Below are positions 1-64,000 of a stretch of DNA of 64,000 nucleotides, piece after piece. The stretch covers positions 90,811 to 154,810 of the forward strand of contig CBDHFR010000003.1 in assembly GCA_965262665.1 (NCBI GenBank), read 5' to 3'. The notes below the pieces were generated by a model that worked only from the letters and a program-made list of their open reading frames with translations, was not told the DNA's origin and ran no database searches. Position 1 is the stretch's first letter, and the number at the start of each line of letters is the position of its first letter. The translations under genes and the position numbers were made by a program. The stretch is from Rhodospirillaceae bacterium. GTDB lineage: Bacteria; Pseudomonadota; Alphaproteobacteria; Rhodospirillales; Rhodospirillaceae.

Positions 1-108
1 ACCACTCCCTTCCCAGCGAGCTGGAATGGGAGCGGCGCATCTCTTGATGGAGATGGTGGTTGTCCGTTTTATGGTGGTGCACACCAACCACAAAGCGAGG
101 AAACCACG

Positions 109-327
109 ATGTTGAATACTACCGATAAGATCATCAAACACAAAACTGGATTGCTGAATCTGGCCGAGGAACTGGGCAACGTGTCGAAGGCCTGCCAGGT
201 CATGGGCATGCTCTTAGGCGCCAAGAAAAACCGGAGCCGGCTGGACGGGTCTTCAGACCATCTCGCCGAGGTCATTCAGGGTGTGGCGTTCAAAGCCTGC
301 ATCAAGCAAAACCAATGCGCCGCCTGA
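109..327 (+). pseudogene. Remnant of an rve-type (IS481-like) transposase, N-terminal HTH part only
   Basis: The first ~33 aa (MLNTTDKIIKHKTGLLNLAEELGNVSKACQVMG) look like the HTH N-terminus of DDE/rve transposases. The rest is unrelated and short, and no catalytic domain follows. Confidence 0.35.
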
Positions 328-573
328 CCAGCCCATCACCAATTGTTGCCCATGGCTCCGATCGGAAAACTAATTCCTTGCCGTCTGTTGATTTTGAGGA
401 GTCACGGTGCCCGCACCAATTAACAAGCATCAGCCCGCATTTTAGGTCCAGCTGTTCTCTGGAATGCTCACGAAGTTCCGCTCGTTCTCCAATATTACGT
501 GGTAACCAATGTGGGCCCTTTAACAACGTATTCAAAAAATACTATTTTTATCAAACAGTTAGAATGCATTCTC

Positions 574-885
574 TTAGGACCGTCCGTCCGCGAGCCTCAA
601 AGCCATCGGTTCCGGGACGGGCTCCTCGCCCGCCTTGATCCGGGCGATGATCAGCGCCGCGCGCCGCCGTGCCTCCTCGGCGGTAATTACACCGTGACGG
701 CCAACGGTCACCCGTTTCGCCGGGGCGCCTCCGGCCCTGGTCTGGACAACATAGTATTTACTCCCCGAGGGATAGACCCGCACCCCGAAGCCCATCAGCT
801 CGCTGTCCCAGAACACCGTGTCCTTCTCGACCTTGAGCGCTGCGACGGTGCGCCTCGAAATCGTCTTTGTTTGCAATTTGGCCAT
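574..885 (-). pseudogene. Tyrosine integrase N-terminal (DUF4102-type) fragment
   Basis: This 103-aa ORF aligns by eye with the N-terminus of the adjacent integrase (TVxxLxVExxxVFWDxxLxGFGVRVYxxGxKxYVVQxR...GRHGxIxAEEAR). It stops after the arm-binding domain and has no catalytic domain. Confidence 0.6.
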
Positions 886-927
886 GTCTGCGCTCCCGGT
901 CTTCCCGATCTCCCGTTTCTGTCCGCC

Positions 928-2112
928 TCACGCGGCCGTCGCCATCGTGCGGCAGAATATCCGCCCGATGCTGCCGCCCACCTTCGCCGCCGAGATCTTC
1001 TCCGTGTCGCGCGCCAGATGGGCGTAGCGTGCGGTTGTCGTGACTTTGGTATGGCCCAGGAGCTTTCCGATCATCGGCAACCCCTCGCCAAGCGCCAGGG
1101 CTCTGCTCGCATAGGAATGGCGGAGGTCGTGAATCCGGACATCCTCCAGCCCGGCACGCGCCCGCAGGCGTATCCAGATCGGGTGGAGGCTAAGCAGATG
1201 CGTGCGAGGTTTCTGGCCCACGATCACCCAGGGATTGCCTGCGATGCGGGGAATGCCGTCCAGCACCGCCTCCACCGCCGGCGTCAATGGAACCCGGCGC
1301 GCACCGGTCTTGGAATCTCGTAAGCGTAGTTCCCCCGCCGTGCGGTCCACATCGTCCCAGCGCAGCGTTACGACTTCGCCCCGCCGGCATCCGGTCAGCA
1401 GCAGCAGGCGGAGCGCCGCGATGGCCGACGGCCAGGCCGAGCCGTCCGCTTCCGCTGCATCCAGCACCCGGCCCAGCCGCCGGTATTCTTCCGCCGTGAG
1501 AAACCGCTCGCGCCGTCGCTCCTGGTACTTTCGCACCGACCGGCATGGGTTCTGCCGTGGTGGCGTTAACCCCCAAGCCTCGGCGAGAGAAAGCATCTTC
1601 GAGAGCACTTCCACCGCCCGGTTCGCCTGATAAGGCTTGTCGCGAAGCGCGCAGTGCAGGGCCGAGACATGCGCGCGGTCCACCGCGTCGATGGGAAGTT
1701 CGCCGAGCTCCGGCAGGATGTATTTGGTGACGACGGCCCGGTAGATTTTTATAGTTGCCGGCCGGCAGCTCACCGCGACATGCGCCTCCATGTAGCGCTC
1801 GGCCAGAGCGGACACGGTCCACGCCGGAACGGGCGGCGGCGGAACCGGCGGCTCGCCCCGCTTGATGCGGTCGATGAGGACGGCTGCGTCCTTACGCGCC
1901 TGCTCGGCCGAAATCTTTCCATGCCGGCCGATGGTCACCCGCTTGGGCCCGTCCGGGCCGCGCGATTGGACAACATAGACTTTACGCCCCGTGGTGTAGA
2001 CCCTGACCCCAAAGCCGGGCAGGTCCCGATCCCAGAACACCGCCTCCTTGCTCTCGACACAAAGGGTGTCGACGGTGCGTTTGGAGAGTTTGGTGGCGTC
2101 CTTTCCCGGCAT
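928..2112 (-). CDS. int: Tyrosine site-specific integrase (P4-like, DUF4102 N-terminus)
   Basis: 394 aa. It has an N-terminal arm-binding domain. Catalytic motifs are VTLRWDDVD, IHDLRHSYAS and GHTKVTTTARYAHL (R..HxxR..Y). Confidence 0.9.
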   Translation of the reverse strand: MPGKDATKLSKRTVDTLCVESKEAVFWDRDLPGFGVRVYTTGRKVYVVQSRGPDGPKRVTIGRHGKISAEQARKDAAVLIDRIKRGEPPVPPPPVPAWTVSALAERYMEAHVAVSCRPATIKIYRAVVTKYILPELGELPIDAVDRAHVSALHCALRDKPYQANRAVEVLSKMLSLAEAWGLTPPRQNPCRSVRKYQERRRERFLTAEEYRRLGRVLDAAEADGSAWPSAIAALRLLLLTGCRRGEVVTLRWDDVDRTAGELRLRDSKTGARRVPLTPAVEAVLDGIPRIAGNPWVIVGQKPRTHLLSLHPIWIRLRARAGLEDVRIHDLRHSYASRALALGEGLPMIGKLLGHTKVTTTARYAHLARDTEKISAAKVGGSIGRIFCRTMATAA

Positions 2113-2408
2113 GGTGTCCTCCCGCTAGCGTATATCCTGCCCTGGAGTGCGTTACCGGATGCGTAATCGAAGCGCAACCGACTGACATCAAATCGGAGCG
2201 CATTCAAGCGTATCATTGTGTGGAATGCAAGCGCTGGAACTCGAAAGAAATGTAAATAACGTCAATGAAAATAGAGAATTATCATACTACAGCGTAGCCT
2301 GGCGCATCTCTGACTAAGATGACTGAGAGTTACATTATCTAAGGTGAACTGTTGAAATAACGGAATGGAATTGGCATTCCCAAACGCTAGGGAACATCGC
2401 AAGGCAGC

Positions 2409-3212
2409 TCAAGCCGATTTACTCTGACAAAGCCTCAGGTGCAACATGATGTTCTCGTCGTTCCATCGGATGGCCTCAAGATTATCGAACGCGCGGCGGA
2501 CTTGTTCGTTGAAGCCGCAACATGCCTCCTCTAGCTCCCGCCCGTCATACAGAGAAAAGGTTGAATAGTGGTGACTCCGCACCTGTTCAAACAGGCGTTT
2601 CAAGCTCGCCGTTCGAGCAAAGCGAAACACCTTCGCTTCGACCATTTCGAGGCCTGATGTCTCCGCGACGAAAGCTTCCATTCTTTCGATGGTGTGAAGC
2701 CGCGACTCTTTCTCGGTGAAGCCCGGGAAGAAACGTCCCCATAAGTTGCCAGCGTTCTGTTCGGGCGTACGTGTGTAAATGAATAGGCGGCCGTCATCAC
2801 CGAGCGCACGCCGTGCGTTAGCCAGAAATAAGGGAACGTTGAAGTGATGCACCGCATTGAAGGTGAGGATGGCATCCAGGGAGGCGTCCTCGAGCGCCAT
2901 GTCGTCGACGCCAGACAACCGGGTCACAAAATTGCGAATGCGCGCCTCGGCGAGGTAGTTGGAAAGCTGTTCCAGCATCGATGCGCTGGAGTCGACGCAA
3001 ACGAGGTGCAGGTTGGGGATGTGATCGAACAGCAGCCTGTCGTAGCGCCCGGCGCCACATCCGATATCGGCCGCGCGCACGCTTGCCCGATCGGCCAAAG
3101 CGTCGCGAATATAAATAACCGGCTCCGGATCGGTGGTCCGTACCGCGCGGTAGAACTTCGCCACCCTGCCGAAATGTCCGGACATGCCAACACTCGCCGT
3201 CGCTCCGGTCAT
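2409..3212 (-). CDS. Class I SAM-dependent methyltransferase
   Basis: 267 aa. SAM-binding motif I is AADIGCGAGRYD, followed by an acidic loop and a typical Methyltransf_11/25 layout. Confidence 0.75.
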   Translation of the reverse strand: MTGATASVGMSGHFGRVAKFYRAVRTTDPEPVIYIRDALADRASVRAADIGCGAGRYDRLLFDHIPNLHLVCVDSSASMLEQLSNYLAEARIRNFVTRLSGVDDMALEDASLDAILTFNAVHHFNVPLFLANARRALGDDGRLFIYTRTPEQNAGNLWGRFFPGFTEKESRLHTIERMEAFVAETSGLEMVEAKVFRFARTASLKRLFEQVRSHHYSTFSLYDGRELEEACCGFNEQVRRAFDNLEAIRWNDENIMLHLRLCQSKSA

Positions 3213-3290
3213 GTTCCCAAGCTCCCACCAAGGTCGGTCGAGACCACCGCAGGCAGAGCAGTTTTTGCTCCCGGTGTTCGGAACACGCGT

Positions 3291-4439
3291 CTACTCCGCC
3301 GCTGCCATTGACCCGGCCGTGCGTATTTCGGCGGACCCTTCTTCGATGAACGCATCACACAAGTCGTGGGCGACGGAATCGCGCATCTGCACCGGCGGCG
3401 ACTTCATGAAATAGGAGGACGGCACTTCCAGCGGGCCGGTCATTCCCCGCACCATGCCGAGCCTGGCGCAGCGGACTGCATCGATGACGACGCCGGCGCT
3501 GTTAGGCGAATCCTGGACCGAGAGGCGCATCTCCAACTCAATGGGAGCGCCCCCGAATCCACGCCCTTCCATGCGAATAAAGGCGACTTTGTTGTCGCCT
3601 TGCCAAGGAACATAGTCGGATGGCCCGATGTGGATGTCGCGCGAGCTGAGGCGCCCGTCTAACTGAGACTGGACAGATTCCGTCTTGGAGATCTTCTTCG
3701 ATGTCAACCGGTCCAGGGCCTTCATGTTGAGGAAGTCGGTGTTGCCGCCGGTGTTCAGTTGGTAGGTGCGGTCCAGCGTGTAACCGCGATCGCCGAACAG
3801 GCGGGTCAACAACCGGTGCGTGATCGTAGCCCCGACCTGACTCTTGATATCGTCACCCACGACCGTCACCCCGGCCATCTTGAACTTCTCAGCCCATGCT
3901 GGGTCTGAGGCAATGAACACGGGTATGCAGTTTACCATGGCTACCTTCGCGTCGAGGCAAGCCTGGGCGTAATGTAACGCCGCCCGTTCCGACCCAACCG
4001 GAAGATAGCAGACCAATACTTCCGCACCGGTTCGGCTCAAGACTCCCGCGACATCCACCGGCTTGGCATCGGCCGGCAGGAATGCTTCGTCATCGGGATA
4101 GTCCGCCATGTGCGGCGCAACTCCGTCGAGGACAGGGCCCATCTGGACGATGACGCCAGATGACGGAAGCTCGCCCTCGAATACCATCGCGCAATTAGGT
4201 TTGGCGAAGATGGCCTTCTCCAGAGGTCGACCGACTTTTCGGCGGTCAATGTCGAAAGCAGCAACGACCTCCAGATCACCTGGACCCCAGCCCCCGATAT
4301 CGGGGTGCATTAGGCCGGGCAGGGCCTCAACGCCGCGCTGCTTATAATACGTAATGCCCTGAACCAGCGAACTCGCACAATTTCCAATCCCTGCAATAGC
4401 CAGCTTGATGTTACACATACGTTGTTCGACGTTGGGCAT
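3291..4439 (-). CDS. Inositol-3-phosphate (myo-inositol-1-phosphate) synthase family
   Basis: 382 aa. The N-terminal Rossmann segment KLAIAGIGNCASSLVQGITYY and the overall pattern are typical of bacterial/archaeal MIPS. This is recognised from memory. Confidence 0.75.
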   Translation of the reverse strand: MPNVEQRMCNIKLAIAGIGNCASSLVQGITYYKQRGVEALPGLMHPDIGGWGPGDLEVVAAFDIDRRKVGRPLEKAIFAKPNCAMVFEGELPSSGVIVQMGPVLDGVAPHMADYPDDEAFLPADAKPVDVAGVLSRTGAEVLVCYLPVGSERAALHYAQACLDAKVAMVNCIPVFIASDPAWAEKFKMAGVTVVGDDIKSQVGATITHRLLTRLFGDRGYTLDRTYQLNTGGNTDFLNMKALDRLTSKKISKTESVQSQLDGRLSSRDIHIGPSDYVPWQGDNKVAFIRMEGRGFGGAPIELEMRLSVQDSPNSAGVVIDAVRCARLGMVRGMTGPLEVPSSYFMKSPPVQMRDSVAHDLCDAFIEEGSAEIRTAGSMAAAE

Positions 4440-4532
4440 TGGCTGCTTTCCTCCTTGCCTTCCTATTAGGCATTGTCAGGGCATTGTCACGCTAAGTGAT
4501 TGTAAGGGGAATTATACACCTAACTAGCCACG

Positions 4533-5624
4533 TGTCCCTTCCGAAAACCTTATCCGGTTGGAATGAAGATAGATCCTCTGCAATCCGTTAGGGATGATAT
4601 CGTTCGTTAGATTGTTCTTCATGACATTCGTGGCCATGGTCAAGGGACCGCGCCGGCTGGCCGCCGAGAACATCGCTTTGCGACATCAGGTCTCGGTCTT
4701 GAGGCGTAAGCATGCTGGCCGGGTTCGGCTTCGCGGCTGGACCGTATCTTTCTGACATGGCTGACACGGCTTTATCCGTCGGTTCTCGACGCCATAGTGA
4801 TCGTCCAGCCCGAGACCGTTCTGCGTTGGCACAGGCACGGTTTCCGGGCCCTGTGGCGCTGGAAATCGCTCAATTTGGGTGGGCGCCCGGCCATAGACCG
4901 GGACCTGATGCAACTGATCAAGTCAATGGCGCGGGATAACCCTCTTTGGGGTGTGCCGCGTATCCACGGTGAACTCCTCAAACTGGGCTTTGAGGTATCT
5001 CAATCGACAGTGAGCAAGTATCTTGGGCGTTGTTACCGGCCCGGGGGCCAAAGCTGGAAGACGTTCATTGCCAATCACAAGGATGCCATTGCAGCCGTTG
5101 ATCTGTTTGTGGTTCCCACAGCGCGTTTCAAGCTCCTCTATGGGATCGCAATCTTACACCTCAAACGAAGGGCGCTGGTCTGGACCAATGCCACCTCTCA
5201 TCCCACCGCGGTTTGGATCGCCAACCAAGTGAGCCAGGCCTTTCCTTGGGAAACCGCGCCGGATTACCTGCTCAGGGACCGAGATACCAGTTACGGCAAG
5301 GTCTACAAACGGCGATTAAGCACTATGGGTATCAGAGACCGTCCTACGGCGCCAAGGTCACCGTGGCAGAATGGGTATGTTGAGCGCGTGATTGGCTCCA
5401 TCCGCCGGGAGTGCCTGGATCACACCATCATCTTAGGCGAGGCTCATCTGCGGCGGACGCTCAGGCGCTACGCCCGATACTACAATCATGCCCGGACGCA
5501 TCTTTCCTTAGGCAAGGATTCCCCTATTCCACGTCCCGTCGAGCGGGCTGGCCACATCTCTAGGTGTGAACACCTGGGTGGTTTGCATTATGAATACCGG
5601 CGGATAGGGTAAACGGAAGGGACA
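4533..5624 (+). mobile_element. IS element, rve/DDE transposase (IS481-like, family tentative), ~1.09 kb
   Basis: Terminal inverted repeats are TGTCCCTTCCGAAAACCTTATCCGG (4533->) and the reverse complement of CGGATAGGGTAAACGGAAGGGACA (->5624). The transposase stop codon lies inside the right IR. Confidence 0.7.
4621..5612 (+). pseudogene. IS transposase (rve integrase core), frameshifted near 4735
   Basis: ATG at 4621 gives MTFVAMVKGPRRLAAENIALRHQVSVLRR...RLRGW, then a stop. Shifting one base continues DRIFLTWLTRLYPSVLDAIVIVQPETVLRWHRHGF into ORF 4797..5612, which carries the DDE/rve core. Confidence 0.7.
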
Positions 5625-5646
5625 CCGCTGGTATAAGATCAGCAAA

Positions 5647-6540
5647 TTAGAAAGTGTACATAGCGCCCATACCGACAACCGCTTGGAAATCATTTCCGTT
5701 CTGTCGAACAAATGGCGCATTGCGTGACTGTTCCATAAGCAACCCACCATGGACACGACCGAGGATTTGCCAGTTTTCGTCAACCTGATAGACGGCTGTC
5801 AGGCGCATGGTGATGTCCTCTAAACCGGCCTTGGGTTCATAGAACGCAAGACCAGAAACAGCGGTCGACGCTGCGGAGACACCGTAGAACTTGCTCATAT
5901 AGGTGCGGTTTTTCCATTCCACCGTAACTTCCGGGACCAAGTGAACAGGTCCAACAGGTACAGCAGAACCCACCGTAGCGGATAGGCCTATACCGCCGTG
6001 GCCACCAGACACCTCTTTCCGTGCACGAATGCGAAAGGCTACCAGTTCTGCTAATCGCCCTTCAAAGGTCGCCCCAATGTCAAGTCCAGATGCCACATTG
6101 GGCAGCAGGTACGCCTGGCTGACCGGGTCAGGATTCCGGCCAGGTGCTATACCCGTCTGGGCCAAGAGACGGCAGCAGTCCGTGTCCCAGACCTTGACAC
6201 GTAGCCCCAAGGGATCTAGCCAGAAATCGTTCTTGTAGCGAACCTGTAGCAGGGGCAAAAGCCGGGTCTTGTAATCGGCAGAGCCAGAATAGTCAGGCAC
6301 ACGGCCGACCGCTCCGCCCATTCGTACCCGCCAAGCTTCAAGATCGAAATCACGTAACTCGGAGAAGTAATCACTCAAGCCCTCAAGAGCGGATTCAATA
6401 CCCTCCCAGTTCTGAGCCTGTGCCGTCGACGGCAAAGCCAGCAAAAAACCCACAAGCACCAAATGCGTGGCAATTATCGGTTTACTGAAATACCGGAATC
6501 GAAAGACGCCAGGGTCAGAATGAAGCAACCTTAGAATCAC
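5647..6540 (-). CDS. MipA/OmpV-family outer-membrane protein
   Basis: 297 aa. It has a signal peptide ending AQAQ, an alternating beta-strand pattern and a C-terminal aromatic residue (..AMYTF). Confidence 0.65.
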   Translation of the reverse strand: MILRLLHSDPGVFRFRYFSKPIIATHLVLVGFLLALPSTAQAQNWEGIESALEGLSDYFSELRDFDLEAWRVRMGGAVGRVPDYSGSADYKTRLLPLLQVRYKNDFWLDPLGLRVKVWDTDCCRLLAQTGIAPGRNPDPVSQAYLLPNVASGLDIGATFEGRLAELVAFRIRARKEVSGGHGGIGLSATVGSAVPVGPVHLVPEVTVEWKNRTYMSKFYGVSAASTAVSGLAFYEPKAGLEDITMRLTAVYQVDENWQILGRVHGGLLMEQSRNAPFVRQNGNDFQAVVGMGAMYTF

Positions 6541-6560
6541 GTATATTACTTTCTTTACAC

Positions 6561-6590
6561 TATCCCTTCCGAAAACCGTTTCCGCCGATG
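6561..6590 (+). repeat. Orphan IS481-like left terminus (solo IR)
   Basis: TATCCCTTCCGAAAACCGTTTCCGCCG resembles the IRL at 4533. No transposase follows. Confidence 0.5.
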
Positions 6591-6664
6591 TGCATAATTA
6601 CAAGGGCCAAGATTATGGATACGGTTCAGGTAAGATAAATGGGTGTCTTGTAACCTGAATCTAC

Positions 6665-6730
6665 TGTCCTTCCCGAAAATCTTATTCGCCGATCCTGTTG
6701 ATGCAAACCGTCAGGGTGTGGATATGGCGT
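6665..6730 (+). repeat. Orphan IS481-like left end (~65 bp)
   Basis: TGTCCTTCCCGAAAATCTTATTCGCCGATCCTGTTGATGCAAACCGTCAGGG parallels 4533-4600 of the intact copy. It abuts the truncated relaxase. Confidence 0.55.
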
Positions 6731-6811
6731 CGGAGGGGGCAGGTACGCATAGCTATAGACTCGCATGACACCGCACATTACGGAATCCCAAAGCGGACTC
6801 TTTCGTTCCGG

Positions 6812-8623
6812 TCAATCCACTAGCTTAAGCCAGGGGGCCGCGGCCGCGCCGGATAAGTTATCTGGATGGACCTCGGCAACCCGGCTGCCGAGCTTCTCGA
6901 AAGCCCGGCCGATCTCGCCGGTGAGACTGGCGCGCACCGCCTCCTTCAACTCGGCGTCCTTCTGGCGCAGGATCTCGTCCATCACCGCGGTCTGCATGCT
7001 GGCGCGCTGCAATTGGGCGAAGGGCTTGCCGGCGTCGACGGCGTCGAGCTGCTTCTCGTCGCCGACGAGTACCACGCGCGGGATGCGCAGCGTGTTCGCG
7101 ATCCGCAGCAGGTCCCGGGCCTGCAAGGTCGAGGCGAGGGAGCCCTCGTCGACCACCAACACGGTCTTCCGAAAGGCCGCGCGCATCTCGCGCGCACCCT
7201 TCCTGGTCAGCCTTCCTGCCGCGACCCCGGCGTTGCGGGCGAGGAACCGTTGCAGGGTCTCGGTCTCGATCCCGGCCTCCGCCGCCAGCGTGCGCGCCGC
7301 CGAGGCCGACGGGGCGACCCCGATCATGCGGTAGCCGCGCTTTGCGGCGAGCGCCCGGGCACGTTCGAGCATGGTGTTCTTGCCGGTGCCGGCATAGCCC
7401 TGCACGCCCACCACCCGGTCCTTCGACGAAAGGATCAATTTCACCGCCTCCTTCTGGCCCAGGGTGAGCCGTCCGTTATGCAGCAACGGCCCCGCCATCC
7501 AGCTCCGCATGACGGGGCGCGATACGCCCTGGCCGCGTTGCATCAGTGCGATGGTTTCCTTCTCGTCAGCCACTGCCTTGTCGGTGGTGAGCGACTCACC
7601 CCGCGATGGCAGGCCGCAGGGGTGTAGTGTCCCGGCCTTCTCCAGCCGCGCTACCGTGGCCTCCGCCTCTGATATGGTCACGGTCCCTGGCTGCCAGGCG
7701 AGAGCCGCGGCGAGCAGGTCGGTGCGCGCGAACACTGCGTTACGCTCGGCGAGATGATCCACTGCCCAGGCTATGGCCTCGGCCGCCGGGGATTGCGTTC
7801 CAGGATCGAAGAGGTCCGTCTGGCGTCCCGGTGCTTCCTCCGCTCCGGCTTCCAATGCGGCCTCGCGGTCTACGCCCTCGGCGCCGCGGCTCCGTTCCGT
7901 GGCTCCGGTGGCGAGGGCGCGCGCATCGAAGCCGAGCTCGGCGGCTTGGCGCTCCCAGATCGCCGTTATTTCACCCCGGTCCACATCGCGTTTCGCGGCT
8001 CTGGTCATCAGCGCCGCGCGCTGCGCCAGGCGCTGGTTCGCCGCCGTGCCTTCCGCGCCTCGCTCCGCGACCGCCGCCTCGATTTCGGCGCGCCGGGTCG
8101 AGAACACCTCGATGACCTTGCGTGGTACCCCTGCAATCTCGAACCGCCCGTCGGCGTGGGTCTTCTCCACACGATAGCCGAGATCCACCAGCCCGCGCGC
8201 GAGCTCGCTGCGATAAAGTGTGCCGATCAACATTTTCGAGGCGTAGAGTTTCTCGTTGGCCATGGTGCGCCACTTGCCGTCGGCGCTCTGCACCATGTTG
8301 GCGATCACCGCATGGGTGTGGAGTTGGGGGTCGAGATTGCGCGAGGTCTCATGGGTGAAGGTAGCGATCACCGCCTTCTGGTCCCCAGCGCGGATCATAC
8401 GCCCGCTCTCCGGATCCTTCATCCGGTTCTCTACGGTGCGTTTCTCCACCCAAGCCAGCGTCCGCTTTACCGCCCGGCCGTGGGCCTCGGCAACGCGCCC
8501 ATCGCCGCCGACAAGCGCGGCCAGCGAAACGGATTTGGGGGCCGAGAGGGTCAGGTCCCGGCCGGGCCGGTGGACGATCTCCCCGTCCTTGCCGGGCCGG
8601 CCGAGGCGCGGTCCGACCGGCAC
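6812..8623 (-). pseudogene. MobF/TrwC-type relaxase-helicase, truncated at both ends
   Basis: The relaxase core contains DLTLSAPKSVS and the HxH motif DPQLHTHAVIANM. The helicase part has Walker A GYAGTGKNTMLE and VLVGDEKQLDAV. The N-terminal ~75 aa with the catalytic Tyr are not in frame, and the C-terminal half of the helicase is missing next to the orphan IS end. Confidence 0.8.
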
Positions 8624-8862
8624 CCGCCCGGCCCGGGCCGGGCGCGGCCTCTCCCTGGCGTTCAGCCAGTGCAGGGTGCGATGGCGAGAGACCAGGAGCG
8701 TCGTTGCCGGCGAGGGAGGAAAGAACCGGGGAAGCGCGGGCTTGGCTTAGGTGGACGATTCGGTCCGTGCTGGGGGCGCCACGGATTGGGGATGCCGGTA
8801 TGTGTTGGGGCGGCTTGATATGATATGTATTGATGCCCATCTAGCTGATCCCGAAGGGTCGT

Positions 8863-9063
8863 GTGATGACGAAGAAGCAGAAAGCGTCGCGGTCGGTGAG
8901 CAAAGCCTCGAAGCAGGTCATCAAGACAACACGTTCCCGCTCGGGAACGTGTACCCTGTCCGGGGTCAGCGCGGCAAAGTCTGTGACGCCGACCTCCGAG
9001 CGGATCATTAAGGCGACCTCCGTGAAGCGTCGGACTGCCATGAAGGTGCTGGCAAATCGGTAG
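8863..9063 (+). CDS. Small basic protein, putative antitoxin partner of Doc
   Basis: 66 aa and Ser/Thr/Lys-rich. It ends 22 nt before the doc start codon. It has no Phd/YefM-like motif, so the call rests on position only. Confidence 0.3.
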   Translation: MMTKKQKASRSVSKASKQVIKTTRSRSGTCTLSGVSAAKSVTPTSERIIKATSVKRRTAMKVLANR

Positions 9064-9085
9064 GCGGCACTACCGCGTCACCTGG

Positions 9086-9442
9086 GTGGACGCGGTCCGC
9101 GGCCATGAGGAAGCGCTTCAGGATGGTGGAGCCCCTGGGATCGTAAACGAGCACGCGATTCAGTCCGCCATTGCTCGCCCTTACCACGGCTATCACCGAC
9201 GCATTCATCAAAAGGCGGCGGCACTGGTTCACGGCATCGTCTGCAACCATGGGTTTTCGGACGGCAACAAGCGGACAGCGCTCTATCTGGTCGAATTGCT
9301 GGTCCAGAGGAGCGGTTATGAATTCGTCGAAGACGACGAGATGATCGCGGACACGATTACCAGCGTCGCCCGCGGCGAAACGGGCTACGAGGACCTCGCG
9401 GAATGGTTTCGTGAACGCCTGGTTCGGCCAGGTGACCCATAG
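9086..9442 (+). CDS. doc: Doc (death-on-curing) / Fic-fold toxin
   Basis: 118 aa with a GTG start. The Fic/Doc motif is HGFSDGNKRTA, and the upstream segment GGAPGIVNEHAIQSAIARP is typical of Doc. Confidence 0.8.
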   Translation: MDAVRGHEEALQDGGAPGIVNEHAIQSAIARPYHGYHRRIHQKAAALVHGIVCNHGFSDGNKRTALYLVELLVQRSGYEFVEDDEMIADTITSVARGETGYEDLAEWFRERLVRPGDP

Positions 9443-9465
9443 TCGCCGGAAAAACGGAAGACGGT

Positions 9466-10190
9466 GTGTACCAGGACCTGTTCCACATAGGCCTTGAAGG
9501 CAGCCCCATGCATCGGCCCGTCGAGGAGCATCGGGGCCGCCAGGCCGGAGAGGCGCAAGCCGGCGGTCAACGTGGTGGTCTTCCAATGGCCATGGGGTAT
9601 GGCGGCCCGGCACCGTTCGCCTTTGCGCGACCATCCCCGCAGCCGCGCCATCTTCATCGACGCGCCGGTCTGGTCGATGAAGATCAGCCGTTCCGGAGCG
9701 AGCCCTGCCTGGCCTTCGAACCAGAGCCGGCGCCGCGCGAGCACGTCCGGGCGCCGCCGCTCCGCTGCATGGCCGGTCTTTTTTTGTGCGTCAGCCCGCG
9801 CTTGGCGAAGAAGTGCCAGACCGTCGACGGGCACACCCGAACCCCGTGCGACGCCGCCAGCTTCTCGCCAATCTCGGCCAGCGTCATAGCCTTGGTCTGC
9901 GCCACCAGAGCCAGGATAAAGGCCTCATGCGCATCCAGCTTCGAGCCCGGCGGTTGGCCCTGGCGGTCGGGCTCGATCGAGCCCGTCTCGCGCCAGCGCC
10001 GGCGCCAGTGGCTCGCCGTCGCTGGCGCGACACGAAAACGCGCCGCGGCCCCCCGTGCAGACAGACCCCCCGTGACCGCCTCGACGACCCGCCGGCGAAG
10101 ATCATTCCCGTAACAATGCCCCATGTCTGACACCAAATCGCCTCGGGATATAGAATCATGGAGTGGGACGCTTGGGAATCCCCTTCGATT
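9466..10190 (-). mobile_element. IS630-family element, 3'-truncated
   Basis: orfA starts MGHCYGNDLRRRVVEAV... at 10124. orfB reads ..KKTGHAAERRRPDV...LIFIDQTGASMKMARLRG.... The two frames meet at an A7 run (T7 on the + strand at ~9779-9785). Homology stops at ..AYVEQVLV, around 9466. Confidence 0.75.
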
Positions 10191-10196
10191 CACAAT

Positions 10197-10841
10197 TCAG
10201 TCAAACCGCTCTAGGTCCTGGCTGGTAACGTTCTTGCACGAGAAGCCCTTGGCCTTGTAATGTCTCTTGACTGTCTTCTCAGCCGCCTTCTCGACCTTCT
10301 TGCGATGCTCGGGAGTGCCGAAGCCCGCCAAGAGCTTGGCCGGGCCGGCACCCGGGTCGGGCGCCCTTGCGTCCGTGGGATTGGTGATCGCGACAGGTCT
10401 GAGCTTCTTGAGGCGGCGCTTCAAGCGCCGCAGTAGTTTGCCCTTTCTTGCGGATGTCTCAACGCCAGGAACGGCAAGGAACGAGTACTTCCCTTGCCTG
10501 ACTGAGGGATGCGAGAAGGGCATCGTGCGCTCTTCGGGTGGCACGAAGTAGGCGGTCGTGCTGGTAATGCAATACTTCCAGCCGACGATATGGACACCCT
10601 TGCGCTTGGGGTGCTTTGCGAGGCAAACGACGGTCCAGCCGGTCTGGTCATCATTTTTCGGGGCGTATTCCCCACCTTGGGGTGGAACGTAGCAATAATA
10701 TGTGCCGTCCTGCGCAGGCTCGAAATTGTATGCTTCGTGGCCCCGATTGCCTTTCCCCGCAAGGTGGCTGAAATTGCCGTCGACCGGTCCGCCGCGATAG
10801 AATTCGGACCAGCCGAACTTGACCCAAAGAACCTTCTTCAC
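10197..10841 (-). pseudogene. Restriction-like protein, C-terminus cut off by IS630
   Basis: GTG start 4 nt after the RES stop. The N-terminal domain (VLWVKFGWSEFYRGG...GHEAYNF...GTYYCYV...VHIVGWKY) resembles a domain I recall fused to HNH or DUF3883 modules. The ORF runs straight into the IS630 end and terminates there. Confidence 0.45.
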
Positions 10842-10844
10842 AGT

Positions 10845-11417
10845 TCATTTCCCGCCTGTCGCTTCATCATGCGCGTGCCAATCGTCGGATTCGTTCGGTT
10901 GGAAGTGCCGGACCTTGCGGAGCGAGTCGGGGCCCGGACGGCCGTCGATCGTTGCGGCCCAGCCAACGAGGTCCGGGCGCCGGCCAAACAGTACGAAGAC
11001 CTTGCCGTCCCGATCAGGGCCGGGCTGGAGGCCGCCCTCCACACGCCAGCCGCTGGCGCCGCTCTGCTTCAGCGCGGCCGAGGGCGCGGAGATTCCGTCC
11101 GCGTGTTTGCGAATTTGTTGCGCGATTTCGCGGCATGCCGCCCAACTCGCCCGGCCGCCCAATAGTATCTGCAGAGGTAACGAGGGCTGGTGCGACGGGG
11201 CTTCACCGATTTCGACGGCCCAAATCGCGCAGCGTATAGTGGTGAGGTCCTCCGGGTCGTGGATCTCCTCATGGCGAAGGAACTCGGCCCAAGCGCCGTC
11301 CGGGGTATCGCAGAAGTAGTGGGTCAGTTCGCCCGCGGCGTTCCACCGGCCGGCGGATTGCAACGAATCCTCCCGCAGGAAGGGGAAGCGGGGATCGGCA
11401 TGGCGGTAGGCGATCAT
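10845..11417 (-). CDS. RES-domain toxin (NAD+-degrading family)
   Basis: MIAYRHADPRFPF...AGRWNAAGELTHYFCDTPDGAWAEFLRH carries the RES-type R/E/S pattern. ATG 11417 overlaps the antitoxin stop (ATGA). The tracked ORF extends to 11489. Confidence 0.8.
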   Translation of the reverse strand: MIAYRHADPRFPFLREDSLQSAGRWNAAGELTHYFCDTPDGAWAEFLRHEEIHDPEDLTTIRCAIWAVEIGEAPSHQPSLPLQILLGGRASWAACREIAQQIRKHADGISAPSAALKQSGASGWRVEGGLQPGPDRDGKVFVLFGRRPDLVGWAATIDGRPGPDSLRKVRHFQPNESDDWHAHDEATGGK

Positions 11418-12070
11418 GTCGCCGGGGATGATCCGAGTGACCGGGCGAGTTCGCGTATCCGTTGCGGCGCACCGTCCTCCGGTGACCACGCATCTCCAAG
11501 CGCTTGGGCAGGCGTCTTGCCGTTCAAACGCTCGCGCCGGCGGTCGAACCAGCGCCTGACGCCGATATCATTGTAGGCGCCGGCAAGGTCGCCGACGACA
11601 AAGGCCAGGAAATGAAGCCGGGCGGCGATCGTGTCCGGTGTGGCGCGGCTGCCGGACAGGTAGCGTCGCGCACTGGATTGAGAGATTCTCAGAAGGCGCG
11701 TGAGCAACTCAAGTCCCAGAACGTCCTGCAGGGCTCGCCACTCGTGCGCCGGGGCCGGAGACTGATCGAGGGCTTCGGTGATCTTTTCCAGCAGGGCGGA
11801 AAGACGGGCCGGATCAGCACATGGCAGCCGGTGGAGTTCAGCAAGGAAGGTCTGGCCAATACCGGCTTTGGCCATACCCGTCTCGAGGCCGACCATGGCG
11901 GAATCGTCCAGGCAGGTGACCGGTCGGGAGAGCAGACCCATTGCGTCGGCGCGGGTCAACGCACCGATAGCTGCGGCTGCAAGCCTCGGGTCGTTGTATG
12001 GACTACGGATGGATTGGATATGGAGATTGCTCATGACCCGAAACCTATCCGCTGGCTTCAGCCGGGTCAA
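11414..12070 (-). CDS. Xre/MbcA/ParS-like antitoxin (DUF2384 C-terminal domain)
   Basis: 218 aa. The C-terminus ..RWFDRRRERLNGKTPAQALGD is typical of DUF2384. It sits immediately upstream of the RES gene and is translationally coupled to it. Confidence 0.75.
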   Translation of the reverse strand: MTRLKPADRFRVMSNLHIQSIRSPYNDPRLAAAAIGALTRADAMGLLSRPVTCLDDSAMVGLETGMAKAGIGQTFLAELHRLPCADPARLSALLEKITEALDQSPAPAHEWRALQDVLGLELLTRLLRISQSSARRYLSGSRATPDTIAARLHFLAFVVGDLAGAYNDIGVRRWFDRRRERLNGKTPAQALGDAWSPEDGAPQRIRELARSLGSSPAT

Positions 12071-12146
12071 CCTGTCCCTTCCATTTGTCTCATCCGTCTG
12101 TATTCGTGATCAAGTCGAGTGAGGTGTTTGCGCTCTAAGATAACGG

Positions 12147-12229
12147 CTGCGGCCTCTTCAATCACGAGCAATGCAGGAACTTCTTGGTTGCTGACGGCTA
12201 TGCGTCAGAATAAATCGGAAATGCTCTAG
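12147..12229 (+). repeat. Solo right-end remnant of an IS630 element
   Basis: 83 bp are nearly identical to 24193-24275 (CTGCGGCCTCTTCAATCACGAGCA.TGCAGGAACTTCTTGGTTGCTGACGGCTATGCGTCAGAATAAATCGGAAATGCT.TAG). Confidence 0.75.
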
Positions 12230-12384
12230 GGAATTCAGCGGAACCGACTTCGCCACGGAGTACTACGTCCACATGCGCGCTATGGCGCGTGCGGTTTCAT
12301 ACGGTTTCAAGTGCGTCACCGTCGTCATGCTCAAGGCCGTCATCGGCTGGCCGGCGACGGATACCCAAACATTGCTCCGAAACT

Positions 12385-13779
12385 TCATTGCGTCCGGCGG
12401 AAAGCCTTAGGGTCGGCCTTGCCTGTTTCGCGCCAGGTCATGGCCTCAAGTTTAGCAAAGGGCCGGCGCACCGATTCTGGGGCAATGCCGGCTCGGAACG
12501 CACCAAGCACGCCCACCGCCTCCCAGTAATTTTCGACGACTGTGAGCTGGCTTGGGCGCCATGGCAGCGTGGTCAGATCGTTCGCCATCAGCCCTTTGCC
12601 CTCGCGAACTGCGATTACTGGGATGCCCTGCTCTAGGGCGGCCAGGGTCGGCAACCCGATGCAGCCGTCAGGCAGAACCAAGCACGAGACGTCTTCTACC
12701 GTCAGCACGTCGTCCATTCGTATCTGTGGCGGATCGGCGACGATAGCAGGGCTTTGCTTGAGGCCCTTGAGTACGCACTGGAAGAACGACGAGGAGATCG
12801 CTTCCGCCGCCATGCGGGGATCGACCCGGCCCGGATCGCTGAACAGGATTTCGCGCGATTCCATCATCGGCGCGTGCGCCGACGGGACATTAAGGAAGTG
12901 CGATACCGCGTGGGTCAGCATCGCCTCTACGCCGCCCCACGGGTTGACCATGGTGCCATCGCTGGTGAAGTACTGATCGTGGTAACCGTCCGGCACGGCG
13001 ATCAAGGACGAGATCGCGACTGCATCGTAGTCGTCCCGGATCTCGCCCAGGAGATCGAACAAGCGTTCGATGCCGTACCCGATGCCCACCGCCCGGCCCG
13101 ACTCTGCGTAGGTTGCGGTGAGATCAAGCGGCGGATCCAACCTGTAAATTCCCGCACACTTCAAACCATAGGTCGCGCGTGTGGCCTCAACTGTATTTAG
13201 CGCGAGGTTCTCGATCATCTCGTCCGGCTGGGCGTCGATAACGACAAGGACCCGGTTGGCGCGGACCGGCTTCAGCCCCGCTGTCCCCATCAATAATCTG
13301 CAAATCACGCTGCCTTCGACGTAAAACGCGTTCACCGGAATCTCGTTGATGTCGCTGGCGTTGACGACATTGGGATGGGTGATCAGATGATCACAGCCGG
13401 AAGCCAGCAACTGCGCCGCCGGGGTCGCGTCGCCAGCGTGCCCACCGATCTCGGCACCGATGCCTGTCGGCACCAGAAAGACGACGTTAAAACGGTCGAC
13501 CTTTTCCGCGCCGCGCCGACGGAGATCGAAGATCGAGCGGCCGCTTTCGCGCTCGCCCGCCCGCGCGCCGACCAGGCAGCCGACCTCGCAGTGATAGTGA
13601 TCGTCATCGATCGAAGTGACGGCGAGGCGAAGGGGGATTTCTCCGTCGACGAAGCGGAAGGAGAGCGCCTTCTCGATGTGTTCGATCAGTCCGCGGTTTC
13701 CGGGCGCGAGCGGAACCGAAACTGGTTTCTCATGCAATTGCAATGTCGGCCACTCCCGCGGTTCGGGCGAATTCGTCAA
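12385..13779 (-). CDS. DUF3326-family protein
   Basis: 464 aa. The motif VPTGIGAEIGGHAGDATPAA is the signature I associate with DUF3326. The tracked TTG start overlaps the nspC 3' end by 50 nt. Alternative TTG starts at 13743 and 13737 would leave only a short overlap. Confidence 0.55.
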   Translation of the reverse strand: MTNSPEPREWPTLQLHEKPVSVPLAPGNRGLIEHIEKALSFRFVDGEIPLRLAVTSIDDDHYHCEVGCLVGARAGERESGRSIFDLRRRGAEKVDRFNVVFLVPTGIGAEIGGHAGDATPAAQLLASGCDHLITHPNVVNASDINEIPVNAFYVEGSVICRLLMGTAGLKPVRANRVLVVIDAQPDEMIENLALNTVEATRATYGLKCAGIYRLDPPLDLTATYAESGRAVGIGYGIERLFDLLGEIRDDYDAVAISSLIAVPDGYHDQYFTSDGTMVNPWGGVEAMLTHAVSHFLNVPSAHAPMMESREILFSDPGRVDPRMAAEAISSSFFQCVLKGLKQSPAIVADPPQIRMDDVLTVEDVSCLVLPDGCIGLPTLAALEQGIPVIAVREGKGLMANDLTTLPWRPSQLTVVENYWEAVGVLGAFRAGIAPESVRRPFAKLEAMTWRETGKADPKAFRRTQ

Positions 13780-14947
13780 AGGTATCTTCCTTTATCATCT
13801 CCAGCGTGCCGTCGGCGTGGCGGGTATAAATCGTGGGCAGGCCGACGCCATTGAAGCGGTGCGCCTTCGACAGGGTGTAGGCCCCCATGTTGAGGAACGT
13901 GATCCTGGAGCCGACGGCGAGCGGTGCATCGAAGGCATACTCGCCGAAGACGTCTCCAGCCAGGCACGTGCACCCGGCCAGCACATAGGGGTGCACGCCG
14001 CCGTCGATGTGGCCCAGGACGTCCGGTTCGAACTGGAACTCGAAGACTTCCGCCATGTGGTTTACGGTGGTGTCTAGGACGGCGACTTGAACGCCATCGC
14101 TTTCGAAGAGATCGTAAACCGTCGCCTCGATGCTTCCCGCGCGTCGGACCAGGGCCGCACCGGGCTCGATGAAGACGTCGAGGCCGAAGGTGTCGCGGAA
14201 GATCTCTACAGCCTGGAAGAAGTCCGATGTGTCGTCGGCCAAATTGAAAAGGTAGCCGCCCCCCATGTTGATCCAGTCCAAGCTTTCGAGAAGGTTCGGG
14301 ATCACGTCCTGGATGCGGCGCGCGGTGGCCAGCAGGCTGGCGAAATCGGTCTCCTCGCAATTATTGTGGAAGTGGAGACCGTTAATCCCCCGCAAGCGGG
14401 CTGGTTCCGCCTCTGCCACCTCGGCCAACTTGGAGATCGGCACGCCGAGTTTGGAATTCTGTCGGCACGGGTCGTAGCGCGGGTCGCGGATGAACGAAAG
14501 CTCGGGATTAACCCGGATCCCGGCCTGTGTCACCGTCGGCACCTGTTTGCGAAGCAGTTTCCACTGAGACAGCGAATTGAACGTCAGGTAATCGAGACGG
14601 CCGCCAATCTCGCTGAGCGTTTCTTCCTTGAGCAAGGGACTGACGAGGTGGAGCGGCGTCTCGCTGCCGCACACGCGATCGATCAGTCGCAGTTCGAACA
14701 GCGAACTGCAGCCGAACCCGTCGACATGCCCGGCGATCTTTTCGAGGACCCGCGACAGCGCGCACGCCTTGGGCGAATACAATAGCTTGCAGGCAGCCTT
14801 GTCGGCGATCTTGCGGAGCGCCCTGAGGTCGCGGTTGAGAATATTTTCATCCGTCACGTATGCCGGCGTTTTTATTGTGTTGGCCAAGTGAACGCCTCCC
14901 CGAGACGTCCGTTTTCTCCGCTCCCGCGCAGCCGGAAGTTCAAACAT
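13730..14947 (-). CDS. nspC: Carboxynorspermidine/carboxyspermidine decarboxylase
   Basis: 405 aa. The N-terminal IKTPAYVTDENILNRDL and the alanine-racemase-fold decarboxylase layout (..GGGYLF.., ..AGCTCLAGDVFGEY..) fit the family. Confidence 0.8.
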   Translation of the reverse strand: MFELPAARERRKRTSRGGVHLANTIKTPAYVTDENILNRDLRALRKIADKAACKLLYSPKACALSRVLEKIAGHVDGFGCSSLFELRLIDRVCGSETPLHLVSPLLKEETLSEIGGRLDYLTFNSLSQWKLLRKQVPTVTQAGIRVNPELSFIRDPRYDPCRQNSKLGVPISKLAEVAEAEPARLRGINGLHFHNNCEETDFASLLATARRIQDVIPNLLESLDWINMGGGYLFNLADDTSDFFQAVEIFRDTFGLDVFIEPGAALVRRAGSIEATVYDLFESDGVQVAVLDTTVNHMAEVFEFQFEPDVLGHIDGGVHPYVLAGCTCLAGDVFGEYAFDAPLAVGSRITFLNMGAYTLSKAHRFNGVGLPTIYTRHADGTLEMIKEDTFDEFARTAGVADIAIA

Positions 14948-15016
14948 TTCATGTGTTTTAACATTGTACTTGCTGTCCCCGACAACGAAAGATCAAAATA
15001 CATTTCAGCCGCCCAG

Positions 15017-16177
15017 TCATTCACCGATGACGTGCGGGATGAAGTTGGCATTTTCCGTGGTCACTAGGTCCCGGCCCTCGCGGATGCCGAGCCCGGCGGC
15101 CCCGCCGGCGACCATCCAACAGCCGATCAAGGGGTAGCGGCCGTCGAAGTTGGGTAATGGGTGAAACGCCTGCACGACGAACCCCTCCCCGCCGTAGGGG
15201 CCGTCTTTCCGTACCTCGACATTACCTTCGTGGATGATTTCGACGTTGGCGCCGCGCCGGGACAACAGGGGTTTTCGGACGAAAGTGTCCGACAGTTCCG
15301 CCGCGCGCGCCTCGCCCTCGAAATAGGCCGGCAGCAGATTCGGATGTCCCTCGAACGTCTCCCACAGCAGTGCGAGCAGGCCTTTGTTCGACAGCACGGC
15401 CTTCCACGGCGGCTCGATGAAACGGACACCGCTCTTGGGCATGTAGCGGCCGAATTCCTCCTCCATCAACCACTCCCAGGGATAGAGCTTGAACAGGGTC
15501 GCGATCACTCGGTCGTCGAGGTCGGTGAAGCGGCCTTCGGCGTCGACGCCGATCTCTTCCATCGACAAGAACGTGGTTTCGACGCCGGCTTCCTCGGCGA
15601 CGTCTTCCAGGTATTCGACGGTGCTGCGGTCGTCCTCAATGTCCTTGAGACACGCCATGTGCAGCGTACCATCGAGTGCCAATTCCGAAAACGCCTCAAG
15701 TAGAAACTCGTGCAGCAGGTTGAACTGATCGCAGCCTTCGGGAACCAGGCCGAGGTCGATCGCCTGCTCCAGCCATTCCCACTGAAATAGCGACGCGTCG
15801 TACAGCGTCGTCGGGGTGTCGGCATTGTATTCCAGGAGCTTCGCCGGCCCGCTGCCTTCGTAGGCGAAGTCAAACCGCCCAAAGAGGTTTTTCTCTTGGT
15901 TCCGCCAACTCTCGGCAACGTAATTCCAATAGGCCTCCGGTATGCGAAGGCGCCGGAACACCGTCTCGTCGGCCACGGCGCGGTTCAAGACCTCGAAACA
16001 GAGGCTCTCGATTTCCTCCGCGGGGCCCTCCAGGTCGTCCTCGATCTGGCGCAAGGTGAAGCGGTAGTAGGCGGTTTCATCCCAGTAGGGAACGCCGCCG
16101 GCGTCATCGTACGGGTAGCCGTGCGCCAACGCCGATTGCTTCAGGTTGGGCCGTTGGGCAACCGGGACGCGTCGCAT
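15017..16177 (-). CDS. Glutathionylspermidine-synthase-like ATP-grasp ligase (YjfC-like)
   Basis: 386 aa. It is colinear by eye with the GspS pre-ATP-grasp family (YWDETAYYRFT..., RFDFAY...KLLEYNADTPT, KPLLSRRGANV). Confidence 0.8.
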   Translation of the reverse strand: MRRVPVAQRPNLKQSALAHGYPYDDAGGVPYWDETAYYRFTLRQIEDDLEGPAEEIESLCFEVLNRAVADETVFRRLRIPEAYWNYVAESWRNQEKNLFGRFDFAYEGSGPAKLLEYNADTPTTLYDASLFQWEWLEQAIDLGLVPEGCDQFNLLHEFLLEAFSELALDGTLHMACLKDIEDDRSTVEYLEDVAEEAGVETTFLSMEEIGVDAEGRFTDLDDRVIATLFKLYPWEWLMEEEFGRYMPKSGVRFIEPPWKAVLSNKGLLALLWETFEGHPNLLPAYFEGEARAAELSDTFVRKPLLSRRGANVEIIHEGNVEVRKDGPYGGEGFVVQAFHPLPNFDGRYPLIGCWMVAGGAAGLGIREGRDLVTTENANFIPHVIGE

Positions 16178-16201
16178 CGGCCGAACGCGGGTTTACGGGG
16201 T

Positions 16202-16939
16202 TCAGGCGCTGCGCTTGGCTTTGAGCCGGGCCAGCACGTCGCCGCCCTTCGCGCCGCCATCGACGATTCCGGCGGCTTTGAGCTTGTCGTCGAGACTGAC
16301 CTCTTCGGTCGAATGGGCGAGTTCGTTGGCGGCCTCGAACTTCGCAGCGCGTTCCGCCTGTTTCGTTTTCAGCCGTTCCAAACTGTCGACCGCGCTGCGC
16401 ATGCTCGAATCGGCGCCAGAGTGGCGTGCCGCGACCGCGGCCTGTGCGCGTTGCACCGTTTCCGTCGCCTTGACCGTGTCGACCTGCTGCTTGAGCCGTT
16501 TCAGGTTGGCCTCGGTTTGAGCGACGGCGCGGCGAAGTTGCGCCTCGCTGTCGGCGAAGGATTTGGCGAGGCCTTCTTCGCCAGCGAATTCAGCTTCCAT
16601 CCCGGCGATCTTGCCAGCGATCTCCGTCGCCAGGGTTTCGTCGCCCTTGTCGAGCGCCTGCATTGCGTAACCATCATATTCCTTGATCGAGGCCTGTAGG
16701 GATTCGATTTTCTTGTCGGCGAGCTTGCGCTTGGCGATGATGCCGGTCAGAGCTTCCTTCGAGCGGATGAGTTCGTTGTCGGCGTCGCGGATTTCCTGAT
16801 CGAGGATGCGTAGCGCCTGATTGTCGGCGATCGCCTCGCCGGCCTCATTGACGCCACCGCGGATGGCCGTCGCGACCTTTGCCCAAATATTCAACTGCCT
16901 TACTCCTTCGTCAGATTCGTTGCGCGCGTTGCGGCGCAA
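16202..16939 (-). CDS. PspA/IM30-family protein (YjfJ-like)
   Basis: A coiled-coil protein containing ..ALRILDQEIRDADNEL... The likely true start is TTG at 16894 (MNIWAKVATAIRGG), which is preceded by GAAGGAG. Confidence 0.85.
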   Translation of the reverse strand: MRRNARNESDEGVRQLNIWAKVATAIRGGVNEAGEAIADNQALRILDQEIRDADNELIRSKEALTGIIAKRKLADKKIESLQASIKEYDGYAMQALDKGDETLATEIAGKIAGMEAEFAGEEGLAKSFADSEAQLRRAVAQTEANLKRLKQQVDTVKATETVQRAQAAVAARHSGADSSMRSAVDSLERLKTKQAERAAKFEAANELAHSTEEVSLDDKLKAAGIVDGGAKGGDVLARLKAKRSA

Positions 16940-16943
16940 TTAT

Positions 16944-17576
16944 TCAAGCGACCTTCTTCAGGTCCGTCTGGTAGGCCTCGGCGACCTGCATCGCGTTGTC
17001 GGCCAGGGTTTCGATTTCGAATATGACCGATTCCAATATCGAACCCGCGCTGAGCGCACCGAACAGTTCGTAGTAATCCTTTCCGTCGGGCCCTGTGCCG
17101 ATGCCAAAGGTCGACAGCGCCAAGAGCTTGTGGGTTTTTAGGATCGTGGCGTTGAATTCGGCGGGGTCCGCCACGTCATCCACGGGCCAAAGTAGAGTAT
17201 CAACCAGGATCTGACCGCCGCTGACGCTCATGATGAGGGGCAGATCGCCAAATTCCGTCATGGTGATGAGAATCCCCGGATCGGCGCCTTCCACAAGTTC
17301 GACGATAAAATTGCCGGACGACGCGGGCTCCGATTGAGCCAACGCCGCACATAGGGTCTCTATTGTCCAGTTTTCGTCTTGGCTCATTGTTCTCTTCCTA
17401 ACGGTTTTCGGAATGAAGGGAATAATTCCCTCCCTGAGCGCTGCCTGACAGTCGCTGAGGGCCTTGGCGAATTCGGGTGGAATCCAAACCTCGCGCTTGA
17501 CGAAGCCCCGCTCGCGCAAGCGCGCACGGTACCGGGACTGATAGTAAGATGACTTTTTAGATGGCATCAGGTTCAA
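16944..17576 (-). CDS. YjfI-like (DUF2170) protein with a ~60-aa basic N-terminal extension
   Basis: The DUF2170 part starts at MSQDENWTIETL (ATG 17387). The in-frame upstream 63 aa read SSYYQSRYRARLRERGFVKREVWIPPEFAKAL. Confidence 0.7.
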   Translation of the reverse strand: MNLMPSKKSSYYQSRYRARLRERGFVKREVWIPPEFAKALSDCQAALREGIIPFIPKTVRKRTMSQDENWTIETLCAALAQSEPASSGNFIVELVEGADPGILITMTEFGDLPLIMSVSGGQILVDTLLWPVDDVADPAEFNATILKTHKLLALSTFGIGTGPDGKDYYELFGALSAGSILESVIFEIETLADNAMQVAEAYQTDLKKVA

Positions 17577-17597
17577 ACTTTACCTCTTTACACGTCA

Positions 17598-17615
17598 TAT
17601 ATTACATGTAATATA
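17598..17615. promoter_or_regulatory. Perfect 18-bp palindrome in the divergent promoter region (candidate operator)
   Basis: TATATTACATGTAATATA lies 22 bp upstream of the yjfI-like start codon. It sits between the divergent yjfI-pspA... and K+ channel-yjfK... operons. Confidence 0.5.
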
Positions 17616-17741
17616 GAATCAAGTGTTTTCTTGGCAAAACGGGAACCGAACCACCGGGAACTGTGCGCCAACATGGGCCTGTGACTAGATGCACGCGCGG
17701 GTTGGCAACGACAGGCGGGCCGGTTGATTTAGTTGACTTGA

Positions 17742-18812
17742 ATGCGCATCATTCTGTCGAGAGTCGCGAAACGCATCTACTCCAGGATCGCCGGGCTGAG
17801 TTGGGATGCGGTATTCGTCCTCGCGGCCTGCCATTTCGCCATATCTTGGGTCGTGATCGCCCTTACTGGCGGCGAGGAAATAGCTGAGGGCGGCATATTT
17901 TGGTACTTCTACGCTACCACCGCCACCACCGTTGGTTACGGCGACTACTCGCCGACAACTTGGGGGGGGCGACTGGTCACAGTCTTGTGGGTAATGCCCG
18001 GTGGCATCGCGCTGTTTACGACGATCATCGCCAAAGCGGTGCAACAGGGATCCGACCGATGGAGGAAAAGCGTGCGCGGAAAATCAAATTACGATAATCT
18101 GGCGGATCACATCGTTATTCTCGGCTGGCATGGCTTTCGGACCCAGCGGATGGTCGATCAACTCCGCGGCGATATCGGCGAAAAGGACCGGGAAATCGTC
18201 TTGTGCACGGCCCAGACCCTCGATAACCCGATGCCCGATCAGGTGCTCTTCGTGTGCGGCGACGCGCTCAACACGCCGGACGTGCTGACCCGCGCCGGTG
18301 TGGCTACGGCCGGGTACATTATTGCCCTCGGCCATGACGACAGCGAGACCCTCGCCGCCGCCTTAGGAGCCGCTGCGATCAACCACGACGCCCATATCGT
18401 CGCCTATTTCGACCTCGAGAGTTTCGCCGACCTCCTCAAGGCCCATTGTCCGCACGCGGAATGCAACGTTTCGCTGTCGATCGAGCTCATGGTGCGCTCG
18501 GCCCAGGACCCCGGTTCGAGCCGCGTCCAGCGCCAGTTGCTGTCGACCCTGGTAGACCCGACCCAATTCAGCCTCAAGGTGCCGAAGGGCGCCGGCGCGG
18601 TGAGTTACGGCGCCCTGTTCGCGACGTTGAAGGAAAACCACGATGCCACCTTGATCGGCGTCGCCGAAAGCGCCTTGGGCGACGACCTCGTCCTAAACGC
18701 GCCGTCGGGTCACCCGGTCGATCCTGGAGCGATTGTCTATTTCCTGGCGGCGCGGCGGATCGAGCCAGGCGAGATCGATTGGCTGGCGCTAAAGGCAGGA
18801 TGGCCGACATGA
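17742..18812 (+). CDS. Potassium channel with C-terminal RCK/TrkA-N domain
   Basis: The selectivity filter is TTVGYGD, flanked by two TM helices. HIVILGWHGFRTQRMV starts the Rossmann-like RCK domain. Confidence 0.85.
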   Translation: MRIILSRVAKRIYSRIAGLSWDAVFVLAACHFAISWVVIALTGGEEIAEGGIFWYFYATTATTVGYGDYSPTTWGGRLVTVLWVMPGGIALFTTIIAKAVQQGSDRWRKSVRGKSNYDNLADHIVILGWHGFRTQRMVDQLRGDIGEKDREIVLCTAQTLDNPMPDQVLFVCGDALNTPDVLTRAGVATAGYIIALGHDDSETLAAALGAAAINHDAHIVAYFDLESFADLLKAHCPHAECNVSLSIELMVRSAQDPGSSRVQRQLLSTLVDPTQFSLKVPKGAGAVSYGALFATLKENHDATLIGVAESALGDDLVLNAPSGHPVDPGAIVYFLAARRIEPGEIDWLALKAGWPT

Positions 18813-19501
18813 TCGGCGACAGTATGAAATCGCTCTTTAAGAGCGGTGTGCGCGACATTAAGAACAGGTTTTCCAAAGGCGGCGAGGAGGATGAGTTGCC
18901 TACGCCGCTGGGCCTACGCATCGGCGCCGCGGTCGATATCGACACTCTGCCGTTGCGCATGCACGCCGACGACCTGTATGTTGAGTTGCCGGAGGAGACG
19001 ATCCTGATCGTCGCCCAGGGACTTATCGATCTCGGCGACGACGCGTATGTTCACCGCTATTACGGCGAGGACGACACGATGATCCAGGTCCTCACGGTCA
19101 ACGGCGTCGAGGACCAGCATATCGAGGAAGTCACCCTTTTTGTGCCGCACGAAAGTATCTATCCTAGTAGCGGTGGGGAATGGGCGCAATGGATCGCAAA
19201 GGGCGGCAAGATTGGCGGGCCCACCTACCGATTCGACGACGGCACGGAGTATGAACGAATTTGGTTCGACACGACGCCGGGCCACGCCGATCCGGTGGTG
19301 TTCACCGAGGAAGTTTACGAAGCTGCTGAAACCGAAGGGGCGGACGTCGTTGTCCAGCAGGTCATGCTGTTCGGTCGCAACCTGGAAGAGGGAAAAAAGA
19401 ATGAGTACCTCTTGATCACGGTCGAAGCCTACGAAGGGGAAAAGACGGTGGAACTCATGGTCGGCGTGGACCTCGACCTCCCCACGGTGAAAGTCATTTG
19501 A
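18809..19501 (+). CDS. YjfK-like (DUF2491) protein
   Basis: The ATG overlaps the channel stop (ATGA). It is colinear with my memory of E. coli YjfK (..PLGLRIGAAVDIDTL.., ..HRYYGEDD.., ..LFVPHE.., ..VGVDLDLP..). Confidence 0.8.
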   Translation: MIGDSMKSLFKSGVRDIKNRFSKGGEEDELPTPLGLRIGAAVDIDTLPLRMHADDLYVELPEETILIVAQGLIDLGDDAYVHRYYGEDDTMIQVLTVNGVEDQHIEEVTLFVPHESIYPSSGGEWAQWIAKGGKIGGPTYRFDDGTEYERIWFDTTPGHADPVVFTEEVYEAAETEGADVVVQQVMLFGRNLEEGKKNEYLLITVEAYEGEKTVELMVGVDLDLPTVKVI

Positions 19502-19574
19502 CGGGAAGATCGGAACCGGTGGCCGAATGACCGTCCCCACGAACACCGGCCGAGCGTCCGCGAAGGAGTTTTGA

Positions 19575-19988
19575 ATGATTGAACAACTCAACAGAAATTT
19601 GACGGATTTGCCGGAATTCCTTGCGTTCTTCGTTGTCGCCGTCCTCATGATGATCGTATTCGTCGCGGTCTATACCAACGTCACCCGGCACAGCGAGATC
19701 AAGCTGATCAAGGAGAACTCGGTCGCCGCCGCGGTCGCATTTTCAGGCAGCATGATCGGTTTTGCCCTGCCGCTGGCGAGCGCCATGATCAGTTCACGCA
19801 CGATCCTCGAAGTGATCATCTGGGGCATGGTCGCGCTGTTAGTGCAGATTGTCGTCTATCTCCTCGTGCGGCTGCCGATGCCGCGGGTATCCGAGCGTAT
19901 CGAGAACAACGAGATCGCCGCTGGCATCTGGCTTGGCGCGTCGTCGCTCGCCGCCGGCATCCTGAATGCCGCCAGCATGACCCCGTAA
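19575..19988 (+). CDS. DUF350 (YjfL-like) integral membrane protein
   Basis: 137 aa with four predicted hydrophobic helices. Its position after yjfK matches the E. coli yjf operon. Confidence 0.7.
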   Translation: MIEQLNRNLTDLPEFLAFFVVAVLMMIVFVAVYTNVTRHSEIKLIKENSVAAAVAFSGSMIGFALPLASAMISSRTILEVIIWGMVALLVQIVVYLLVRLPMPRVSERIENNEIAAGIWLGASSLAAGILNAASMTP

Positions 19989-19995
19989 GTAAGGA

Positions 19996-20529
19996 GTGCG
20001 TCCGTTGAAACGCTCAATCACATTCAAAATGGTCATGCTCGGGGCGAGCGCACTGACCCTCAGTTCCTGCGGCGAATCAAAAGAAGAAGTCCTCACTTAC
20101 CCATCGGTGGAGGCGTGTATCGCCGCCGGAGTACAGGACGTTTCGACGTGCCGCGCCGAATTCGACAAGGCGAAGGCGTTGCAGGACGAGGTCGCCCCGC
20201 GTTACCAGACATCCTCGACGTGCTACGCCGACTTCGGCAACGACCAGTGTTATCGACGGCAAACCTCCAGCGGTTCGTTCTGGTTGCCGTTCATGGGCGG
20301 ATATATGTTGGCGCCGCGCGGCTCCTCGGCGGCTATCTACTCGCAGCCGCTCTATCGCCTCAGGAGCGACCCCCGGCAGTTCTACACCAGCGGCGGCGTC
20401 GGGGTCGGCAACGTGTCCCGCGACGGCCGCGCACAGGTTACCAAGTCCCAGGTCAGCCAGCCCCGCGCGCGCGCGCGCGCGGTCGCGAGGGGTGGTTTCG
20501 GCGCCCGGTCGACGAGTTCGGCCAGTTAG
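19996..20529 (+). CDS. DUF1190 (YjfM-like) lipoprotein
   Basis: It has a lipobox (LTLSSCG) and a conserved Cys-rich segment (..CIAAG..VSTCRAEF...TSSTCYADFGNDQCY). The start is uncertain: GTG 19996 or TTG 20005. Confidence 0.7.
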   Translation: MRPLKRSITFKMVMLGASALTLSSCGESKEEVLTYPSVEACIAAGVQDVSTCRAEFDKAKALQDEVAPRYQTSSTCYADFGNDQCYRRQTSSGSFWLPFMGGYMLAPRGSSAAIYSQPLYRLRSDPRQFYTSGGVGVGNVSRDGRAQVTKSQVSQPRARARAVARGGFGARSTSSAS

Positions 20530-21089
20530 GTGTCCCCGGTCCGGGGCTGGTACTTATGATCCAGACAGGCGACGGCGATGCCGGCGATCAGGCCGAACAG
20601 GTGGCCCTCGAAGGAAACGTAACTTCTAATCGGCAGGATGCCCCACAGGAGGCCGCCGTAGAAGATCATCGTCACGCCCGCAACGGCGATGGAGACGAGG
20701 CCGCGCTCGAAGTATGCGCGGGCCAGCAAGGCGCCGAAATACCCTAACACCAGACCGCTGGCGCCGACGTGAGGCACGCTACGTGCGAATAGCCAGACGA
20801 GGACCCCCGACAATAATATGATCCCGACGGTGCTCGCCCAAAACCGCGTTTTGCCGCCGATCAGAGTGAGCGCGCCCAGGACCAGCAGGGGCACCGTGTT
20901 CGAAGCGGCGTGCCACAGTCCGGCGTGAAGGAAGGGCGCAAGCGGGATCCCAATCAGCCCGCTCACCCGCCGCGGCAGGATGCCCCACGACGTCAAGCCG
21001 TGGCCGAGGAAGAAGTTCACGATCTCCGCGACCCAGATCGCAGCGACGAGGACGATAACCGGAAAAAAGAATTTCTTGATGAACTCCAT
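20526..21089 (-). CDS. Rhomboid-family intramembrane serine protease
   Basis: 187 aa with six hydrophobic helices. It has the GASGLVLGYFG (GxSG) motif and a downstream His in a TM helix. Confidence 0.8.
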   Translation of the reverse strand: MEFIKKFFFPVIVLVAAIWVAEIVNFFLGHGLTSWGILPRRVSGLIGIPLAPFLHAGLWHAASNTVPLLVLGALTLIGGKTRFWASTVGIILLSGVLVWLFARSVPHVGASGLVLGYFGALLARAYFERGLVSIAVAGVTMIFYGGLLWGILPIRSYVSFEGHLFGLIAGIAVACLDHKYQPRTGDT

Positions 21090-21309
21090 CGAACCGTCGC
21101 GCTATTAAGAATTCGACGCTCCCGATTTAGAACCCAAACAAGAAGCCCGCGTCAAGCGCAACTTGACCGTGGTCTGCCCCTAAGTAGATGAACCACCACT
21201 TAATTTATACACTGGCACGGATTAATACCAATGGCCATGAGTGTTGACTCACTTTTGGGCTTTTCAAGTCGTCACGGTTCTGAGTCAAGGTTGTCAAAGG
21301 AGATTTCCG

Positions 21310-21636
21310 ATGCCAGCCAAAGTGACCCTGCGCTCTGATTTTGATGCCCTTCGGCTTCGCCAGTTTGCCAAACGAAGTTCCGATACATGCCAGACCTGCC
21401 GTTTGTTGGCCCTGGCGGCGGTGTATGACGGGATGAGCCGTGGGGAAGCTGCGAAAGTCGGCGGGATGGATCGCCAGACTTTGCGTGATTGGGTTCATCG
21501 GTTCAACGATCTGGGTCCCTATGGACTGGTTAATAGTCGAGGCCCAAAGCGCAAGCGCCGCCTCAGCGAAGCGCAGTTGCAGGCGTTGGCTGAGATTGTG
21601 GAGACCGGTCCCGACCCTGAGGTTGATGGTGTTGTA
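21310..21636 (+). pseudogene. IS630 transposase, N-terminal fragment
   Basis: MPAKVTLRSDFDALRLRQFAKRS...LALAAVYDGMSRGEAAKVGGMDRQTLRDWVHRFN...GPDPEVDGVV parallels the IS630 copy at 43301. It breaks after GVV. Confidence 0.7.
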
Positions 21637-21749
21637 CCTCATGCGCCGTATCCCCCAGCCCCGGTCATGCTTTTTTTAGGGAATTATAACTTAATATTGA
21701 CTTTCTGAGCCCCGCCTGTTATACATAAATCATTGAAAGGCAGGGACAA

Positions 21750-22688
21750 ATGGCACATCCAGCCCCCGGAAAATCAGACCGCAAAGGCATCACGATGATA
21801 GAGCTTTGCGACATGTTCCCCGATGAAGACACAGCCCGTGCATGGTTTGAATCTCGTCTCTGGGCCGATGGCCGTTACTGCCCACACTGTGGCAGTATAA
21901 AGACACACGAAGCCAGTCACAACAACATGCCGTACCGCTGCACCGATTGCCGGGCCTACTTCTCGGTCAAGACCGGCACCGCCATGCACGATTCCAGGAT
22001 TCCCCTGCGGAAATGGGTCTTTGCGATCTACTTGCACCTGACCAGTCTCAAGGGCGTGTCGAGCATGAAACTCCATAGGGATATCGGGGTATCCCAGAAA
22101 ACCGCTTGGTACATGCTCCAGCGTATCCGCCAGGCATGGAGCGCTGGCGCTCTTGAGCAGTTTGTAGGCCCGGTGGAGGTCGATGAAACCTATCTCGGTG
22201 GCAAAGAGACCAACAAGCATGCCAGCAAGAAGCTGAGGGCCGGTCGCGGCACGGTTGGTAAGGCCGCCATTGTGGGCGCAAAGGATCGCAAGACGAATAA
22301 GGTCAAAGCCAAGGTGGTTGGCACGACAGACGCTAAAACTCTGCAAGCCTTTGTCCTGGCTGTCGCGCTGGGTGGGGCCACGGTCTACACCGACGATGCG
22401 GGCGCATACAAAGGCATGAAGGGCGTCGAACACCAGAGCGTCAAACATAGCGTAGGCGAGTACGTCTCAGGGATGGCGAGCACCCAAGGTATTGAGTCCT
22501 TTTGGGCCATGCTGAAACGGGCGCACAAAGGCACGTATCACAAGATGAGCGCCAAGCACTTACAGCGGTACGTCAACGAGTTCTCAGGCCGCCACAACGT
22601 GCGCGGACTGGATACCGCCGACCAAATGAACCGCGTTGCCCACGGCTTGGCCGGGAAGCGGTTGAGCTACAAGGACCTGACCGCCTGA
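21750..22688 (+). CDS. IS1595-family transposase
   Basis: 312 aa. It has an N-terminal Zn ribbon (CPHCGS...CTDCRAYF) and a DDE_Tnp_IS1595-type core (VEVDETYLGGKE...TVYTDDAGAY). Confidence 0.85.
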   Translation: MAHPAPGKSDRKGITMIELCDMFPDEDTARAWFESRLWADGRYCPHCGSIKTHEASHNNMPYRCTDCRAYFSVKTGTAMHDSRIPLRKWVFAIYLHLTSLKGVSSMKLHRDIGVSQKTAWYMLQRIRQAWSAGALEQFVGPVEVDETYLGGKETNKHASKKLRAGRGTVGKAAIVGAKDRKTNKVKAKVVGTTDAKTLQAFVLAVALGGATVYTDDAGAYKGMKGVEHQSVKHSVGEYVSGMASTQGIESFWAMLKRAHKGTYHKMSAKHLQRYVNEFSGRHNVRGLDTADQMNRVAHGLAGKRLSYKDLTA

Positions 22689-22787
22689 ACGAGAGCCGGT
22701 CAACCGGCCACCCCTCTCCAGATCAGCTTGATTTTACCGTGGCGAATGTATAGATTTCCTGGGTGCTTACAGGCAGGAGAATCCAAG

Positions 22788-23225
22788 ATGTCGCTCTCCA
22801 AAGAGAGAAGTGTCGTGCTGTCCGAACTAAGCGAACAGCGTGACAAAACCAAACGCCAGATCATTTCCTTTCAAAGCCGGGTCGAAAGGCTCAAACAGCA
22901 GTTGATCGGAATCGAGACCTGCATCAACGCGGTCGGTGGTGATGCGCCCCAAAGGGCCAACGGATCGGTGAAGCAAGTAATCCTCGACAAACTGAAGGAG
23001 GCCGGTTCTCACGGCCTAACTGTCGGTGAAGCCATCCGGTCTGCGGAAGAACGGTGTGAGGGCCTTAATCCAAGCTCCATCTCCGCATATCTGAGTACGT
23101 TCAAAACGGACGGCATCGTCAAATATGCCGACGAAAGGTATTATTTGCCGGAATTTTATCCGAACCGCATTGTTGGGGAAGTGACGTATATTGATACAAA
23201 AGGGGTGAAGATCGTAAAAAGATGA
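22788..23225 (+). CDS. Passenger ORF: coiled-coil plus winged-helix-like DNA-binding protein
   Basis: ATG 22788 is preceded by AGGAGA. The segment ILDKLKEAGSHGLTVGEAIRSAE...SSISAYLSTFKTDGIV looks like a wHTH. No family was recognised. Confidence 0.45.
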   Translation: MSLSKERSVVLSELSEQRDKTKRQIISFQSRVERLKQQLIGIETCINAVGGDAPQRANGSVKQVILDKLKEAGSHGLTVGEAIRSAEERCEGLNPSSISAYLSTFKTDGIVKYADERYYLPEFYPNRIVGEVTYIDTKGVKIVKR

Positions 23226-23255
23226 GGCCCCGGAACGACAGTTCCAGGGCCTCAT
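23222..23255 (+). terminator. Strong hairpin at the end of the passenger ORF
   Basis: ATGAGGCCCCGGAAC-GACA-GTTCCAGGGCCTCAT forms a 15-bp stem with one mismatch. There is no clear T-tract. It directly abuts the tRNA-like gene. Confidence 0.4.
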
Positions 23256-23257
23256 CT

Positions 23258-23332
23258 GCGGGTGTAGCTCAATGGTAGAGCAATAGGGTTCCCACCTTGT
23301 AGATGTCGGTTCAATTCCGTCCACCCGCTCCA
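23258..23332 (+). tRNA. tRNA-Gly(UCC)-like gene with imperfect stems (possibly a pseudo-tRNA)
   Basis: 75 nt. The 7-bp acceptor stem is perfect (GCGGGTG/CACCCGC) with a CCA end, and the D arm is GCTC-AATGGTA-GAGC. The anticodon loop is GTTCCCA (UCC), but only 3 of 5 stem pairs form and position 37 is C. The T stem has one T:T mismatch. Confidence 0.5.
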
Positions 23333-23647
23333 AATGGTCTGATGCCGGTGCTTACAGGCAATCCGATGTCTGACCATTCACATTCAAAGTTCTAGAGCTT
23401 GCTAATCTAGGTCAAGTTATTAGCGTAGGTCGTCTAAGCCCTAGGCGTACGCCATGGCAAGTCTTAAGGTTTCCAGCAACCGTTGCGAGTCAAGCAAGAG
23501 GGTCAGGGGGCCGGATATCTAGTTTTAGCGGGAAAATTCACGGGCGATCCGACATGGGGTCACTCGTGCGTGTTGTTGGCAGCGATGAGAGGATGAGTTA
23601 AGCTGGGGATATAGTCAATATTAAGTTATAATTCCCTTAAAAAAACC

Positions 23648-24259
23648 GCCCACGCCAGTGAACAGGAACGCGCGGATGGGCAGGCAGCACGCGTGGTTTG
23701 GCGCCAACGTCAGGCCCGGCTCCCGGCCCATCCCGAGCGGGTCGGCAGGATCGTGTTCCTTGACGAAACAAGTATCAATACCAAAATGGCGCGCCTGCGG
23801 GGGCGCTGTCCCAGCGGCCAGCGGATGGTTGCCGCCATTCCCCATGGTCATTGGAAAACCATGACCTTCATTGCCGGATTGCGCGGTGACGGCCTGACCG
23901 CGCCCTGGGTGATCGAGGGCGCCATGGACGGTGATGCATTCGAGCAGTACATCAAAACGCAACGCGCCCCGACCCTTCAAAAAGGCGCTGTTGTTGTCCC
24001 CGGCAATCTGCCGGCCGACAAACGCGACGGTGCCAGGCGGGCGGTTGAAAAGCGGGGCGCATGGCTTTTGTTCCTGCCGCCCTATGCGCCGGACTTCAAC
24101 CCGATCGAGCTCGCATTTTCAAAGTTCAAAGCTCACATGAAGCGCTTAAAACCCCGCACCATCGATGATCTGTGGAAAGCCGCCGGTAACGTCTGCGGCC
24201 TCTTCAATCACGAGCACTGCAGGAACTTCTTGGTTGCTGACGGCTATGCGTCAGAATAA
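23648..24259 (+). pseudogene. IS630 transposase, C-terminal (DDE) fragment
   Basis: ..KKTAHASEQERAD...IVFLDETSINTKMARLRG...LPPYAPDFNPIELAFSKFK.. The ~50 aa between GVV and KKT are missing. Confidence 0.75.
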
Positions 24260-24275
24260 ATCGGAAATGCTTTAG

Positions 24276-25841
24276 AGACGGAATGATGTCTTCCGCTGAT
24301 GTTATGGTCTTGCCGAACATACCGAACGATTTTGCCAGCATTTCCCAATTGGGATTGGTGAAGGCCAGTTCTGAGTGGCGCCCATCAAAGCTATTCTGCT
24401 GCTTCCATTTGATCAGACCGTATTCCCCATCTTCCCAAACCATGGCAACGACGGGGATCTTGTAACGCGCTGCGGTTTCAATATCTTGAACGTTCATCAT
24501 GAAACCAGCATCTCCAGATATGGACAAAACCTTTCTGTCAGGCTTGGCAATTTTGGCTCCTATAGAACCTGGCAGCGCAAATCCCATGGTGCAAAAACCG
24601 TTGGAAATAAGACACGTGTTTGGCATCTCACACTGGAAATAGCGCGCTATCCACATCTTGTGCGCCCCGACGCCGGATAAAAGAATGTCGTCGGGGCCAA
24701 GAAATTTGCGAACGTCATTAAGAATACGCTGCGGTTTGACGGGGAACGACGTATCCGCCTCTTCCATGGCTAAGTCATCACTGATGATCTGACGCAGGTC
24801 GGCGCGTGCTTTAATGTCAAACAGCGGAAGCTTGTCACCATACCGTTCGTCCAGGTCTTCATTGATCTGCCAGAGGGCATCCGCCAAGTCAGAAACAATG
24901 TCGACCTCTACTGGAAAATTCGTATCGATTTCAGCCGGCATAAAGTCGATATCAATAATGACTTTATCCCGTTTGGAATTCCAGAAGGCGGGCGCGTACT
25001 CAACAAAATCGTAGCCAATCGTAATCACGACGTCCGATTGCTCGAATGCCAGGTTTGCGTAGTCACGACCTTGCAAACCCATCGTGAACAGGCAGTGTGG
25101 GTCGGACATGGGAATGGCACCCTTACCCATGAAGGTGTTAACAACCGCGATCCCTGTTTTGTGCGCGAGACGTTTCAATTGCTCAGCCGCGCGTTTCCGA
25201 ACCGCGCCGTTGCCGGCAAGTATAAGAGGGTTCTTTGCGTTCGCTATGATATCGACGGCTTGTGTGATCGCTTTGTGATCCGCCGCAGGCTGGCGCGTCT
25301 TGGCAATGGGCATAGGCGTCAAGCTATCATCAGCTTCCATTTCCGCAATGTCTTCCGGAAGTTCGATAACCGTGACGCCCGGTTTTTTCCGTTTCAGCGA
25401 CTTTGAACGCTTACGCACAATCTCCGGAATATTTTCCGGTGCAAAAACCGTTTGGGCCCATTTGCTGATCGGCCGCATCATCGCCACAGAATCCATGTTC
25501 TGATGGCTTTCCTTGTGCAGACGGTCCGTCCCGGCTTGCCCGATGATGGCCACTACCGGTGCGCGGTCCATGTTGGCATCGGCAAGACCAAGACCGGTGA
25601 CCAGGTTTGTTGCCCCTGGTCCAAGCGTTGATAAGCAGACACCCGATTTACCCGTTAATCAGCCGTAGGTGTCTGCCATAAAGGCCGCCGCTTGTTCGTG
25701 ACAGCACAGGACAAATTGGATCGGGCTATCTAAAAGTGAAATCATCACATCGGTGTTTTCTTCGCCGGGAATTCCAAAAATTCTTTCGACACCTTCGGCT
25801 TCAAGGCATTTCACAAACAGATCAGAGGCTTTCATTGCCAA
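24276..25841 (-). pseudogene. Thiamine-diphosphate enzyme (acetolactate-synthase-like), in-frame stop plus 3' end replaced by IS630
   Basis: TPP_N, central and TPP_C domains are present. An in-frame TGA at 25656-25658 interrupts ..FMADTYG*LTGKSGVCLSTLGPGATNLVTG... The last ~20 codons of tracked ORF 24204..25571 are IS630 sequence. Confidence 0.75.
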
Positions 25842-25859
25842 TCTCCTATAGGCGTATGT

Positions 25860-27302
25860 TTAAAAGTTTTCGAGCGCAGGTGATTTAAGGACGAGCATCT
25901 TTTCGACGCGCATGTCGTGCAGCGTATAGGGCATACCGCCCGTACCAAGTCCGGATTGTCCGAGCCCAGCGAATGGCATCCAATCGGTGCGGAAAGCCGT
26001 GTGGTCGTTGACCATAACGGCGCTGGCGTTCAATCCGGTATACGCGGCCATGGCCTTATCAATGTCTTGCGTGAAAACCGCCGCTTGGAAGGCAAAGTCT
26101 ATGCTGTTGGCCCGTTCGATGGCGTCGTCCATGGATTTGGTGCGGAACACCGCAATCACCGGACCAAACACCTCCTTGTTGGCGATTTTCGAGTCAGCCG
26201 GAGGATCGACCAAAATGGTCGGTTCATACACCCGCTCGGTTATGGCTTTGCCGCCGCGGACAAGTGTTGCGCCGCCATCAACCGCCTCTTTCACCCATGA
26301 GTCGACACGCTCCACTTCGGCCGGCCTGATCAATGGACCGACATCCGTGGCCGGATCGGAGGGATCGCCCACAACCAGATCGGCCGCTTGAGAGTCCAAC
26401 GAGGCAATGAGGTCATCAGCCACGGCGTCATCGGCGAGAATGCGCTGCACAGACACGCACACCTGACCGGCATGATAGAATCCGCCTTTTAACAGGGATG
26501 TGGTGGTTAGACCGAGATCCGCGTCGGCCATGACCAACGCCGGGGCCGCTCCGCCGTGTTCCAGGGCACAACGCACACCCGGTGCCAATTTCGATTTGAG
26601 AGACCAGCCAACACCGGGAGATCCGATAAAACTGAAGAAAGAAATACGCGGGTCCGTGACCAGCTTTTCTGACTCCGCCGTGGTGTCCGTATTTACGACC
26701 CGGCACCATTCTTGTGGCAGTCCGGCTTCGACAAGTATGTCGGCAAAGGCATGGGCACACATAGGTGTGTGCTTTGCCGGTTTAACAATGACCGGGCAGC
26801 CCGAGGCGACGGCGGGGCCAGCCTGATGGACAATCAGATTGAGCGGATGATTGAACGCACTGACGGCGACAACCACACCGATCGGCTGAAACTGAGTAAC
26901 CGCCAAGCGACCCGCCGACGCGGGATTGACACGCATGGGGATAACAGTGCCGCCTTCCTTGCGCAGTTCTTCAGCGCAGATATGAAGGCCGTCGATCGCC
27001 CGGTCTACTTCCACGGCCGCGTCCTTGAACGGCTTACCGCCTTCTCCGGCAATGAGCAGGGTTAGCTCCTCACGCCGGCCTGCCATGATCGAGGCCGCCG
27101 ATTGGAGAATTTCAATTCGGCGATGGGTGGACAGCCAGGATGATTGGTTCTTGTGAAGATCAGAGGCGGTTTGAAGAAGGTCCTCAACCTCGCTGGCGCC
27201 GGACACAGGCACTTCACCGATGACGTCTCCTGTATAGGCCGACAGAACTTCGCGGGTTTTGGACGCGCCCATAACTGACCTCCCTTTAGGGCCTGACTCC
27301 AT
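25860..27302 (-). CDS. NAD(P)-dependent aldehyde dehydrogenase
   Basis: 480 aa. It has ALEHGGAAP (the ELGG-equivalent segment), the catalytic Cys context GQVCVSVQR, and an ALDH-length layout. Confidence 0.85.
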   Translation of the reverse strand: MESGPKGRSVMGASKTREVLSAYTGDVIGEVPVSGASEVEDLLQTASDLHKNQSSWLSTHRRIEILQSAASIMAGRREELTLLIAGEGGKPFKDAAVEVDRAIDGLHICAEELRKEGGTVIPMRVNPASAGRLAVTQFQPIGVVVAVSAFNHPLNLIVHQAGPAVASGCPVIVKPAKHTPMCAHAFADILVEAGLPQEWCRVVNTDTTAESEKLVTDPRISFFSFIGSPGVGWSLKSKLAPGVRCALEHGGAAPALVMADADLGLTTTSLLKGGFYHAGQVCVSVQRILADDAVADDLIASLDSQAADLVVGDPSDPATDVGPLIRPAEVERVDSWVKEAVDGGATLVRGGKAITERVYEPTILVDPPADSKIANKEVFGPVIAVFRTKSMDDAIERANSIDFAFQAAVFTQDIDKAMAAYTGLNASAVMVNDHTAFRTDWMPFAGLGQSGLGTGGMPYTLHDMRVEKMLVLKSPALENF

Positions 27303-27547
27303 TAAAAATCCATGTCACCGGACCACCCGAAGGTCGGTGATGAAGTCAGCATTTGTTGTCTTCGGGGTAAAATGGCACAGCGGTGCCCAGAGTTCTTGCG
27401 CCCTGGCTAAAAGTGTTCAGAAATCCCCGTCCCTGCTTATATAATGAAGCTTAGCCTCTTCTGGGCATCAGGTCTAACCCAACGGTGTCTTGGAATGAGG
27501 AAAAGTGATGATACGAAGCCCGAATCCTCTTTGAGGAGCGATCCGAC

Positions 27548-27990
27548 ATGGGTATCGACGTCACCGTCGACATTGAAATTTCATCTGATCCGCAAGCGGT
27601 CTTCGTCTTTCTTGCGGATCCAGTGAACGATCCTGAGTGGATTGGCGGCGTTCAAAAATCTGAACTGTTGTCGGCAGGACCGGTGAGCTTGGGCACCAGG
27701 TCCGGCGCACAGCCGGTTTCATGGGTAGGTCTATGGAATACGTGACCGAGATCACGGCCTTCGAACCCGAAAACCTCATTGAGATGGAGACCGTCTCTGG
27801 GCCGTTTCCAATGATCATTACTTACGAGGTGGAACAGCGCGATCAGACCGCCCGTGTGATCCTCCGCAACCAAGGAGGGCCGTCCGGCTTAATGAATCTC
27901 TTTTCACCCTTGATGGCACGTATGGTGCGCAAAAATACTGCCCAAGACTTGGTACGACTTAAATCTATTCTGGAAAGCAGTTCAATTTAG
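27548..27990 (+). pseudogene. SRPBCC/START-fold protein, frameshifted
   Basis: ORFs 27548..27745 and 27721..27990 join as ..VRRTAGFMGRSMEYVTEITAFEP.. after a 1-nt shift near 27690-27700. Confidence 0.55.
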
Positions 27991-28020
27991 CCGCCAGAGA
28001 ATACAGTTCGGCCGATTTTT

Positions 28021-28857
28021 TCAGACTACGAAAAAGTTGAGAATAGCATCCACTTGGCCGGGCAAACCTTCTTCCAGGGTGACCAGGCGCCTCTCGGACG
28101 ACGGCACGCGCGCCGCCACATCGTCCAGATAGATGTGTAATGGGTCGGTCTCCGAGGCCAGAAACAGTGACGGCGTTTTAACCAAGGGAAGGCGTTTGTC
28201 TGTTTCGTGACGGAAAACGGCACGGTAGCCATTGTGGTACGTCGTCACTGCCTTCAAAACTTCAGTGACCATTCCGTGCAGGGCTTCCGCCGAAGGAACG
28301 CTGCCACCCAAACGATGGTCGGGATCACGCATGAAGTAGGGAAAATGGATGAATTGATCGCGGAGGAAATGCCACGCCCAGGTAAATTGGGTACCGAATT
28401 CATCGGGCGTGATCTCAGGTGCATAGTTTTCCAACAGCGTTTTACGGAAGTCAGCATCAAAGACTCCGATTCCGTCAAAAATGATTTTACGAATGCGGTC
28501 TGGATGGGCGATCGCTAGTTCGCAGCCGATATGGGCGCCGGTATGGCTGCCGAAATAATCGACTTGGTCGATCCCTATGGCATCAAGCACACGGCATATA
28601 CTGTCGGCGTAGTAATCCAGGTTTAACCCGTTTTGAGCTGGCGGCGCGGAATCTCCATTGCCCAACGTATCGGGCGCGACAACGTAACAGGATTCACCTA
28701 ACGCAGCGATGAGGGGCGCATAGCCAGCGGACGAGCCTGGACCGGCGTGGGCGACGTAGATGGGAAGTGCTGCATCATCGTTACGGGTGCCGGCGTGTCG
28801 GTAATGAACCAAACCTTCTTCGATACGGACAAATGCGCGGTCGACGTTAACAGCCAT
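28021..28857 (-). CDS. Alpha/beta-fold hydrolase
   Basis: 278 aa. It has an HAGPGSS oxyanion region, the nucleophile elbow GSHTG and a C-terminal His region. Confidence 0.75.
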   Translation of the reverse strand: MAVNVDRAFVRIEEGLVHYRHAGTRNDDAALPIYVAHAGPGSSAGYAPLIAALGESCYVVAPDTLGNGDSAPPAQNGLNLDYYADSICRVLDAIGIDQVDYFGSHTGAHIGCELAIAHPDRIRKIIFDGIGVFDADFRKTLLENYAPEITPDEFGTQFTWAWHFLRDQFIHFPYFMRDPDHRLGGSVPSAEALHGMVTEVLKAVTTYHNGYRAVFRHETDKRLPLVKTPSLFLASETDPLHIYLDDVAARVPSSERRLVTLEEGLPGQVDAILNFFVV

Positions 28858-28868
28858 GGCGGATTCTA

Positions 28869-30101
28869 TTACTCTACAGCCTGCTGGACTTTGTTTTCGC
28901 TATCGATTTTTGGATCACCAGTCGGCAGTCCAAAGATGTACTTACCGCTGCGCTGCATGCCTGCCTCCCAGTGAAGAGCAGAGTGCGTCGACATGGTACG
29001 CACATCGCGATAGAGGCGCTGCACCGGGTTGTGCCCGGTTAGTGCGCTCACTCCTATCATCCTTGATAAGCGATCGGCCGAAGCGTGAGCCAGCTTTCCG
29101 GCTGTCACCAAATCCCGATAAGCCTTGAGCCTGAATGGTCCGTCTACACCTTGGCCGTTCATGCCCCGCTCATGCAGCTGATTGCATAGAGTGTCGATTA
29201 ACAGGTCTGCTGTTTCCAGTTCAGCCAAGGACTCCGCCACGTGCACCTGAACGGCGGGTTGATCGATAATGGTTTCGCCCATCATCGCGCCGACGCGGGT
29301 CAAAGTTTGTTCAATATATTCATTGTAGGCCCCACGAGCTGCACCCAGGATCGGGCCAGCCAGCAATGTAATGAAGTAACTGTGAAACTCGACGCCGTAG
29401 AGATAGTAGTCGTGTAATTTTGCGCCCGGCGGATCATCTGCCATCACTTTGAGGTCGAGCGTTCGGTGATTGGGGATAAAAACGTTGTCGACCTTGATGT
29501 CTTTTGAACCGGTACCCTTGAGGCCCTCTGAATGCCAAGTATCGAGAATCTCAAAATCACCTTTCTTCAATACGATCCAAAGGTCGTTGAATGCCGCTTT
29601 TGAGTTGGGTAGCTTGGCACCGACAAGCATGGCGTCGGCATGATCAACACCGCTGGCAAACTTCCAGCGACCAGAAACACTGAAGCCGCCGTCCGTCGGC
29701 GTGGCTTGGCCACCGCCAGCGAATCCCGTTGAAATGATCGCATCCGGCCATTCGCCCCAAATCTCTTCTTGGCAATCCGGCTCAAAGCGGCCGAATAGGA
29801 AGGTGTGGGTAAAGACCACCGATGATACCCAGCCGGTCGATCCGCAGCCCTGTCCCAAAATGCGTGAAACATCCACGTGGGTGCCCCACGGCATTTCAAA
29901 ACCACTAAAGCGTTTCGGTATGAATAATTTATGGATACCAGCCTGGCGCAGGTCGGCGACCGTCTCGTCCGGCAACCGCCTGAGGTCATCAGTGGCTTGA
30001 GCCCGTTCTTTTAGAGCCGGCACCAAATCCCGGGCCAATTGGATAACCTCATCCCGGGTTGGGATGGTGCTGGGGCTGTTATCTGACTTAATCGCTGGCA
30101 T
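28869..30101 (-). CDS. Acyl-CoA-dehydrogenase-fold flavin-dependent monooxygenase (oxygenase component)
   Basis: 410 aa. The ACAD N/M/C layout (..ISTGFAGGGQATPTDGGFSVSGRWKFASG..) is typical of HpaH-C2/DszC-like enzymes. Confidence 0.65.
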   Translation of the reverse strand: MPAIKSDNSPSTIPTRDEVIQLARDLVPALKERAQATDDLRRLPDETVADLRQAGIHKLFIPKRFSGFEMPWGTHVDVSRILGQGCGSTGWVSSVVFTHTFLFGRFEPDCQEEIWGEWPDAIISTGFAGGGQATPTDGGFSVSGRWKFASGVDHADAMLVGAKLPNSKAAFNDLWIVLKKGDFEILDTWHSEGLKGTGSKDIKVDNVFIPNHRTLDLKVMADDPPGAKLHDYYLYGVEFHSYFITLLAGPILGAARGAYNEYIEQTLTRVGAMMGETIIDQPAVQVHVAESLAELETADLLIDTLCNQLHERGMNGQGVDGPFRLKAYRDLVTAGKLAHASADRLSRMIGVSALTGHNPVQRLYRDVRTMSTHSALHWEAGMQRSGKYIFGLPTGDPKIDSENKVQQAVE

Positions 30102-30234
30102 GACAAATTTCCTTCAGCGTCACACACCGTATTCCGCTAACTTAGGGACGATGCGTAGGTGCTGTCTGATTCATTTTTATTTTAATCCACGGATTGGTCA
30201 TCGATTAATCGTCCAACGTTACTGAAAGCCACCC

Positions 30235-31044
30235 ATGCCGAGTTCACACACAAACATTCAACGCGGGTATGCCGATATTTCATCCGGTCAGATTCACTAC
30301 CGGCTGATTGAAACGAACAGCGATCGCCGGCCCGTATTGCTGCTTCACCCCAGCCCACTGTCGAGCATCGTGTGGGACGGGTTTATGACGGCGCTGAGTC
30401 GCGACCGAACAGTGGTTGCTCCGGACACCCCAGGTTTTGGCGAATCGTCGCCGCCAGTCTCCGAACCGGAAATCGCTGACTATGCGACCGCGATGGCAGA
30501 TCTTCTCTCTGTTCTTAAACTAGGCTCGATTGATGTCATGGGCTATCACACTGGGTCACTGACCGCGGTGGAACTCGCGAGACTTAAGCCTGACTTGGTC
30601 CACAGCATCGTGATGATTTCCGCGACCATTTTCACCGATGAAGAACGGGATGGTTTTCGCGCCCAGTACACGCCCAAGACTTTGGATCAAAAAGGCGAAG
30701 CATTGGCCGAAACCTGGTCCTTCATGAAAACGTTTTGGCGCGACGAACCGGAACCGGACCGGCGGTGGGACATCTTTTTAGAAGGTCAGCGCCATCACAC
30801 CTATTCCCATTGGGGACATCAAGCCGCGTTCAACTACGATCTCAGTGCCGCTCTGAGCCAATCGTTAAAACCAATTTTTATTTTGAATCCGGAAGATGAC
30901 CTGTGGGACTACACGCCACGCGCGGCCGGACTTTTACATAACGGCCGGGTGCATGATCTGCCGGGTTGGACCCACGGTTTTCTCGATGCCCATAGCGATG
31001 AAGTCGCGGACCTGGTGCGCAATTTCCTCGACCACAAGTCATAG
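30235..31044 (+). CDS. Alpha/beta-fold hydrolase
   Basis: 269 aa. It has LLLHPSPLSS and the nucleophile elbow GYHTGS. It resembles the hydrolase at 28021-28857. Confidence 0.75.
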   Translation: MPSSHTNIQRGYADISSGQIHYRLIETNSDRRPVLLLHPSPLSSIVWDGFMTALSRDRTVVAPDTPGFGESSPPVSEPEIADYATAMADLLSVLKLGSIDVMGYHTGSLTAVELARLKPDLVHSIVMISATIFTDEERDGFRAQYTPKTLDQKGEALAETWSFMKTFWRDEPEPDRRWDIFLEGQRHHTYSHWGHQAAFNYDLSAALSQSLKPIFILNPEDDLWDYTPRAAGLLHNGRVHDLPGWTHGFLDAHSDEVADLVRNFLDHKS

Positions 31045-31053
31045 GGACACGCC

Positions 31054-31746
31054 ATGAAACACCGCAGTTATCAGGGCAAGGTGCTTTATTTGACCGACGG
31101 CCAAGGTGAGATGGGACGTGAAATGTTTTACGTCACCATCCAGCCCGACGGCACCCGGACCATGCGCGTCACCTGTGAAATGGATGACGACCGCTTGCTC
31201 CGCGATGCGATCCTTACGGTTGATGGCGATTGGTATCCCGTTGATGCCTTTGTCCGCTTGACCATTAAGGAAAAACTTGTTGGCAGCACCTGGTACACTT
31301 TCACAGATCGCACCGCGGAATGTCAGGGTTTCACGGCCGAGGACGGCCGGTTTGAACAGCGTTTCGAAGCCGACAAACCTATCGGATTTTTTGGCGCCCA
31401 TCCGGTACATGGTGATGCCTGGGGCCTGGCGCCATGGAAACGGGACAAGGATAAGGATCCCAGTGAATTAGGCCCGGTGTTTTCCACGTCTCACATGCCG
31501 AACGGTGGATCAGGGCCAATACTGGAGCAATCGGATCACTCCTTCACACGCCATAATTACATTGGACCCGAGGATATAACCGTCCCGGCAGGCACCTTCC
31601 AAACGGAACACTTCCAGTTTTTGGTCAAAGATTATCCCCCCATTGATATTTGGGCTATCGGTGAGGATTGCGTCCCTGCCCGATTGCGCTGGGATTTGCT
31701 TAATCAAACCTATGAACTGGTCGAATTAAGCGGCGACGTCCGGTAG
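31054..31746 (+). CDS. Hypothetical protein
   Basis: 230 aa, tightly packed after the hydrolase with a 9-nt gap. No motif was recognised. Confidence 0.45.
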   Translation: MKHRSYQGKVLYLTDGQGEMGREMFYVTIQPDGTRTMRVTCEMDDDRLLRDAILTVDGDWYPVDAFVRLTIKEKLVGSTWYTFTDRTAECQGFTAEDGRFEQRFEADKPIGFFGAHPVHGDAWGLAPWKRDKDKDPSELGPVFSTSHMPNGGSGPILEQSDHSFTRHNYIGPEDITVPAGTFQTEHFQFLVKDYPPIDIWAIGEDCVPARLRWDLLNQTYELVELSGDVR

Positions 31747-31851
31747 GTAAGCTTTTTGGTTCCATCGCCTTTATCGTAGGGCCTGAAAAGGCAAGAATAC
31801 GCGAGACGGTCGCCACGCTCGGCGCTTGATTCAACGCTGGAGACACAGCCA

Positions 31852-33010
31852 ATGCATCACCGCCAAACATTGCACGACATGCTGCCGGCCGTGGCTCACG
31901 ATGAAAACGCCCGGCAAGATTTCGTCCTCAACTTTCGCCAACATCTAGCACGCGAAGTGAATCCCGGTACAACCGTTGCCTACGAAAAGCGGGTCGAGCC
32001 CGCATTCGTGAAGGAACACGGGCGTAAACCCGAAAATTCTGACGAAGTGCGCAAAGTTTTGACCCAGGATCCGTACTATCAGCTGTGGAGCGCCATGCAG
32101 CGCAACAGCCAAATGATGATGTGGGATTCAGTCATCGACAGTGTGGAACGCACCTTGCCGGACATGATCAGCAAAGCACGGGGTTCGAACGGGCCATCGA
32201 CCGTTCGCCTTGCCGATGACACCTTTGAGGTGCCCCGTTATCACACCTCTTATGACATTCACTTGCAACCAGGCGGTTACCACACCGACAGCACGGAAGA
32301 AGACATCTCAGCCGGGATGGTCTACGACGCTGCGGTGCCCATTTATGCCATGGGCATGATGGGTCCGGAGAACGACGCGACGGGCGAAACCATCGTCAAT
32401 TTCTACAAAACGGTCTACGGCGACCGCTCACCTGAGCGCGTGTTGGATCTGGGCTGCGCCATTGACAATTCCACGGTGCCATGGGCGAAATCCTATCCAG
32501 ATGCGGCGGTGCACGGCATCGACGTGGCCGCTCCGTGTCTGCGCTACGGCCAGGCCCGCGCCAATGCTATGGGACAGACCATACACCTCAGTCAGCAGAA
32601 TGCGGAGCAGACCTATTTCCCCGACAATCACTTCGACGTTGTTGGATCGGCGTTGCTTTTTTCATGAGACATCGCGGCTGGCTGTGATCAACATCATGAA
32701 GGAGATTCACCGCATACTGAAACCAGGCGGCGTGATGATTCACATGGACGCCTTCAAACAAGACGATCCAAGCGAACCCATTCAGGAATTTCTCTGGACA
32801 TGGGAAGTGTTCAACAACAATGAGTATTTTCTCAAACAGTTGAGGCTTATCGATATCATCGTTGAAATGGTCGATTGTGGGTTCGACCGGGACAAATGTG
32901 CCTTCCGCAAGACACCGTTCATCACAAAAGTTCATGCGACCGAAGAGGGTACTAAAGGGTACATGGGCGGTGGGTTCCGGGACGTCTCGGTCCTGGTCGC
33001 AGAAAAATAA
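31852..33010 (+). pseudogene. SAM-dependent methyltransferase (paralogue of 39886..40977), frameshifted in a T6 run
   Basis: ..VLDLGCAIDN...HFDVVGSALLF then stops. Deleting one T from the T6 run at 32657-32662 continues HETSRLAVINIMKEIHRILKPGGVMIHMD. Confidence 0.7.
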
Positions 33011-33026
33011 CCAAAGGACTCAGACA

Positions 33027-34085
33027 ATGCCGGTCATCGACGCCGATACCCACGTCATCGAATGCGAGCAGACCTGGGCCTATATGGATCGGGCCGATGA
33101 GGCGTTACAGCCGAAAATCGTCACCTCGGAAGTTCCGGTCACCCATAAACGGGAGTCTCCCATGGCCGGGCACAGCTTCTGGCTGGTGGATGGGCGCATG
33201 TATATGAAGGGCGGCCAAAAAGCAGCGCGTTATCCGGATGGCACCCGCGACTTGATGGACCCCGATGCCCGCATTGCCCATATGGATGAGCTGGGCGTGG
33301 ACACCCAGGTGCTTATTCCCAGCTTTTTCTTAGGCTCCATTATTGACCATGCCGATACGGAACTGGCGCTGGCTAAAAGTTACAATCGTTGGATGGCGGA
33401 TATTTGTGGCAGCCGGCAGTCACGATTGCGCTGGTTGGTGGTGCCGTCCCTAAAAAATATCGACGCGTCCTGCGCCATGATGGAGGAGGGACAAAAGAAC
33501 GGTGCCGTCGGCGTGATGATGCGCGGCTACGAAGGCAACATCACCATCGATGACCCCTCCTTTAATCCGATTTATCGCAAGGCCGCCGATCTCGACATGG
33601 CGATCGCATTGCACATCGGCAATGGCAGTCCTAGCTTTGACGAAGTGCGCAACACCTCAGGCAAAAAGGGCAACATTGTCGCCTTTATTATGCCCATGGT
33701 TGTGGCCTTCAACGCTTTGATGATGAGCGAAATCCCGCGAAAATATCCCAACTTGCGTTTCGGGTTTCTCGAAGGCGGGTCCATGTGGCTTCCCTTTGTG
33801 CTTAACAAAGCCGACCGTTTTGCCGACACCTATGGCCTCAAACGCACGACAGAGAATGCCCTGGCGGACTCTCGTTTTTATGTCACTTGCGAAGCCCATG
33901 AGGATTTGCCGGAAATCCTCAAGTGGGCGGGCGAATCTAGCCTGGTGGTCGGCACCGACTACGGCCACGCCGATACCTCGACGGAATTGGAAGCGCACCG
34001 GTTGATCATGGAGCGCAACGACCTCCCCGCCGGTGCGGCGCAGCGCATGGTCGATGATAATGCCCGGACGCTTTACGGTTTATAG
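33027..34085 (+). CDS. Amidohydrolase-2 (ACMSD-like, metal-dependent TIM-barrel hydrolase) family
   Basis: It starts at MPVIDADTHVIECEQTW (ATG 33027). Other features are ..HMDELGVDTQVL.. and a C-terminal ..VGTDYGHAD... Confidence 0.8.
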   Translation: MPVIDADTHVIECEQTWAYMDRADEALQPKIVTSEVPVTHKRESPMAGHSFWLVDGRMYMKGGQKAARYPDGTRDLMDPDARIAHMDELGVDTQVLIPSFFLGSIIDHADTELALAKSYNRWMADICGSRQSRLRWLVVPSLKNIDASCAMMEEGQKNGAVGVMMRGYEGNITIDDPSFNPIYRKAADLDMAIALHIGNGSPSFDEVRNTSGKKGNIVAFIMPMVVAFNALMMSEIPRKYPNLRFGFLEGGSMWLPFVLNKADRFADTYGLKRTTENALADSRFYVTCEAHEDLPEILKWAGESSLVVGTDYGHADTSTELEAHRLIMERNDLPAGAAQRMVDDNARTLYGL

Positions 34086-34162
34086 GTTGCGGGCAAGACA
34101 GACTTGTCCATCACGGCCGTAAGGCATCGAGTTGTGCCTAATCTAGTCGGAAGGATTTTTCG

Positions 34163-35221
34163 GTGCCCATAATTGACGCCGATACCCACGTCATCGAATG
34201 CGAACAGACCTGGACTTATATGGATAAGGTTGATGAAGATTTGCGGTCGAAAATCGTAACAACCAGCGCACCGGTGAAGCATTTAGGCGAATCACCCATG
34301 GCCGGACAGAATTTTTGGCTGGTGGACGGCCGCATGTACATTATCGGTGGCCAAAAAGCGGAATGTTATCCGGTGGGTACACGCGATGTCGGTGATCCGG
34401 ACGCGCGGATTGCTCATATGGATGAACTCGGAATTGATACCCAAGTTTTGATTCCAAGTTTTTTCTTGGGCTCGATCATCGGCCGAGCAGACACCGAACT
34501 CGCCCTCGCCAAAAGCTACAACCGTTGGATGGCGGATGTCTGCGTAAGCCGGCAAGCACGATTGCGTTGGTTGGTCGTGCCGTCACTGAAAAACATCGAT
34601 GCAACATGTCTCATGATGGAAGAAGGCCGCAAGAACGGTGCCGTTGAGCTCGTGATGCGCGGCTATGAAGGCAACGTCACCGTCGATGATCCCCGTTTTC
34701 AACCCCTTTACGCCAAGGCCGCGGACCTGGATATGGCCATTATCCTGCACATCGGTAACGGCAGCCCCAGTTTCGACGAGGTGCGTAGTTCATCGGGCAA
34801 GATGGGTAACATCATCGCCTTCATCATGCCCATGGTGGTGGCCTTCAACGCGCTAATGATGAGCGATATTCCAAAGAAATATAAATCTCTACGTTTTGGC
34901 TTTATGGAAGGCGGGTCCATGTGGCTGCCTTTCGTGCTCAACAAGGCTGATCGCTTTGCCGAGACCTATGACCTCAAACGCACCACCGACAATGCCTTGG
35001 CGGACTCTCGTCTATATGTATCCTGCGAGGTCCATGAGAATTTGCCCGATATCTTGAAATGGACGGGTGATGGCAATTTGGTTGTTGGGACCGATTACGG
35101 CCATGCAGATGAATCCATGGAACTCGAGGCACACCGGTTGATTTTGGAACGTGATGACTTACCAGCTGGTGCAGCTCAACGCATGGTCGACGACAATGCA
35201 CAAGCCCTTTACGCTCTATAG
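34163..35221 (+). CDS. Amidohydrolase-2 family, tandem paralogue
   Basis: 352 aa, colinear with the upstream copy and about 80% identical by eye (MPIIDADTHVIECEQTWTYMD...). Confidence 0.8.
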   Translation: MPIIDADTHVIECEQTWTYMDKVDEDLRSKIVTTSAPVKHLGESPMAGQNFWLVDGRMYIIGGQKAECYPVGTRDVGDPDARIAHMDELGIDTQVLIPSFFLGSIIGRADTELALAKSYNRWMADVCVSRQARLRWLVVPSLKNIDATCLMMEEGRKNGAVELVMRGYEGNVTVDDPRFQPLYAKAADLDMAIILHIGNGSPSFDEVRSSSGKMGNIIAFIMPMVVAFNALMMSDIPKKYKSLRFGFMEGGSMWLPFVLNKADRFAETYDLKRTTDNALADSRLYVSCEVHENLPDILKWTGDGNLVVGTDYGHADESMELEAHRLILERDDLPAGAAQRMVDDNAQALYAL

Positions 35222-35404
35222 GATGTCCATGTGACTGATCACCCAGTGATCGTCAACACCGCGAACCCAACCGTTGCGGTCGAACCACAGCCCATTACCA
35301 ATCACAGATATGACTGCAAAGAGTGCTCCCGGATTACTGCAACAGGCTGAAGTCGCTTGGCGCAACGGCGATTACATTGCCTCTACGACTGCCCTCGCCG
35401 CTAA

Positions 35405-36310
35405 GAGGCCGTTTCGAAAGGGGTTGAGTGGCCGGTGTCGATGTGATTCCAGGAAGGTTGCTGAAACCGATCTGGAGCCGCCATGTGGACGCCGACCACC
35501 CGAGAGCAGCATAGCCGCAAGGCGCTGCGTTATCAGACTGATTTGACCGATGCGGAGTGGGTTGTGATCGAGCCTCATTTGCCTCCGGCTCATGGCACGG
35601 GACGGCCCCGGTCATGGCCGATGCGAGAGATCGTCAACGGCATTTTCTACGTGATGCGGGCTGGCTGCCCTTGGCGCTTGCTGCCAAGCGATTTACCACC
35701 GTGGGGCACGATCTATCGCTGGTTCGCTAAGTTCCGCGACGACGGCCTCCTTGAGAAGATCAACCACTTTCTGGTCATGGCCGATCGCGAGCGGGTCGGA
35801 CGCGAGGCCAGCCCGAGCGGCGCGATTATCGACAGCCAGAGCGTCAAGACGACCGAGGCTGGTGGCCCCCGCGGCTACGATGCGGGCAAGAAGATCAAGG
35901 GGCGCAAGCGCCACGCGCTGGTCGACACCGACGGGCGCGGCCTCGTGCTCGAGGCGCATCCGGCGAGTATCCAGGACCGCGATGGTGGCGGGCCGCTGCT
36001 GTGCGCCTCACGCGGCTCGTTTCCGTTCATCGAGAAGGTCTTTGCCGACAGCGGCTACGCCGGCGAGAAGGCGCCACGGCCACCGTGATCGCCGTCGAGA
36101 TCGTGCGCAAAAGCCCCGATCAGGTCGGCTTCGCCGTCCAACCGCGCCGCTGGGTCGTGGAGCGCTTCTTCGCCTGGATCAACCGCAACCGGCGACTGGC
36201 AAAGGACTTCGAGGCCACCATCGCCTCGGCCCGCGCCTTCCTCTACGCCGCCTCCGTCATGCTCCTCGTCCGCAGATTGGCCCGAGCCGCATGACTTTCG
36301 AAACCGACTC
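35405..36310 (+). mobile_element. IS5-family (IS427-like) element, copy 1, 906 bp
   Basis: IRs are GAGGCCGTTTCGAAAGG and CTTTCGAAACCGACTC. It is flanked by a TAA direct repeat (35402-35404 and 36311-36313). It is near-identical to 58831-59737. Confidence 0.85.
35483..36294 (+). pseudogene. IS5 transposase, frameshifted (1-nt deletion relative to copy 2)
   Basis: Copy 2 reads GAGAAGGTCGCCACGG while copy 1 reads GAGAAGGCGCCACGG. This splits the ORF into 35483..36088 and 36001..36294. Confidence 0.85.
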
Positions 36311-37335
36311 TAAGGCTGGGACCGAACCCAATTTCGTCACGGAATCCGCTTTTGACCCGAACGCCTTACCACCGGACGTCACCAGCGAACCGCTGTATTG
36401 GCAGGGCGAACCGTTGCCTTCTCATTTGGTGCGGTTCGAAGAGGGCATCGCCATATTCGATATCGGTGTACCGATGACACAGGACGGCACCTTTATGTCG
36501 CCTGCGTTCTGTCATCTCAAATATCCCGAACGGTATTTTCACCTGTTCGGCACGGATTCAGGTAGCGCGCTCAAAACAGCGGCACAGTCCGATCGCTTTA
36601 TATCCGATGCGTATGTCACGCTCGTCCGGCCGCCTTATTATCACTGGCTACTGGACACCCTGCCCCATTTGTACGGTGCCTCCCGGCTAGGGCACCTGGG
36701 CGAAATCAAACTCATTGCGCCAAGGTCCCAGCCTTTTGAACCCTGGCAAAAAGCGCTGTTGGAAAAAGCAGCTGGAGTGTTTGGCATACCCAATCTGTCT
36801 TATCTGCCCCTCGACGGCACGGCCGTTGGCGTCCGGCCCGCATACAGTCAGACCCGACTGCCGGTTCGTGACCGTCTTCCAATCGTGCGCAGCATCGCAC
36901 CAAATATCAAAGGCCTGGATTCACCGCTGTATCTTTATAGCCGACGCAGCCCAACGGACTCTCGACAGCTCCACAATGAAGACGCGGTGATCGCTGCTTT
37001 GGGCGAGCGTTTTACGGTTATTAACCCTAGGCAGCTGGATCTGGACACCCAGATGTCTGTCTTTGCTCAAGTCCGATGTGTTGTCGGTGTACACGGGTCA
37101 AACCTAGCAAACATCGCTTTCTACCGACCGGGAACAGCTGTGGTGGAAATAGCAGCCGGTTTACCGCAGCCGCATTTCGAGACACTTGCAGAAGCGGCGG
37201 ACCTATCCTTCAGGCGCGTGACAGCAGATGCCGTGGACGCCAGCGAGTCACAGAAGACTTGGACCCAAGCCCGTGGTGATCTCACCGTTAATCCGAAAGC
37301 GGTTACCGACACCGTCGATGCGGCATTGAGCTCCT

Positions 37336-38256
37336 CTACCAGCCCATAAAGTAGTAGGTCAGCACTCTGCTTACATTGTTTTCGATGTTGGTGTCATACC
37401 AGCGGAGATGGGAATACTCCGGCATACGCACCTTGCCGGGTATTTCAAAAACGGATGTGCCACCGTCGAACTCCGCTTTAACTTTGGCCATCAATTTCTC
37501 GACATAGTCGCGTCGTTCCGTCACGGCAGAGCGATGGGCCAGCGGACCGGCGTGCCCGGGAATCATCATCTCCCAATCCTCCATGGCTTCCAATTCACGC
37601 AATGTCCGAACCCAATGATGCAATGAGTTGTCGGCAAAGCCGGCTAACGGAATGGCACCGGGTACAACAATGTCGACGATAAACATGATATTGCCCGGAT
37701 CGGGCCGCATCACCACCAAGCAGTCGCCATGATTGGGCCCGAAGTACAGTAGGTCGAGGCGCCGCCCGCCCAACTCGATGGTGTAGTTACCGGAAAATGT
37801 GATGTCGGGCATGACGATGTCAGGATTAGGCAGGTCTTCGAAATGCGCGGCGCAGTTTTCATGGGAAATGAAGGTTGCCCCTTCGTCCTTGAAAATTTGA
37901 CCACCGGGCACGTGATCCCAATGCTCGTGGGAATAAACAACAAACTTCACTGGCTGATCAGTGACTTTGGCAATTTCCGCCCGATAGACTTTGGCTGCCT
38001 CCGGACTGATGGGATCGGTGGCAATGACTCCGTCATCGGTAACGAGAAAAATGTTGCGGACATAGCCATACCGGAAGGAATAGAGCCCTGGGGCAATTTC
38101 TTCCGTGTCGTAGCCGTTCAGATTGAACACGTTCCATGTGGGATTGGGCGCGGGTTTTAACAACTCTTCCCGTGTCGGCGAGTCCTGGGCCATCCCTTGG
38201 TCGGCCACCACTGAAAGGATAGCGGCTGCGATTATGGTCCTCATGGGGGTGTTCAT
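37336..38256 (-). CDS. Secreted MBL-fold metallo-hydrolase
   Basis: It has a signal peptide (..VADQGMAQD) and the HxHxDH motif VYSHEHWDHV. Confidence 0.8.
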   Translation of the reverse strand: MNTPMRTIIAAAILSVVADQGMAQDSPTREELLKPAPNPTWNVFNLNGYDTEEIAPGLYSFRYGYVRNIFLVTDDGVIATDPISPEAAKVYRAEIAKVTDQPVKFVVYSHEHWDHVPGGQIFKDEGATFISHENCAAHFEDLPNPDIVMPDITFSGNYTIELGGRRLDLLYFGPNHGDCLVVMRPDPGNIMFIVDIVVPGAIPLAGFADNSLHHWVRTLRELEAMEDWEMMIPGHAGPLAHRSAVTERRDYVEKLMAKVKAEFDGGTSVFEIPGKVRMPEYSHLRWYDTNIENNVSRVLTYYFMGW

Positions 38257-38313
38257 GGCATTGCTCTCTCTCTTACAGTGTCCGTCCTGCGTCTACGGTC
38301 AGGAGTAAAGAGT

Positions 38314-39852
38314 ATGCGGCAATGGGGCCGTCCGTCTGTAATAAAGCGTGCAACCCGCCGCCTTTTGGTCGCGATGATGTGCGGCACCTTGGGCTTCGGG
38401 TTGGCGCTCCCTGGACCAAGTTTCGCGGATAGCCATGAGACAACCATTCGCTTGGCCCTCGGCGGGCTACCAACACGGCGCGGCAATCCTTTCCGCACCT
38501 CTCAGACACCGACGAGCACCGTTGTTTCAGCCATATATGACTCCCTCACTTGGCTTGAATCCGATGGCTCCGTGATCCCATGGCTGGCGACGGAATGGCG
38601 CAACCTTGACGATCTCACCTGGGAGTTCACCTTGCGCGATGACGTGACCTTCTCCAATGGCGCACCGTTCAATGCGGAGACGGTGGAGTTCATGGTCAAG
38701 TACATCGCCGGTGACGGACCGCCGACGGAAGACCTGCGCCGGGAACTGGAACCTCTGGCCGATGCCCGTGCCACCGGGCCATATACCGTCGAGATCACCA
38801 CCAAGCGGTCGATGCCGTTGTTCCCGCGTTTAGCGTCGATCATGCCCATGGTTGATCCCGAGGCCTGGCAGACAATGGGGGCCCAGGCTTATGCGGAACA
38901 ACCCATCGGCACCGGGCCTTTTATTTTGCAGGAATGGACACCGAGTTCCGCGTCCCTGTCCGCCTATAAAGAGTCTTGGCGGCCGCCAAAAGCAGATCAT
39001 TTGGAACTTCTGGCCATCGCCGATCAGACCGCACGCATACAGGCTTTTCAGTCGGACCGCATTGATATCGCCCTTGGCGTGAGTCCAGACCAATTCGACT
39101 TCATCCGCGACTCAGGTGGCACCGTTGCCGACTGGCAGGATGGCTCGGTCATCAGTGTGTTGATTCGCACCGATCAGGACAACCCGTTGGCCGATGCCCG
39201 CGTGCGCCAGGCACTGAACATGGCCGTTGACAAGCAGTCTATTGTCGACGTGCTGATGGACGGACGGACGGTTGTGGCCAGTCAACCGGCGACAAGAACG
39301 GCATTCGGTTTTGATCCTTCACTGGAGCCTTACCCCTACGACCCGGAGGCTGCCCGCGCGCTGTTGGCCGAAGCGGGCTATCCGGACGGATTCTCTTTCA
39401 CGCTTGAGGTTGGCATTGGGAATGCGCTGGTTCAACGGGTCGCAGACGACCTCAGCCGCATCGGTGTGACCATGGAAATCGAGCTACGCCCGATCATGGC
39501 GTTCCTCAGCGACTTTACCGGAGGGCGGTTGTCACGCGACGGCTTCATGTTGAGCTGGACGGCAACACCGGTGCTGGATGCAACGCAAGCGGTGGCGCTC
39601 CATTCCTGTCTCAAGCCGCGTCCCTGGTATTGTGATCAAAGCATTATGCCGACCGTCATGGCGGCTATGAGCGAGTGGGATACGGAGCGGGCTGTAGATT
39701 TACGGCACCAAGTGATGCGCTATTACCGCGACCAAGTGCCTGGTATTTTTTTATACGAATCCGTCGGTTTTGCCGCACTCAGCAGCCGTTTATCAGGATT
39801 CAAGTACACCTACGGTAAAGTGTTGTACGATCGGATTAGCATTGCGGACTGA
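38314..39852 (+). CDS. ABC-transporter substrate-binding protein, family 5 (peptide/nickel/opine type)
   Basis: ATG 38314 follows AGGAG. It has a signal peptide ..LPGPSFA, and its length and pattern fit the SBP_bac_5 family. No permease or ATPase genes are adjacent. Confidence 0.8.
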   Translation: MRQWGRPSVIKRATRRLLVAMMCGTLGFGLALPGPSFADSHETTIRLALGGLPTRRGNPFRTSQTPTSTVVSAIYDSLTWLESDGSVIPWLATEWRNLDDLTWEFTLRDDVTFSNGAPFNAETVEFMVKYIAGDGPPTEDLRRELEPLADARATGPYTVEITTKRSMPLFPRLASIMPMVDPEAWQTMGAQAYAEQPIGTGPFILQEWTPSSASLSAYKESWRPPKADHLELLAIADQTARIQAFQSDRIDIALGVSPDQFDFIRDSGGTVADWQDGSVISVLIRTDQDNPLADARVRQALNMAVDKQSIVDVLMDGRTVVASQPATRTAFGFDPSLEPYPYDPEAARALLAEAGYPDGFSFTLEVGIGNALVQRVADDLSRIGVTMEIELRPIMAFLSDFTGGRLSRDGFMLSWTATPVLDATQAVALHSCLKPRPWYCDQSIMPTVMAAMSEWDTERAVDLRHQVMRYYRDQVPGIFLYESVGFAALSSRLSGFKYTYGKVLYDRISIAD

Positions 39853-39885
39853 GACCAGCGTAACTGTACGCCAAGGAGACAACCC

Positions 39886-40977
39886 ATGACTCTCAGCAAC
39901 ACCCATGTGGACCGGGGCAAACGGGGCCATACGCCCGAGATGACCACACGGGCCGACCAAAGCTATCTGGAATATCTGACCGAAGCCCGGACGATGATGC
40001 TCAATGAAAAGGGCCAACGGTTCATGAAGCTGGGCTCACAAGTGATGAAAGACCGGGGCATCCCTTTCGAACATAACCATGAGGTGGCTAACCAGATCCG
40101 CGAAACCTTTTCCGATGTGCAAGAACTGGCCGTATTCCTCAGGGTCAAACGATCTTTGCAAGAAGCCTATAAGGAGCGGATCATTAATTCCTATGGGCTG
40201 ATTGAACAGCAATGGCTCAACCGGCTGGACGAAGCCGATAAACAAGGCCCGGGAACGGTTAAATACGATCCCGATTGGAACGTTCCCGACTACGCCTGCC
40301 GAGACATGCACATCCAGCCCGGCGGTTTTGTCGGCTCACCCCTGGCCGGACTCTATTATGATTATAACACCCAGATTTTTTTCTCCGATGATATCGCCGC
40401 CGATGCTATGCACGCCGGCTTTGTCGCCAAGACGCCGCCACCCATGGACGGCAAGGTGGAGCGGTTTATGGAAATCGGTTGCGGCATCGGTCAGATCGCC
40501 TGCGAACTCAAAAAAGTTTACCCCGACGCTGAAGCCTGGGGCACGGATATCGCCGTGCCCATGGTGCGATACTCCCATTGGCGGGCGATGCAGCAAGACC
40601 TGGACATCAATTTCGCTCAGATGCCGGCAGAGGACCTGAATTTCCCCGACGGCCACTTTGATATGGTAGCCGCCCACATTCTCTTCCACGAAATTCCCGT
40701 ACCCGTCATTCGCAAGGTCATCGCTGAGGCGTACCGGATACTGAGGCCGGGCGGAATCTTTGTCATCTGGGATTTTCGCACCGCTTCGGACGACAAGCCG
40801 GGCTACCACAGCGTTCTCGGTTTGGTGGATGCCGCCGACAACGGCGAGCCCTACGCCTTGGGATTCGTCAACTGCGGCGTAGAGGAAATTCTTGAGGAAA
40901 CCGGCTTCACCTTACGCGAAAATTGTGGCGGCGGGATCTTTATGGAAGGGCGTTTTGCCGACAAGCCGAGCGGCTAG
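39886..40977 (+). CDS. SAM-dependent methyltransferase with ~190-aa N-terminal extension
   Basis: It has motif I FMEIGCGIGQ, ..FDMVAAHILFHE.. and ..LRPGGIFVIWDF... It is the intact paralogue of 31852..33010. Confidence 0.75.
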   Translation: MTLSNTHVDRGKRGHTPEMTTRADQSYLEYLTEARTMMLNEKGQRFMKLGSQVMKDRGIPFEHNHEVANQIRETFSDVQELAVFLRVKRSLQEAYKERIINSYGLIEQQWLNRLDEADKQGPGTVKYDPDWNVPDYACRDMHIQPGGFVGSPLAGLYYDYNTQIFFSDDIAADAMHAGFVAKTPPPMDGKVERFMEIGCGIGQIACELKKVYPDAEAWGTDIAVPMVRYSHWRAMQQDLDINFAQMPAEDLNFPDGHFDMVAAHILFHEIPVPVIRKVIAEAYRILRPGGIFVIWDFRTASDDKPGYHSVLGLVDAADNGEPYALGFVNCGVEEILEETGFTLRENCGGGIFMEGRFADKPSG

Positions 40978-40990
40978 GATCCGTTTGCAC

Positions 40991-41706
40991 TTATCGTGCG
41001 ATCCGGTCAAACACCCGCGCCGCGCCCTCACCTTTTAACGGTCGCAAAACGTGTCCGACGTTGGGCAGAACTTCGTAGTACACGCGCTGGCCCATTTGAT
41101 TGAATGCGTTCTCGAGCCGGTCCATGCGGTCTTTCCATGCTGTATCGTTCTCACCCACATACATAGAGATACGCATATCGCGTAAGACCGCAAGATTGCG
41201 CCAGGTTTCGATCTCAGGTGGAAAGCCCGCGTAGACAGTGACGCTGTGAACCGGTCAGGGTGTTGAAGCGCGATATGAAACGCCGATAGTCCGCCGTTGG
41301 AAATGCCGGCGAGATGCACTTTGTCTCCGGCTGGAGAAAACCGGTCAACAATGTGATCCAGCAATTCCGGGATGACCCGTTCTGCACCCTGAAAATACAA
41401 CTGGCCTTGCACGGCTGCCGGGCTGACCACGACCCAGCCCCGCCTGCCCGCCTCTTCGGACCAATAGTCGTTCACACCTTGCGAAACCGCTGACTTAGTT
41501 TGGGGCCCCGGGGGCAAGGCCAGCAGTACTGGCGCCTGCGAGCCTATTACGTATTCGGGCGGTACGGTGACCATGAATTCAACAATCGAGCCGTCTTGTG
41601 TAGTCAAAGACTCGAAGTCTTGTGCATGGACTTTGAATTGGCTAGTCCATAAGACTGCGCACACCAAAGAGAAAACTTTCATCTGATTATTCATCAACGG
41701 TGTCAT
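40991..41706 (-). pseudogene. Secreted serine esterase (alpha/beta fold), frameshifted
   Basis: It has a signal peptide and the GISNGG nucleophile elbow. The frames join as ..HPDRF.ASVTVYAGFPPEIETWRNLAVLRDMRISMYVGEND.. after a 1-nt shift near 41255. Confidence 0.65.
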
Positions 41707-41828
41707 TAGCCCTTAGCGTCGTGAACATTCGTTTGTTGTTAAGTTGCTTTGCGAATCAAAGTGATTTTGAAAGGCTCAAGCTCCACATTTCCGCATAATC
41801 CTCTGGCCCAAGCAACAGACACTTTATC

Positions 41829-42167
41829 TTGACCGTGACTGACACAACCGAACAGACAAGTCCGATCATTGAAGACCTCAAAAATGAGTTCATGTTGGCA
41901 AATACCTTCGCTAAGTTGGAGTCGCCCCTCCTTGAGCTAAACCGTTTGTTATTGGATAGGACTGATAAGAATAAAGAATATCCAGACGCACTTTCGTTAT
42001 TGGTGGACAAAGTCAGAACTCTGACACTTTCGCGCAATGGTGGACCGCTGTTAGTCGAACTGTTGTTGATTGCGCCCATTGCAGCCCGTTTGAATTACCA
42101 AATTCCATCCCAACAGACTTGGAAAGGCATATCAGAGTCTTTGCTTCAGCCACTAACTCTCAACTGA
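41829..42167 (+). CDS. Hypothetical ORF in an AT-rich patch, possibly a fragment
   Basis: 112 aa with a non-ATG start. It ends at the IS630 boundary. No motif was recognised. Confidence 0.2.
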   Translation: MTVTDTTEQTSPIIEDLKNEFMLANTFAKLESPLLELNRLLLDRTDKNKEYPDALSLLVDKVRTLTLSRNGGPLLVELLLIAPIAARLNYQIPSQQTWKGISESLLQPLTLN

Positions 42168-42174
42168 GCGATAC

Positions 42175-43322
42175 TCTATTGACGACATGTTATACCAACG
42201 GTCATTGAATTTGACCTTCGTGTGCCCATTTGCGCATACCAATCGACATGATTTTCGAGGGCTTGTCGATGAGCTTGTTCCAGGCGTGGCATGCCGCATC
42301 GACGATGTCTTCGTAACTGTCGAAGACGCGGTGCGACAGGTAGGTCTGGCGCAGGTACTGCCAGATGTTTTCGGCCGGGTTCAGCTCCGGCGATCTGGGC
42401 GGCAGGAACAGCGGCGTGATGTTGTCGGGGAACTCCAATTCGGTGGTGGTGTGCCAGCCGGCGCGGTCCATGAGGAGGACGGCGTGTGAGCCGTCGGCGA
42501 CGGTGCGGCTAATCTCTTCGAGATGGGCCGGCATGGCATGGGTGTCGGCGAACGGCATCGCCACGGCCGCACCGGTACCGCGCGCCAGGCAGACGGCGCC
42601 GAACAGATAGGCGCTCTGGTAGCGCTGGTCCTTGGGCTGACGCGGACGGCTGCCGGTGCGCGCCCACTGCCGGACGATGCCGTTCTTCTGGCCAAGGCGC
42701 ATCTCGTCTTGCCACCACAGCTCGACCGGCGTTGCGGGCGGCAGGTGGGCTACCGCCGCGGCGAGCGCCCGGGGGAAGTTTCTTTAAACGTCTCCAGCAT
42801 TGCCGCATCTTGGCCCGGATGGCGCACCCGGGCGTTCATGTGCGAGAAGCCGAGATCGTGCAGCAGGCGCGAGACCGAGCGCTCGTGATACTCCACCCCG
42901 AAGCGGTCCCGGATAACCTCCTTGAGGTCGAGCCGGCGCCAGCGTACGACGCCGTCGCTGTCCGGGTCCGGCCCCGCCTCGACGATCTCCGCCAACGCCA
43001 CCCTCTCCACCGCCGTCAGCTGCGGAACCGCGCCGGGAGATTTGTGGTCGTGCAGGCCCTCGGGGCCTGCCTGATTGAACCGGTACACCCAGTCGCGCAG
43101 GCTCTGGCGGTCCATGCCGCCAACCGCCGCCGCATCCCTACGGTTCATGCCATCATAAACCGCCGCAATCGCCAGAAGGCGGCGCACCTGATTGGGATCT
43201 GTCGCTTTGCGCGTCAAGGCCCGCGCTTGGACCGCGTCATAGTCCGTTCGCAACGGGATCTTCGCCACCTTGTCGCAAGCATCAAATGGGATGGGCGGCA
43301 ACGCCGTCAGCGTCTCGAGATC
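42175..43322 (-). mobile_element. IS630-family element (orfA/orfB in two frames)
   Basis: ORFs 42750..43301 (HTH part) and 42202..42702 (DDE part, ..LLMDRAGWH...LPPRSPELNPAENIW..). The ends are approximate. Confidence 0.8.
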
Positions 43323-43544
43323 TTACTCAAGCCGTTCACCGATGGTTTTGGCATGGCCGCGTAGAACCTCGCCTTGCCGTTTGCGGCATTGCTCTTCCAG
43401 GTATGCATTGAAGGCCTCCCAGTTCGCGAAACAGGGAAGCGGCGTCATGAAGTTCCGCCGGGCATAGCCAACAACACCCTCCACATTGCCCTTGTCGTTG
43501 CCCTTAGCCCTGAACCCTTTCACAGACCTGTTCATGTCCCCCAA
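43323..43544 (-). pseudogene. IS21 IstA fragment (post-DDE region)
   Basis: ..GNDKGNVEGVVGYARRNFMTPLP.F.NWEAFNAYLEEQC... It is cut on one side by the IS630 insertion. Confidence 0.6.
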
Positions 43545-43588
43545 ACCGGCTGTCCAGGACGCCCTTTGTAGGCTCCGATAATGGGGAG

Positions 43589-44695
43589 TTATCGGAGGTT
43601 AGAAACGTATACATTACGCCGCGCCTCATTGAGTATCGGGAGGTCTGAGCGGAGCAATACCATCACCTCCGCTACCTTGGTCGGTTCCAGGTCAAAACAT
43701 TCCAGGTCAGAAATTTGCCTAAGGTCATCACCCACCTTCCACCGCAGCCGCTCGCTCACCATTCCGCCCTCTACGCGAAAGAGGATCAGACCTAGAAACT
43801 TGCGTCGCTGTCCCTTTGGGAGATGAGCGTTTACCCAACGGGCCGTGTCGCAATCCGTTGTCAAGAACCGCTCCATGGCCCGGTTACCCTCCCGGACGTA
43901 CATGTCGAAGGCCCAGCAGGGGACACCGCCGATCAGCTCCTCGGCGGGGATGTCATCCGGCCCGGTTCCATGGGGCACGTTTTGGAGTTCCCGCCAAAGC
44001 AGAACAACGAAAGGACAGAGAACCTCACTGCACTTGCGAAAGCCTTCTCGGGCGACCTCGACAATGGCGTCAGGCAAACCCGCCTCCCAGAGAAAGTCGA
44101 AAGCGGCTTGTGGTTCTCCCCGTCTTTTATGCAGATTAACTGACGAATAGCGCTGGGTGCCAACGGCATACCAAAGGGCCAAGGCCCGGGTGAGAAGGTC
44201 GTCTTCACCGACTGCGCATTTTAGTAGACACAAAGTCGGCCTAAAGGACAGGTCAAGCCGGGCTTCTTTGTACTTGGGGCAACTTTCGACAATAACCAGC
44301 AGATCATCAGCTGATCTGCATTTGATGGTCCGCGCCAGGCGGCTTACGAGATAGCTCGCCACCGGCCATTCACCTCCGACATGCGACCGCCATGTCTTAC
44401 CCTTCAGGGCACTTGTGACAAGAAAAACGGATTCTAAGTCCGCAACCCCGATATCCTCATAGGCGGTCACACATAGTCGCCGCCACAGCCGCGCGGGAGA
44501 GATTTGGAGCAGGGTCGCAGCAGCACTCAGTGCCAGGTCCTCTCGCCCACGGCGGATAGCCTTTTGCATCAAGCTCATAGCTAACCATGGCGTGATATTC
44601 AGGGGCTTACATTCGGGTAGGTCCGCCGCGTGATCCTGGACCAGGTCGGCGAGTTGGGTTCGGCAATGTTCGAGAGTTTGGTCTTTGTTCACCAT
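43589..44695 (-). CDS. Protein with an MgsA/WRNIP C-terminal-like helical domain and no ATPase domain
   Basis: The likely start MVNKDQ (ATG 44695) follows AGGAGG. The segment AMSLMQKAIRRGREDLALSAAATLL...LWRRLCVTAYEDIGVADL resembles the MgsA_C segment (..KS.RGSD.DAALYWLARML...RRL...ASEDIG.AD). Confidence 0.5.
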   Translation of the reverse strand: MVNKDQTLEHCRTQLADLVQDHAADLPECKPLNITPWLAMSLMQKAIRRGREDLALSAAATLLQISPARLWRRLCVTAYEDIGVADLESVFLVTSALKGKTWRSHVGGEWPVASYLVSRLARTIKCRSADDLLVIVESCPKYKEARLDLSFRPTLCLLKCAVGEDDLLTRALALWYAVGTQRYSSVNLHKRRGEPQAAFDFLWEAGLPDAIVEVAREGFRKCSEVLCPFVVLLWRELQNVPHGTGPDDIPAEELIGGVPCWAFDMYVREGNRAMERFLTTDCDTARWVNAHLPKGQRRKFLGLILFRVEGGMVSERLRWKVGDDLRQISDLECFDLEPTKVAEVMVLLRSDLPILNEARRNVYVSNLR

Positions 44696-44790
44696 GTCCT
44701 CCTCCTTGAGTTTTCCAAGGGGGAGGACGTGAGACTTCAGTCCCACTATTGACGTTAATCTTGTGACTGCAAATGTAAAGAAAGATTACG
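44645..44790. repeat. ~145-bp direct repeat, copy A (5' end plus upstream region of gene 43589..44695)
   Basis: About 88% identical by eye to 46247-46392. The shared core is GACGTGAGACTTCAGTCCCACTATTGACGTTAAT. Confidence 0.75.
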
Positions 44791-44917
44791 ATTCGTATGG
44801 GTTGACTAAATTTCAAAAAAGGCGGCAAAGGATGCTTTGCCTAACTACAGCAGTTCCTTTTCAAGCACTCTTACACTATTCGAGCAGCACAAATCCCAAA
44901 CGGAGTACAGACGTTTT

Positions 44918-44955
44918 ATACTCAAATCAACCGGATGAGGTTTTCGAAAGGGACA
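44918..44955 (+). repeat. Orphan IS481-like right terminus
   Basis: ACTCAAATCAACCGGATGAGGTTTTCGAAAGGGACA reads like the IRR of the 4533-5624 element. Confidence 0.5.
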
Positions 44956-45197
44956 GCGCGCTGTCATGGGGCAAAACTTGGAGACAAGGTCAGATTCATT
45001 CTGGTGCAGCGGCAAATGGGCTGGTTGCAACGCCGGTTAAGTCGGGGCTTGAATGCTGGTATCGGCTATGAGGCCTGGGCAGGCGAATTGATCTCAGCCC
45101 TGGAAGAACGCGCTTTGTGGTTCAGCTTCGGTCTTTAACCAAGGCCACTCGTTGCCAATCTCTCTTATAGCTTCCGTTTAATCTGCCGGGACGATCC

Positions 45198-45235
45198 ACA
45201 CTCAAATCAACCGGATAAGGTAAACAGAAGGTACA
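45198..45235 (+). repeat. Orphan IS481-like right terminus
   Basis: ACTCAAATCAACCGGATAAGGTAAACAGAAGGTACA keeps the ..GGTAAAC.. stop-in-IR arrangement of the intact copy. Confidence 0.5.
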
Positions 45236-45278
45236 GGTCTCGCGGATGTCATAGTGCCCGTGATTTCATAGCGCCCGT

Positions 45279-45728
45279 TCATCCGAGGCCCTTCTTGTCC
45301 GGGTGAGTTTGAAGATAGCGATTGATTAGGGCGCTGCCGTGAGCTTGGTCCGTCATGACAAAGCCTTTCTCTTCCAGCAACTTCTCCACCGCTTGGTTGT
45401 ACGCTAAATGTTTGTCGCGCACCTCTTCCCGCTCCGCCACGGTGGCGCCCTGCGATGTGACGTAGCCCCCTGCCATGGCCGGCAGATTTTCCTCCCCGCC
45501 GTCGGCGTACAATCGCACATGGCGGTCGCTGGTCATGCGGTGCATGGCATAGTAGTCGAGGCGCTCCCGGCCATCCTCAGGGTCGATGTCGAGGCGTGTC
45601 CAGATACTCCATCCCCGTTGAGCGATGAGCCAGATCACGCCGGGCGACAAGGCGTCGACCGGCAGCTCTATCCCCCAGTGTGCAAAGGTGCGGTTAAACC
45701 GCTGTCGTAGCTGCTCCAGGCCGTCCAT
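45279..45728 (-). CDS. Hypothetical protein
   Basis: 149-aa ORF with GC-rich codon usage. No motif was recognised. Confidence 0.45.
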   Translation of the reverse strand: MDGLEQLRQRFNRTFAHWGIELPVDALSPGVIWLIAQRGWSIWTRLDIDPEDGRERLDYYAMHRMTSDRHVRLYADGGEENLPAMAGGYVTSQGATVAEREEVRDKHLAYNQAVEKLLEEKGFVMTDQAHGSALINRYLQTHPDKKGLG

Positions 45729-45827
45729 ACCACTCCTCTGTCCCTTTCGAAAACTTCATCTACACCTGGAAGGTTTGCATCATGAAGGTCGACGGATAAG
45801 GTCTTCGGCAAGGACAGACAGATGTCA

Positions 45828-46061
45828 TCATCTCGGGTAAAGTCTGCCGTGACCTTCATCCTTAAAACACCTTGAACACAATAGACGGCGCTTAAGGGTA
45901 GGTTGAAATTTTTTTCTACACCTTGCGCATGGCCTTCCCGGTCTTCCATTTAGGACGGGATCCAACGTCGGCGGTATCATAGGCCCATCGTCGACTGCAT
46001 GTCGTTGCTCATCGCCTGCGGCCATTATTAAGTTCTTGTGCTTAAGCATCGACTTTTTCAT
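45828..46061 (-). CDS. Small hypothetical protein with a CxxC...CxxC pair
   Basis: 77 aa. CARCRKKFQPTLKRRLLCSRC suggests a zinc ribbon. Support is weak. Confidence 0.25.
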   Translation of the reverse strand: MKKSMLKHKNLIMAAGDEQRHAVDDGPMIPPTLDPVLNGRPGRPCARCRKKFQPTLKRRLLCSRCFKDEGHGRLYPR

Positions 46062-46246
46062 TTATTCTCAACACCATTGTCAGACTAAAATCGTATGGTG
46101 GAATTTTCCCATTAATGAGCCAACTTCGTCGTCAGTGCTTGTCCCGTCTAAGCCAAACAAAACCGTTCTTTGCGCCCTGGGATCCCTAAAAGAGGACGGG
46201 GAAAGGCGACCATACAAAATTAATCTGACAATGCCGATCAGCGAGT

Positions 46247-46392
46247 TGAGCTCGGTAATGTTCGAGAATTTGGTCTTTGTTCAGCATGTCCTTCTCCTTG
46301 AGGTTTGCAAGGGGGGAGGACGTGAGACTTCAGTCCCACTATTGACGTTAATCCGGTGTCTGCAAATGTAAAGAGAGATTAGGACGGGTCGG
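46247..46392. repeat. ~145-bp direct repeat, copy B (orphaned promoter plus first ~17 codons)
   Basis: On the minus strand it encodes MLNKDQILEHYRAQLAD, compared with MVNKDQTLEHCRTQLAD in copy A. Homology then ends. Confidence 0.75.
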
Positions 46393-46620
46393 TGTTATTT
46401 TAGAATTTCAAAATAGCTTGGCCACGTTTCGTTGAATAGACGAAACACTCCTACAAGAACTACACTTCCGGACGAGAAAGCATAGTTTTGCATGATTGAA
46501 AAAGCCGACCAAAAACCATTCCCACCAGGTTGGTGTGATGACGATCTCAGCAACTACTTGGAAATAGCTCACCAAAATCGATTCGGTACCTTTGTAAATA
46601 AACCCAAATAGTTTGAGCTC

Positions 46621-47232
46621 TTGAGACGTGTAGACGGTTGCTTCGTGACAGTTTCCGAAGAGTGGAATAACCCTGATCACATGATCACGCCATTGCTATT
46701 TATACGGTGTCATAGTGCCTATAGAGCGGCGTGCGAGAATTCAACAGCTGGCCAAATCGCAGACGTCTTTCCTCATATAAGAGTGTGTTTGGAGTACGCC
46801 GGGTGGGCTCTTCACATGTACAAGAATACTGACTTAGCCGAATTGTGGATTAAGCGGCATGACAATGATCAAACTCTTAGACGGGAGAAAGGTGAGTTCA
46901 ATCCTTCCACAATTAGAGATACTCTGCACAAGACAAACAAGCACGCAGCTAAGAAATTCGACACACTTTACAAACAGGCCATTGATTTTGGTGGTCATCC
47001 AAATGAACGATCTGTAACAGGCAGCCTTGATATGGTTGATTCAAGTGGAGAAAGAATTTTTAAGCAGCTCTTGTTTCATGACGATGACGAGAGCCTTGGC
47101 TTTGCGATGGGTGCTACCTTTGAGTCTGGCATGTGCGCGTTGGAAATATTCCAAGACGTTTTTTCGGCAAGATTTGAGTTGAAGGGAGTGCGCTCCGAGT
47201 TGTTGGAGCTTAAGAGGGAATTTAAGATTTAA
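46621..47232 (+). CDS. Hypothetical helical protein (orphan)
   Basis: 203 aa from TTG, or 183 aa from ATG 46681. It lies in an AT-richer region. No catalytic motif was recognised. Confidence 0.5.
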   Translation: MRRVDGCFVTVSEEWNNPDHMITPLLFIRCHSAYRAACENSTAGQIADVFPHIRVCLEYAGWALHMYKNTDLAELWIKRHDNDQTLRREKGEFNPSTIRDTLHKTNKHAAKKFDTLYKQAIDFGGHPNERSVTGSLDMVDSSGERIFKQLLFHDDDESLGFAMGATFESGMCALEIFQDVFSARFELKGVRSELLELKREFKI

Positions 47233-47439
47233 TCGCCATCAAAAAATCTGTACCCTACGTTAGGCTCTCGCACCTAAATTAAATTGGTGTCAACAAACTA
47301 GACTATTGGCGTACCAAAATTTATCTTCGAATTAGGACATATCGTTGATCAGTAAGCTAAAGCATTCACTTTGTTTGAATCCGAAGACACACCGGACACT
47401 CCCGCAACTTGGATGTTTTCCACTAATTGATGTTGTCTT

Positions 47440-48453
47440 TCAGTAACCACCGAATCGATCTTGGGCACGGAACAAATAGGAATACGTTCCCTCCTCAATC
47501 AGGCTATGGCTCTGATACCCTAAGGCGCTGCCAGCAAGGGCAAGTGTGGACGCGACCGGTCCAGTCACAGCAGAAACGGCTGATCCTGCGAGTGTCAATG
47601 CAAACGAAGATGGTTTCTTCCACGCCCCGCGGGCTTGGCGGCGAAGATCACTAGCGAGGTCATTTAACTCCAATTGTCGGATTTCAAGAGTAATCTCCTG
47701 CTCCTTCTCGGGCATACGTGAAAGCTCCATCACAAATTTGCGCACCGACAACATGTATTTCTTGTGTGCTTGTAGGTTTTGTTGACGGAAGTCTAGAACT
47801 TCATCCAGCGGTGCCGCCCGAAGATCGACCGTCACCGTATTGAGGTCAAATTCAATTACGTTTCCTTCCGAAGGAGCACTTTTTAACGATAAAAACTCCG
47901 ATAGCGCTTTTACCATATTTCCAAGATCGGTCGCAGGACTTAGATTAGCGCCAATGGTACTGCCGTAAGGGCGCAGGACCTGCGACAAGAGAACAAGGAC
48001 TAGCGTTCGCACCTTGGGATGCATCGGGATAGAAACATTATCTTTACTTTCTTCGGCCAAACCCCGCTTTTTGAGCTCATCGAAGATCATATTGTAAAGA
48101 CTCTCATCACCGTAGTGCCCAAGTCGTGACATCGATAATTCATGAAATGCTGTTTGCTCGTTCGCGAGTTCGTCCAAGACTCCAGAGGCAATAATGTCGG
48201 TCATGGCCATCGCCAGTTTTTCTGTTGCTGATTTTTCAACGGCCACCTCTGGCTCTATAACTTCCAGCAAACCTTCCTGCTTTAGCCCGACCACTATGGG
48301 CCCGTCGATCTCCTCCAGCTGCTCTTTCATGTAACGCGGCACCAATAGGGCGATACCATCGAAAAAAAGAACAAGATTCTTTATCCAATCTCTATTGGAC
48401 CAAATTGGATTTGGATAATAAAACGCGAGTTCACGAGTTTCTGTGTTATTCAT
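47440..48453 (-). CDS. Hypothetical protein (orphan) with a Gly/Ala/Ser-rich hydrophobic C-terminal segment
   Basis: 337 aa, an uninterrupted ORF in AT-richer DNA. The C-terminal segment is SSFALTLAGSAVSAVTGPVASTLALAGSALG. No family was recognised. Confidence 0.55.
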   Translation of the reverse strand: MNNTETRELAFYYPNPIWSNRDWIKNLVLFFDGIALLVPRYMKEQLEEIDGPIVVGLKQEGLLEVIEPEVAVEKSATEKLAMAMTDIIASGVLDELANEQTAFHELSMSRLGHYGDESLYNMIFDELKKRGLAEESKDNVSIPMHPKVRTLVLVLLSQVLRPYGSTIGANLSPATDLGNMVKALSEFLSLKSAPSEGNVIEFDLNTVTVDLRAAPLDEVLDFRQQNLQAHKKYMLSVRKFVMELSRMPEKEQEITLEIRQLELNDLASDLRRQARGAWKKPSSFALTLAGSAVSAVTGPVASTLALAGSALGYQSHSLIEEGTYSYLFRAQDRFGGY

Positions 48454-48556
48454 TCCATGTCCTATCTACCTAAAATCACACAACACCTGCCTAGCGTATT
48501 GAGTTGGGTATCCTCCGCCTGTCAATCCTGCACTTTCAAACCTGTGACCTCTTACA

Positions 48557-49234
48557 TCACGCCGCCTCGGCAATACACTCAGGCGTGTCGTTCTTCACGC
48601 TATTCACCGCTTTGCTCACCGCACGCACCGTCAGATCATTGCCGTCATAGGGCCTGAGAAGAGCCAAGGCGTCATATGAGACCGTGTTGCCGGATATCCA
48701 CAGGTCATAGTCCCTCTCCGCAAGGATGACAGGCATGCGGTTGTGGTAGGGCTTGACCACCCCATTGGCCTCGGTTGTCACAATGGCGCAGGAGGTCACG
48801 TCCAGTTGGCCGTTGTGCTCCCATATCCCGGCAAAGCTGAACGGGCGTTTATCTTCCATATGAAACCAGTGAGGCTGCTTTGACCCGTCGGACATCATCT
48901 TCCATTCGTAAAACCCGTCCGCCGGGATGAGGCAGCGGTGTTTATTCGCTGCGGTCTTGAACGAGGCCTTTTCCGTGATGGTCTCGGCCCGGGCATTGAT
49001 CATCTTATAAGCGATCTTCTCATCCTTGGCCCAGGGCGGCACTAGGCCCCAGTGGGCGATTGTCATCTCCGGCTCTCCGTCCGGCTGACGCAGGATGGGG
49101 ATATCTTGTGTTGGGGCCACGTTGTAGCGGGGCTTGAAGTGCTCACGCTTGAAATCAGTCTCACGTTCCACAGTCAGGCGGTAAAGCTCATAGATCTCGC
49201 GCCAGGACATTGTCCGTGTGAAGCGCCCGCACAT
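48557..49234 (-). CDS. SOS-response-associated peptidase (SRAP/YedK family, abasic-site crosslinking)
   Basis: It has the N-terminal MCGRF (Cys2 nucleophile), ..YNVAPTQ.., ..HWGLVPPWAK.. and ..NARAETI... Confidence 0.85.
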   Translation of the reverse strand: MCGRFTRTMSWREIYELYRLTVERETDFKREHFKPRYNVAPTQDIPILRQPDGEPEMTIAHWGLVPPWAKDEKIAYKMINARAETITEKASFKTAANKHRCLIPADGFYEWKMMSDGSKQPHWFHMEDKRPFSFAGIWEHNGQLDVTSCAIVTTEANGVVKPYHNRMPVILAERDYDLWISGNTVSYDALALLRPYDGNDLTVRAVSKAVNSVKNDTPECIAEAA

Positions 49235-49482
49235 CAGCCGGGATGTCCTTGTTGGTTAGGCTGAAAGGGTGACCAGTCAGGGATAACGTCTATATTGCTA
49301 CCCCCACAGGCCGAGCACTTAAGCCTGGACCTTATGGCCTGTAACGGTGTCTTGGGTTCAAACCGTTCCAACTCCACCACTCCCCTATGACGGTAGTTAA
49401 GGATTTCGCAATACACGTTTAGCCGAGTAACACTGTTAGCCGTCAAATATTCCACGGCCACTACCATGCGTCCCTTAGCCAT
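49234..49482 (-). CDS. Small hypothetical protein upstream of SRAP
   Basis: 82 aa. Its stop overlaps the SRAP start by 1 nt. It has a single CSAC motif. Confidence 0.4.
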   Translation of the reverse strand: MAKGRMVVAVEYLTANSVTRLNVYCEILNYRHRGVVELERFEPKTPLQAIRSRLKCSACGGSNIDVIPDWSPFQPNQQGHPG

Positions 49483-49577
49483 GGCGAGTATGTTCCATTA
49501 AGCGGTGCCTTTTGCAATCAACGTATTAGGAGGTCGGGTGGCGGGTCTACCAACAGGTTTTGAAGGAGATAGCCGCG

Positions 49578-49591
49578 TGCAATTAACTGCA
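49578..49591. promoter_or_regulatory. TGCAnTTAAnTGCA dyad (site 1)
   Basis: TGCAATTAACTGCA lies 96 bp upstream of the 49482 start codon. Confidence 0.4.
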
Positions 49592-49963
49592 CTTGCGAGA
49601 CCTGATCCAATTTGGGCACAGTCTCTCCATGCAAGACAGTGCGAATGCTCTTTGGCCTGACGTATAGCGCGACAATCTGAATGAGAGTTGCGCGACAATC
49701 TGGATAAGAGTTTTGACGTCGCGACGGAGTGGATAGTTTAGATGTTTCTTCTCGATTGCAAGAGCTTTTGCGCCAATTCTGTTTGTCGCGCCGCGACAAT
49801 CAGAATTGCGCTGTTGGGTTTCAGTGTTGGTGTCAATGAACGCGTAATCGCAGGTCAATGCAGCTGAGATTCCATCCATGCTAGTTGGATCGGTTGTGGC
49901 CGCGAGCTGGGAGCTCCGCGGGCCACGTTACAGCAAAGGTGCTGTCGGGGTGGATTCGGGAGC

Positions 49964-50794
49964 TCAGTCGGACGTGGTGTTCTTGGTGGTCGCTCTCGAC
50001 GCCGGCCGGCCGCGTTTTCGTTTGCTTTCTTCAATCGCGGCACGGCGACGGTAGCTCTCGACGTTCATCTCAAGGATCGTGGCACGGTGGACCAGACGGT
50101 CGACGGCAGCCACCGCCGTTGTTTCGTCGGGGAACACTTTGTGCCATTCGCCAAAGGGCTGATTGGCTGTGATTAGAAGTGACCGGCGCTCGTACCTGAC
50201 CGAGATGAGTTCGAACAGCACACTCGTTTCGGCTTGATCCTTGCGCACATAGGCGAAGTCATCGAGGATCACGAGGTGATAGCGGTCCAGTTTCGCCAGC
50301 AGGTTCTCCAGCGTCAGGTCCCGCCGGGCCACCTGCAGCCGCTGCACCAGGTCGGTGGTGCGGGTAAAGAGCACCCGGTACCCACTTTCCACCAGGGCCA
50401 GCCCGATTGCCGAGGCAAGGTGCGATTTTCCCGCACCTGGCGGGCCAAAAATCAAACAGCAGACGGCCTTGGTCGAGCCATGCGTCGCCGGCCGCAAGCG
50501 CCATGACCTGGGCCTTGGAGATCGTCGGCACGACGTTGAAGTCGAAGTTGGCCAGGCTCTTGCCGGGCAACAGCTTCGCCTCGTTCAGGTGGCGCTGGAT
50601 ACGCCCGCGGGCACGTTTCGCCAGTTCGTGCTCGGCGAGGGCGGTGAGGAACCGCGCCGCCGGCCAGCCCTCGGCATTGGCGCGTTCGCTGAAGCTGCGC
50701 CAGATATCCTTCATTGTCGGCAACCGGAGTTCCGTCAGCAACAGATCGAGCTTGAGTGCATCGACCTTGTTGGCGGCGTCATCGCGTGTCTTCG

Positions 50795-50798
<4 letters not shown>
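49964..50798 (-). pseudogene. istB: IS21 IstB ATPase, frameshifted
   Basis: The N-terminal part is ORF 50259..50798. Walker A GPPGAGKSHLA lies in ORF 49964..50497. The frames change near 50470. Confidence 0.8.
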
Positions 50799-51635
<837 letters not shown>

Positions 51636-51741
51636 TCAACTTGTTTGTCGCGCTGCTGTCACCTTGATTGCCGCGAAATACTGACGTCTCGGACCTTAGT
51701 TGCGCACCTTCAAATTGGACGGTTTGGAAAAGGGAACGCAT

Positions 51742-52602
51742 ATGTCTAACCTTTCAATTAAAAACTATAGCATTCTCTTCAATGCTAGCTGGCACACGAC
51801 GGGGCTCTCGAAAAGTATTTCCAAAATCAATCGCGGTATCCTTTACAGGGAATATGAAGAATTAAGACGTTGCGCTCCGCGACGCTCGGACAGGGGAAAG
51901 AGGTATTTTGTCGATGGACACGACGGAAACCTTTTGACGATGGGCGGTAGCAACCGCTTCGAGGAGCACCTGGCAATCGCGATCTGGCGCATAAAGGGAC
52001 TTTGGCCGCGCCCGGGTAGGGGTAGGTTTCGTCTGCTTGACTATCAATTTCCGCTAAAGGCCCATCAGTCGGATAAAGGTATCGGTAAGGTCGATCTGTT
52101 CGGCATCACAGTTGACAACAGACCAATGGTTATCGAGTTGAAGGTTAGGCCACAGCAGGACAATAGCCGGGGTGAGAGCCCCGTGGCTGCTTTGATGCAA
52201 GGGCTTCGCTATGCCGCCATTGTGGAGGCTAACCAGGACGCGATTGCGAAGGAAGTAAGGGACATTTGTAATGTGAAAATCGTCAAGGCACCACCGATTG
52301 TGCAAATACTCGCACCAGAGGGGTGGTGGCATGGCTGGTTGGAACTTCACGGTTCAACTCGCAAAGCTGCGGGGTGTTGGGAACCGGAGTTCGCCAAGCT
52401 CGCCCATGATATCGAAGGGCAATTAGGCGTCGTCGTCGAGTGTGTCGCGCTTGAAGACTTCAGTCATGCCGACATCGTCTACGGTTCAGACGGCATGAGC
52501 CACAGATCAACCACATCCCCCTACTTTATCCCGTTCGACCAGGTGAGGCCCAAGCTATCGGACCTGCTTTGCCTGCCCTCCGACCTGAAAGCTAAGCAAT
52601 GA
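51742..52602 (+). CDS. PD-(D/E)xK (RecB/Cas4-like) nuclease-fold protein, uncharacterised
   Basis: ATG 51742. The core is GKVDLFGITVDNRPMVIELKV (D...ExK), followed by QxxxY (ALMQGLRY). The family was not recognised. Confidence 0.6.
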   Translation: MSNLSIKNYSILFNASWHTTGLSKSISKINRGILYREYEELRRCAPRRSDRGKRYFVDGHDGNLLTMGGSNRFEEHLAIAIWRIKGLWPRPGRGRFRLLDYQFPLKAHQSDKGIGKVDLFGITVDNRPMVIELKVRPQQDNSRGESPVAALMQGLRYAAIVEANQDAIAKEVRDICNVKIVKAPPIVQILAPEGWWHGWLELHGSTRKAAGCWEPEFAKLAHDIEGQLGVVVECVALEDFSHADIVYGSDGMSHRSTTSPYFIPFDQVRPKLSDLLCLPSDLKAKQ

Positions 52603-53558
52603 CACGTTACGCCAACTATGAAAGTGCGTTGCTCCAAACTATGTGGACTTGGGCAGACCAGCATCATCAAGGTGAGTTCGATGGGATCGAACGGCATGGG
52701 CGCCCCCCTGTTCTCGCAGACAGGTTTGCCTCAAAGAATATCTTGGTTCCACGGAATAGCCGAAAGGCGCACGAAATCCGGGCCGCCATCCCGGAGCGTG
52801 AGAGACACCGGTGGTTTACCAGCTTGAAGAGCTCCCAAGCCTTAGCACAAAGCTTTTTTGGGGCGATCCGTGCTTTCAACCGCCTCGATTTACTACAAGA
52901 TGTGCCCACAGAGTGTGGACGACCGGCCTTCTTTGAAGGTCTTCACGGCTCAACACTTGAATTTGAGCATGAGGTGCGTGGGCTGGGAGAGCCGAGACCG
53001 ACCAGTATCGACGTATTGCTCCGTGGGCCGCAAAAGCGAATCGCCATCGAATGCAAGTTCACTGAGCGGGAGTTTGGCACCTGCTCCCGCCCGAGGCTGC
53101 GTCCTGGCGATAAAACCTATCCTGAACAGCACTGCGACGGTAGTTATCGGATTCAACGTGGTCGCCGCGAGCGCTGTGCCTTGACAGAAATCGGTGTCCA
53201 GTACTGGCAGCATCTACCTCAACTCTTCGATTGGACGGCAGATTGCGACCATGTACCGTGCCCCTTGGAAGATGTTTACCAACTGGCACGAAACGCCCTT
53301 GCCGCCACTCTCACTCCTGACGGTGCGATAGACCAGACTACCGGGCATGCCCTTGTCGTTTACGATGCTCGCAACCCCGAGTTCCAGGAGGGTGGCAAGG
53401 CCGAGATAAAATGGGCTTCAGCGACCTTAGACTGTCGTATACTAGGATTTTTGCGCCGCTTAAGCTGGCAAAGTCTGTTGGCTACTTTGGCCGATGCGCC
53501 GGAATTGGCTTATCTCGTTGACGGGGTACAAACGAAATACGGCTTGAAGCCAGAGTGA
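52599..53558 (+). CDS. Second PD-(D/E)xK-like nuclease-fold protein, Cys-rich, uncharacterised
   Basis: Its start overlaps the upstream stop (ATGA). The core is TSIDVLLRGPQKRIAIECKF. It has SSQALAQSFFG upstream and several Cys downstream. Confidence 0.55.
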   Translation: MTRYANYESALLQTMWTWADQHHQGEFDGIERHGRPPVLADRFASKNILVPRNSRKAHEIRAAIPERERHRWFTSLKSSQALAQSFFGAIRAFNRLDLLQDVPTECGRPAFFEGLHGSTLEFEHEVRGLGEPRPTSIDVLLRGPQKRIAIECKFTEREFGTCSRPRLRPGDKTYPEQHCDGSYRIQRGRRERCALTEIGVQYWQHLPQLFDWTADCDHVPCPLEDVYQLARNALAATLTPDGAIDQTTGHALVVYDARNPEFQEGGKAEIKWASATLDCRILGFLRRLSWQSLLATLADAPELAYLVDGVQTKYGLKPE

Positions 53559-53566
53559 GTGGAGTT

Positions 53567-53580
53567 TGCACTTAATTGCA
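53567..53580. promoter_or_regulatory. TGCAnTTAAnTGCA dyad (site 2)
   Basis: TGCACTTAATTGCA lies 9 bp after the stop of 52599..53558. Confidence 0.35.
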
Positions 53581-53637
53581 ACATTCGTGACTTTGCCAAA
53601 CGACACAACCATATCGTAACGGTTGCCAGGGCACGTA

Positions 53638-54128
53638 TCACAATTCAGAAACGGAAGCTAATTCAGACCAGAAATGTTTTAGCTTCTTGAAATGTCCGTT
53701 TGCCGGAGATGGGTCAGGCACCATCGCTATGACCGTTTCGCCCACGGTGATATGGGAAATGCCCCAACCTGAATTCTTGCCGAGACAGCCTATGGCAGGA
53801 TTCCTTCCCAGGAACGCAAGCACTTTCGGAGCATGGTTAAGCACAAGCTTTTTCTTAATGCTTTTCGGTCCCAGTCCGTTGGTTCAGTGCCGTCACCATG
53901 GACCGAATTTTTCATCAAGTCCGTCAAACCTATCCCGTAGTCTAAGAGCCTTTGGTCTTCTTCAGGCCTCAGCACCCGTGGTGTTAATCCGACTTCGTGC
54001 AGGGTTCCCCAGAAGCGGTGACTTGGGTTTGAAAAATAGTGACCCGTTAAAGCGGACTGAGGTCCGGCGTTATACCCGCAAAACAGAATCCTAAGATTGC
54101 CACCAACGATATCGGGTAAGACAGGCAT
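53638..54128 (-). pseudogene. mug: G:T/U mismatch-specific DNA glycosylase (Mug/TDG, UDG family 2), frameshifted
   Basis: LRILFCGYNAGPQSALTGHYFSNPSHRFWGTLHEVGLTP matches my memory of E. coli Mug (VVFCGINPG...HPANRFW). The C-terminal part (..APKVLAFLG...VPDPSPANG) is in another frame. The shift maps to the T5 run at 53849-53853. Confidence 0.75.
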
Positions 54129-54327
54129 CAGAACGGCTTCGGCAACTTCTCTGCATATACCATAGGTCAGCGTTATATCATTGAAATCCGCTTGGCCTGT
54201 ATGAATCAAGTCACGAATTATGTGCTGGTCGCCTGGTCCCATACCCCCACCAATACAGACAATCCTTGTGTCGTGATCATGCCCGGTAACGTGATGTTGG
54301 GCCTCCCAACCGCCTGTAAAGGGGATT

Positions 54328-54341
54328 TGCAGTTAATTGCA
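54328..54341. promoter_or_regulatory. TGCAnTTAAnTGCA dyad (site 3)
   Basis: TGCAGTTAATTGCA is the reverse complement of site 1. It lies 86 bp upstream of the longest mug ORF start. Confidence 0.4.
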
Positions 54342-54985
54342 ATTGCACCGGTCCACTGCCGTCGACACGGCTTCGGACCCTCGTTCTGTCCCTCTTGACA
54401 TCGGGGTTTTAATGCACGCTCTGGCTTCCCTCTGAATCCCCCAATAAACGATTTATTTTCAATCTCTTACCAATGTCTTAATGGATTTTATACTTCTGTT
54501 TCCGGTATTGTCCGAAAGTGATTCTCGGACACAATAAAACATCCGGAAGTGGCGTCTCCGAAATTATTAAGAGCTCGCCAGAATCGCTACCCATCACTAC
54601 CCAAGAGTGGTGAGTAAACCACTGTCTTCAACGACCTGGGGCCATGTCCCCCAAAGTGTTTCTGGTTTCCATAATTTTCCGGACGTTGAGGCGATAGCGT
54701 CTTCGTACTCCTGCCTCATGTCTTTGGGCAACTGGGTTCAAGGCTCCCTCAAGACCACGGTATCGGCAGAATAAATTAACAAGTCTGGTTTCTCTGCTAG
54801 CTGCTAGCGCCTGGAAAGGATGTATGCTTGGAAAACCCATTTTGCAATTGGTTGCAAATTAGTTGAATGGGCACACGCTTGATCAATCAGCTCAAGATAT
54901 GATCCCCAATAACTTAATTTTCATAGTGATTTGCCCAGAACTTTTCTGGCACGGCAAAATACTACAGAAAATATCAAGACCTATT

Positions 54986-55542
54986 CCTTGGTTTACTTGG
55001 TCATCTTGGTAATGTTGATCATCTTGAATTTACGCCGTCATCTGAACTCATATTTCCTCTCCCGACTTCAGTTGATATGACCCCAATAAAATCTGGAAAG
55101 AAACTTAGGTAAACCTAGTCAAGATGACCAACATGACCAACATTCTCTTATGCTCTATAAGAATCAGCCAAGGCGCTCGCATATCTCACACCTGCTGCCT
55201 ACGCTGTACCATTGCGATCCAAACGGGATGACGATTTTGAAGTCCCTTAGGTCTGCACAATCCATCCAGATGATCAACACCCGCAGTTACACAAAGGGCA
55301 ACCGTCGGCTCTAGATCACTTTAGATGATCGTTGGGGGCACAGCATTTTTTGCAATTGAATTGCAAATTTGTTCTAGCTGATCCCGATTATAGAAGTCCT
55401 TGGTTGTCTTGGTTATGTTGGTCTTCTTGATCAATATGACGCGAACAAAACTAACACAACTCCTAGCTGTTCTCATGTGGGATTTATGGAAAATCACTTC
55501 GAGTTTTTTTAGCCAAGGGGACGAACCAAGGTGACCAAGATA
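54986..55542. repeat. Four clusters of 9-bp-periodic TTGGT iterons (origin-like)
   Basis: The clusters are at 54986-55027 (+), 55119-55144 (-), 55398-55433 (+) and 55523-55542 (-). An example is TTGGTTGTC TTGGTTATG TTGGTCTTC TTGATCAAT. Confidence 0.55.
55350..55366. promoter_or_regulatory. Perfect 17-bp palindrome TTGCAATTGAATTGCAA
   Basis: It has 8-bp arms around a central G and lies inside the iteron region. Related TTGCAA pairs occur at 54842-54857 and 55556-55567. Confidence 0.4.
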
Positions 55543-55583
55543 TCCAGGGTAATGTGGTTGCAAATTGATGTTCTTGACCATTG

Positions 55584-56990
55584 CTAAAAGTCATCCTGCT
55601 TTGGAAGTGACCATTCCCACCAGGACATATTGTTATCGTCGTGGGTCTTTTTCTTTTTCACTCCGATCTTTTTTGCTGCTCTTTGTAACGTCGACTTCGA
55701 GTGTCCGTTCTCTTTGGCAATCTTGGCAAGTTTCTTTTGTGAAACTGGACCATTTGCTAGCACCTCTTGAAGAAATTCGACAGCGTCGGCAATGGCACTC
55801 GCTGTTTGGGGGTTGGTCGTTGAAACAACGTCATTCGCTGAATATTCCGTCAACCCAATCATTTTTATAGCACCCGCTTCCCATTTATTTCCTTCTTCGG
55901 TAATGCCGGATTTGCTTTCTATACAAAAGCGCCAAGCCACAGGCTTTTTTGCTAGATTGGCTTTCACAGGCACCAAGACCTGTGAATTTGCGTCGTCTGG
56001 CGCTGGAGCAATCAGCAATGCGGAACGCACAGAAGCAATCAGGCCGATTGACCCGCCGCCTCGATACATGGCGGTTGTTTCACTATTCTTGGTGAGGTGT
56101 CGTACAGCAATTATCGTGAGATGACATTCTTCTGCCAGAGTCTTTAGCGGACCTAAGGCTCTTCTGACGTGTTGATCCTTATGAGAGTTTGTTTGCTCAG
56201 AGAGAAAAGCGACCAGAGGCTCTATGATTAGGAGCCTAATGTCATGATCTTCGCAGTACTTCTGCAAGAAGTCTAAGTCATCAGGAATAGAGATTAAGCG
56301 ACGGTTTCCGCTTGCATCTTCTAATTCACTTATCAAATGCACCCGCTTCACGTCTGCACCAGAAGCGCAGAGTCGCGGGACAACGGTTGTACTTAAGTTG
56401 TCCTCAATGCTTAGAATTGCTGCTGAGCCAGGGTCACAAGGTGTGCTATCAGGAAGAGGAAGGCCAGCGGATTGGATCGCCGCGAGGTAGCAGCAAAAGG
56501 TGGACTTGCCAACTCCAGGGTCGCCTTCGACAAGAGTGGTAGCTTCGCGTGGAATTAATCCAGGTAAAAACCACTGAGTCTCTGTAGGGGCCACGTCACT
56601 GGCTAATACAGCCTTTAGCTCACCAGAGAAGTTTGAGCCATTTTGGCAATGCGTATGCTCTTTTAGCCCGAGCCACTGACAACATTTCTTTGCAACCTCC
56701 TCGCCGACTTCTCCCAACAATTGGATTGCGATTGGCCAACCGTTGACAGTTTCCTTTTTCGCAATCTTGGATGCAGTGGCTTTGACAGCCTTTGCTCGAC
56801 TCGTTGCTTCTTCATCACCTGCAAATTTAGCAGCTTCGAAAATTAGCTTCTCCACAAGAGCGGGGTCACATCCGTTGCGGATCATAGCGCCAGCATAGGC
56901 TAAGGCTAGATTCTGCCGCTCACCATTCGTTTTGGGCCATGTACAAGCAAGGAGTGCGGCTACCGCCAGCTGATTTGTTCGCTGGCGCAA
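55584..56990 (-). CDS. RecA-like (AAA_25/RepA-type) replicative helicase/ATPase with C-terminal HTH
   Basis: Walker A is GDPGVGKSTFCCYLAA and Walker B is LLIIEPL. The C-terminal segment is ..KKLAKIAKENGHSKSTLQRAAKKIG... The start is TTG. Confidence 0.8.
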   Translation of the reverse strand: MRQRTNQLAVAALLACTWPKTNGERQNLALAYAGAMIRNGCDPALVEKLIFEAAKFAGDEEATSRAKAVKATASKIAKKETVNGWPIAIQLLGEVGEEVAKKCCQWLGLKEHTHCQNGSNFSGELKAVLASDVAPTETQWFLPGLIPREATTLVEGDPGVGKSTFCCYLAAIQSAGLPLPDSTPCDPGSAAILSIEDNLSTTVVPRLCASGADVKRVHLISELEDASGNRRLISIPDDLDFLQKYCEDHDIRLLIIEPLVAFLSEQTNSHKDQHVRRALGPLKTLAEECHLTIIAVRHLTKNSETTAMYRGGGSIGLIASVRSALLIAPAPDDANSQVLVPVKANLAKKPVAWRFCIESKSGITEEGNKWEAGAIKMIGLTEYSANDVVSTTNPQTASAIADAVEFLQEVLANGPVSQKKLAKIAKENGHSKSTLQRAAKKIGVKKKKTHDDNNMSWWEWSLPKQDDF

Positions 56991-57475
56991 GGCTTACCGT
57001 CAACCAATGAGGGCATTCCAGCTCTCCCGTCTTTGAATTGTATCTGTTCGCCGCTTGGATGTACCGAAGGAGGAACCGTAACTAGTCGATTACCCCCTCG
57101 GAGCTCCAATAGAATTGTCGTCTTTCCGTGAAGAATTGTTTTGTATACGACAGTCTCAATCTCTTCCTGAGCACGGTAGAGGTAATGACTACCAGGAGCT
57201 GAGGCACGACCAAATACACAGTCCGTGTCACCAAGAAACTGTGAAGCTAGCGCCCTTACCTCAGCAGAATCCATATCGATATCGACGAGTTGGCCATATT
57301 CCTTGCCAAGTCGAAGGGATACGCCGTTGTTGGACCCAAATTCGTCTTGTGAATTGACAGGATCAAAAGTGTACTCTGTCCACTTCACAGAAGGTTTCTT
57401 TGTCTTGGGACTCAACGGGATTGGGAACAGACCGTTTTCATGATAGATCTTCGCGACAATGATTGGCGACGACAA
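56960..57475 (-). CDS. Prim-Pol (bifunctional DNA primase/polymerase N-terminal) domain protein
   Basis: 171 aa. It has ..FPIPLSPKTKKPSVKW.. and the acidic motif VDIDMDS. It overlaps the helicase ORF by 31 nt in another frame. Confidence 0.7.
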   Translation of the reverse strand: MSSPIIVAKIYHENGLFPIPLSPKTKKPSVKWTEYTFDPVNSQDEFGSNNGVSLRLGKEYGQLVDIDMDSAEVRALASQFLGDTDCVFGRASAPGSHYLYRAQEEIETVVYKTILHGKTTILLELRGGNRLVTVPPSVHPSGEQIQFKDGRAGMPSLVDGKPCASEQISWR

Positions 57476-57547
57476 GTCCGTAAAGACTTGATCGTTGTAG
57501 ACAACCGATTTCCTTCAAAAAGTATAGGCATTTGGGCACCTCATTCT

Positions 57548-57832
57548 TTACTTGTGAGATGAGTTGAAGTTCGCTACACGTTGCTCTTCGATCCACTGAT
57601 CAAACGCATCTAAATCAACCAGTACCTTCCTCCCCACTCGCAATATTGCTCCTGCTTCGCAAAGTCCATTGCCCGGGATTTTTTCACCCCGGCTGTTGAA
57701 TCTTGCTTTTGAATTAAAGATGAGGTGACGCATCGCTGACTCTGAGAAAACACTCCCATATGCGGGATTGTTGGCGACCTGCTTTACAGTAGCCAAACGT
57801 AAATGTGATGTATGGCGTTGTCGGTTTTCCAT
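57548..57832 (-). CDS. Excisionase/AlpA-like small DNA-binding protein
   Basis: 94 aa. ..LATVKQVAN...LRVGRKVLVDLDAFDQWIEEQ fits an HTH_17/MerR-like excisionase pattern. It sits just upstream of the Prim-Pol gene. Confidence 0.5.
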   Translation of the reverse strand: MENRQRHTSHLRLATVKQVANNPAYGSVFSESAMRHLIFNSKARFNSRGEKIPGNGLCEAGAILRVGRKVLVDLDAFDQWIEEQRVANFNSSHK

Positions 57833-57921
57833 GGATCCCTCCTAACCGCGCACTGTGCCTTTGGGGCAGGAAGAACTACTGACATTTTGAATTTAAAAAA
57901 TGTCCTAGAGGGACTCATGGA

Positions 57922-57968
57922 GGTCAGGTTATTTGGTCAGGTTTTAGGTCAGTTGGTCTTTGACCAGG
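57922..57968. repeat. Three direct GGTCAG(G)TT repeats plus an inverted GGTC/GACC
   Basis: GGTCAGGTTATTTGGTCAGGTTTTAGGTCAGTTGGTCTTTGACCAGG lies upstream of the excisionase-like/Prim-Pol operon. Confidence 0.45.
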
Positions 57969-58528
57969 GAAAGATCAATGTCCTGCCATTTAATGTTCGG
58001 CTTTTTTGGTCGGCCACCCTTATGGGGACTTCTTCCCTTGAGATAATTCCTTATGGTTACTGGGGAATAAGAGGGCAGATTTAGGTGCGGTAAATTCGCG
58101 GGCAGCTGCGTCAACGCTTTCGCCACGACTTCGGCAGTTGCATTAGGCCATTTTTCCCAGACGATTTTGGCGGCCTCAACATAGATGTACTCGGCGTTTT
58201 GGTGAACCGCACCAGCTTTGGCTTGTCCTTTGTTGTGATAGGCGCCCCAGACTTGTTGGGAAATCCTAAATTTCCCCGCACCCCTTTCTCTGACATGCCG
58301 AAGTAACGTGCCGGGTACGAAATGTGGTTCATTTTCAAGTTGCTCTACAGCGTAGAGGCGACTGTAGTCGTATTCCTTCTTAAGCCAAGCATACAGTTGG
58401 TAGACCGGATGGGTGGTCTTATTTTTATAGGGAACTGGGTTGTTGGGATCGTAACCGCTTATGAGATGTGCCGCTTCGTATAGTGTCCAAGTTGCACGTT
58501 GGACCCAATGTGAGACAAAGTTGGTCAC
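57944..58528 (-). CDS. Hypothetical protein of the integrative element
   Basis: 194-aa ORF with a basic C-terminus (..KGRSPHKGGRPKKP..). No family was recognised. Confidence 0.4.
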   Translation of the reverse strand: MTNFVSHWVQRATWTLYEAAHLISGYDPNNPVPYKNKTTHPVYQLYAWLKKEYDYSRLYAVEQLENEPHFVPGTLLRHVRERGAGKFRISQQVWGAYHNKGQAKAGAVHQNAEYIYVEAAKIVWEKWPNATAEVVAKALTQLPANLPHLNLPSYSPVTIRNYLKGRSPHKGGRPKKPNIKWQDIDLSLVKDQLT

Positions 58529-58830
58529 ATTGAACCCTGCGGTTCTGAGAATAATTGAGACATAGAATTTAGTACATTTGCGTTATGCGTAATTAAGAGA
58601 TGCGCATATCTTTTGACCACTTTTGGCGACTTATGGCCTCGCTCTTCAGCGATTTCACGTCTGCTCGCGCGGTTTATGGCGAGATAACTGGTAAAGAAGC
58701 GATATGCAGCTGCTTGCATGTGGCCAAACACCCTTAAACTCATGCTGTCTGTGATGGGCCTTTCTGACGCGGTAAGTCGGAAAATCCCTCTGATTTCTTA
58801 CTATGAAGAAAAATACCTTTTTTAATCTTA
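58525..58830 (-). pseudogene. C-terminal remnant of a second tyrosine integrase
   Basis: ..SYLAINRASRREIAEERGHKSPKVVKRYAHL.. parallels ..SYLAMNGASLPEIASVLGHKTYQMVARYAHL.. of 59879..60949. Upstream homology is in another frame and is cut by IS5 at 58831. Confidence 0.6.
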
Positions 58831-59737
58831 GAGTCGGTTTCGAAAGTCATGCGGCTCGGGCCAATCTGCGGACGAGGAGCATGACGGAGGCGGCGTAGAG
58901 GAAGGCGCGGGCCGAGGCGATGGTGGCCTCGAAGTCCTTTGCCAGTCGCCGGTTGCGGTTGATCCAGGCGAAGAAGCGCTCCACGACCCAGCGGCGCGGT
59001 TGGACGGCGAAGCCGACCTGATCGGGGCTTTTGCGCACGATCTCGACGGCGATCATGGTGGCCGTGGCGACCTTCTCGCCGGCGTAGCCGCTATCGGCAA
59101 AGACCTTCTCGATGAACGGAAACGAGCCGCGTGAGGCGCACAGCAGCGGCCCGCCACCATCGCGGTCCTGGATACTCGCCGGATGCGCCTCGAGCACGAG
59201 GCCGCGCCCGTCGGTGTCGACCAGCGCGTGGCGCTTGCGCCCCTTGATCTTCTTGCCCGCATCGTAGCCGCGGGGGCCACCAGCCTCGGTCGTCTTGACG
59301 CTCTGGCTGTCGATAATCGCGCCGCTCGGGCTGGCCTCGCGTCCGACCCGCTCGCGATCGGCCATGACCAGAAAGTGGTTGATCTTCTCAAGGAGGCCGT
59401 CGTCGCGGAACTTAGCGAACCAGCGATAGATCGTGCCCCACGGTGGTAAATCGCTTGGCAGCAAGCGCCAAGGGCAGCCAGCCCGCATCACGTAGAAAAT
59501 GCCGTTGACGATCTCTCGCATCGGCCATGACCGGGGCCGTCCCGTGCCATGAGCCGGAGGCAAATGAGGCTCGATCACAACCCACTCCGCAGCGGTCAAA
59601 TCAGTCTGATAACGCAGCGCCTTGCGGCTATGCTGCTCTCGGGTGGTCGGCGTCCACATGGCGGCTCCAGATCGGTTTCAGCAACCTTCCTGGAATCACA
59701 TCGACACCGGCCACTCAACCCCTTTCGAAACGGCCTC
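58831..59737 (-). mobile_element. IS5-family (IS427-like) element, copy 2, 907 bp
   Basis: It has the same IRs as copy 1 and is in inverted orientation. The flanks are TTA (58828-58830) and TAA (59738-59740). Confidence 0.85.
58847..59659 (-). CDS. IS5-family transposase (intact, 270 aa)
   Basis: It is a single ORF with the DDE_Tnp_1 pattern (..IIDSQSVKTTE.., ..ADSGYAGEK.., ..RWVVERFFAW..). Confidence 0.9.
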   Translation of the reverse strand: MWTPTTREQHSRKALRYQTDLTAAEWVVIEPHLPPAHGTGRPRSWPMREIVNGIFYVMRAGCPWRLLPSDLPPWGTIYRWFAKFRDDGLLEKINHFLVMADRERVGREASPSGAIIDSQSVKTTEAGGPRGYDAGKKIKGRKRHALVDTDGRGLVLEAHPASIQDRDGGGPLLCASRGSFPFIEKVFADSGYAGEKVATATMIAVEIVRKSPDQVGFAVQPRRWVVERFFAWINRNRRLAKDFEATIASARAFLYAASVMLLVRRLARAA

Positions 59738-59878
59738 TAAGGGTGCCGTCCTTCAAAGTTGAAAAATCTGAACGATATTCTTCGTTTCTTCAAAGGAATT
59801 CCCAAGTCACATCGGACGCGCATATACAATCAAGGGATATATGCTTGTACTCATCGGGATTCTTCCAATTGGGCCAGG

Positions 59879-60949
59879 TCATTTTAGAAAGATCTTCTTA
59901 TTCATAGACCTAACAACCTTGGTCGTATGGTCATCCGACAAGTGCGCATACCGCGCAACCATTTGGTACGTCTTATGACCCAGAACGCTTGCTATTTCTG
60001 GAAGCGAGGCACCGTTCATAGCTAGATAACTAGCCGTACAATGCCTTAGATCATGAAACCGAAAATTCGAGATGTCGGCTTGTCTTAGGGCGGTATACCA
60101 AGATTTTTTTATGTCCAACCGCCCAGTCAGGCCGTTGCCCGGAAAGACAAGCTCGCTTTCTGACGCGCCGCCTTTGAACATTTCTTCAAGAACTGCCTTT
60201 GCTTTGCCAACCAAAGGCACAGCCCGGCGTTCATCGTTCTTGGCTTTTTGGATTATTATTCTCTCATGTTTGAAATCGATATCATCCCACTTTAATGACA
60301 ATATCTCGCTCTTTCGCATTCCAGTGGAGAGAGCCAATACGACGATTGGGTACAGGAATTTGCTACTGCTCCTCCGGCAGACATCCAAGAGTTTTTCTCT
60401 TTCCGCTTCTGAAAGAAACCTAACGCGGGGGCTCGGCTCTTTGAGCTTTGACACATCGCGCATTGGTGACTCATTTAGCCATCTCCACTCCCTCACTGCG
60501 ACGTTCAGGGCATGCGACAGAGCTGCCAGATATCGATTTACAGTCGCCCAACTAATCGCTTCACCGGCCCTGCTCTTTCGCCTAGTTAACCGGTTACGAC
60601 AGTCCACAATCAGGTCAGGTGAAAGGTCAGCGAGTTTCAAGGTTCCAAGTTGATCTCTCCACCACAAGAGCTGTTGTTTTCGTGTGGGAAATGATCGAGG
60701 TCTATTTGGCAGGACCTCTAAAATGTATCGATCTATCAGTTCACGAACGGTGCGCTTTTTGGCTTCAGCAACGTGACTGAATCGGCGCTCGTCGATCGCT
60801 GTTTCGACTGATCGCGCCCATTGCTGGGCGTCGGTCTTGCGTTCGAAGGTCATCGACTGCGCAGGAAACCCACGTTTCCGCACGAGCGCCCTATACCGGG
60901 TCTTTCCGTCCTTAGTGTTTCTCTTCTCGATTGTTGCCACCGGCTGCAC
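59879..60949 (-). CDS. int: Tyrosine site-specific integrase adjacent to tRNA-Lys
   Basis: 356 aa. Catalytic motifs are ..LALSTGMRKSEIL.., ..FHDLRHCTAS.. and ..GHKTYQMVARYAHL... Its 5' end lies 125 nt from the tRNA 3' end. Confidence 0.9.
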   Translation of the reverse strand: MQPVATIEKRNTKDGKTRYRALVRKRGFPAQSMTFERKTDAQQWARSVETAIDERRFSHVAEAKKRTVRELIDRYILEVLPNRPRSFPTRKQQLLWWRDQLGTLKLADLSPDLIVDCRNRLTRRKSRAGEAISWATVNRYLAALSHALNVAVREWRWLNESPMRDVSKLKEPSPRVRFLSEAEREKLLDVCRRSSSKFLYPIVVLALSTGMRKSEILSLKWDDIDFKHERIIIQKAKNDERRAVPLVGKAKAVLEEMFKGGASESELVFPGNGLTGRLDIKKSWYTALRQADISNFRFHDLRHCTASYLAMNGASLPEIASVLGHKTYQMVARYAHLSDDHTTKVVRSMNKKIFLK

Positions 60950-61073
60950 TCCCTTGCTCTTCCGGTATCTTTATGATGCCCCAAGTGTCGTTGGAATTCC
61001 AGCAGAAGTGCACCATTTGTGCACTATAGGAGTTTTCGTGAGTGCAAAATAATGTATAAGTTATTGATATGGC

Positions 61074-61149
<76 letters not shown>

Positions 61150-61255
61150 CACCTGAGCAATCGGGTCGCGGGGAATAAAGCACGCCCCGCTGGAAGTGGC
61201 GGTTTATAAGTTGTCCTAAAGTGAGGCGCAAGTTTCGCTCGCCGGTGAAAGGTAT

Positions 61256-62419
61256 TTACCCTTCATCATAGCCGCCGCGGAGGCCGATCTGCGCATCCCG
61301 GTGGACATGCACACTCATCAACAGCCCCATGCACAACATGGTCGTCAGTAACGCCGTGCCTCCGTAGGAGATCAAGGGTAGCGGCACACCAACCACGGGA
61401 ATCAATCCCATCACCATGGCCACATTGATGAAGACGTAGAGGAAGAATGTCGCTGTCACCCCAATAGCGACCAGCCGGCCGAACTGGTGGCGGCAGCGGA
61501 TGGCGATGGCAAACCCGTATGCCAGCACAATCAGATAGAGCGCGATCAGGCCAACACCGCCAACCAGGCCGAGTTCTTCCGCCAGCATGGTAAAAATGAA
61601 ATCGGTCTGTTGTTCCGGCAAAAAATTGAGATGGCTCTGCGTCCCCTGCAAAAATCCCTTGCCGAACAAGCCACCGGACCCAAGCGCGATTTTGGATTGC
61701 AGAATGTGGTAGCCGGCTCCGAGCGGATCCCGTTCGGGGTTGAGAAACGTCAAGATGCGGTCTTGCTGATAATCTCTCAGCAATGGCCAAACAATGGGAA
61801 TGGCGGCGAGCCCGGCAATAACCAGAGACGCGAATTTCCACAACCGAACCCCCGCCATGAAGAACAGCACACCGGCCCCCATCACCACCATCAGGGCCGT
61901 CCCCAGGTCAGGCTGGCGGATAATCATTACGGTGGGAACGGCCACCATGATCAACGGCAGGATGAGAAACGTTGGCCGACCGGCATCTTCCAAACTGAGA
62001 CTGTGGAAGTAACGGGCCAATGCCAGTACCAGCGCCACTTTCATCAGTTCGGACGGTTGCAGATTGATGATGCCAAGATCGATCCAACGCTGTGCCCCGC
62101 CGCCGATGACGCCGCGCACTTCCACAAAGATGAGGAGGGCAAACACCACGGTATAGAGCAGGTAGGCGTAGCGCATGACCAATCGGATATCGACCATAGC
62201 AATGCACAACAGCAAGACCAGTCCCAGACCGAACCGAATCACCTGCCGCAAGGTCCAAGGGTCCAAGCTGGCGTTGGCCGCGGAATACAGCATGAAGAAC
62301 CCGATGGTAGCGATGGCGCACAGCCAGAACACCAGCGACCAACTGGTCTGCCAGAGTTTTTCCGTCATGGTCATGTCGCCGCGCCGGAGGCGGGCCGCCA
62401 GGAAGCCAGTGTCTGTCAT
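61256..62419 (-). CDS. rodA: Rod-shape-determining SEDS protein RodA
   Basis: 387 aa, polytopic FtsW/RodA/SpoVE pattern (..PSELMK.., ..LPEQQTDFIF.., ..PLPLISYGG..). Its start overlaps the mrdA stop (ATGA). Confidence 0.9.
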   Translation of the reverse strand: MTDTGFLAARLRRGDMTMTEKLWQTSWSLVFWLCAIATIGFFMLYSAANASLDPWTLRQVIRFGLGLVLLLCIAMVDIRLVMRYAYLLYTVVFALLIFVEVRGVIGGGAQRWIDLGIINLQPSELMKVALVLALARYFHSLSLEDAGRPTFLILPLIMVAVPTVMIIRQPDLGTALMVVMGAGVLFFMAGVRLWKFASLVIAGLAAIPIVWPLLRDYQQDRILTFLNPERDPLGAGYHILQSKIALGSGGLFGKGFLQGTQSHLNFLPEQQTDFIFTMLAEELGLVGGVGLIALYLIVLAYGFAIAIRCRHQFGRLVAIGVTATFFLYVFINVAMVMGLIPVVGVPLPLISYGGTALLTTMLCMGLLMSVHVHRDAQIGLRGGYDEG

Positions 62420-64000
62420 GCCGGCGCTCCCGGATCAGTGGTTGCCACCTGATCTTCGTTGACGCGAGGTTTGCGCGAAGGATCGAGCCGCAGCACTTCG
62501 GTCATAATGTCGTGCGCGATGGGAGCCGCAACTGCAGCCCCGCCACCGCCGTGCTCAACCAAAACGGATAGAGCGTATCGCGGATTGTCTTCCGGTGCAT
62601 AAGCGACAAACAAGGCATGGGTGCGTTCGTTCCAGGGAATCTCATCGGCGTCGGGAAGGCCCGCTTCCCGTTCAGCCATAGTGATGCTCTTAACTTGTGT
62701 GGTTCCTGTCTTACCGCTCATCTGAACGCCATCGAGCTTGAGCTTAGATGCGCGTGCCGTTCCGCGCGGTCCGTTTAACACCTCAAACATGCCTTGCCGG
62801 GCAACTGCCATGTGCGATGGATCGATGTTGAGTGTGGCAAACGCTTGCGGCGGACTTTGCACCACAACATCGTTCATCATTATTTGCCGGGTGAGTACAG
62901 GTTCGACCGCCAGGCCGGTGGAAAGTCGTGCTGCCATCACCGCCAATTGCAGTGGCGTTGACAAAACGTATCCCTGTCCGATACCGACGTTGAACGTGTC
63001 TCCTTGTTGCCAGGACTCGCCCATGGTTGCCCGTTTCCAGGCCTCCGTCGGGATCAGGCCGCCCCGCTCCCCAGTCAAACCAATACCGGTGTCCTGCCCC
63101 AGGCCCAACCGTTGAGCCATATCGGCAATACGGTCCACACCCAGGCGTTTGGCAACCTCGTAAAAATAGACATCGCAAGACTGCGCAATGGCTTGCACCA
63201 TATCCATGGCACCGTGTCCGCGGTCTTCCCAACAGTGAAAACGCCGTGTGCCCAAATCCGTGTGACCTTTGCAGAATACGGTTTGATCTGGCGTGATCGC
63301 CCCGTGCTCTAAAGCCGCCAAAGCAACGACCATTTTGAAGGTCGACCCTGGAGAGTGCTGACCGGCAAGAGCCTTGTTGATCATAGGGGCACGGGGATCG
63401 CCGGACAAAGCGTTCCATTCCCGCTGGGTCAGGCCACGATTGAAGGCATTGGGGTCATAACTCGGTGTCGACGCCATCACCAGTACTTCACCGCTGTGCA
63501 CGTCAAGAACAACACTGGCGGCACTTTCTCCGCCCAAGCGGTCCGCTGCAAATCGTTGCAGACGCTCATCCAGTGTTAACGTGAGATCGGTCCCCGCCTC
63601 TCCTTCTTTCCGTTCCAACTCCCGGATGACACGGCCGAGGGCGTTGACTTCCACCTGGCTGTTGCCACCGGACCCGCGCAACGCCAAGTCAAACTCCCGT
63701 TCCATGCCCGCCTTACCAATGCGGAAACCAGGCAATTGTAGAAGTGGTTCGCCCGTTAGGTCTTCCTCGTCAACACTGGAGACGTAACCCAACACATGCG
63801 CAGCGGTTTCCGTTTGTGGATAGAAGCGGGTCAGACCTTCGTCAACCACGACGCCGGGCAGATCGGGCGCGTTCACCTGAATGCGCGCCATTTCCTCCCA
63901 ATTTAGATTTTCCCGTACCGTAATGGGTACAAAACTACGCCGTCGCCGAACTTCCTTTCGCACCCGGTCGCGATCGTACTTGGAAAGCTCAATGACATTT
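62416..64000 (-). CDS. mrdA: Penicillin-binding protein 2 (elongasome transpeptidase), N-terminus outside the window
   Basis: It has SxxK (SPGSTFK), SxN and KTGT motifs. The reading frame is open to the window edge. Confidence 0.9.
   Translation of the reverse strand, partial: NVIELSKYDRDRVRKEVRRRRSFVPITVRENLNWEEMARIQVNAPDLPGVVVDEGLTRFYPQTETAAHVLGYVSSVDEEDLTGEPLLQLPGFRIGKAGMEREFDLALRGSGGNSQVEVNALGRVIRELERKEGEAGTDLTLTLDERLQRFAADRLGGESAASVVLDVHSGEVLVMASTPSYDPNAFNRGLTQREWNALSGDPRAPMINKALAGQHSPGSTFKMVVALAALEHGAITPDQTVFCKGHTDLGTRRFHCWEDRGHGAMDMVQAIAQSCDVYFYEVAKRLGVDRIADMAQRLGLGQDTGIGLTGERGGLIPTEAWKRATMGESWQQGDTFNVGIGQGYVLSTPLQLAVMAARLSTGLAVEPVLTRQIMMNDVVVQSPPQAFATLNIDPSHMAVARQGMFEVLNGPRGTARASKLKLDGVQMSGKTGTTQVKSITMAEREAGLPDADEIPWNERTHALFVAYAPEDNPRYALSVLVEHGGGGAAVAAPIAHDIMTEVLRLDPSRKPRVNEDQVATTDPGAPA

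Follow-up and report, generated by a model that had tools for sequence, protein, structure and literature searches.

A near-obligate pair of DUF3326 protein and polyamine-type decarboxylase beside a YjfC-type ligase in a conserved locus of marine alphaproteobacteria

Genes of the E. coli yjfIJKLMC type occur in a Rhodospirillaceae bacterium together with genes for an nspC-like decarboxylase and a DUF3326 protein, which raises the question of what these two proteins do there and whether they serve the polyamine-ligase-like ATP-grasp enzyme encoded beside them. The window, i.e., the whole stretch of DNA that was analysed, comprises 64,000 nucleotides (assembly GCA_965262665.1, contig CBDHFR010000003.1, positions 90,811 to 154,810). 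A preliminary description reasoned that a polyamine-forming decarboxylase directly behind such a ligase implies the making of a polyamine conjugate. A Pfam profile search of the window placed nine genes in two divergent operons where that description had put them, and the features of the region are as follows.

12385-13779, minus strand: DUF3326 open reading frame (Pfam DUF3326, about 299.7-299.8 bits; protein 12385..13743)
13730-14947, minus strand: nspC-like PLP decarboxylase (Orn_Arg_deC_N / Orn_DAP_Arg_deC)
15017-16177, minus strand: YjfC/YgiC-type ATP-grasp acid-amine ligase, 386 aa (PF03738 GSP_synth, 467.6 bits, full length)
16202-16894, minus strand: YjfJ-type PspA/IM30-family protein (open reading frame up to 16939; PF04012, 165.4 bits)
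16944-17576, minus strand: DUF2170 protein, YjfI / BacA-like (PF09938, residues 69-203)
17588-17611, no strand: operator-like element of the divergent promoter region (palindrome and degenerate copy)
17742-18812, plus strand: two-TM K+ channel with RCK domain, 356 aa (PF07885 Ion_trans_2 and PF02254 TrkA_N)
18809-19501, plus strand: DUF2491 protein, YjfK-like, 230 aa (PF10679, 177 bits)
19575-19988, plus strand: DUF350 integral membrane protein, YjfL-like, 137 aa (PF03994, 130.9 bits)
19996-20529, plus strand: DUF1190 lipoprotein, YjfM/YgiB-like (PF06693, 115.8 bits)
20526-21089, minus strand: rhomboid-family intramembrane protease (PF01694, 77.8 bits)

The RefSeq annotation of E. coli K-12 assigns the yjfIJKLMC products to DUF2170, the PspA-family YjfJ, DUF2491, DUF350, DUF1190 and the YjfC ATP-grasp family, and all six are indeed present in the window, in two divergent operons. 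The E. coli genes, in contrast, form a single co-directional operon without K+ channel, decarboxylase or DUF3326, whereas the dyad of DUF1190 protein and ligase is common to the window, to yjf and to the paralogous tolC-ygiBC. E. coli makes its spermidine elsewhere, via SpeD/SpeE. Both translational couplings that had been described are real: the channel and DUF2491 genes share an ATGA overlap at 18809-18812, and the nspC-like gene, with its TGA stop at 13730-13732, overlaps the DUF3326 gene by 14 nt. The rhomboid gene is convergent with the DUF1190 gene, overlapping it by 4 nt, and keeps this position in the related loci L002, L005, L009, L011, L012, L014 and L016; the protease is thus a syntenic neighbour whose membership in the system is uncertain. 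IS fragments, a RES toxin, a truncated relaxase and an integrase lie around the cluster, in a region with many mobile elements and a toxin-antitoxin pair.

The preliminary description held that the yjf cluster has no known function and had here been expanded with a K+ channel, which is outdated, since an operon of PspA/YjfI, YjfC-type ligase, K+ channel and DUF350, DUF1190 and DUF2491 proteins appears in passages of a comparative genomics study (Ravi et al. 2024, PMC11237479). As described there, the 'third group' of CesT/Tir-PspA operons, with bacA-F of P. aeruginosa (PMC10948618), has the composition of the window's membrane module plus ligase, i.e., a CesT/Tir (DUF2170)-PspA dyad, a GspS-like ATP-grasp enzyme, a ligand-gated K+ channel, and DUF350, DUF1190 and DUF2491 proteins. 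The passages on this group mention neither a CANSDC-like decarboxylase nor DUF3326.

The DUF2170 protein, a family to which the same passages assign a CesT/Tir-type chaperone fold (PMC11237479), is extended at its N-terminus by about 60 aa, which E. coli YjfI (133 aa) lacks and P. aeruginosa BacA possesses, and the NCBIfam BacA model (P. aeruginosa) matches it over its full length with 241.7 bits. Residues 10-48 give a weak match to the repressor-like UrfF. In the divergent promoter region, a palindrome, TTACATGTAA, is found at 17602-17611 with a degenerate copy, TTACACGTCA, at 17588-17597, and on either strand sigma-70-like hexamers overlap with this operator-like element. In 17 related loci, TTACATGTAA occurs twice at the same site ahead of the DUF2170 gene, with a spacing of 13-14 bp. 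The public gene call of the YjfJ-type protein gives 230 aa (16202-16894), and it scores only 19.8 bits against the PspA equivalog TIGR02977. The selectivity filter TVGYGD of the K+ channel is readable in the translation, with the RCK (TrkA_N) gating domain cytoplasmic, and the DUF1190 lipoprotein shows an LSSC lipobox and, at its C-terminus, the conserved motif RGGFG.

The ATP-grasp enzyme matches the crystal structures of E. coli YjfC (7UK6) and YgiC (7UK8) over the full length with 403 bits each. RefSeq names E. coli YjfC 'peptide--spermidine ligase', and both E. coli enzymes are reported as peptide-spermidine ligases (Pederick 2023, as cited in PMC12568646 and PMC11762307), suggesting from sequence that the window enzyme is a member of the peptide-polyamine ligase family. 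The idea of a polyamine conjugate is therefore sound at its core; its narrower form, a spermidine or norspermidine conjugate, depends on the decarboxylase.

The decarboxylase belongs to the CANSDC family, as had been recognised, although it is not a canonical nspC. Its top NCBIfam match is nspC (TIGR01047) with 270.9 bits, below the cutoff of 409, and the solved CASDC structures 9EAF, 3MT1 and 3N29 match it over the full length. The maximal reading frame gives 405 aa and an alternative start at 14887 gives 385 aa, gene calls of both lengths existing. A comparison of 42 DUF3326-linked nspC-like sequences with four canonical CASDCs, based on the residue roles reported for the CASDC active site (PMC11866407), showed that the catalytic Lys, His, Glu, Cys, Asp and Tyr are kept in the window enzyme and invariant in the DUF3326-linked set, which forms its own clade apart from the canonical enzymes. 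However, Asp276 of the specificity helix is replaced by Glu in 42/42 and Glu240 by Ala, Ser or Thr in 42/42 (Glu and Ala, respectively, in the window enzyme). Judged by sequence, the enzyme is thus a CANSDC-family decarboxylase whose pocket is altered and which belongs to a separate subfamily linked to DUF3326. The sub-cutoff score, the separate clade, the two substitutions and the fact that no dehydrogenase is ever paired with it (see below) mean that spermidine or norspermidine is not the safest guess for the product.

To our knowledge, a biochemical activity is known for no DUF3326 protein. The alignment of homologues and public gene calls place the start of the window protein at a TTG at 13743, giving 452 aa, and 6686 homologues were found. 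It is of the long form, in which the PF11805 domain (residues 87-425) is preceded at the N-terminus by some 85 aa that form an alpha/beta domain, whereas the short form of cyanobacteria and plants has other gene neighbours (PMC4284462). A search of PDB sequences with the protein sequence gave no match. Foldseek found no PDB structure at E<1e-3 resembling the AF2 model (pLDDT 82, pTM 0.86), the top match being a flavodoxin-like/lumazine-synthase subdomain at E=1.5e-3. With neither an informative structural neighbour nor a recognisable NAD(P) or SAM fold in the model, the reaction proposed below is drawn from gene context.

Among 80 species-level loci from at least eight phyla, taken as the best matches to the window's long-form DUF3326 protein, a decarboxylase gene adjoins the DUF3326 gene in 78, mostly on the same strand and either overlapping it or at most 60 nt away; a truncated contig and a partial match account for the other two. 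DUF3326 is therefore not an unrelated addition to the cluster. The partner is an nspC-like PLP enzyme in 52 loci and an AdoMetDC-like (AdoMet_dc-family) pyruvoyl enzyme in 26; the latter are very divergent (TIGR03330 22 bits vs. a cutoff of 75.65), with no phmmer match to solved AdoMetDCs. In signs of co-adaptation, the clades of DUF3326 track the type of partner, and the pair has been swapped as a unit between loci L006 and L022, the membrane module of each being 87-90% identical to that of the window. Two AdoMet_dc+DUF3326 fusion proteins (P0122 and P0254) were also found, both singletons that may be assembly or gene-calling artefacts.

A carboxyspermidine dehydrogenase, by comparison, was found neither in the 64-kb window (tblastn with a Sinorhizobium CASDH query, E<=0.01), in agreement with the preliminary description, nor, as a CASDH homologue, in the 80 loci and their flanks of +/-10 kb, whereas in the one canonical nspC locus inspected (S. 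medicae, L082) the dehydrogenase gene adjoins nspC. The substrates of AdoMetDC are 2-amino-4-(onium)butanoates, as is carboxy(nor)spermidine. The exchange of a PLP for a pyruvoyl decarboxylase while DUF3326 is retained thus suggests that both kinds of pair share an intermediate, namely a carboxylated amine. We propose that DUF3326 is the C-N bond-forming partner of the decarboxylase, and it most likely fills the gap for which a dehydrogenase had been sought.

Known systems offer partial parallels. The aspartate-semialdehyde-dependent pathway of CANSDH/CASDH and CANSDC/CASDC (NspC) resembles the window pair in decarboxylase family, fold and catalytic residues and in its logic, with adjacent genes for a condensing enzyme and for the decarboxylase that acts after it; it differs in that the non-homologous DUF3326 stands in the dehydrogenase's place. 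Certain AdoMetDC-containing clusters, reportedly termed 'polyamine-independent' by Li et al. in 2019, are said to combine DUF350 and GspS-like ligase genes with a polyamine-type decarboxylase; they reportedly centre on an MFS-SpdSyn-like fusion, and spermidine was suggested not to be the product. In the window, the partner is instead DUF3326 and the decarboxylase is PLP-dependent. The PavABC pavettamine cluster, a distant system that we liken by its description, also co-encodes an nspC-like domain and DUF3326, both genetically needed for a triamine: deletion of pavA (Rieske + nspC-like) or pavB (DUF3326) abolished N-(5-aminopentyl)pentane-1,5-diamine, a symmetrical C5-N-C5 triamine, while cadaverine stayed, although heterologous production in E. 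coli failed (10.64898/2026.06.12.731819, preprint). Its product is a hydroxylated toxin, and the window has neither the Rieske N-terminal domain of PavA nor the JmjC-like hydroxylase PavC. The cluster was reported by its authors only from Burkholderia s.l. (same preprint).

In the account that we favour, with moderate confidence as a whole, DUF3326 and the decarboxylase would form a dehydrogenase-independent polyamine module feeding the ligase; we infer its chemistry (the DUF3326 reaction, the identity of the polyamine and the ligase acceptor) as well as the physiological trigger. In this three-enzyme cassette, the route to the polyamine would bypass the usual carboxy(nor)spermidine dehydrogenase: DUF3326 would couple an amine with a building block of the amino-acid type, giving an N-alkylated alpha-amino acid ('carboxy-polyamine'), the decarboxylase would convert this to the polyamine, and the YjfC-type ligase would use the polyamine to amidate a peptide or protein at its C-terminal carboxylate. 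The cationic conjugate may then act at the inner membrane with PspA and the channel, within a membrane module of BacA/YjfI-type chaperone, YjfJ, RCK-gated K+ channel, DUF2491, DUF350 and DUF1190 lipoprotein, whose divergent promoters are probably repressed by the extra N-terminal domain of the DUF2170 protein via the paired TTACATGTAA sites.

A possible but rather unlikely alternative is that the decarboxylase is an amino-acid decarboxylase that turns ornithine, lysine, diaminobutyrate or arginine into a diamine, on which DUF3326 acts, for example like a homospermidine synthase joining two diamines into a symmetrical triamine for the ligase. This would suit the symmetry of the PavAB-dependent triamine, the divergence of the AdoMetDC-like partners, the position of the CANSDC family as a sister of ODC, LDC and DAPDC, and the repeated neofunctionalisation of AdoMetDC homologues to pyruvoyl ornithine/arginine decarboxylases, encoded in polyamine clusters beside homospermidine synthases (PMC10407285). 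However, P. caledonica without pavA has cadaverine and yet lacks the triamine, so that the role of the decarboxylase must go beyond diamine supply; the window decarboxylase is nearest to carboxy-polyamine decarboxylases (254 bits vs. about 32 bits for ODC/LDC), and the DUF3326 model has neither a deoxyhypusine-synthase nor a homospermidine-synthase fold. The full-length CASDC structure match and the complete set of catalytic residues would also agree with a canonical carboxy(nor)spermidine decarboxylase whose dehydrogenase is encoded elsewhere, the view being confined to 64 kb of the window genome and +/-10 kb of related ones. DUF3326 would then have an unrelated job, e.g., as a regulator, a carrier, or a hydrolase/amidase recycling the conjugate (cf. 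Gsp synthetase/amidase). E. coli GspS joins ligase and amidase, a precedent for a turnover enzyme beside a ligase. Nevertheless, this reading is improbable given the sub-cutoff nspC score, the separate clade with its two invariable pocket changes, and the dehydrogenase in 0/80 loci. Moreover, 53 loci, chiefly of Dehalococcoidia, Bdellovibrionales and Thermodesulfobacteriota, are without a YjfC ligase hit, and 52 of them still have DUF3326 and decarboxylase (the partial L065 lacks the latter), so DUF3326 cannot be a conjugate-specific accessory.

It is likewise doubtful that the pair makes a small amine signal or effector for stress or anti-phage defence, rather than bulk polyamine, for varying effector sets, which would be PspA, ligase and K+ channel in the window, a K+ channel and a SecA-like protein in SAR202, and Septu PtuA-PtuB in other loci. 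PtuA-like and PtuB-like genes (PADLOC 157 and 186 bits) directly precede the pair within one operon in 13-15 loci of seven lineages, with both decarboxylase types involved; among the loci inspected, the recurrent neighbours of the pair are membrane-stress or defence genes and not other recognised polyamine-biosynthesis genes, and the richness of the window region in mobile elements, with its toxin-antitoxin pair, would fit as well. However, no PADLOC model matches DUF3326, the decarboxylases or the ligase, the link has no experimental basis and defence genes often adjoin unrelated cargo, and the alphaproteobacterial locus, unlike an island, keeps its synteny from one species to the next. The same synteny bears on a chance juxtaposition by island shuffling, with nspC, DUF3326 and channel beside yjf genes in one genome only. 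The flanking IS fragments, RES toxin, truncated relaxase and integrase would allow such an origin, which is nonetheless scarcely credible and was ruled out by a gene order shared by 15 species-level genomes at 54-90% identity and by the adjacency of decarboxylase and DUF3326 in 78/80 loci across phyla.

The linkage of nspC, DUF3326 and channel is thus shared by 12-15 species, and 15 other species-level marine alphaproteobacterial MAGs have the full layout (54-90% protein identity). The window's ligase, decarboxylase and DUF3326 are 86-89% identical to those of L002, whereas for the membrane module the comparable match is with L006 and L013 instead (85-90% identity; DUF1190 72-74%), so that the three enzymes behave as a cassette. 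Overall, the observation of the preliminary description is confirmed and its interpretation partly supported. The near-obligate pairing of DUF3326 with a decarboxylase is the new part of the finding, and the two proteins probably constitute an undescribed route to the polyamine that the ligase attaches. With the same moderate confidence as for the favoured account, of which this is a part, the locus may be regarded as a conserved envelope-stress / ion-homeostasis locus of marine Rhodospirillales-like alphaproteobacteria, built of two modules.

Nine open reading frames (ORFs) lie between 12385 and 20529, all of them above Pfam gathering scores, which bears out the gene content given for this region in the preliminary description. 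Five are on the minus strand, i.e., DUF3326, an Orn/DAP/Arg decarboxylase fold, a GSP_synth ATP-grasp protein, PspA_IM30 and DUF2170, and four on the plus strand, i.e., Ion_trans_2 with TrkA_N, DUF2491, DUF350 and DUF1190. The statement that all six yjf families are present holds, because the families scored here (DUF2170, PspA_IM30, DUF2491, DUF350, DUF1190 and GSP_synth, each above its gathering score) are the six listed by the RefSeq annotation of E. coli K-12, in which yjfI, J, K, L, M and C are named DUF2170, PspA family, DUF2491, DUF350, DUF1190 and "peptide--spermidine ligase YjfC". However, E. coli yjfIJKLMC is one co-directional operon with the order I-J-K-L-M-C, an order absent from the window, where the genes form two divergent operons and the ligase comes after PspA rather than after DUF1190.

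The gene set agrees with another operon class, the third group of Ravi et al. 2024, which comprises a CesT/Tir(DUF2170)-PspA dyad, a GspS-like ATP-grasp enzyme, a K+ channel with an intracellular ligand-sensing domain, DUF350, DUF1190 and DUF2491 (PMC11237479); its authors propose that polyamines are monitored or used by PspA systems. The K+ channel, which had been presented as an expansion of the yjf cluster, is thus already described there. In the window, this channel shows the selectivity filter TVGYGD in translation, matches both the pore (PF07885) and the RCK/TrkA_N domain (PF02254), and shares an ATGA at 18809-18812 with DUF2491, combining the channel stop with the DUF2491 start. The PspA-like protein reaches 19.8 bits against the TIGR02977 equivalog cutoff of 242.95 and on this score is a YjfJ-type member of the PspA/IM30 family, not PspA proper. 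The bacA-F genes of P. aeruginosa are also related to the locus, and the BacA model aligns with the whole of the window DUF2170 protein and also with its N-terminal extension, a part missing from E. coli YjfI. Taken together, the cluster varies a PspA-polyamine-ligase operon already described; what has largely not been described before is its decarboxylase-DUF3326 module, together with the distribution of that module. The earlier observation is confirmed, and its interpretation is supported in part and can be sharpened.

The locus is flanked on both sides (928-12070 and 21200-22700) by mobile-element debris, the recognizable features of which are as follows:
928-2112, integrase, left flank
6812-8623, TrwC relaxase, truncated, left flank
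about 9.5-10.2 kb, IS630-like fragments, left flank
10845-11489, RES toxin, left flank
11414-12070, probable antitoxin, partner of the RES toxin
21.2-22.7 kb, IS630/IS1595-type transposase genes, right flank

Despite these flanks, the locus is syntenic and not an island accident. One genome per species was scanned with the DUF3326 alignment, giving 80 loci, which were then searched with the window proteins by tblastn; these loci are the nearest relatives of the long-form DUF3326, each covered with flanks of ±10 kb. Among them, DUF2170-PspA-ligase-nspC-like-DUF3326 is present in 15 alphaproteobacterial/Rhodospirillales marine MAG species, so that the linkage is not peculiar to one genome, the case that the preliminary description had named as its refutation. 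The divergent K+ channel-DUF2491-DUF350-DUF1190 operon also occurs in 12 of these 15, the rhomboid gene in most, and the identity to the window proteins across conserved loci is 54-90%.

These identities are mosaic. The three window enzymes are nearest to one related locus, L002, at 86-89% identity, a range that becomes 85-89% when the rhomboid protein is counted with them, and the block from PspA to DUF1190 is nearest to L006, L013 and L022 at 85-90% (DUF1190 lower, 72-78%, and 72-74% for L006 and L013); the enzymes of L006 and L013 are merely 65-74% identical to those of the window. The three enzymes, i.e., ligase, decarboxylase and DUF3326, therefore move as a cassette, and the pattern implies a putative recombination breakpoint between the PspA and ligase genes.

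In the divergent intergenic region (17577-17741), the palindrome TTACATGTAA occurs exactly at 17602-17611, and a degenerate version of it occupies 17588-17597; they sit some 25-45 nt upstream of the gene for the BacA-like DUF2170 protein. In 17 related loci (those named being L002, L004-L009, L011-L014, L016, L018-L020 and L022), the same site upstream of DUF2170 carries the palindrome twice, with a spacing of 13-14 bp. The pair is a probable operator, and the N-terminal extension (~60 aa) of the BacA-like protein is the likely candidate to bind it. A sigma-54 promoter, as in P. aeruginosa bacA, was considered and rejected, as no TGGCAC-N5-TTGC-type match is visible in this region, and sigma-70-like hexamers are there no more frequent than in shuffles. 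A search of 11500-22000 against Rfam gave no RNA family match at E ≤ 0.1.

The decarboxylase belongs to the CANSDC family yet is not a canonical NspC. It aligns end to end with the solved CASDC structures 9EAF, 3MT1 and 3N29 but scores 270.9 bits on TIGR01047, below the equivalog cutoff of 409.05. In an alignment of 42 DUF3326-linked decarboxylases with four canonical enzymes, the linked sequences group apart in a clade of their own, with a mean identity of 48% within the group and 32% to the canonical enzymes. PLP-Lys43, His170, Glu237, Gly239, Cys306, Asp310 and Tyr335 (ClCASDC numbering) are invariant in the window protein and all 42 linked sequences. However, two residues kept by the four canonical enzymes are replaced in 42/42 linked sequences, i.e., Asp276, which becomes Glu and sits on a helix believed to set substrate length (PMC11866407), and Glu240 of the EPGE motif, which becomes Ala, Ser or Thr. 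This pattern points to the same chemistry on another substrate, which would again be an amino acid bearing a distal cation.

The overlap between nspC and DUF3326 noted previously amounts to 14 nt, with the decarboxylase stop TGA at 13730-13732 and DUF3326 (452 aa) starting at TTG 13743, a start taken from homologue alignment and public gene calls. Across the 80 loci, which come from at least eight phyla, an nspC-like gene adjoins DUF3326 in 52, and a small pyruvoyl decarboxylase gene of the AdoMet_dc family adjoins it in 26; the two types are mutually exclusive. Only two loci have no adjacent decarboxylase; in one of them the contig breaks off 302 nt upstream, and the other is a partial match. 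The spacing is ≤60 nt or an overlap in most loci, and the clades of DUF3326 mostly track the type of the decarboxylase partner. The membrane modules of L006 (nspC type) and L022 (AdoMetDC type), meaning the PspA-to-DUF1190 genes without the enzymes, are each 87-90% identical to that of the window, and the decarboxylase-DUF3326 pair has therefore been swapped as a unit in situ.

The AdoMetDC-like proteins retain the pyruvoyl-precursor Ser and the FSC Cys; PDB sequences gave nothing significant, and the family assignment comes from the Pfam HMM alone. In an alphaproteobacterial sister group, this divergent decarboxylase (~125-170 aa) takes the place of the nspC-like gene between the YjfC-type ligase and DUF3326 (L020, L022, L024, L025, L027, L028, for example at 9463-9984, L030, L031, L033, L035, L037, L042 and L063), and these loci are mostly pared down to DUF350-DUF1190-ligase-decarboxylase-DUF3326. 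Two single-chain AdoMet_dc-DUF3326 fusions also occur, P0122 (562 aa) and P0254 (458 aa), of which one contains the long form of DUF3326 and the other the short form; as singleton clusters they carry limited weight and may be assembly or gene-calling artefacts.

The DUF3326 protein of the window matches PF11805 with 299.8 bits over model positions 2-336 of 337, in a family that numbers 6686 matches when clustered at 90% and 1179 representatives when clustered at 50%; the plasmid collection contains no homologue. The long form has an extra conserved N-terminal domain of ~85 aa. In 42 sequences ranging down to 60% identity, over 100 positions never vary, among them the stretch VPTGIGAExGGHAGDAxP, which comes after the opening strand of a beta-alpha-beta unit. 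Confidence in the AF2 model is high (pTM 0.86). A Foldseek search of this model against the PDB gave no match at E < 1e-3, the best being lumazine synthase and generic flavodoxin-like/Rossmann-like domains with TM 0.2-0.5; a profile search of PDB sequences gave one chance match of 13 bits, Pfam at E ≤ 10 gave no family besides DUF3326, and neither cofactor nor mechanism can be read from the predicted fold.

The only functional data on DUF3326 come from a preprint of June 2026 (10.64898/2026.06.12.731819) on the pavettamine cluster, pavABC, reported by its authors from Burkholderia s.l. only. In Paraburkholderia caledonica, PavA (a Rieske domain with an nspC-like decarboxylase) and PavB (DUF3326) are each needed for N-(5-aminopentyl)pentane-1,5-diamine, and cadaverine persists in all pav mutants. 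The window resembles PavAB in that the DUF3326 gene abuts a CANSDC-like decarboxylase gene. However, the Rieske fusion is absent, the window decarboxylase consisting of two decarboxylase domains alone, and there is no JmjC-like neighbour corresponding to PavC.

A canonical NspC is usually encoded beside a carboxy(nor)spermidine dehydrogenase, whereas the window decarboxylase has no such neighbour. Using the Sinorhizobium carboxyspermidine dehydrogenase from beside a canonical nspC as the query (tblastn, E ≤ 0.01), zero matches were found in the 64 kb, as the preliminary description had claimed for the window, and no homologue was found in the 80 related loci within ±10 kb each. In Sinorhizobium medicae pMl3 (L082, 4096-5400), the dehydrogenase gene beside canonical nspC is itself apparently frameshifted, with the N- and C-terminal halves in different frames and no CDS annotated at the site.

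The window ligase matches PF03738 (GSP_synth, full length) over residues 14-384 and has the pre-ATP-grasp/ATP-grasp architecture without an amidase domain. It aligns in full with E. coli YjfC (7UK6) and YgiC (7UK8) at 403 bits each, compared with 100-125 bits at most for GspS and trypanothione synthetase. YjfC and YgiC are peptide-spermidine ligases according to PMC12568646 and PMC11762307, which cite Pederick 2023. By analogy, the window enzyme would be a polyamine ligase of a known kind, whose chemistry supports the earlier idea that the cluster makes or attaches a polyamine conjugate. Among the C-termini of the cluster proteins, several are conserved (DUF350 ...NAASMT, DUF2491 ...KVI, the RGGFG motif of DUF1190), and no tail stands out as an acceptor.

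The pair of decarboxylase and long-form DUF3326 is also found in other surroundings. Septu-like PtuA (an AAA_15/21 ATPase, ~415 aa) and PtuB (an HNH protein, ~253 aa) genes adjoin it on the same strand, apparently in one operon, in 13-15 loci with both decarboxylase types. These loci come from seven lineages, i.e., Thermodesulfobacteriota/Dadabacteria, Bdellovibrionales, Marinimicrobia, Rhodothermales, Nitrospinaceae, Dehalococcoidales and an alphaproteobacterium. Both genes are present in L023, L038, L039, L040, L041, L043, L046, L047, L053, L055, L064, L073 and L077, and PtuA without PtuB in L021 and L026. PtuAB lie about 0.4-3.2 kb upstream of DUF3326 (locus position ~10001) with the pair directly downstream, except in L039, where they lie ~0.4 kb downstream of a DUF3326 gene ending at locus position 3730. 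Directly 5' of the PtuA-like gene, L021 (6682-7449), L023 and L026, all with an AdoMetDC-DUF3326 pair, encode an MfnB-like protein, a (5-formylfuran-3-yl)methyl phosphate synthase homologue scoring below cutoff.

In SAR202-type Dehalococcoidia (L032, L044, L050, L057 at 10001-18674, L061, L062 and L072), the pair occurs with a 483-aa protein without Pfam or NCBIfam match, a distant RCK K+ channel homologue (24-29% identity to that of the window), and a SecA-like gene (~1086 aa). In five further loci (L034, L036, L051 at 8296-9507, L059 and L066), a protein of ~403 aa, c16, is encoded directly upstream of the decarboxylase. It was considered as a divergent ligase and rejected, as it shows no ATP-grasp signal and consists of TM segments with a long coiled-coil/amphipathic helical region; it matches no known family. 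None of the loci inspected showed an ordinary polyamine gene beside the pair, whose neighbours serve membrane stress or defence.

The simplest fit to these data, to which we assign about even chances, is a model with three steps. DUF3326 would make an N-alkylated alpha-amino acid in the dehydrogenase's stead, the adjacent decarboxylase would turn this amino acid into a polyamine, and the YjfC-type ligase would join the polyamine to the C-terminus of a peptide or protein, to be used at the membrane alongside PspA and the K+ channel. In this scheme, the DUF3326 reaction, the identity of the amine and the ligase acceptor are what we infer. The interchange of CANSDC-like and AdoMetDC-like decarboxylases is consistent with this model, and we infer that both families use 2-amino-4-(onium)butanoate-type substrates. 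Alternatively, though less probably, the decarboxylase could be a supplier of diamine only, an explanation favoured by the fact that some AdoMetDC homologues have turned into ornithine/arginine decarboxylases (PMC10407285). However, pavA is still required although cadaverine is available, which argues against a decarboxylase that merely supplies diamine.

A broader reading goes beyond the three-step model and is rather doubtful at present. Long-form DUF3326 might be a new enzyme family which, with a dedicated PLP or pyruvoyl decarboxylase, forms a third polyamine route, independent of the dehydrogenase and aminopropyltransferase routes. Its product might then be a stress/defence metabolite, not a housekeeping polycation, and might serve different effector sets in different loci: in the window, a peptide-polyamine ligase together with PspA and the channel; elsewhere, the Septu PtuAB nucleases, or a K+ channel accompanied by a SecA-like protein. 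Such a route might be spread across uncultured marine Rhodospirillales, SAR202 Dehalococcoidia, Marinimicrobia, Dadabacteria/Thermodesulfobacteriota, Bdellovibrionales, Planctomycetota and Nitrospinaceae.

The YjfC/YgiC-type ligase is here hard-wired to its own amine-making cassette, making its natural amine reachable via three genes. Because DUF3326 is almost always paired with one or the other of two unrelated decarboxylase types, its chemistry can be narrowed down to making or consuming a carboxylated amine, in a family of more than 1000 clusters at 50% identity that ranges from marine bacteria to cyanobacteria and plants. The occurrence of the pair in Septu operons could tie polyamine-type metabolites to phage defence. 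If confirmed, DUF3326 would be a non-homologous substitute for carboxyspermidine dehydrogenase in abundant uncultured ocean lineages, and the recurrent PspA-polyamine gene associations would gain a concrete metabolite.

What the first reader, a model, noticed from the sequence alone, without database searches (positions are those of the whole stretch)
51700..53558. Translationally coupled pair of PD-(D/E)xK nuclease-like genes with no methyltransferase: candidate undescribed defence module
ORF A (ATG 51742, 287 aa) has a mid-protein D...ExK core (GKVDLFGITVDNRPMVIELKV) followed by a QxxxY motif (ALMQGLRY), as in RecB/Cas4-like nucleases. ORF B (319 aa) has its own core (TSIDVLLRGPQKRIAIECKF) and several downstream Cys that could bind metal. 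The stop of A and the start of B overlap (ATGA, 52599-52602). No DNA methyltransferase, ATPase or helicase partner is adjacent; the neighbours are an IS21 remnant and a broken mug. The pair lies in AT-richer cargo DNA of a tRNA-Lys integrative element that has its own replication module. Satellites and islands often carry anti-phage genes in this kind of slot. I do not recognise the pair as any named system.
Basis: partly seen in the sequence, partly recalled or inferred. Interest (0 to 1): 0.78.

Follow-up and report, generated by a model that had tools for sequence, protein, structure and literature searches.

The report
Conserved two-nuclease gene pair, function untested
Two overlapping genes on an integrated mobile element encode two different DNA-cutting enzymes that are inherited together and sometimes fused in many bacteria; they probably form one two-part nuclease without a protective methylase, perhaps an anti-invader defence, but nobody has tested it.

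Summary
ORF A (51742-52602, 286 aa) and ORF B (52599-53558, 319 aa) overlap by ATGA, and both keep an invariant PD-(D/E)xK catalytic core.

- **B is not unknown.** It is a clear member of Pfam PF22558 "REase-ARP" (102 bits, cut-off 27). That family is defined by computation only; I found no experimental work on it.
- **A has no curated model.** It matches nothing in Pfam, NCBIfam, PADLOC or PHROGs. It is a distant NucS-C/RecB-like nuclease, and its family has about 1,000 clusters at 50% identity.
- **The pairing is real.** 29 of 37 informative A loci have an adjacent REase-ARP gene. A and B distances co-vary (r=0.94). At least six independent lineages encode full A-to-B fusions with both active sites intact.
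- **The pairing is not obligate.** B often occurs alone, inside islands rich in R-M, NACHT, toxin-antitoxin and HEPN genes. On rhizobial plasmids it pairs with an unrelated DUF2726 protein instead. A also occurs alone.
- **No known system matches.** There is no methyltransferase in the 64 kb window, no PADLOC v2 model hit, and no close solved structure.

Most likely this is a heteromeric, methyltransferase-independent DNA endonuclease carried as mobile cargo. Defence is plausible but unproven. I rate it a new variant of a known kind, of moderate interest.

The parts
51742..52602 (+). ORF A, 286 aa. An uncharacterised PD-(D/E)xK nuclease family, distantly like the NucS C-terminal domain and RecB nucleases. 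It is the usual upstream partner of REase-ARP genes.
   Evidence: ORF. No hit in Pfam, NCBIfam, PADLOC or PHROGs. 22 of 41 family members weakly hit NucS_C, best E=9e-4. AF2 model pLDDT 88.7, pTM 0.88. Best Foldseek matches are NucS/EndoMS, SduA, Exo5, SfsA, AdnA and ACE1, all E>=0.09. Family size 1,043 clusters at 50% identity.
51730..51735 (+). AAGGGA, a Shine-Dalgarno-like site 6 nt upstream of the ATG of A.
   Evidence: Read directly from the sequence. Inference only.
52084..52146 (+). Catalytic core of A: D118 ... E132-x-K134 (GKVDLFGITVDNRPMVIELKV). The upstream acidic residue E74 is encoded at 51961-51963.
   Evidence: E74, D118, E132 and K134 are invariant in 41 homologues and kept in at least 118 of 121 family representatives.
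52189..52212 (+). Helix of A carrying the [E/Q]153-x-x-x-Y157 motif (ALMQGLRY), as found in NucS-C and RecB-type nucleases.
   Evidence: Y157 is kept in 116 of 121 representatives; position 153 is E in 83 and Q in 34.
52599..52602 (+). ATGA overlap: start codon of B and stop codon of A. This implies translational coupling.
   Evidence: In related loci the two genes lie 9-172 nt apart by HMM envelope ends, or are fused.
52599..53558 (+). ORF B, 319 aa. A member of Pfam PF22558 REase-ARP, a PD-(D/E)xK restriction-endonuclease-like family.
   Evidence: PF22558 E=4.8e-29, 102.3 bits against a cut-off of 27; PF20796 PDDEXK_13 is sub-threshold. AF2 model pLDDT 81.8, pTM 0.84. Foldseek matches are weak and all to PD-(D/E)xK nucleases: SduA, AF1548, Hjc, OkrAI, Can1/Can2, Cdn1, McrC.
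53001..53060 (+). Catalytic core of B: D138 ... E151-C-K153 (TSIDVLLRGPQKRIAIECKF).
   Evidence: D138, E151, K153 and Q228 are invariant in every clade examined, including distant ones and the rhizobial plasmid clade.
53082..53261 (+). Cys-rich insert of B (C162, C179, C193, C221), lying between the ExK strand and the YQLARN helix. A candidate metal-binding site (Zn or Fe-S).
   Evidence: The four Cys are invariant in the main clade, in the rhizobial clade and in all 7 full fusions, but absent from distant clades. AF2 pLDDT is below 50 for residues 161-192 and 216-219. Metal binding is inferred, not shown.

Best explanation
A and B are the two subunits of one methyltransferase-independent DNA endonuclease, carried as cargo by mobile elements and variable islands. 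Its most likely role is to restrict foreign DNA.

Proposed mechanism:
- Translational coupling through the ATGA overlap produces the two proteins together, and they assemble into a heteromer. This step is inferred, but it is strongly supported by recurrent full-length A-to-B fusions and by co-divergence of the two proteins.
- Each subunit contributes its own intact PD-(D/E)xK active site. In A this is E74/D118/E132/K134 with the [E/Q]xxxY helix; in B it is D138/E151/K153 with Q228. The complex could therefore cut both strands, or combine two activities such as nicking plus end-processing. This step is inferred.
- B (REase-ARP) is the self-sufficient core, because it also occurs alone. Its four-Cys insert probably holds a structural metal (inferred).
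- A is a NucS-C-like accessory nuclease that changes or gates what the core cuts.
- With no methyltransferase, self-protection must come from the substrate. Candidates are modified bases (Type IV logic) or abnormal structures such as flaps, mismatches, ssDNA and replication intermediates (NucS, Shedu or Upx logic). Which of these applies is unknown.
For: - **Real, conserved genes with active-site conservation:**
- **B is a member of REase-ARP:**
- **A is a NucS_C/RecB-like nuclease:**
- **Adjacency:** 29 of 37 informative A-containing loci have an adjacent REase-ARP gene. In 28 it lies directly downstream on the same strand. This holds even for A relatives at about 30% identity, whose partners hit only PF22558.
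- **Rosetta-stone fusions:** six independent clusters at 50% identity encode full A-to-B fusions of 576-642 aa. P0280, a member of one of them, is found identically in three independent samples. Both catalytic sites are intact in all of them.
- **Co-divergence:** A-A and B-B distances correlate with r=0.94 (n=14 pairs; Mantel p=2e-4).
- **No methyltransferase:** none is next to the pair, and no MTase motif occurs in the 64 kb window.
- **Context:** here the pair sits on a tRNA-Lys integrative element. Elsewhere it lies beside Mrr, Schlafen/AlbA, WYL, Type IIG R-M, NACHT, AAA_15+DUF4276, ApeA-HEPN, PLD and toxin-antitoxin genes.
- **Distribution:** patchy across phyla (Chloroflexi, Nitrospinae, Alphaproteobacteria) at 60-75% identity, which suggests horizontal transfer.
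- **Precedents for MTase-less PD-(D/E)xK defence nucleases:** Upx (PMC13099982), END nucleases (PMC12191111) and Madara, which has a NucS-like domain (bioRxiv 10.64898/2026.09.05.749240).
Against: - There is no experimental evidence of any kind. Neither protein matches any PADLOC v2.0.0 model.
- Several loci sit among ordinary metabolic genes.
- The pairing is not obligate. B is solo in all 4 B-seeded genome loci, and solo B proteins are intermixed with paired ones in the tree. A is solo in at least 5 distinct loci. So neither protein strictly needs the other.
- No modified-base reader or other sensor domain was detected, so how self is told from non-self is unexplained.
- Very high conservation (60-75% identity across phyla) is unusual for fast-evolving defence genes.
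- No A homologue was found on plasmids or viral contigs.
- My enrichment judgement rests on about a dozen contexts, not on statistics.
Confidence: 0.45

Rival explanations
1. A DNA repair or recombination accessory. The NucS-like subunit A and the REase-like subunit B would process mismatches, flaps or branched replication intermediates, either for the host or for the island's own Prim-Pol/AAA_25 replicon.
For: A's only sequence and fold affinities are to NucS/EndoMS, Exo5, SfsA, AdnA and Hjc-type repair and resolution nucleases. The window island also carries SRAP, a UDG/mug fragment and a replication module. Some loci sit in housekeeping contexts. The high sequence conservation fits a conserved substrate.
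Against: The distribution is patchy and horizontally transferred, unlike a core repair pathway. A lacks the NucS N-terminal domain and scores far below the NucS threshold (12.7 bits against 216). The pair often sits next to R-M, toxin-antitoxin, NACHT and HEPN genes. In this window the pair lies between an IS21 remnant and a broken gene, not inside the replication operon.
Confidence: 0.15
2. A selfish addiction or inter-element competition module. One nuclease would be toxic and the other would restrain it, or the pair would attack competing elements, stabilising the mobile element that carries it rather than protecting the host.
For: The pair lies on an integrative element next to IS remnants. 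It is frequently adjacent to toxin-antitoxin pairs elsewhere. It has a tight two-gene, translationally coupled architecture. It is highly conserved and horizontally spread.
Against: Both partners keep intact catalytic sites, and neither looks like a small labile antitoxin. B survives alone in many genomes and A alone in others, which is hard to square with a strict toxin-antidote pair. Fusion into one polypeptide is unusual for toxin-antitoxin pairs.
Confidence: 0.15
3. An orphan or unlinked classical restriction enzyme. B, with A as a second subunit, would be a Type II-like REase whose protective methyltransferase lies elsewhere in the genome.
For: Pfam classifies B as a restriction-endonuclease-fold family. 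Heterodimeric Type II enzymes exist, and the small subunit of R.BspD6I and Nt.BspD6I appear among the weak fold matches. One solo B lies next to a C5 methyltransferase.
Against: No MTase is linked in the window or in any A-B locus examined. The C5 MTase in L048 has its own overlapping 251 aa partner gene. The Type IIG enzymes beside solo B genes align from residue ~12 to fused REase-MTase models, so they appear self-contained. Identity of 60-75% across phyla is unlike typical Type II REases.
Confidence: 0.1
4. In this particular window the pair is inert leftover cargo: intact reading frames that are not expressed, stranded between an IS21 remnant and a broken mug gene.
For: The flanks are degraded: IS21 fragments and a truncated UDG. 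No sigma-70-like promoter was found upstream.
Against: Both ORFs are full length with all conserved residues. A near-identical copy exists on an independent metagenome contig. The promoter scan is a crude consensus test.
Confidence: 0.08

Closest known systems
Pfam PF22558 REase-ARP ('Restriction Endonuclease associating with ARP')
   Same: B is a bona fide member (102 bits against a cut-off of 27). It has the PD-(D/E)xK core. The family name implies a fixed genomic partner, which fits the A-B pairing found here.
   Different: The family is defined only by computation. I found no paper, structure or experiment for it. I could not find out what 'ARP' stands for. That A is 'ARP' is my inference from co-occurrence. 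A itself has no Pfam model.
NucS/EndoMS (mismatch and branched-DNA endonuclease), C-terminal PD-(D/E)xK domain
   Same: A's core (D...ExK followed by an [E/Q]xxxY helix) gives weak but consistent NucS_C hits in 22 of 41 members. NucS structures 2vld and 5gke are the best Foldseek matches.
   Different: Scores are far below family thresholds. TM-scores are about 0.26-0.31. A lacks the NucS N-terminal DNA-binding domain and has its own N- and C-terminal regions, including the invariant APRR motif and W195/W196. NucS acts as a homodimer without a REase partner (from my own knowledge of the family).
Upx (Gao et al. single-protein defence system; dual PD-(D/E)xK nuclease, PMC13099982)
   Same: Two PD-(D/E)xK nuclease modules cooperate, in Upx within one polypeptide and here in the fused A-B forms. 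There is no methyltransferase. It is an anti-phage nuclease.
   Different: No sequence or profile similarity: neither protein hits any PADLOC v2 model, though I did not confirm that the library includes Upx. No Upx structure appears in the Foldseek top 50. In Upx the N-terminal nuclease is atypical and auto-inhibited, whereas here both sites are canonical. This is an analogy, not membership.
MTase-less, modification-dependent (Type IV-like) nucleases: Madara (NucS-like nuclease plus EVE-like domain; bioRxiv 10.64898/2026.09.05.749240) and END nucleases (PMC12191111)
   Same: A PD-(D/E)xK or REase-like nuclease without a cognate methyltransferase, located in defence islands. Madara's nuclease is described as NucS-like.
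   Different: Those proteins carry a recognisable modified-base or lesion-reader domain (EVE-like, or inactive EndoIII). No such domain was detected in A or B. A did not hit PADLOC PDC-S11, which is Madara. Modification dependence is untested here.
Shedu (SduA, DUF4263)
   Same: A stand-alone PD-(D/E)xK defence nuclease without a methyltransferase. SduA structures 8ps4 and 8ps5 are among the top weak fold matches for both A and B.
   Different: Matches are weak: E 0.07-0.6 and TM below 0.31. There is no PADLOC Shedu hit. Shedu is a single-gene homo-oligomer.
Heterodimeric Type II restriction enzymes (such as R.BspD6I and BbvCI)
   Same: Two different PD-(D/E)xK subunits, each presumably cutting one strand.
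   Different: Those systems have cognate methyltransferases; this pair has none. Only very weak fold similarity was seen.

Membership tests
Pfam PF22558 REase-ARP (protein B) | Whole-protein HMM score at or above the gathering threshold (27 bits) | tested here: met
   102.3 bits, E=4.8e-29, covering profile positions 20-270 of 270.
Pfam PF22558 REase-ARP (protein B) | PD-(D/E)xK catalytic residues present | tested here: met
   D138, E151 and K153 are invariant across all clades examined.
Pfam PF22558 REase-ARP (protein B) | Genomic association with 'ARP' | tested here: inconclusive
   I could not find what 'ARP' means. A conserved upstream partner (family A) exists in 29 of 37 A-seeded loci, and a DUF2726 partner on rhizobial plasmids. 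Equating A with ARP is inference.
PD-(D/E)xK nuclease superfamily (protein A) | Core fold with conserved acidic residues and lysine (E...D...ExK) | tested here: met
   E74, D118, E132 and K134 are kept in at least 118 of 121 representatives. The AF2 secondary structure is helix, then four strands, then helix, then strand. The top Foldseek matches (ranks 1-10) are all PD-(D/E)xK nucleases, though weak at E>=0.09.
NucS/EndoMS family (protein A) | Score above the NCBIfam or Pfam threshold, and presence of the N-terminal NucS domain | tested here: not met
   NF003270 gives 12.7 bits against a cut-off of 216. NucS_C best E=9e-4 is sub-threshold. No NucS_N hit.
Cas4/RecB-like nucleases (protein A) | Significant profile match and a four-Cys Fe-S cluster | tested here: not met
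   PADLOC Cas4 E=0.037. PDDEXK_1 is hit by only 4 of 41 members. No Cys is invariant in A.
Type II restriction-modification system | Cognate DNA methyltransferase linked to the endonuclease | tested here: not met
   No MTase among the neighbours. No MTase motif combination in the 64 kb window, by a crude motif scan. None next to other A-B pairs.
Type IV (modification-dependent) restriction | Nuclease joined to a modified-base reader domain, and cleavage dependent on modification | tested here: inconclusive
   No known reader domain (SRA, EVE, YTH, winged helix and so on) was detected by Pfam in A or B. Modification dependence cannot be tested with these tools.
Named anti-phage systems in PADLOC-DB v2.0.0 (such as Shedu and Hachiman, plus the PD-T4/T7/Lambda and PDC candidates) | Significant match to any system model | tested here: not met
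   A: only Cas4 at 0.037 and PDC-S18 at 0.063. B: nothing at E<=1. Divergent B and the DUF2726 partner: nothing. Systems described after 2023 could not be screened systematically.
Type II toxin-antitoxin pair | A toxin that needs its cognate antitoxin gene, and a small non-catalytic antitoxin | tested here: not met
   Both proteins are about 300 aa with intact catalytic sites. Each occurs without the other. Toxicity itself was not tested.

The most novel reading that the evidence does not exclude
The A + REase-ARP pair, and its fused form, is an undescribed and widespread immune nuclease with two active sites. The NucS-like subunit would recognise an abnormal DNA feature of invaders (modified bases, mismatches, flaps or replication intermediates) and license cleavage by the REase-ARP subunit. 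That would give methylation-independent discrimination between self and non-self. REase-ARP would then be a modular effector that has recruited different sensor-nucleases (family A, DUF2726) in different lineages.
Probability: 0.3. Interest if true: 0.7.

Novelty: new variant of a known kind. Interest (0 to 1): 0.55.

Why it matters
If the pair is a working heteromeric nuclease, it adds a compact two-gene, methyltransferase-free module to the set of DNA-targeting systems carried by mobile elements.

- It is abundant: about 1,000 A clusters at 50% identity, with more B sequences than A in the word-indexed search.
- REase-ARP appears in several forms: solo, paired with A, fused to A, or paired with DUF2726. 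This gives a natural experiment in how an effector nuclease gains accessory subunits and how self-cleavage is avoided without methylation.
- Practically, protein A has no model in Pfam, NCBIfam, PADLOC v2 or PHROGs, so these libraries give it no name, and no PADLOC v2 model matches either protein. A profile for A, plus the pairing rule, would fix that.
- If it turns out to be a repair or element-maintenance factor instead, it would be a new NucS-related pathway outside Actinobacteria and Archaea.

Tried and rejected
- **Meaning of 'ARP' and literature on PF22558/PF20796.** Four full-text searches found nothing relevant. The source is probably outside the searchable library.
- **Profile searches against PDB sequences.** Nothing for A or B.
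- **Foldseek against PDB and BFVD.** Only weak PD-(D/E)xK matches, with no E<=1e-3. No close structural relative, so no function can be transferred.
- **A and B as paralogues.** Rejected: hhalign probability 0.5%.
- **The rhizobial DUF2726 partner as an A homologue.** Rejected: hhalign probability 0.1%.
- **B as the missing REase of the neighbouring large N6-MTase genes in L045 and L046.** Rejected: those genes align from residue ~12 to PADLOC's fused Type IIG REase-MTase models.
- **B as the partner of the C5 MTase in L048.** Unlikely: that MTase has its own overlapping 251 aa downstream gene.
- **The first 'fusions' (P0073, P0078, P0085, P0191, P0238).** Each is truncated on one side and could be an assembly frameshift. 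I relied instead on full-length fusions seen in independent samples.
- **att repeat of the tRNA-Lys island.** Not found.
- **Promoter and terminator scan.** Uninformative.
- **Public names for the proteins.** None.
- **The single-protein genome-contig scan.** As a result, B-seeded co-occurrence rests on 4 complete-genome loci plus the plasmid collection.
- **A on plasmids or viral contigs.** No match.
Full report
**1. What is in the sequence**

Two same-strand ORFs are present as reported. A runs from ATG 51742 to the stop ending at 52602 and is 286 aa. B runs 52599-53558 and is 319 aa. B's ATG overlaps A's TGA as ATGA at 52599-52602.

An AAGGGA Shine-Dalgarno-like site lies 6 nt before A's ATG. 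B has none of note, which fits translational coupling. Homologue N-termini support ATG 51742 rather than the upstream TTG at 51700. The quoted motifs are at A residues 115-135 and 150-157 and at B residues 135-154.

The surroundings are as described:
- IS21 remnants at 49964-51626
- a truncated UDG/mug at 53790-54242
- an AAA_25 gene plus Prim-Pol replication module at 55584-57475
- an IS4/5 transposase, a tyrosine integrase at 59879-60949, and tRNA-Lys at 61074-61149
- SRAP at 48557-49234

A near-identical copy of the region exists on an independent metagenome contig (L002).

The pair's GC content (0.527 and 0.551) is only slightly below the window mean of 0.563. The clearly AT-rich part is 54-58 kb. 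I found no tRNA-derived att repeat, so the island's far edge is undefined. A crude motif scan finds no DNA methyltransferase signature anywhere in the window.

**2. What the two proteins are**

*Protein B* is a clear member of Pfam PF22558, 'REase-ARP, Restriction Endonuclease associating with ARP' (E=4.8e-29, 102 bits against a cut-off of 27). It also has a sub-threshold hit to PDDEXK_13. It has no hit in NCBIfam, PADLOC v2.0.0 or PHROGs.

In 40 close homologues, D138, E151, K153, Q228 and R231 are invariant, along with C106, C152, C162, C179, C193 and C221. Across all clades, including very distant ones, D138, E151, K153 and Q228 stay invariant. The four-Cys insert (162-221) is present in the main clade and the rhizobial clade but missing from distant clades.

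The AF2 model is confident (pLDDT 81.8, pTM 0.84) except in that Cys-rich insert. Foldseek against the PDB gives only weak matches, all to PD-(D/E)xK nucleases: SduA, AF1548, Hjc, OkrAI, Can1/Can2, Cdn1 and McrC.

*Protein A* hits no curated model. The only traces are Cas4 at 0.037, NucS at 0.049 and PDC-S18 at 0.063. Scanning all 41 aligned members individually, 22 give weak NucS_C hits (best 9e-4) and 4 hit PDDEXK_1.

E74, D118, E132 and K134 are invariant in close homologues and kept in at least 118 of 121 family representatives. Y157 is kept in 116 of 121, and position 153 is E or Q.

The AF2 model is confident (pLDDT 88.7, pTM 0.88). The best Foldseek matches are NucS/EndoMS (2vld, 5gke), then SduA, Exo5, SfsA, AdnA and the Cas4-family ACE1, all weak at E>=0.09. 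The viral structure library adds nothing closer.

PDB sequence-profile searches find nothing for either protein. A and B are not detectably homologous to each other. So both are PD-(D/E)xK nucleases with intact catalytic residues, from two different families, and neither has a solved or characterised close relative.

**3. Are they a unit?**

*Adjacency.* Of 37 A-containing loci with enough flanking DNA, 29 have a REase-ARP gene next to A. In 28 it lies directly downstream on the same strand, with 9-172 nt between HMM envelopes; in one (L001) it is convergent. Collapsing near-duplicate contigs gives about 22 of 29. This holds for A relatives at only about 30% identity, whose partners are so diverged that they match PF22558 but not the close-homologue profile.

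*Fusions.* Six independent clusters at 50% identity encode full-length A-to-B fusions of 576-642 aa, in the same order as the gene pair. P0280, a member of one of them, is encoded identically in one NCBI assembly and two unrelated SRA assemblies. Both catalytic sites and the four Cys are intact in all seven fusion proteins checked.

*Co-divergence.* Pairwise distances of A and of B across 14 main-clade pairs correlate with r=0.94. Across all 19 pairs r=0.84, with Mantel p=2e-4.

Together these make a physical and functional partnership very likely.

**4. The pairing is not obligate**

All four B-seeded loci from large genomes lack any trace of A within 10 kb on either side, even with HMMER filters off. 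These solo B proteins are intermixed with paired ones in a tree. Intact A genes without B also occur in L003, L006/L007, L017, L035, L054 and L055.

On 38 rhizobial plasmids a distant REase-ARP (about 35% identity) is preceded, 90 nt upstream, by a DUF2726 protein that is not homologous to A. In one case it is followed by a T5orf172/GIY-YIG gene. A has no match on plasmids or viral contigs.

My reading is that REase-ARP is a self-sufficient nuclease core that has repeatedly gained and lost an accessory nuclease.

**5. Context**

A-B or solo-B loci lie beside:
- Mrr, Schlafen/AlbA, WYL, a PDDEXK_4 gene and ParE/Phd (L005)
- a self-contained Type IIG R-M, NACHT and HicB/Phd (L045)
- AAA_15+DUF4276, SACS/NOV_C, a Type IIG R-M, DUF5677, VapBC and ApeA-HEPN (L046)
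- AddAB, a C5 MTase with its own partner gene, DUF5677, HicAB and PLD (L048)
- three integrases and an IS (L054)
- the tRNA-Lys integrative element of this window

Others sit among metabolic genes (L004, L047, L051, L055). This is suggestive of defence or mobile cargo, but it is about a dozen observations, not a statistic.

**6. Mechanism I commit to**

*Shown:* there are two distinct nuclease families with intact catalytic residues, inherited together and often fused, with no linked methyltransferase.

*Inferred:*
- They form a heteromer whose two active sites act on DNA. Either each cuts one strand, or the complex couples nicking to processing.
- B is the core and A is a NucS-like accessory that alters or gates substrate choice.
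- B's Cys insert binds a structural metal.
- The role is restriction of foreign DNA, with self spared through substrate features rather than methylation.

*Unknown:* which substrate feature is recognised.

Published precedents make this plausible. Upx is a dual PD-(D/E)xK single-protein defence nuclease that acts on ssDNA and replication intermediates (PMC13099982). END nucleases are MTase-less REase-like proteins that restrict hypermodified phages (PMC12191111). Madara is a NucS-like nuclease plus EVE-like reader that acts as a Type IV enzyme (bioRxiv 10.64898/2026.09.05.749240). None of them is homologous to A or B by the tests run here.

**7. Rivals**

- **Repair or recombination accessory.** Supported by the NucS, Exo5 and Hjc affinities, the high conservation and some housekeeping contexts. 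Opposed by the patchy, transferred distribution and the island contexts.
- **Addiction or competition module.** Supported by mobile-element carriage and toxin-antitoxin neighbours. Opposed by two catalytic partners, solo occurrences and fusions.
- **Classical REase with an unlinked methyltransferase.** No methyltransferase is linked in any A-B locus.
- **Inert cargo in this window.** The flanks are degraded, but the ORFs are perfect.

**8. Comparison and novelty**

B is a member of a known, curated but uncharacterised family. The Pfam name suggests that curators already noticed a fixed partner, which I infer to be family A. A has no model in any library searched. The pair matches no PADLOC v2 system, and I found no paper on it.

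The general kind, an MTase-independent PD-(D/E)xK nuclease module on mobile DNA, is well known. The specific two-family heteromer or fusion architecture, and its modular partner swapping, are not described. I therefore rate it a new variant of a known kind. Interest is moderate (0.55): it is a solid, testable and abundant candidate, but its function is unproven and the concept is not surprising.

- Only one of the two proteins falls in a named family, and that family is uncharacterised.
- Neighbours are conserved.
- Both models show the nuclease fold, though only weakly by Foldseek.

The finding survives, with the corrections given above.

Noticed in passing
L049:5197-7384 and L050:5197-7615 (Rhizobium plasmids CP001077.1 and NZ_CP021027.1): A three-gene arrangement found on rhizobial plasmids: a DUF2726 protein with a hydrophobic N-terminus, then a distant REase-ARP 90 nt downstream, then a small gene (T5orf172/GIY-YIG in L050, weak DUF6998 in L049). 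REase-ARP matches occur on 38 plasmids; I examined the neighbours in two. This is a second, independent two-nuclease pairing of REase-ARP.
   Followed up: partly
window 46621-47232; L046:16716-17780; L048:11129-12076: DUF5677-family genes recur within a few kb of REase-ARP genes in three unrelated loci. The window hit is weak (E=0.009); the other two are about 1e-6. This could be chance in defence islands or a loose association. None has a PADLOC hit.
   Followed up: partly
window 23258-23332: A second tRNA gene (Rfam tRNA 55 bits, E=4e-9) for which ARAGORN could not assign an amino acid ('tRNA-???', anticodon given as 'cc'). It may have an unusual anticodon loop or be degenerate.
   Followed up: partly
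window 44646-44791 and 46238-46384: A segment of about 145 nt is repeated 1.59 kb apart at 88-90% identity. It overlaps the 5' end and upstream region of the minus-strand gene at 43589-44746, which suggests two paralogous genes with a shared regulatory or leader region at the edge of the low-GC island.
   Followed up: no
window 33028-35191: A tandem duplication with 1,136 nt spacing: two 300 nt blocks at 74-77% identity. Probably two diverged paralogous genes in tandem.
   Followed up: no
window 49667-49712: Two adjacent 23 nt direct repeats (GCGCGACAATCTGAATGAGAGTT and a 91% identical copy), lying between the SRAP operon and the IS21 remnant. Possibly a transposon end or a binding site.
   Followed up: no
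L006:227-3011 and L007:116-2900: A subgroup of A-family proteins (386-388 aa) has an N-terminal extension of about 135 aa with no Pfam match. These lack a REase-ARP neighbour and are followed instead by an HTH_3/XRE regulator and an uncharacterised protein of about 330 aa.
   Followed up: partly
L046:4731-6526: An AAA_15/AAA_21 ATPase plus a DUF4276 gene pair, an architecture like the PARIS system (from memory, not tested), lies 3.5 kb upstream of a solo REase-ARP gene, followed by a 1,065 aa SACS/NOV_C protein.
   Followed up: no
window 48557-49482: An SRAP (YedK-like abasic-site sensor) gene overlaps by one base a small 82 aa ORF that contains a CxxC pair. Both are on the minus strand inside the island, next to the IS21 remnant.
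   Followed up: no
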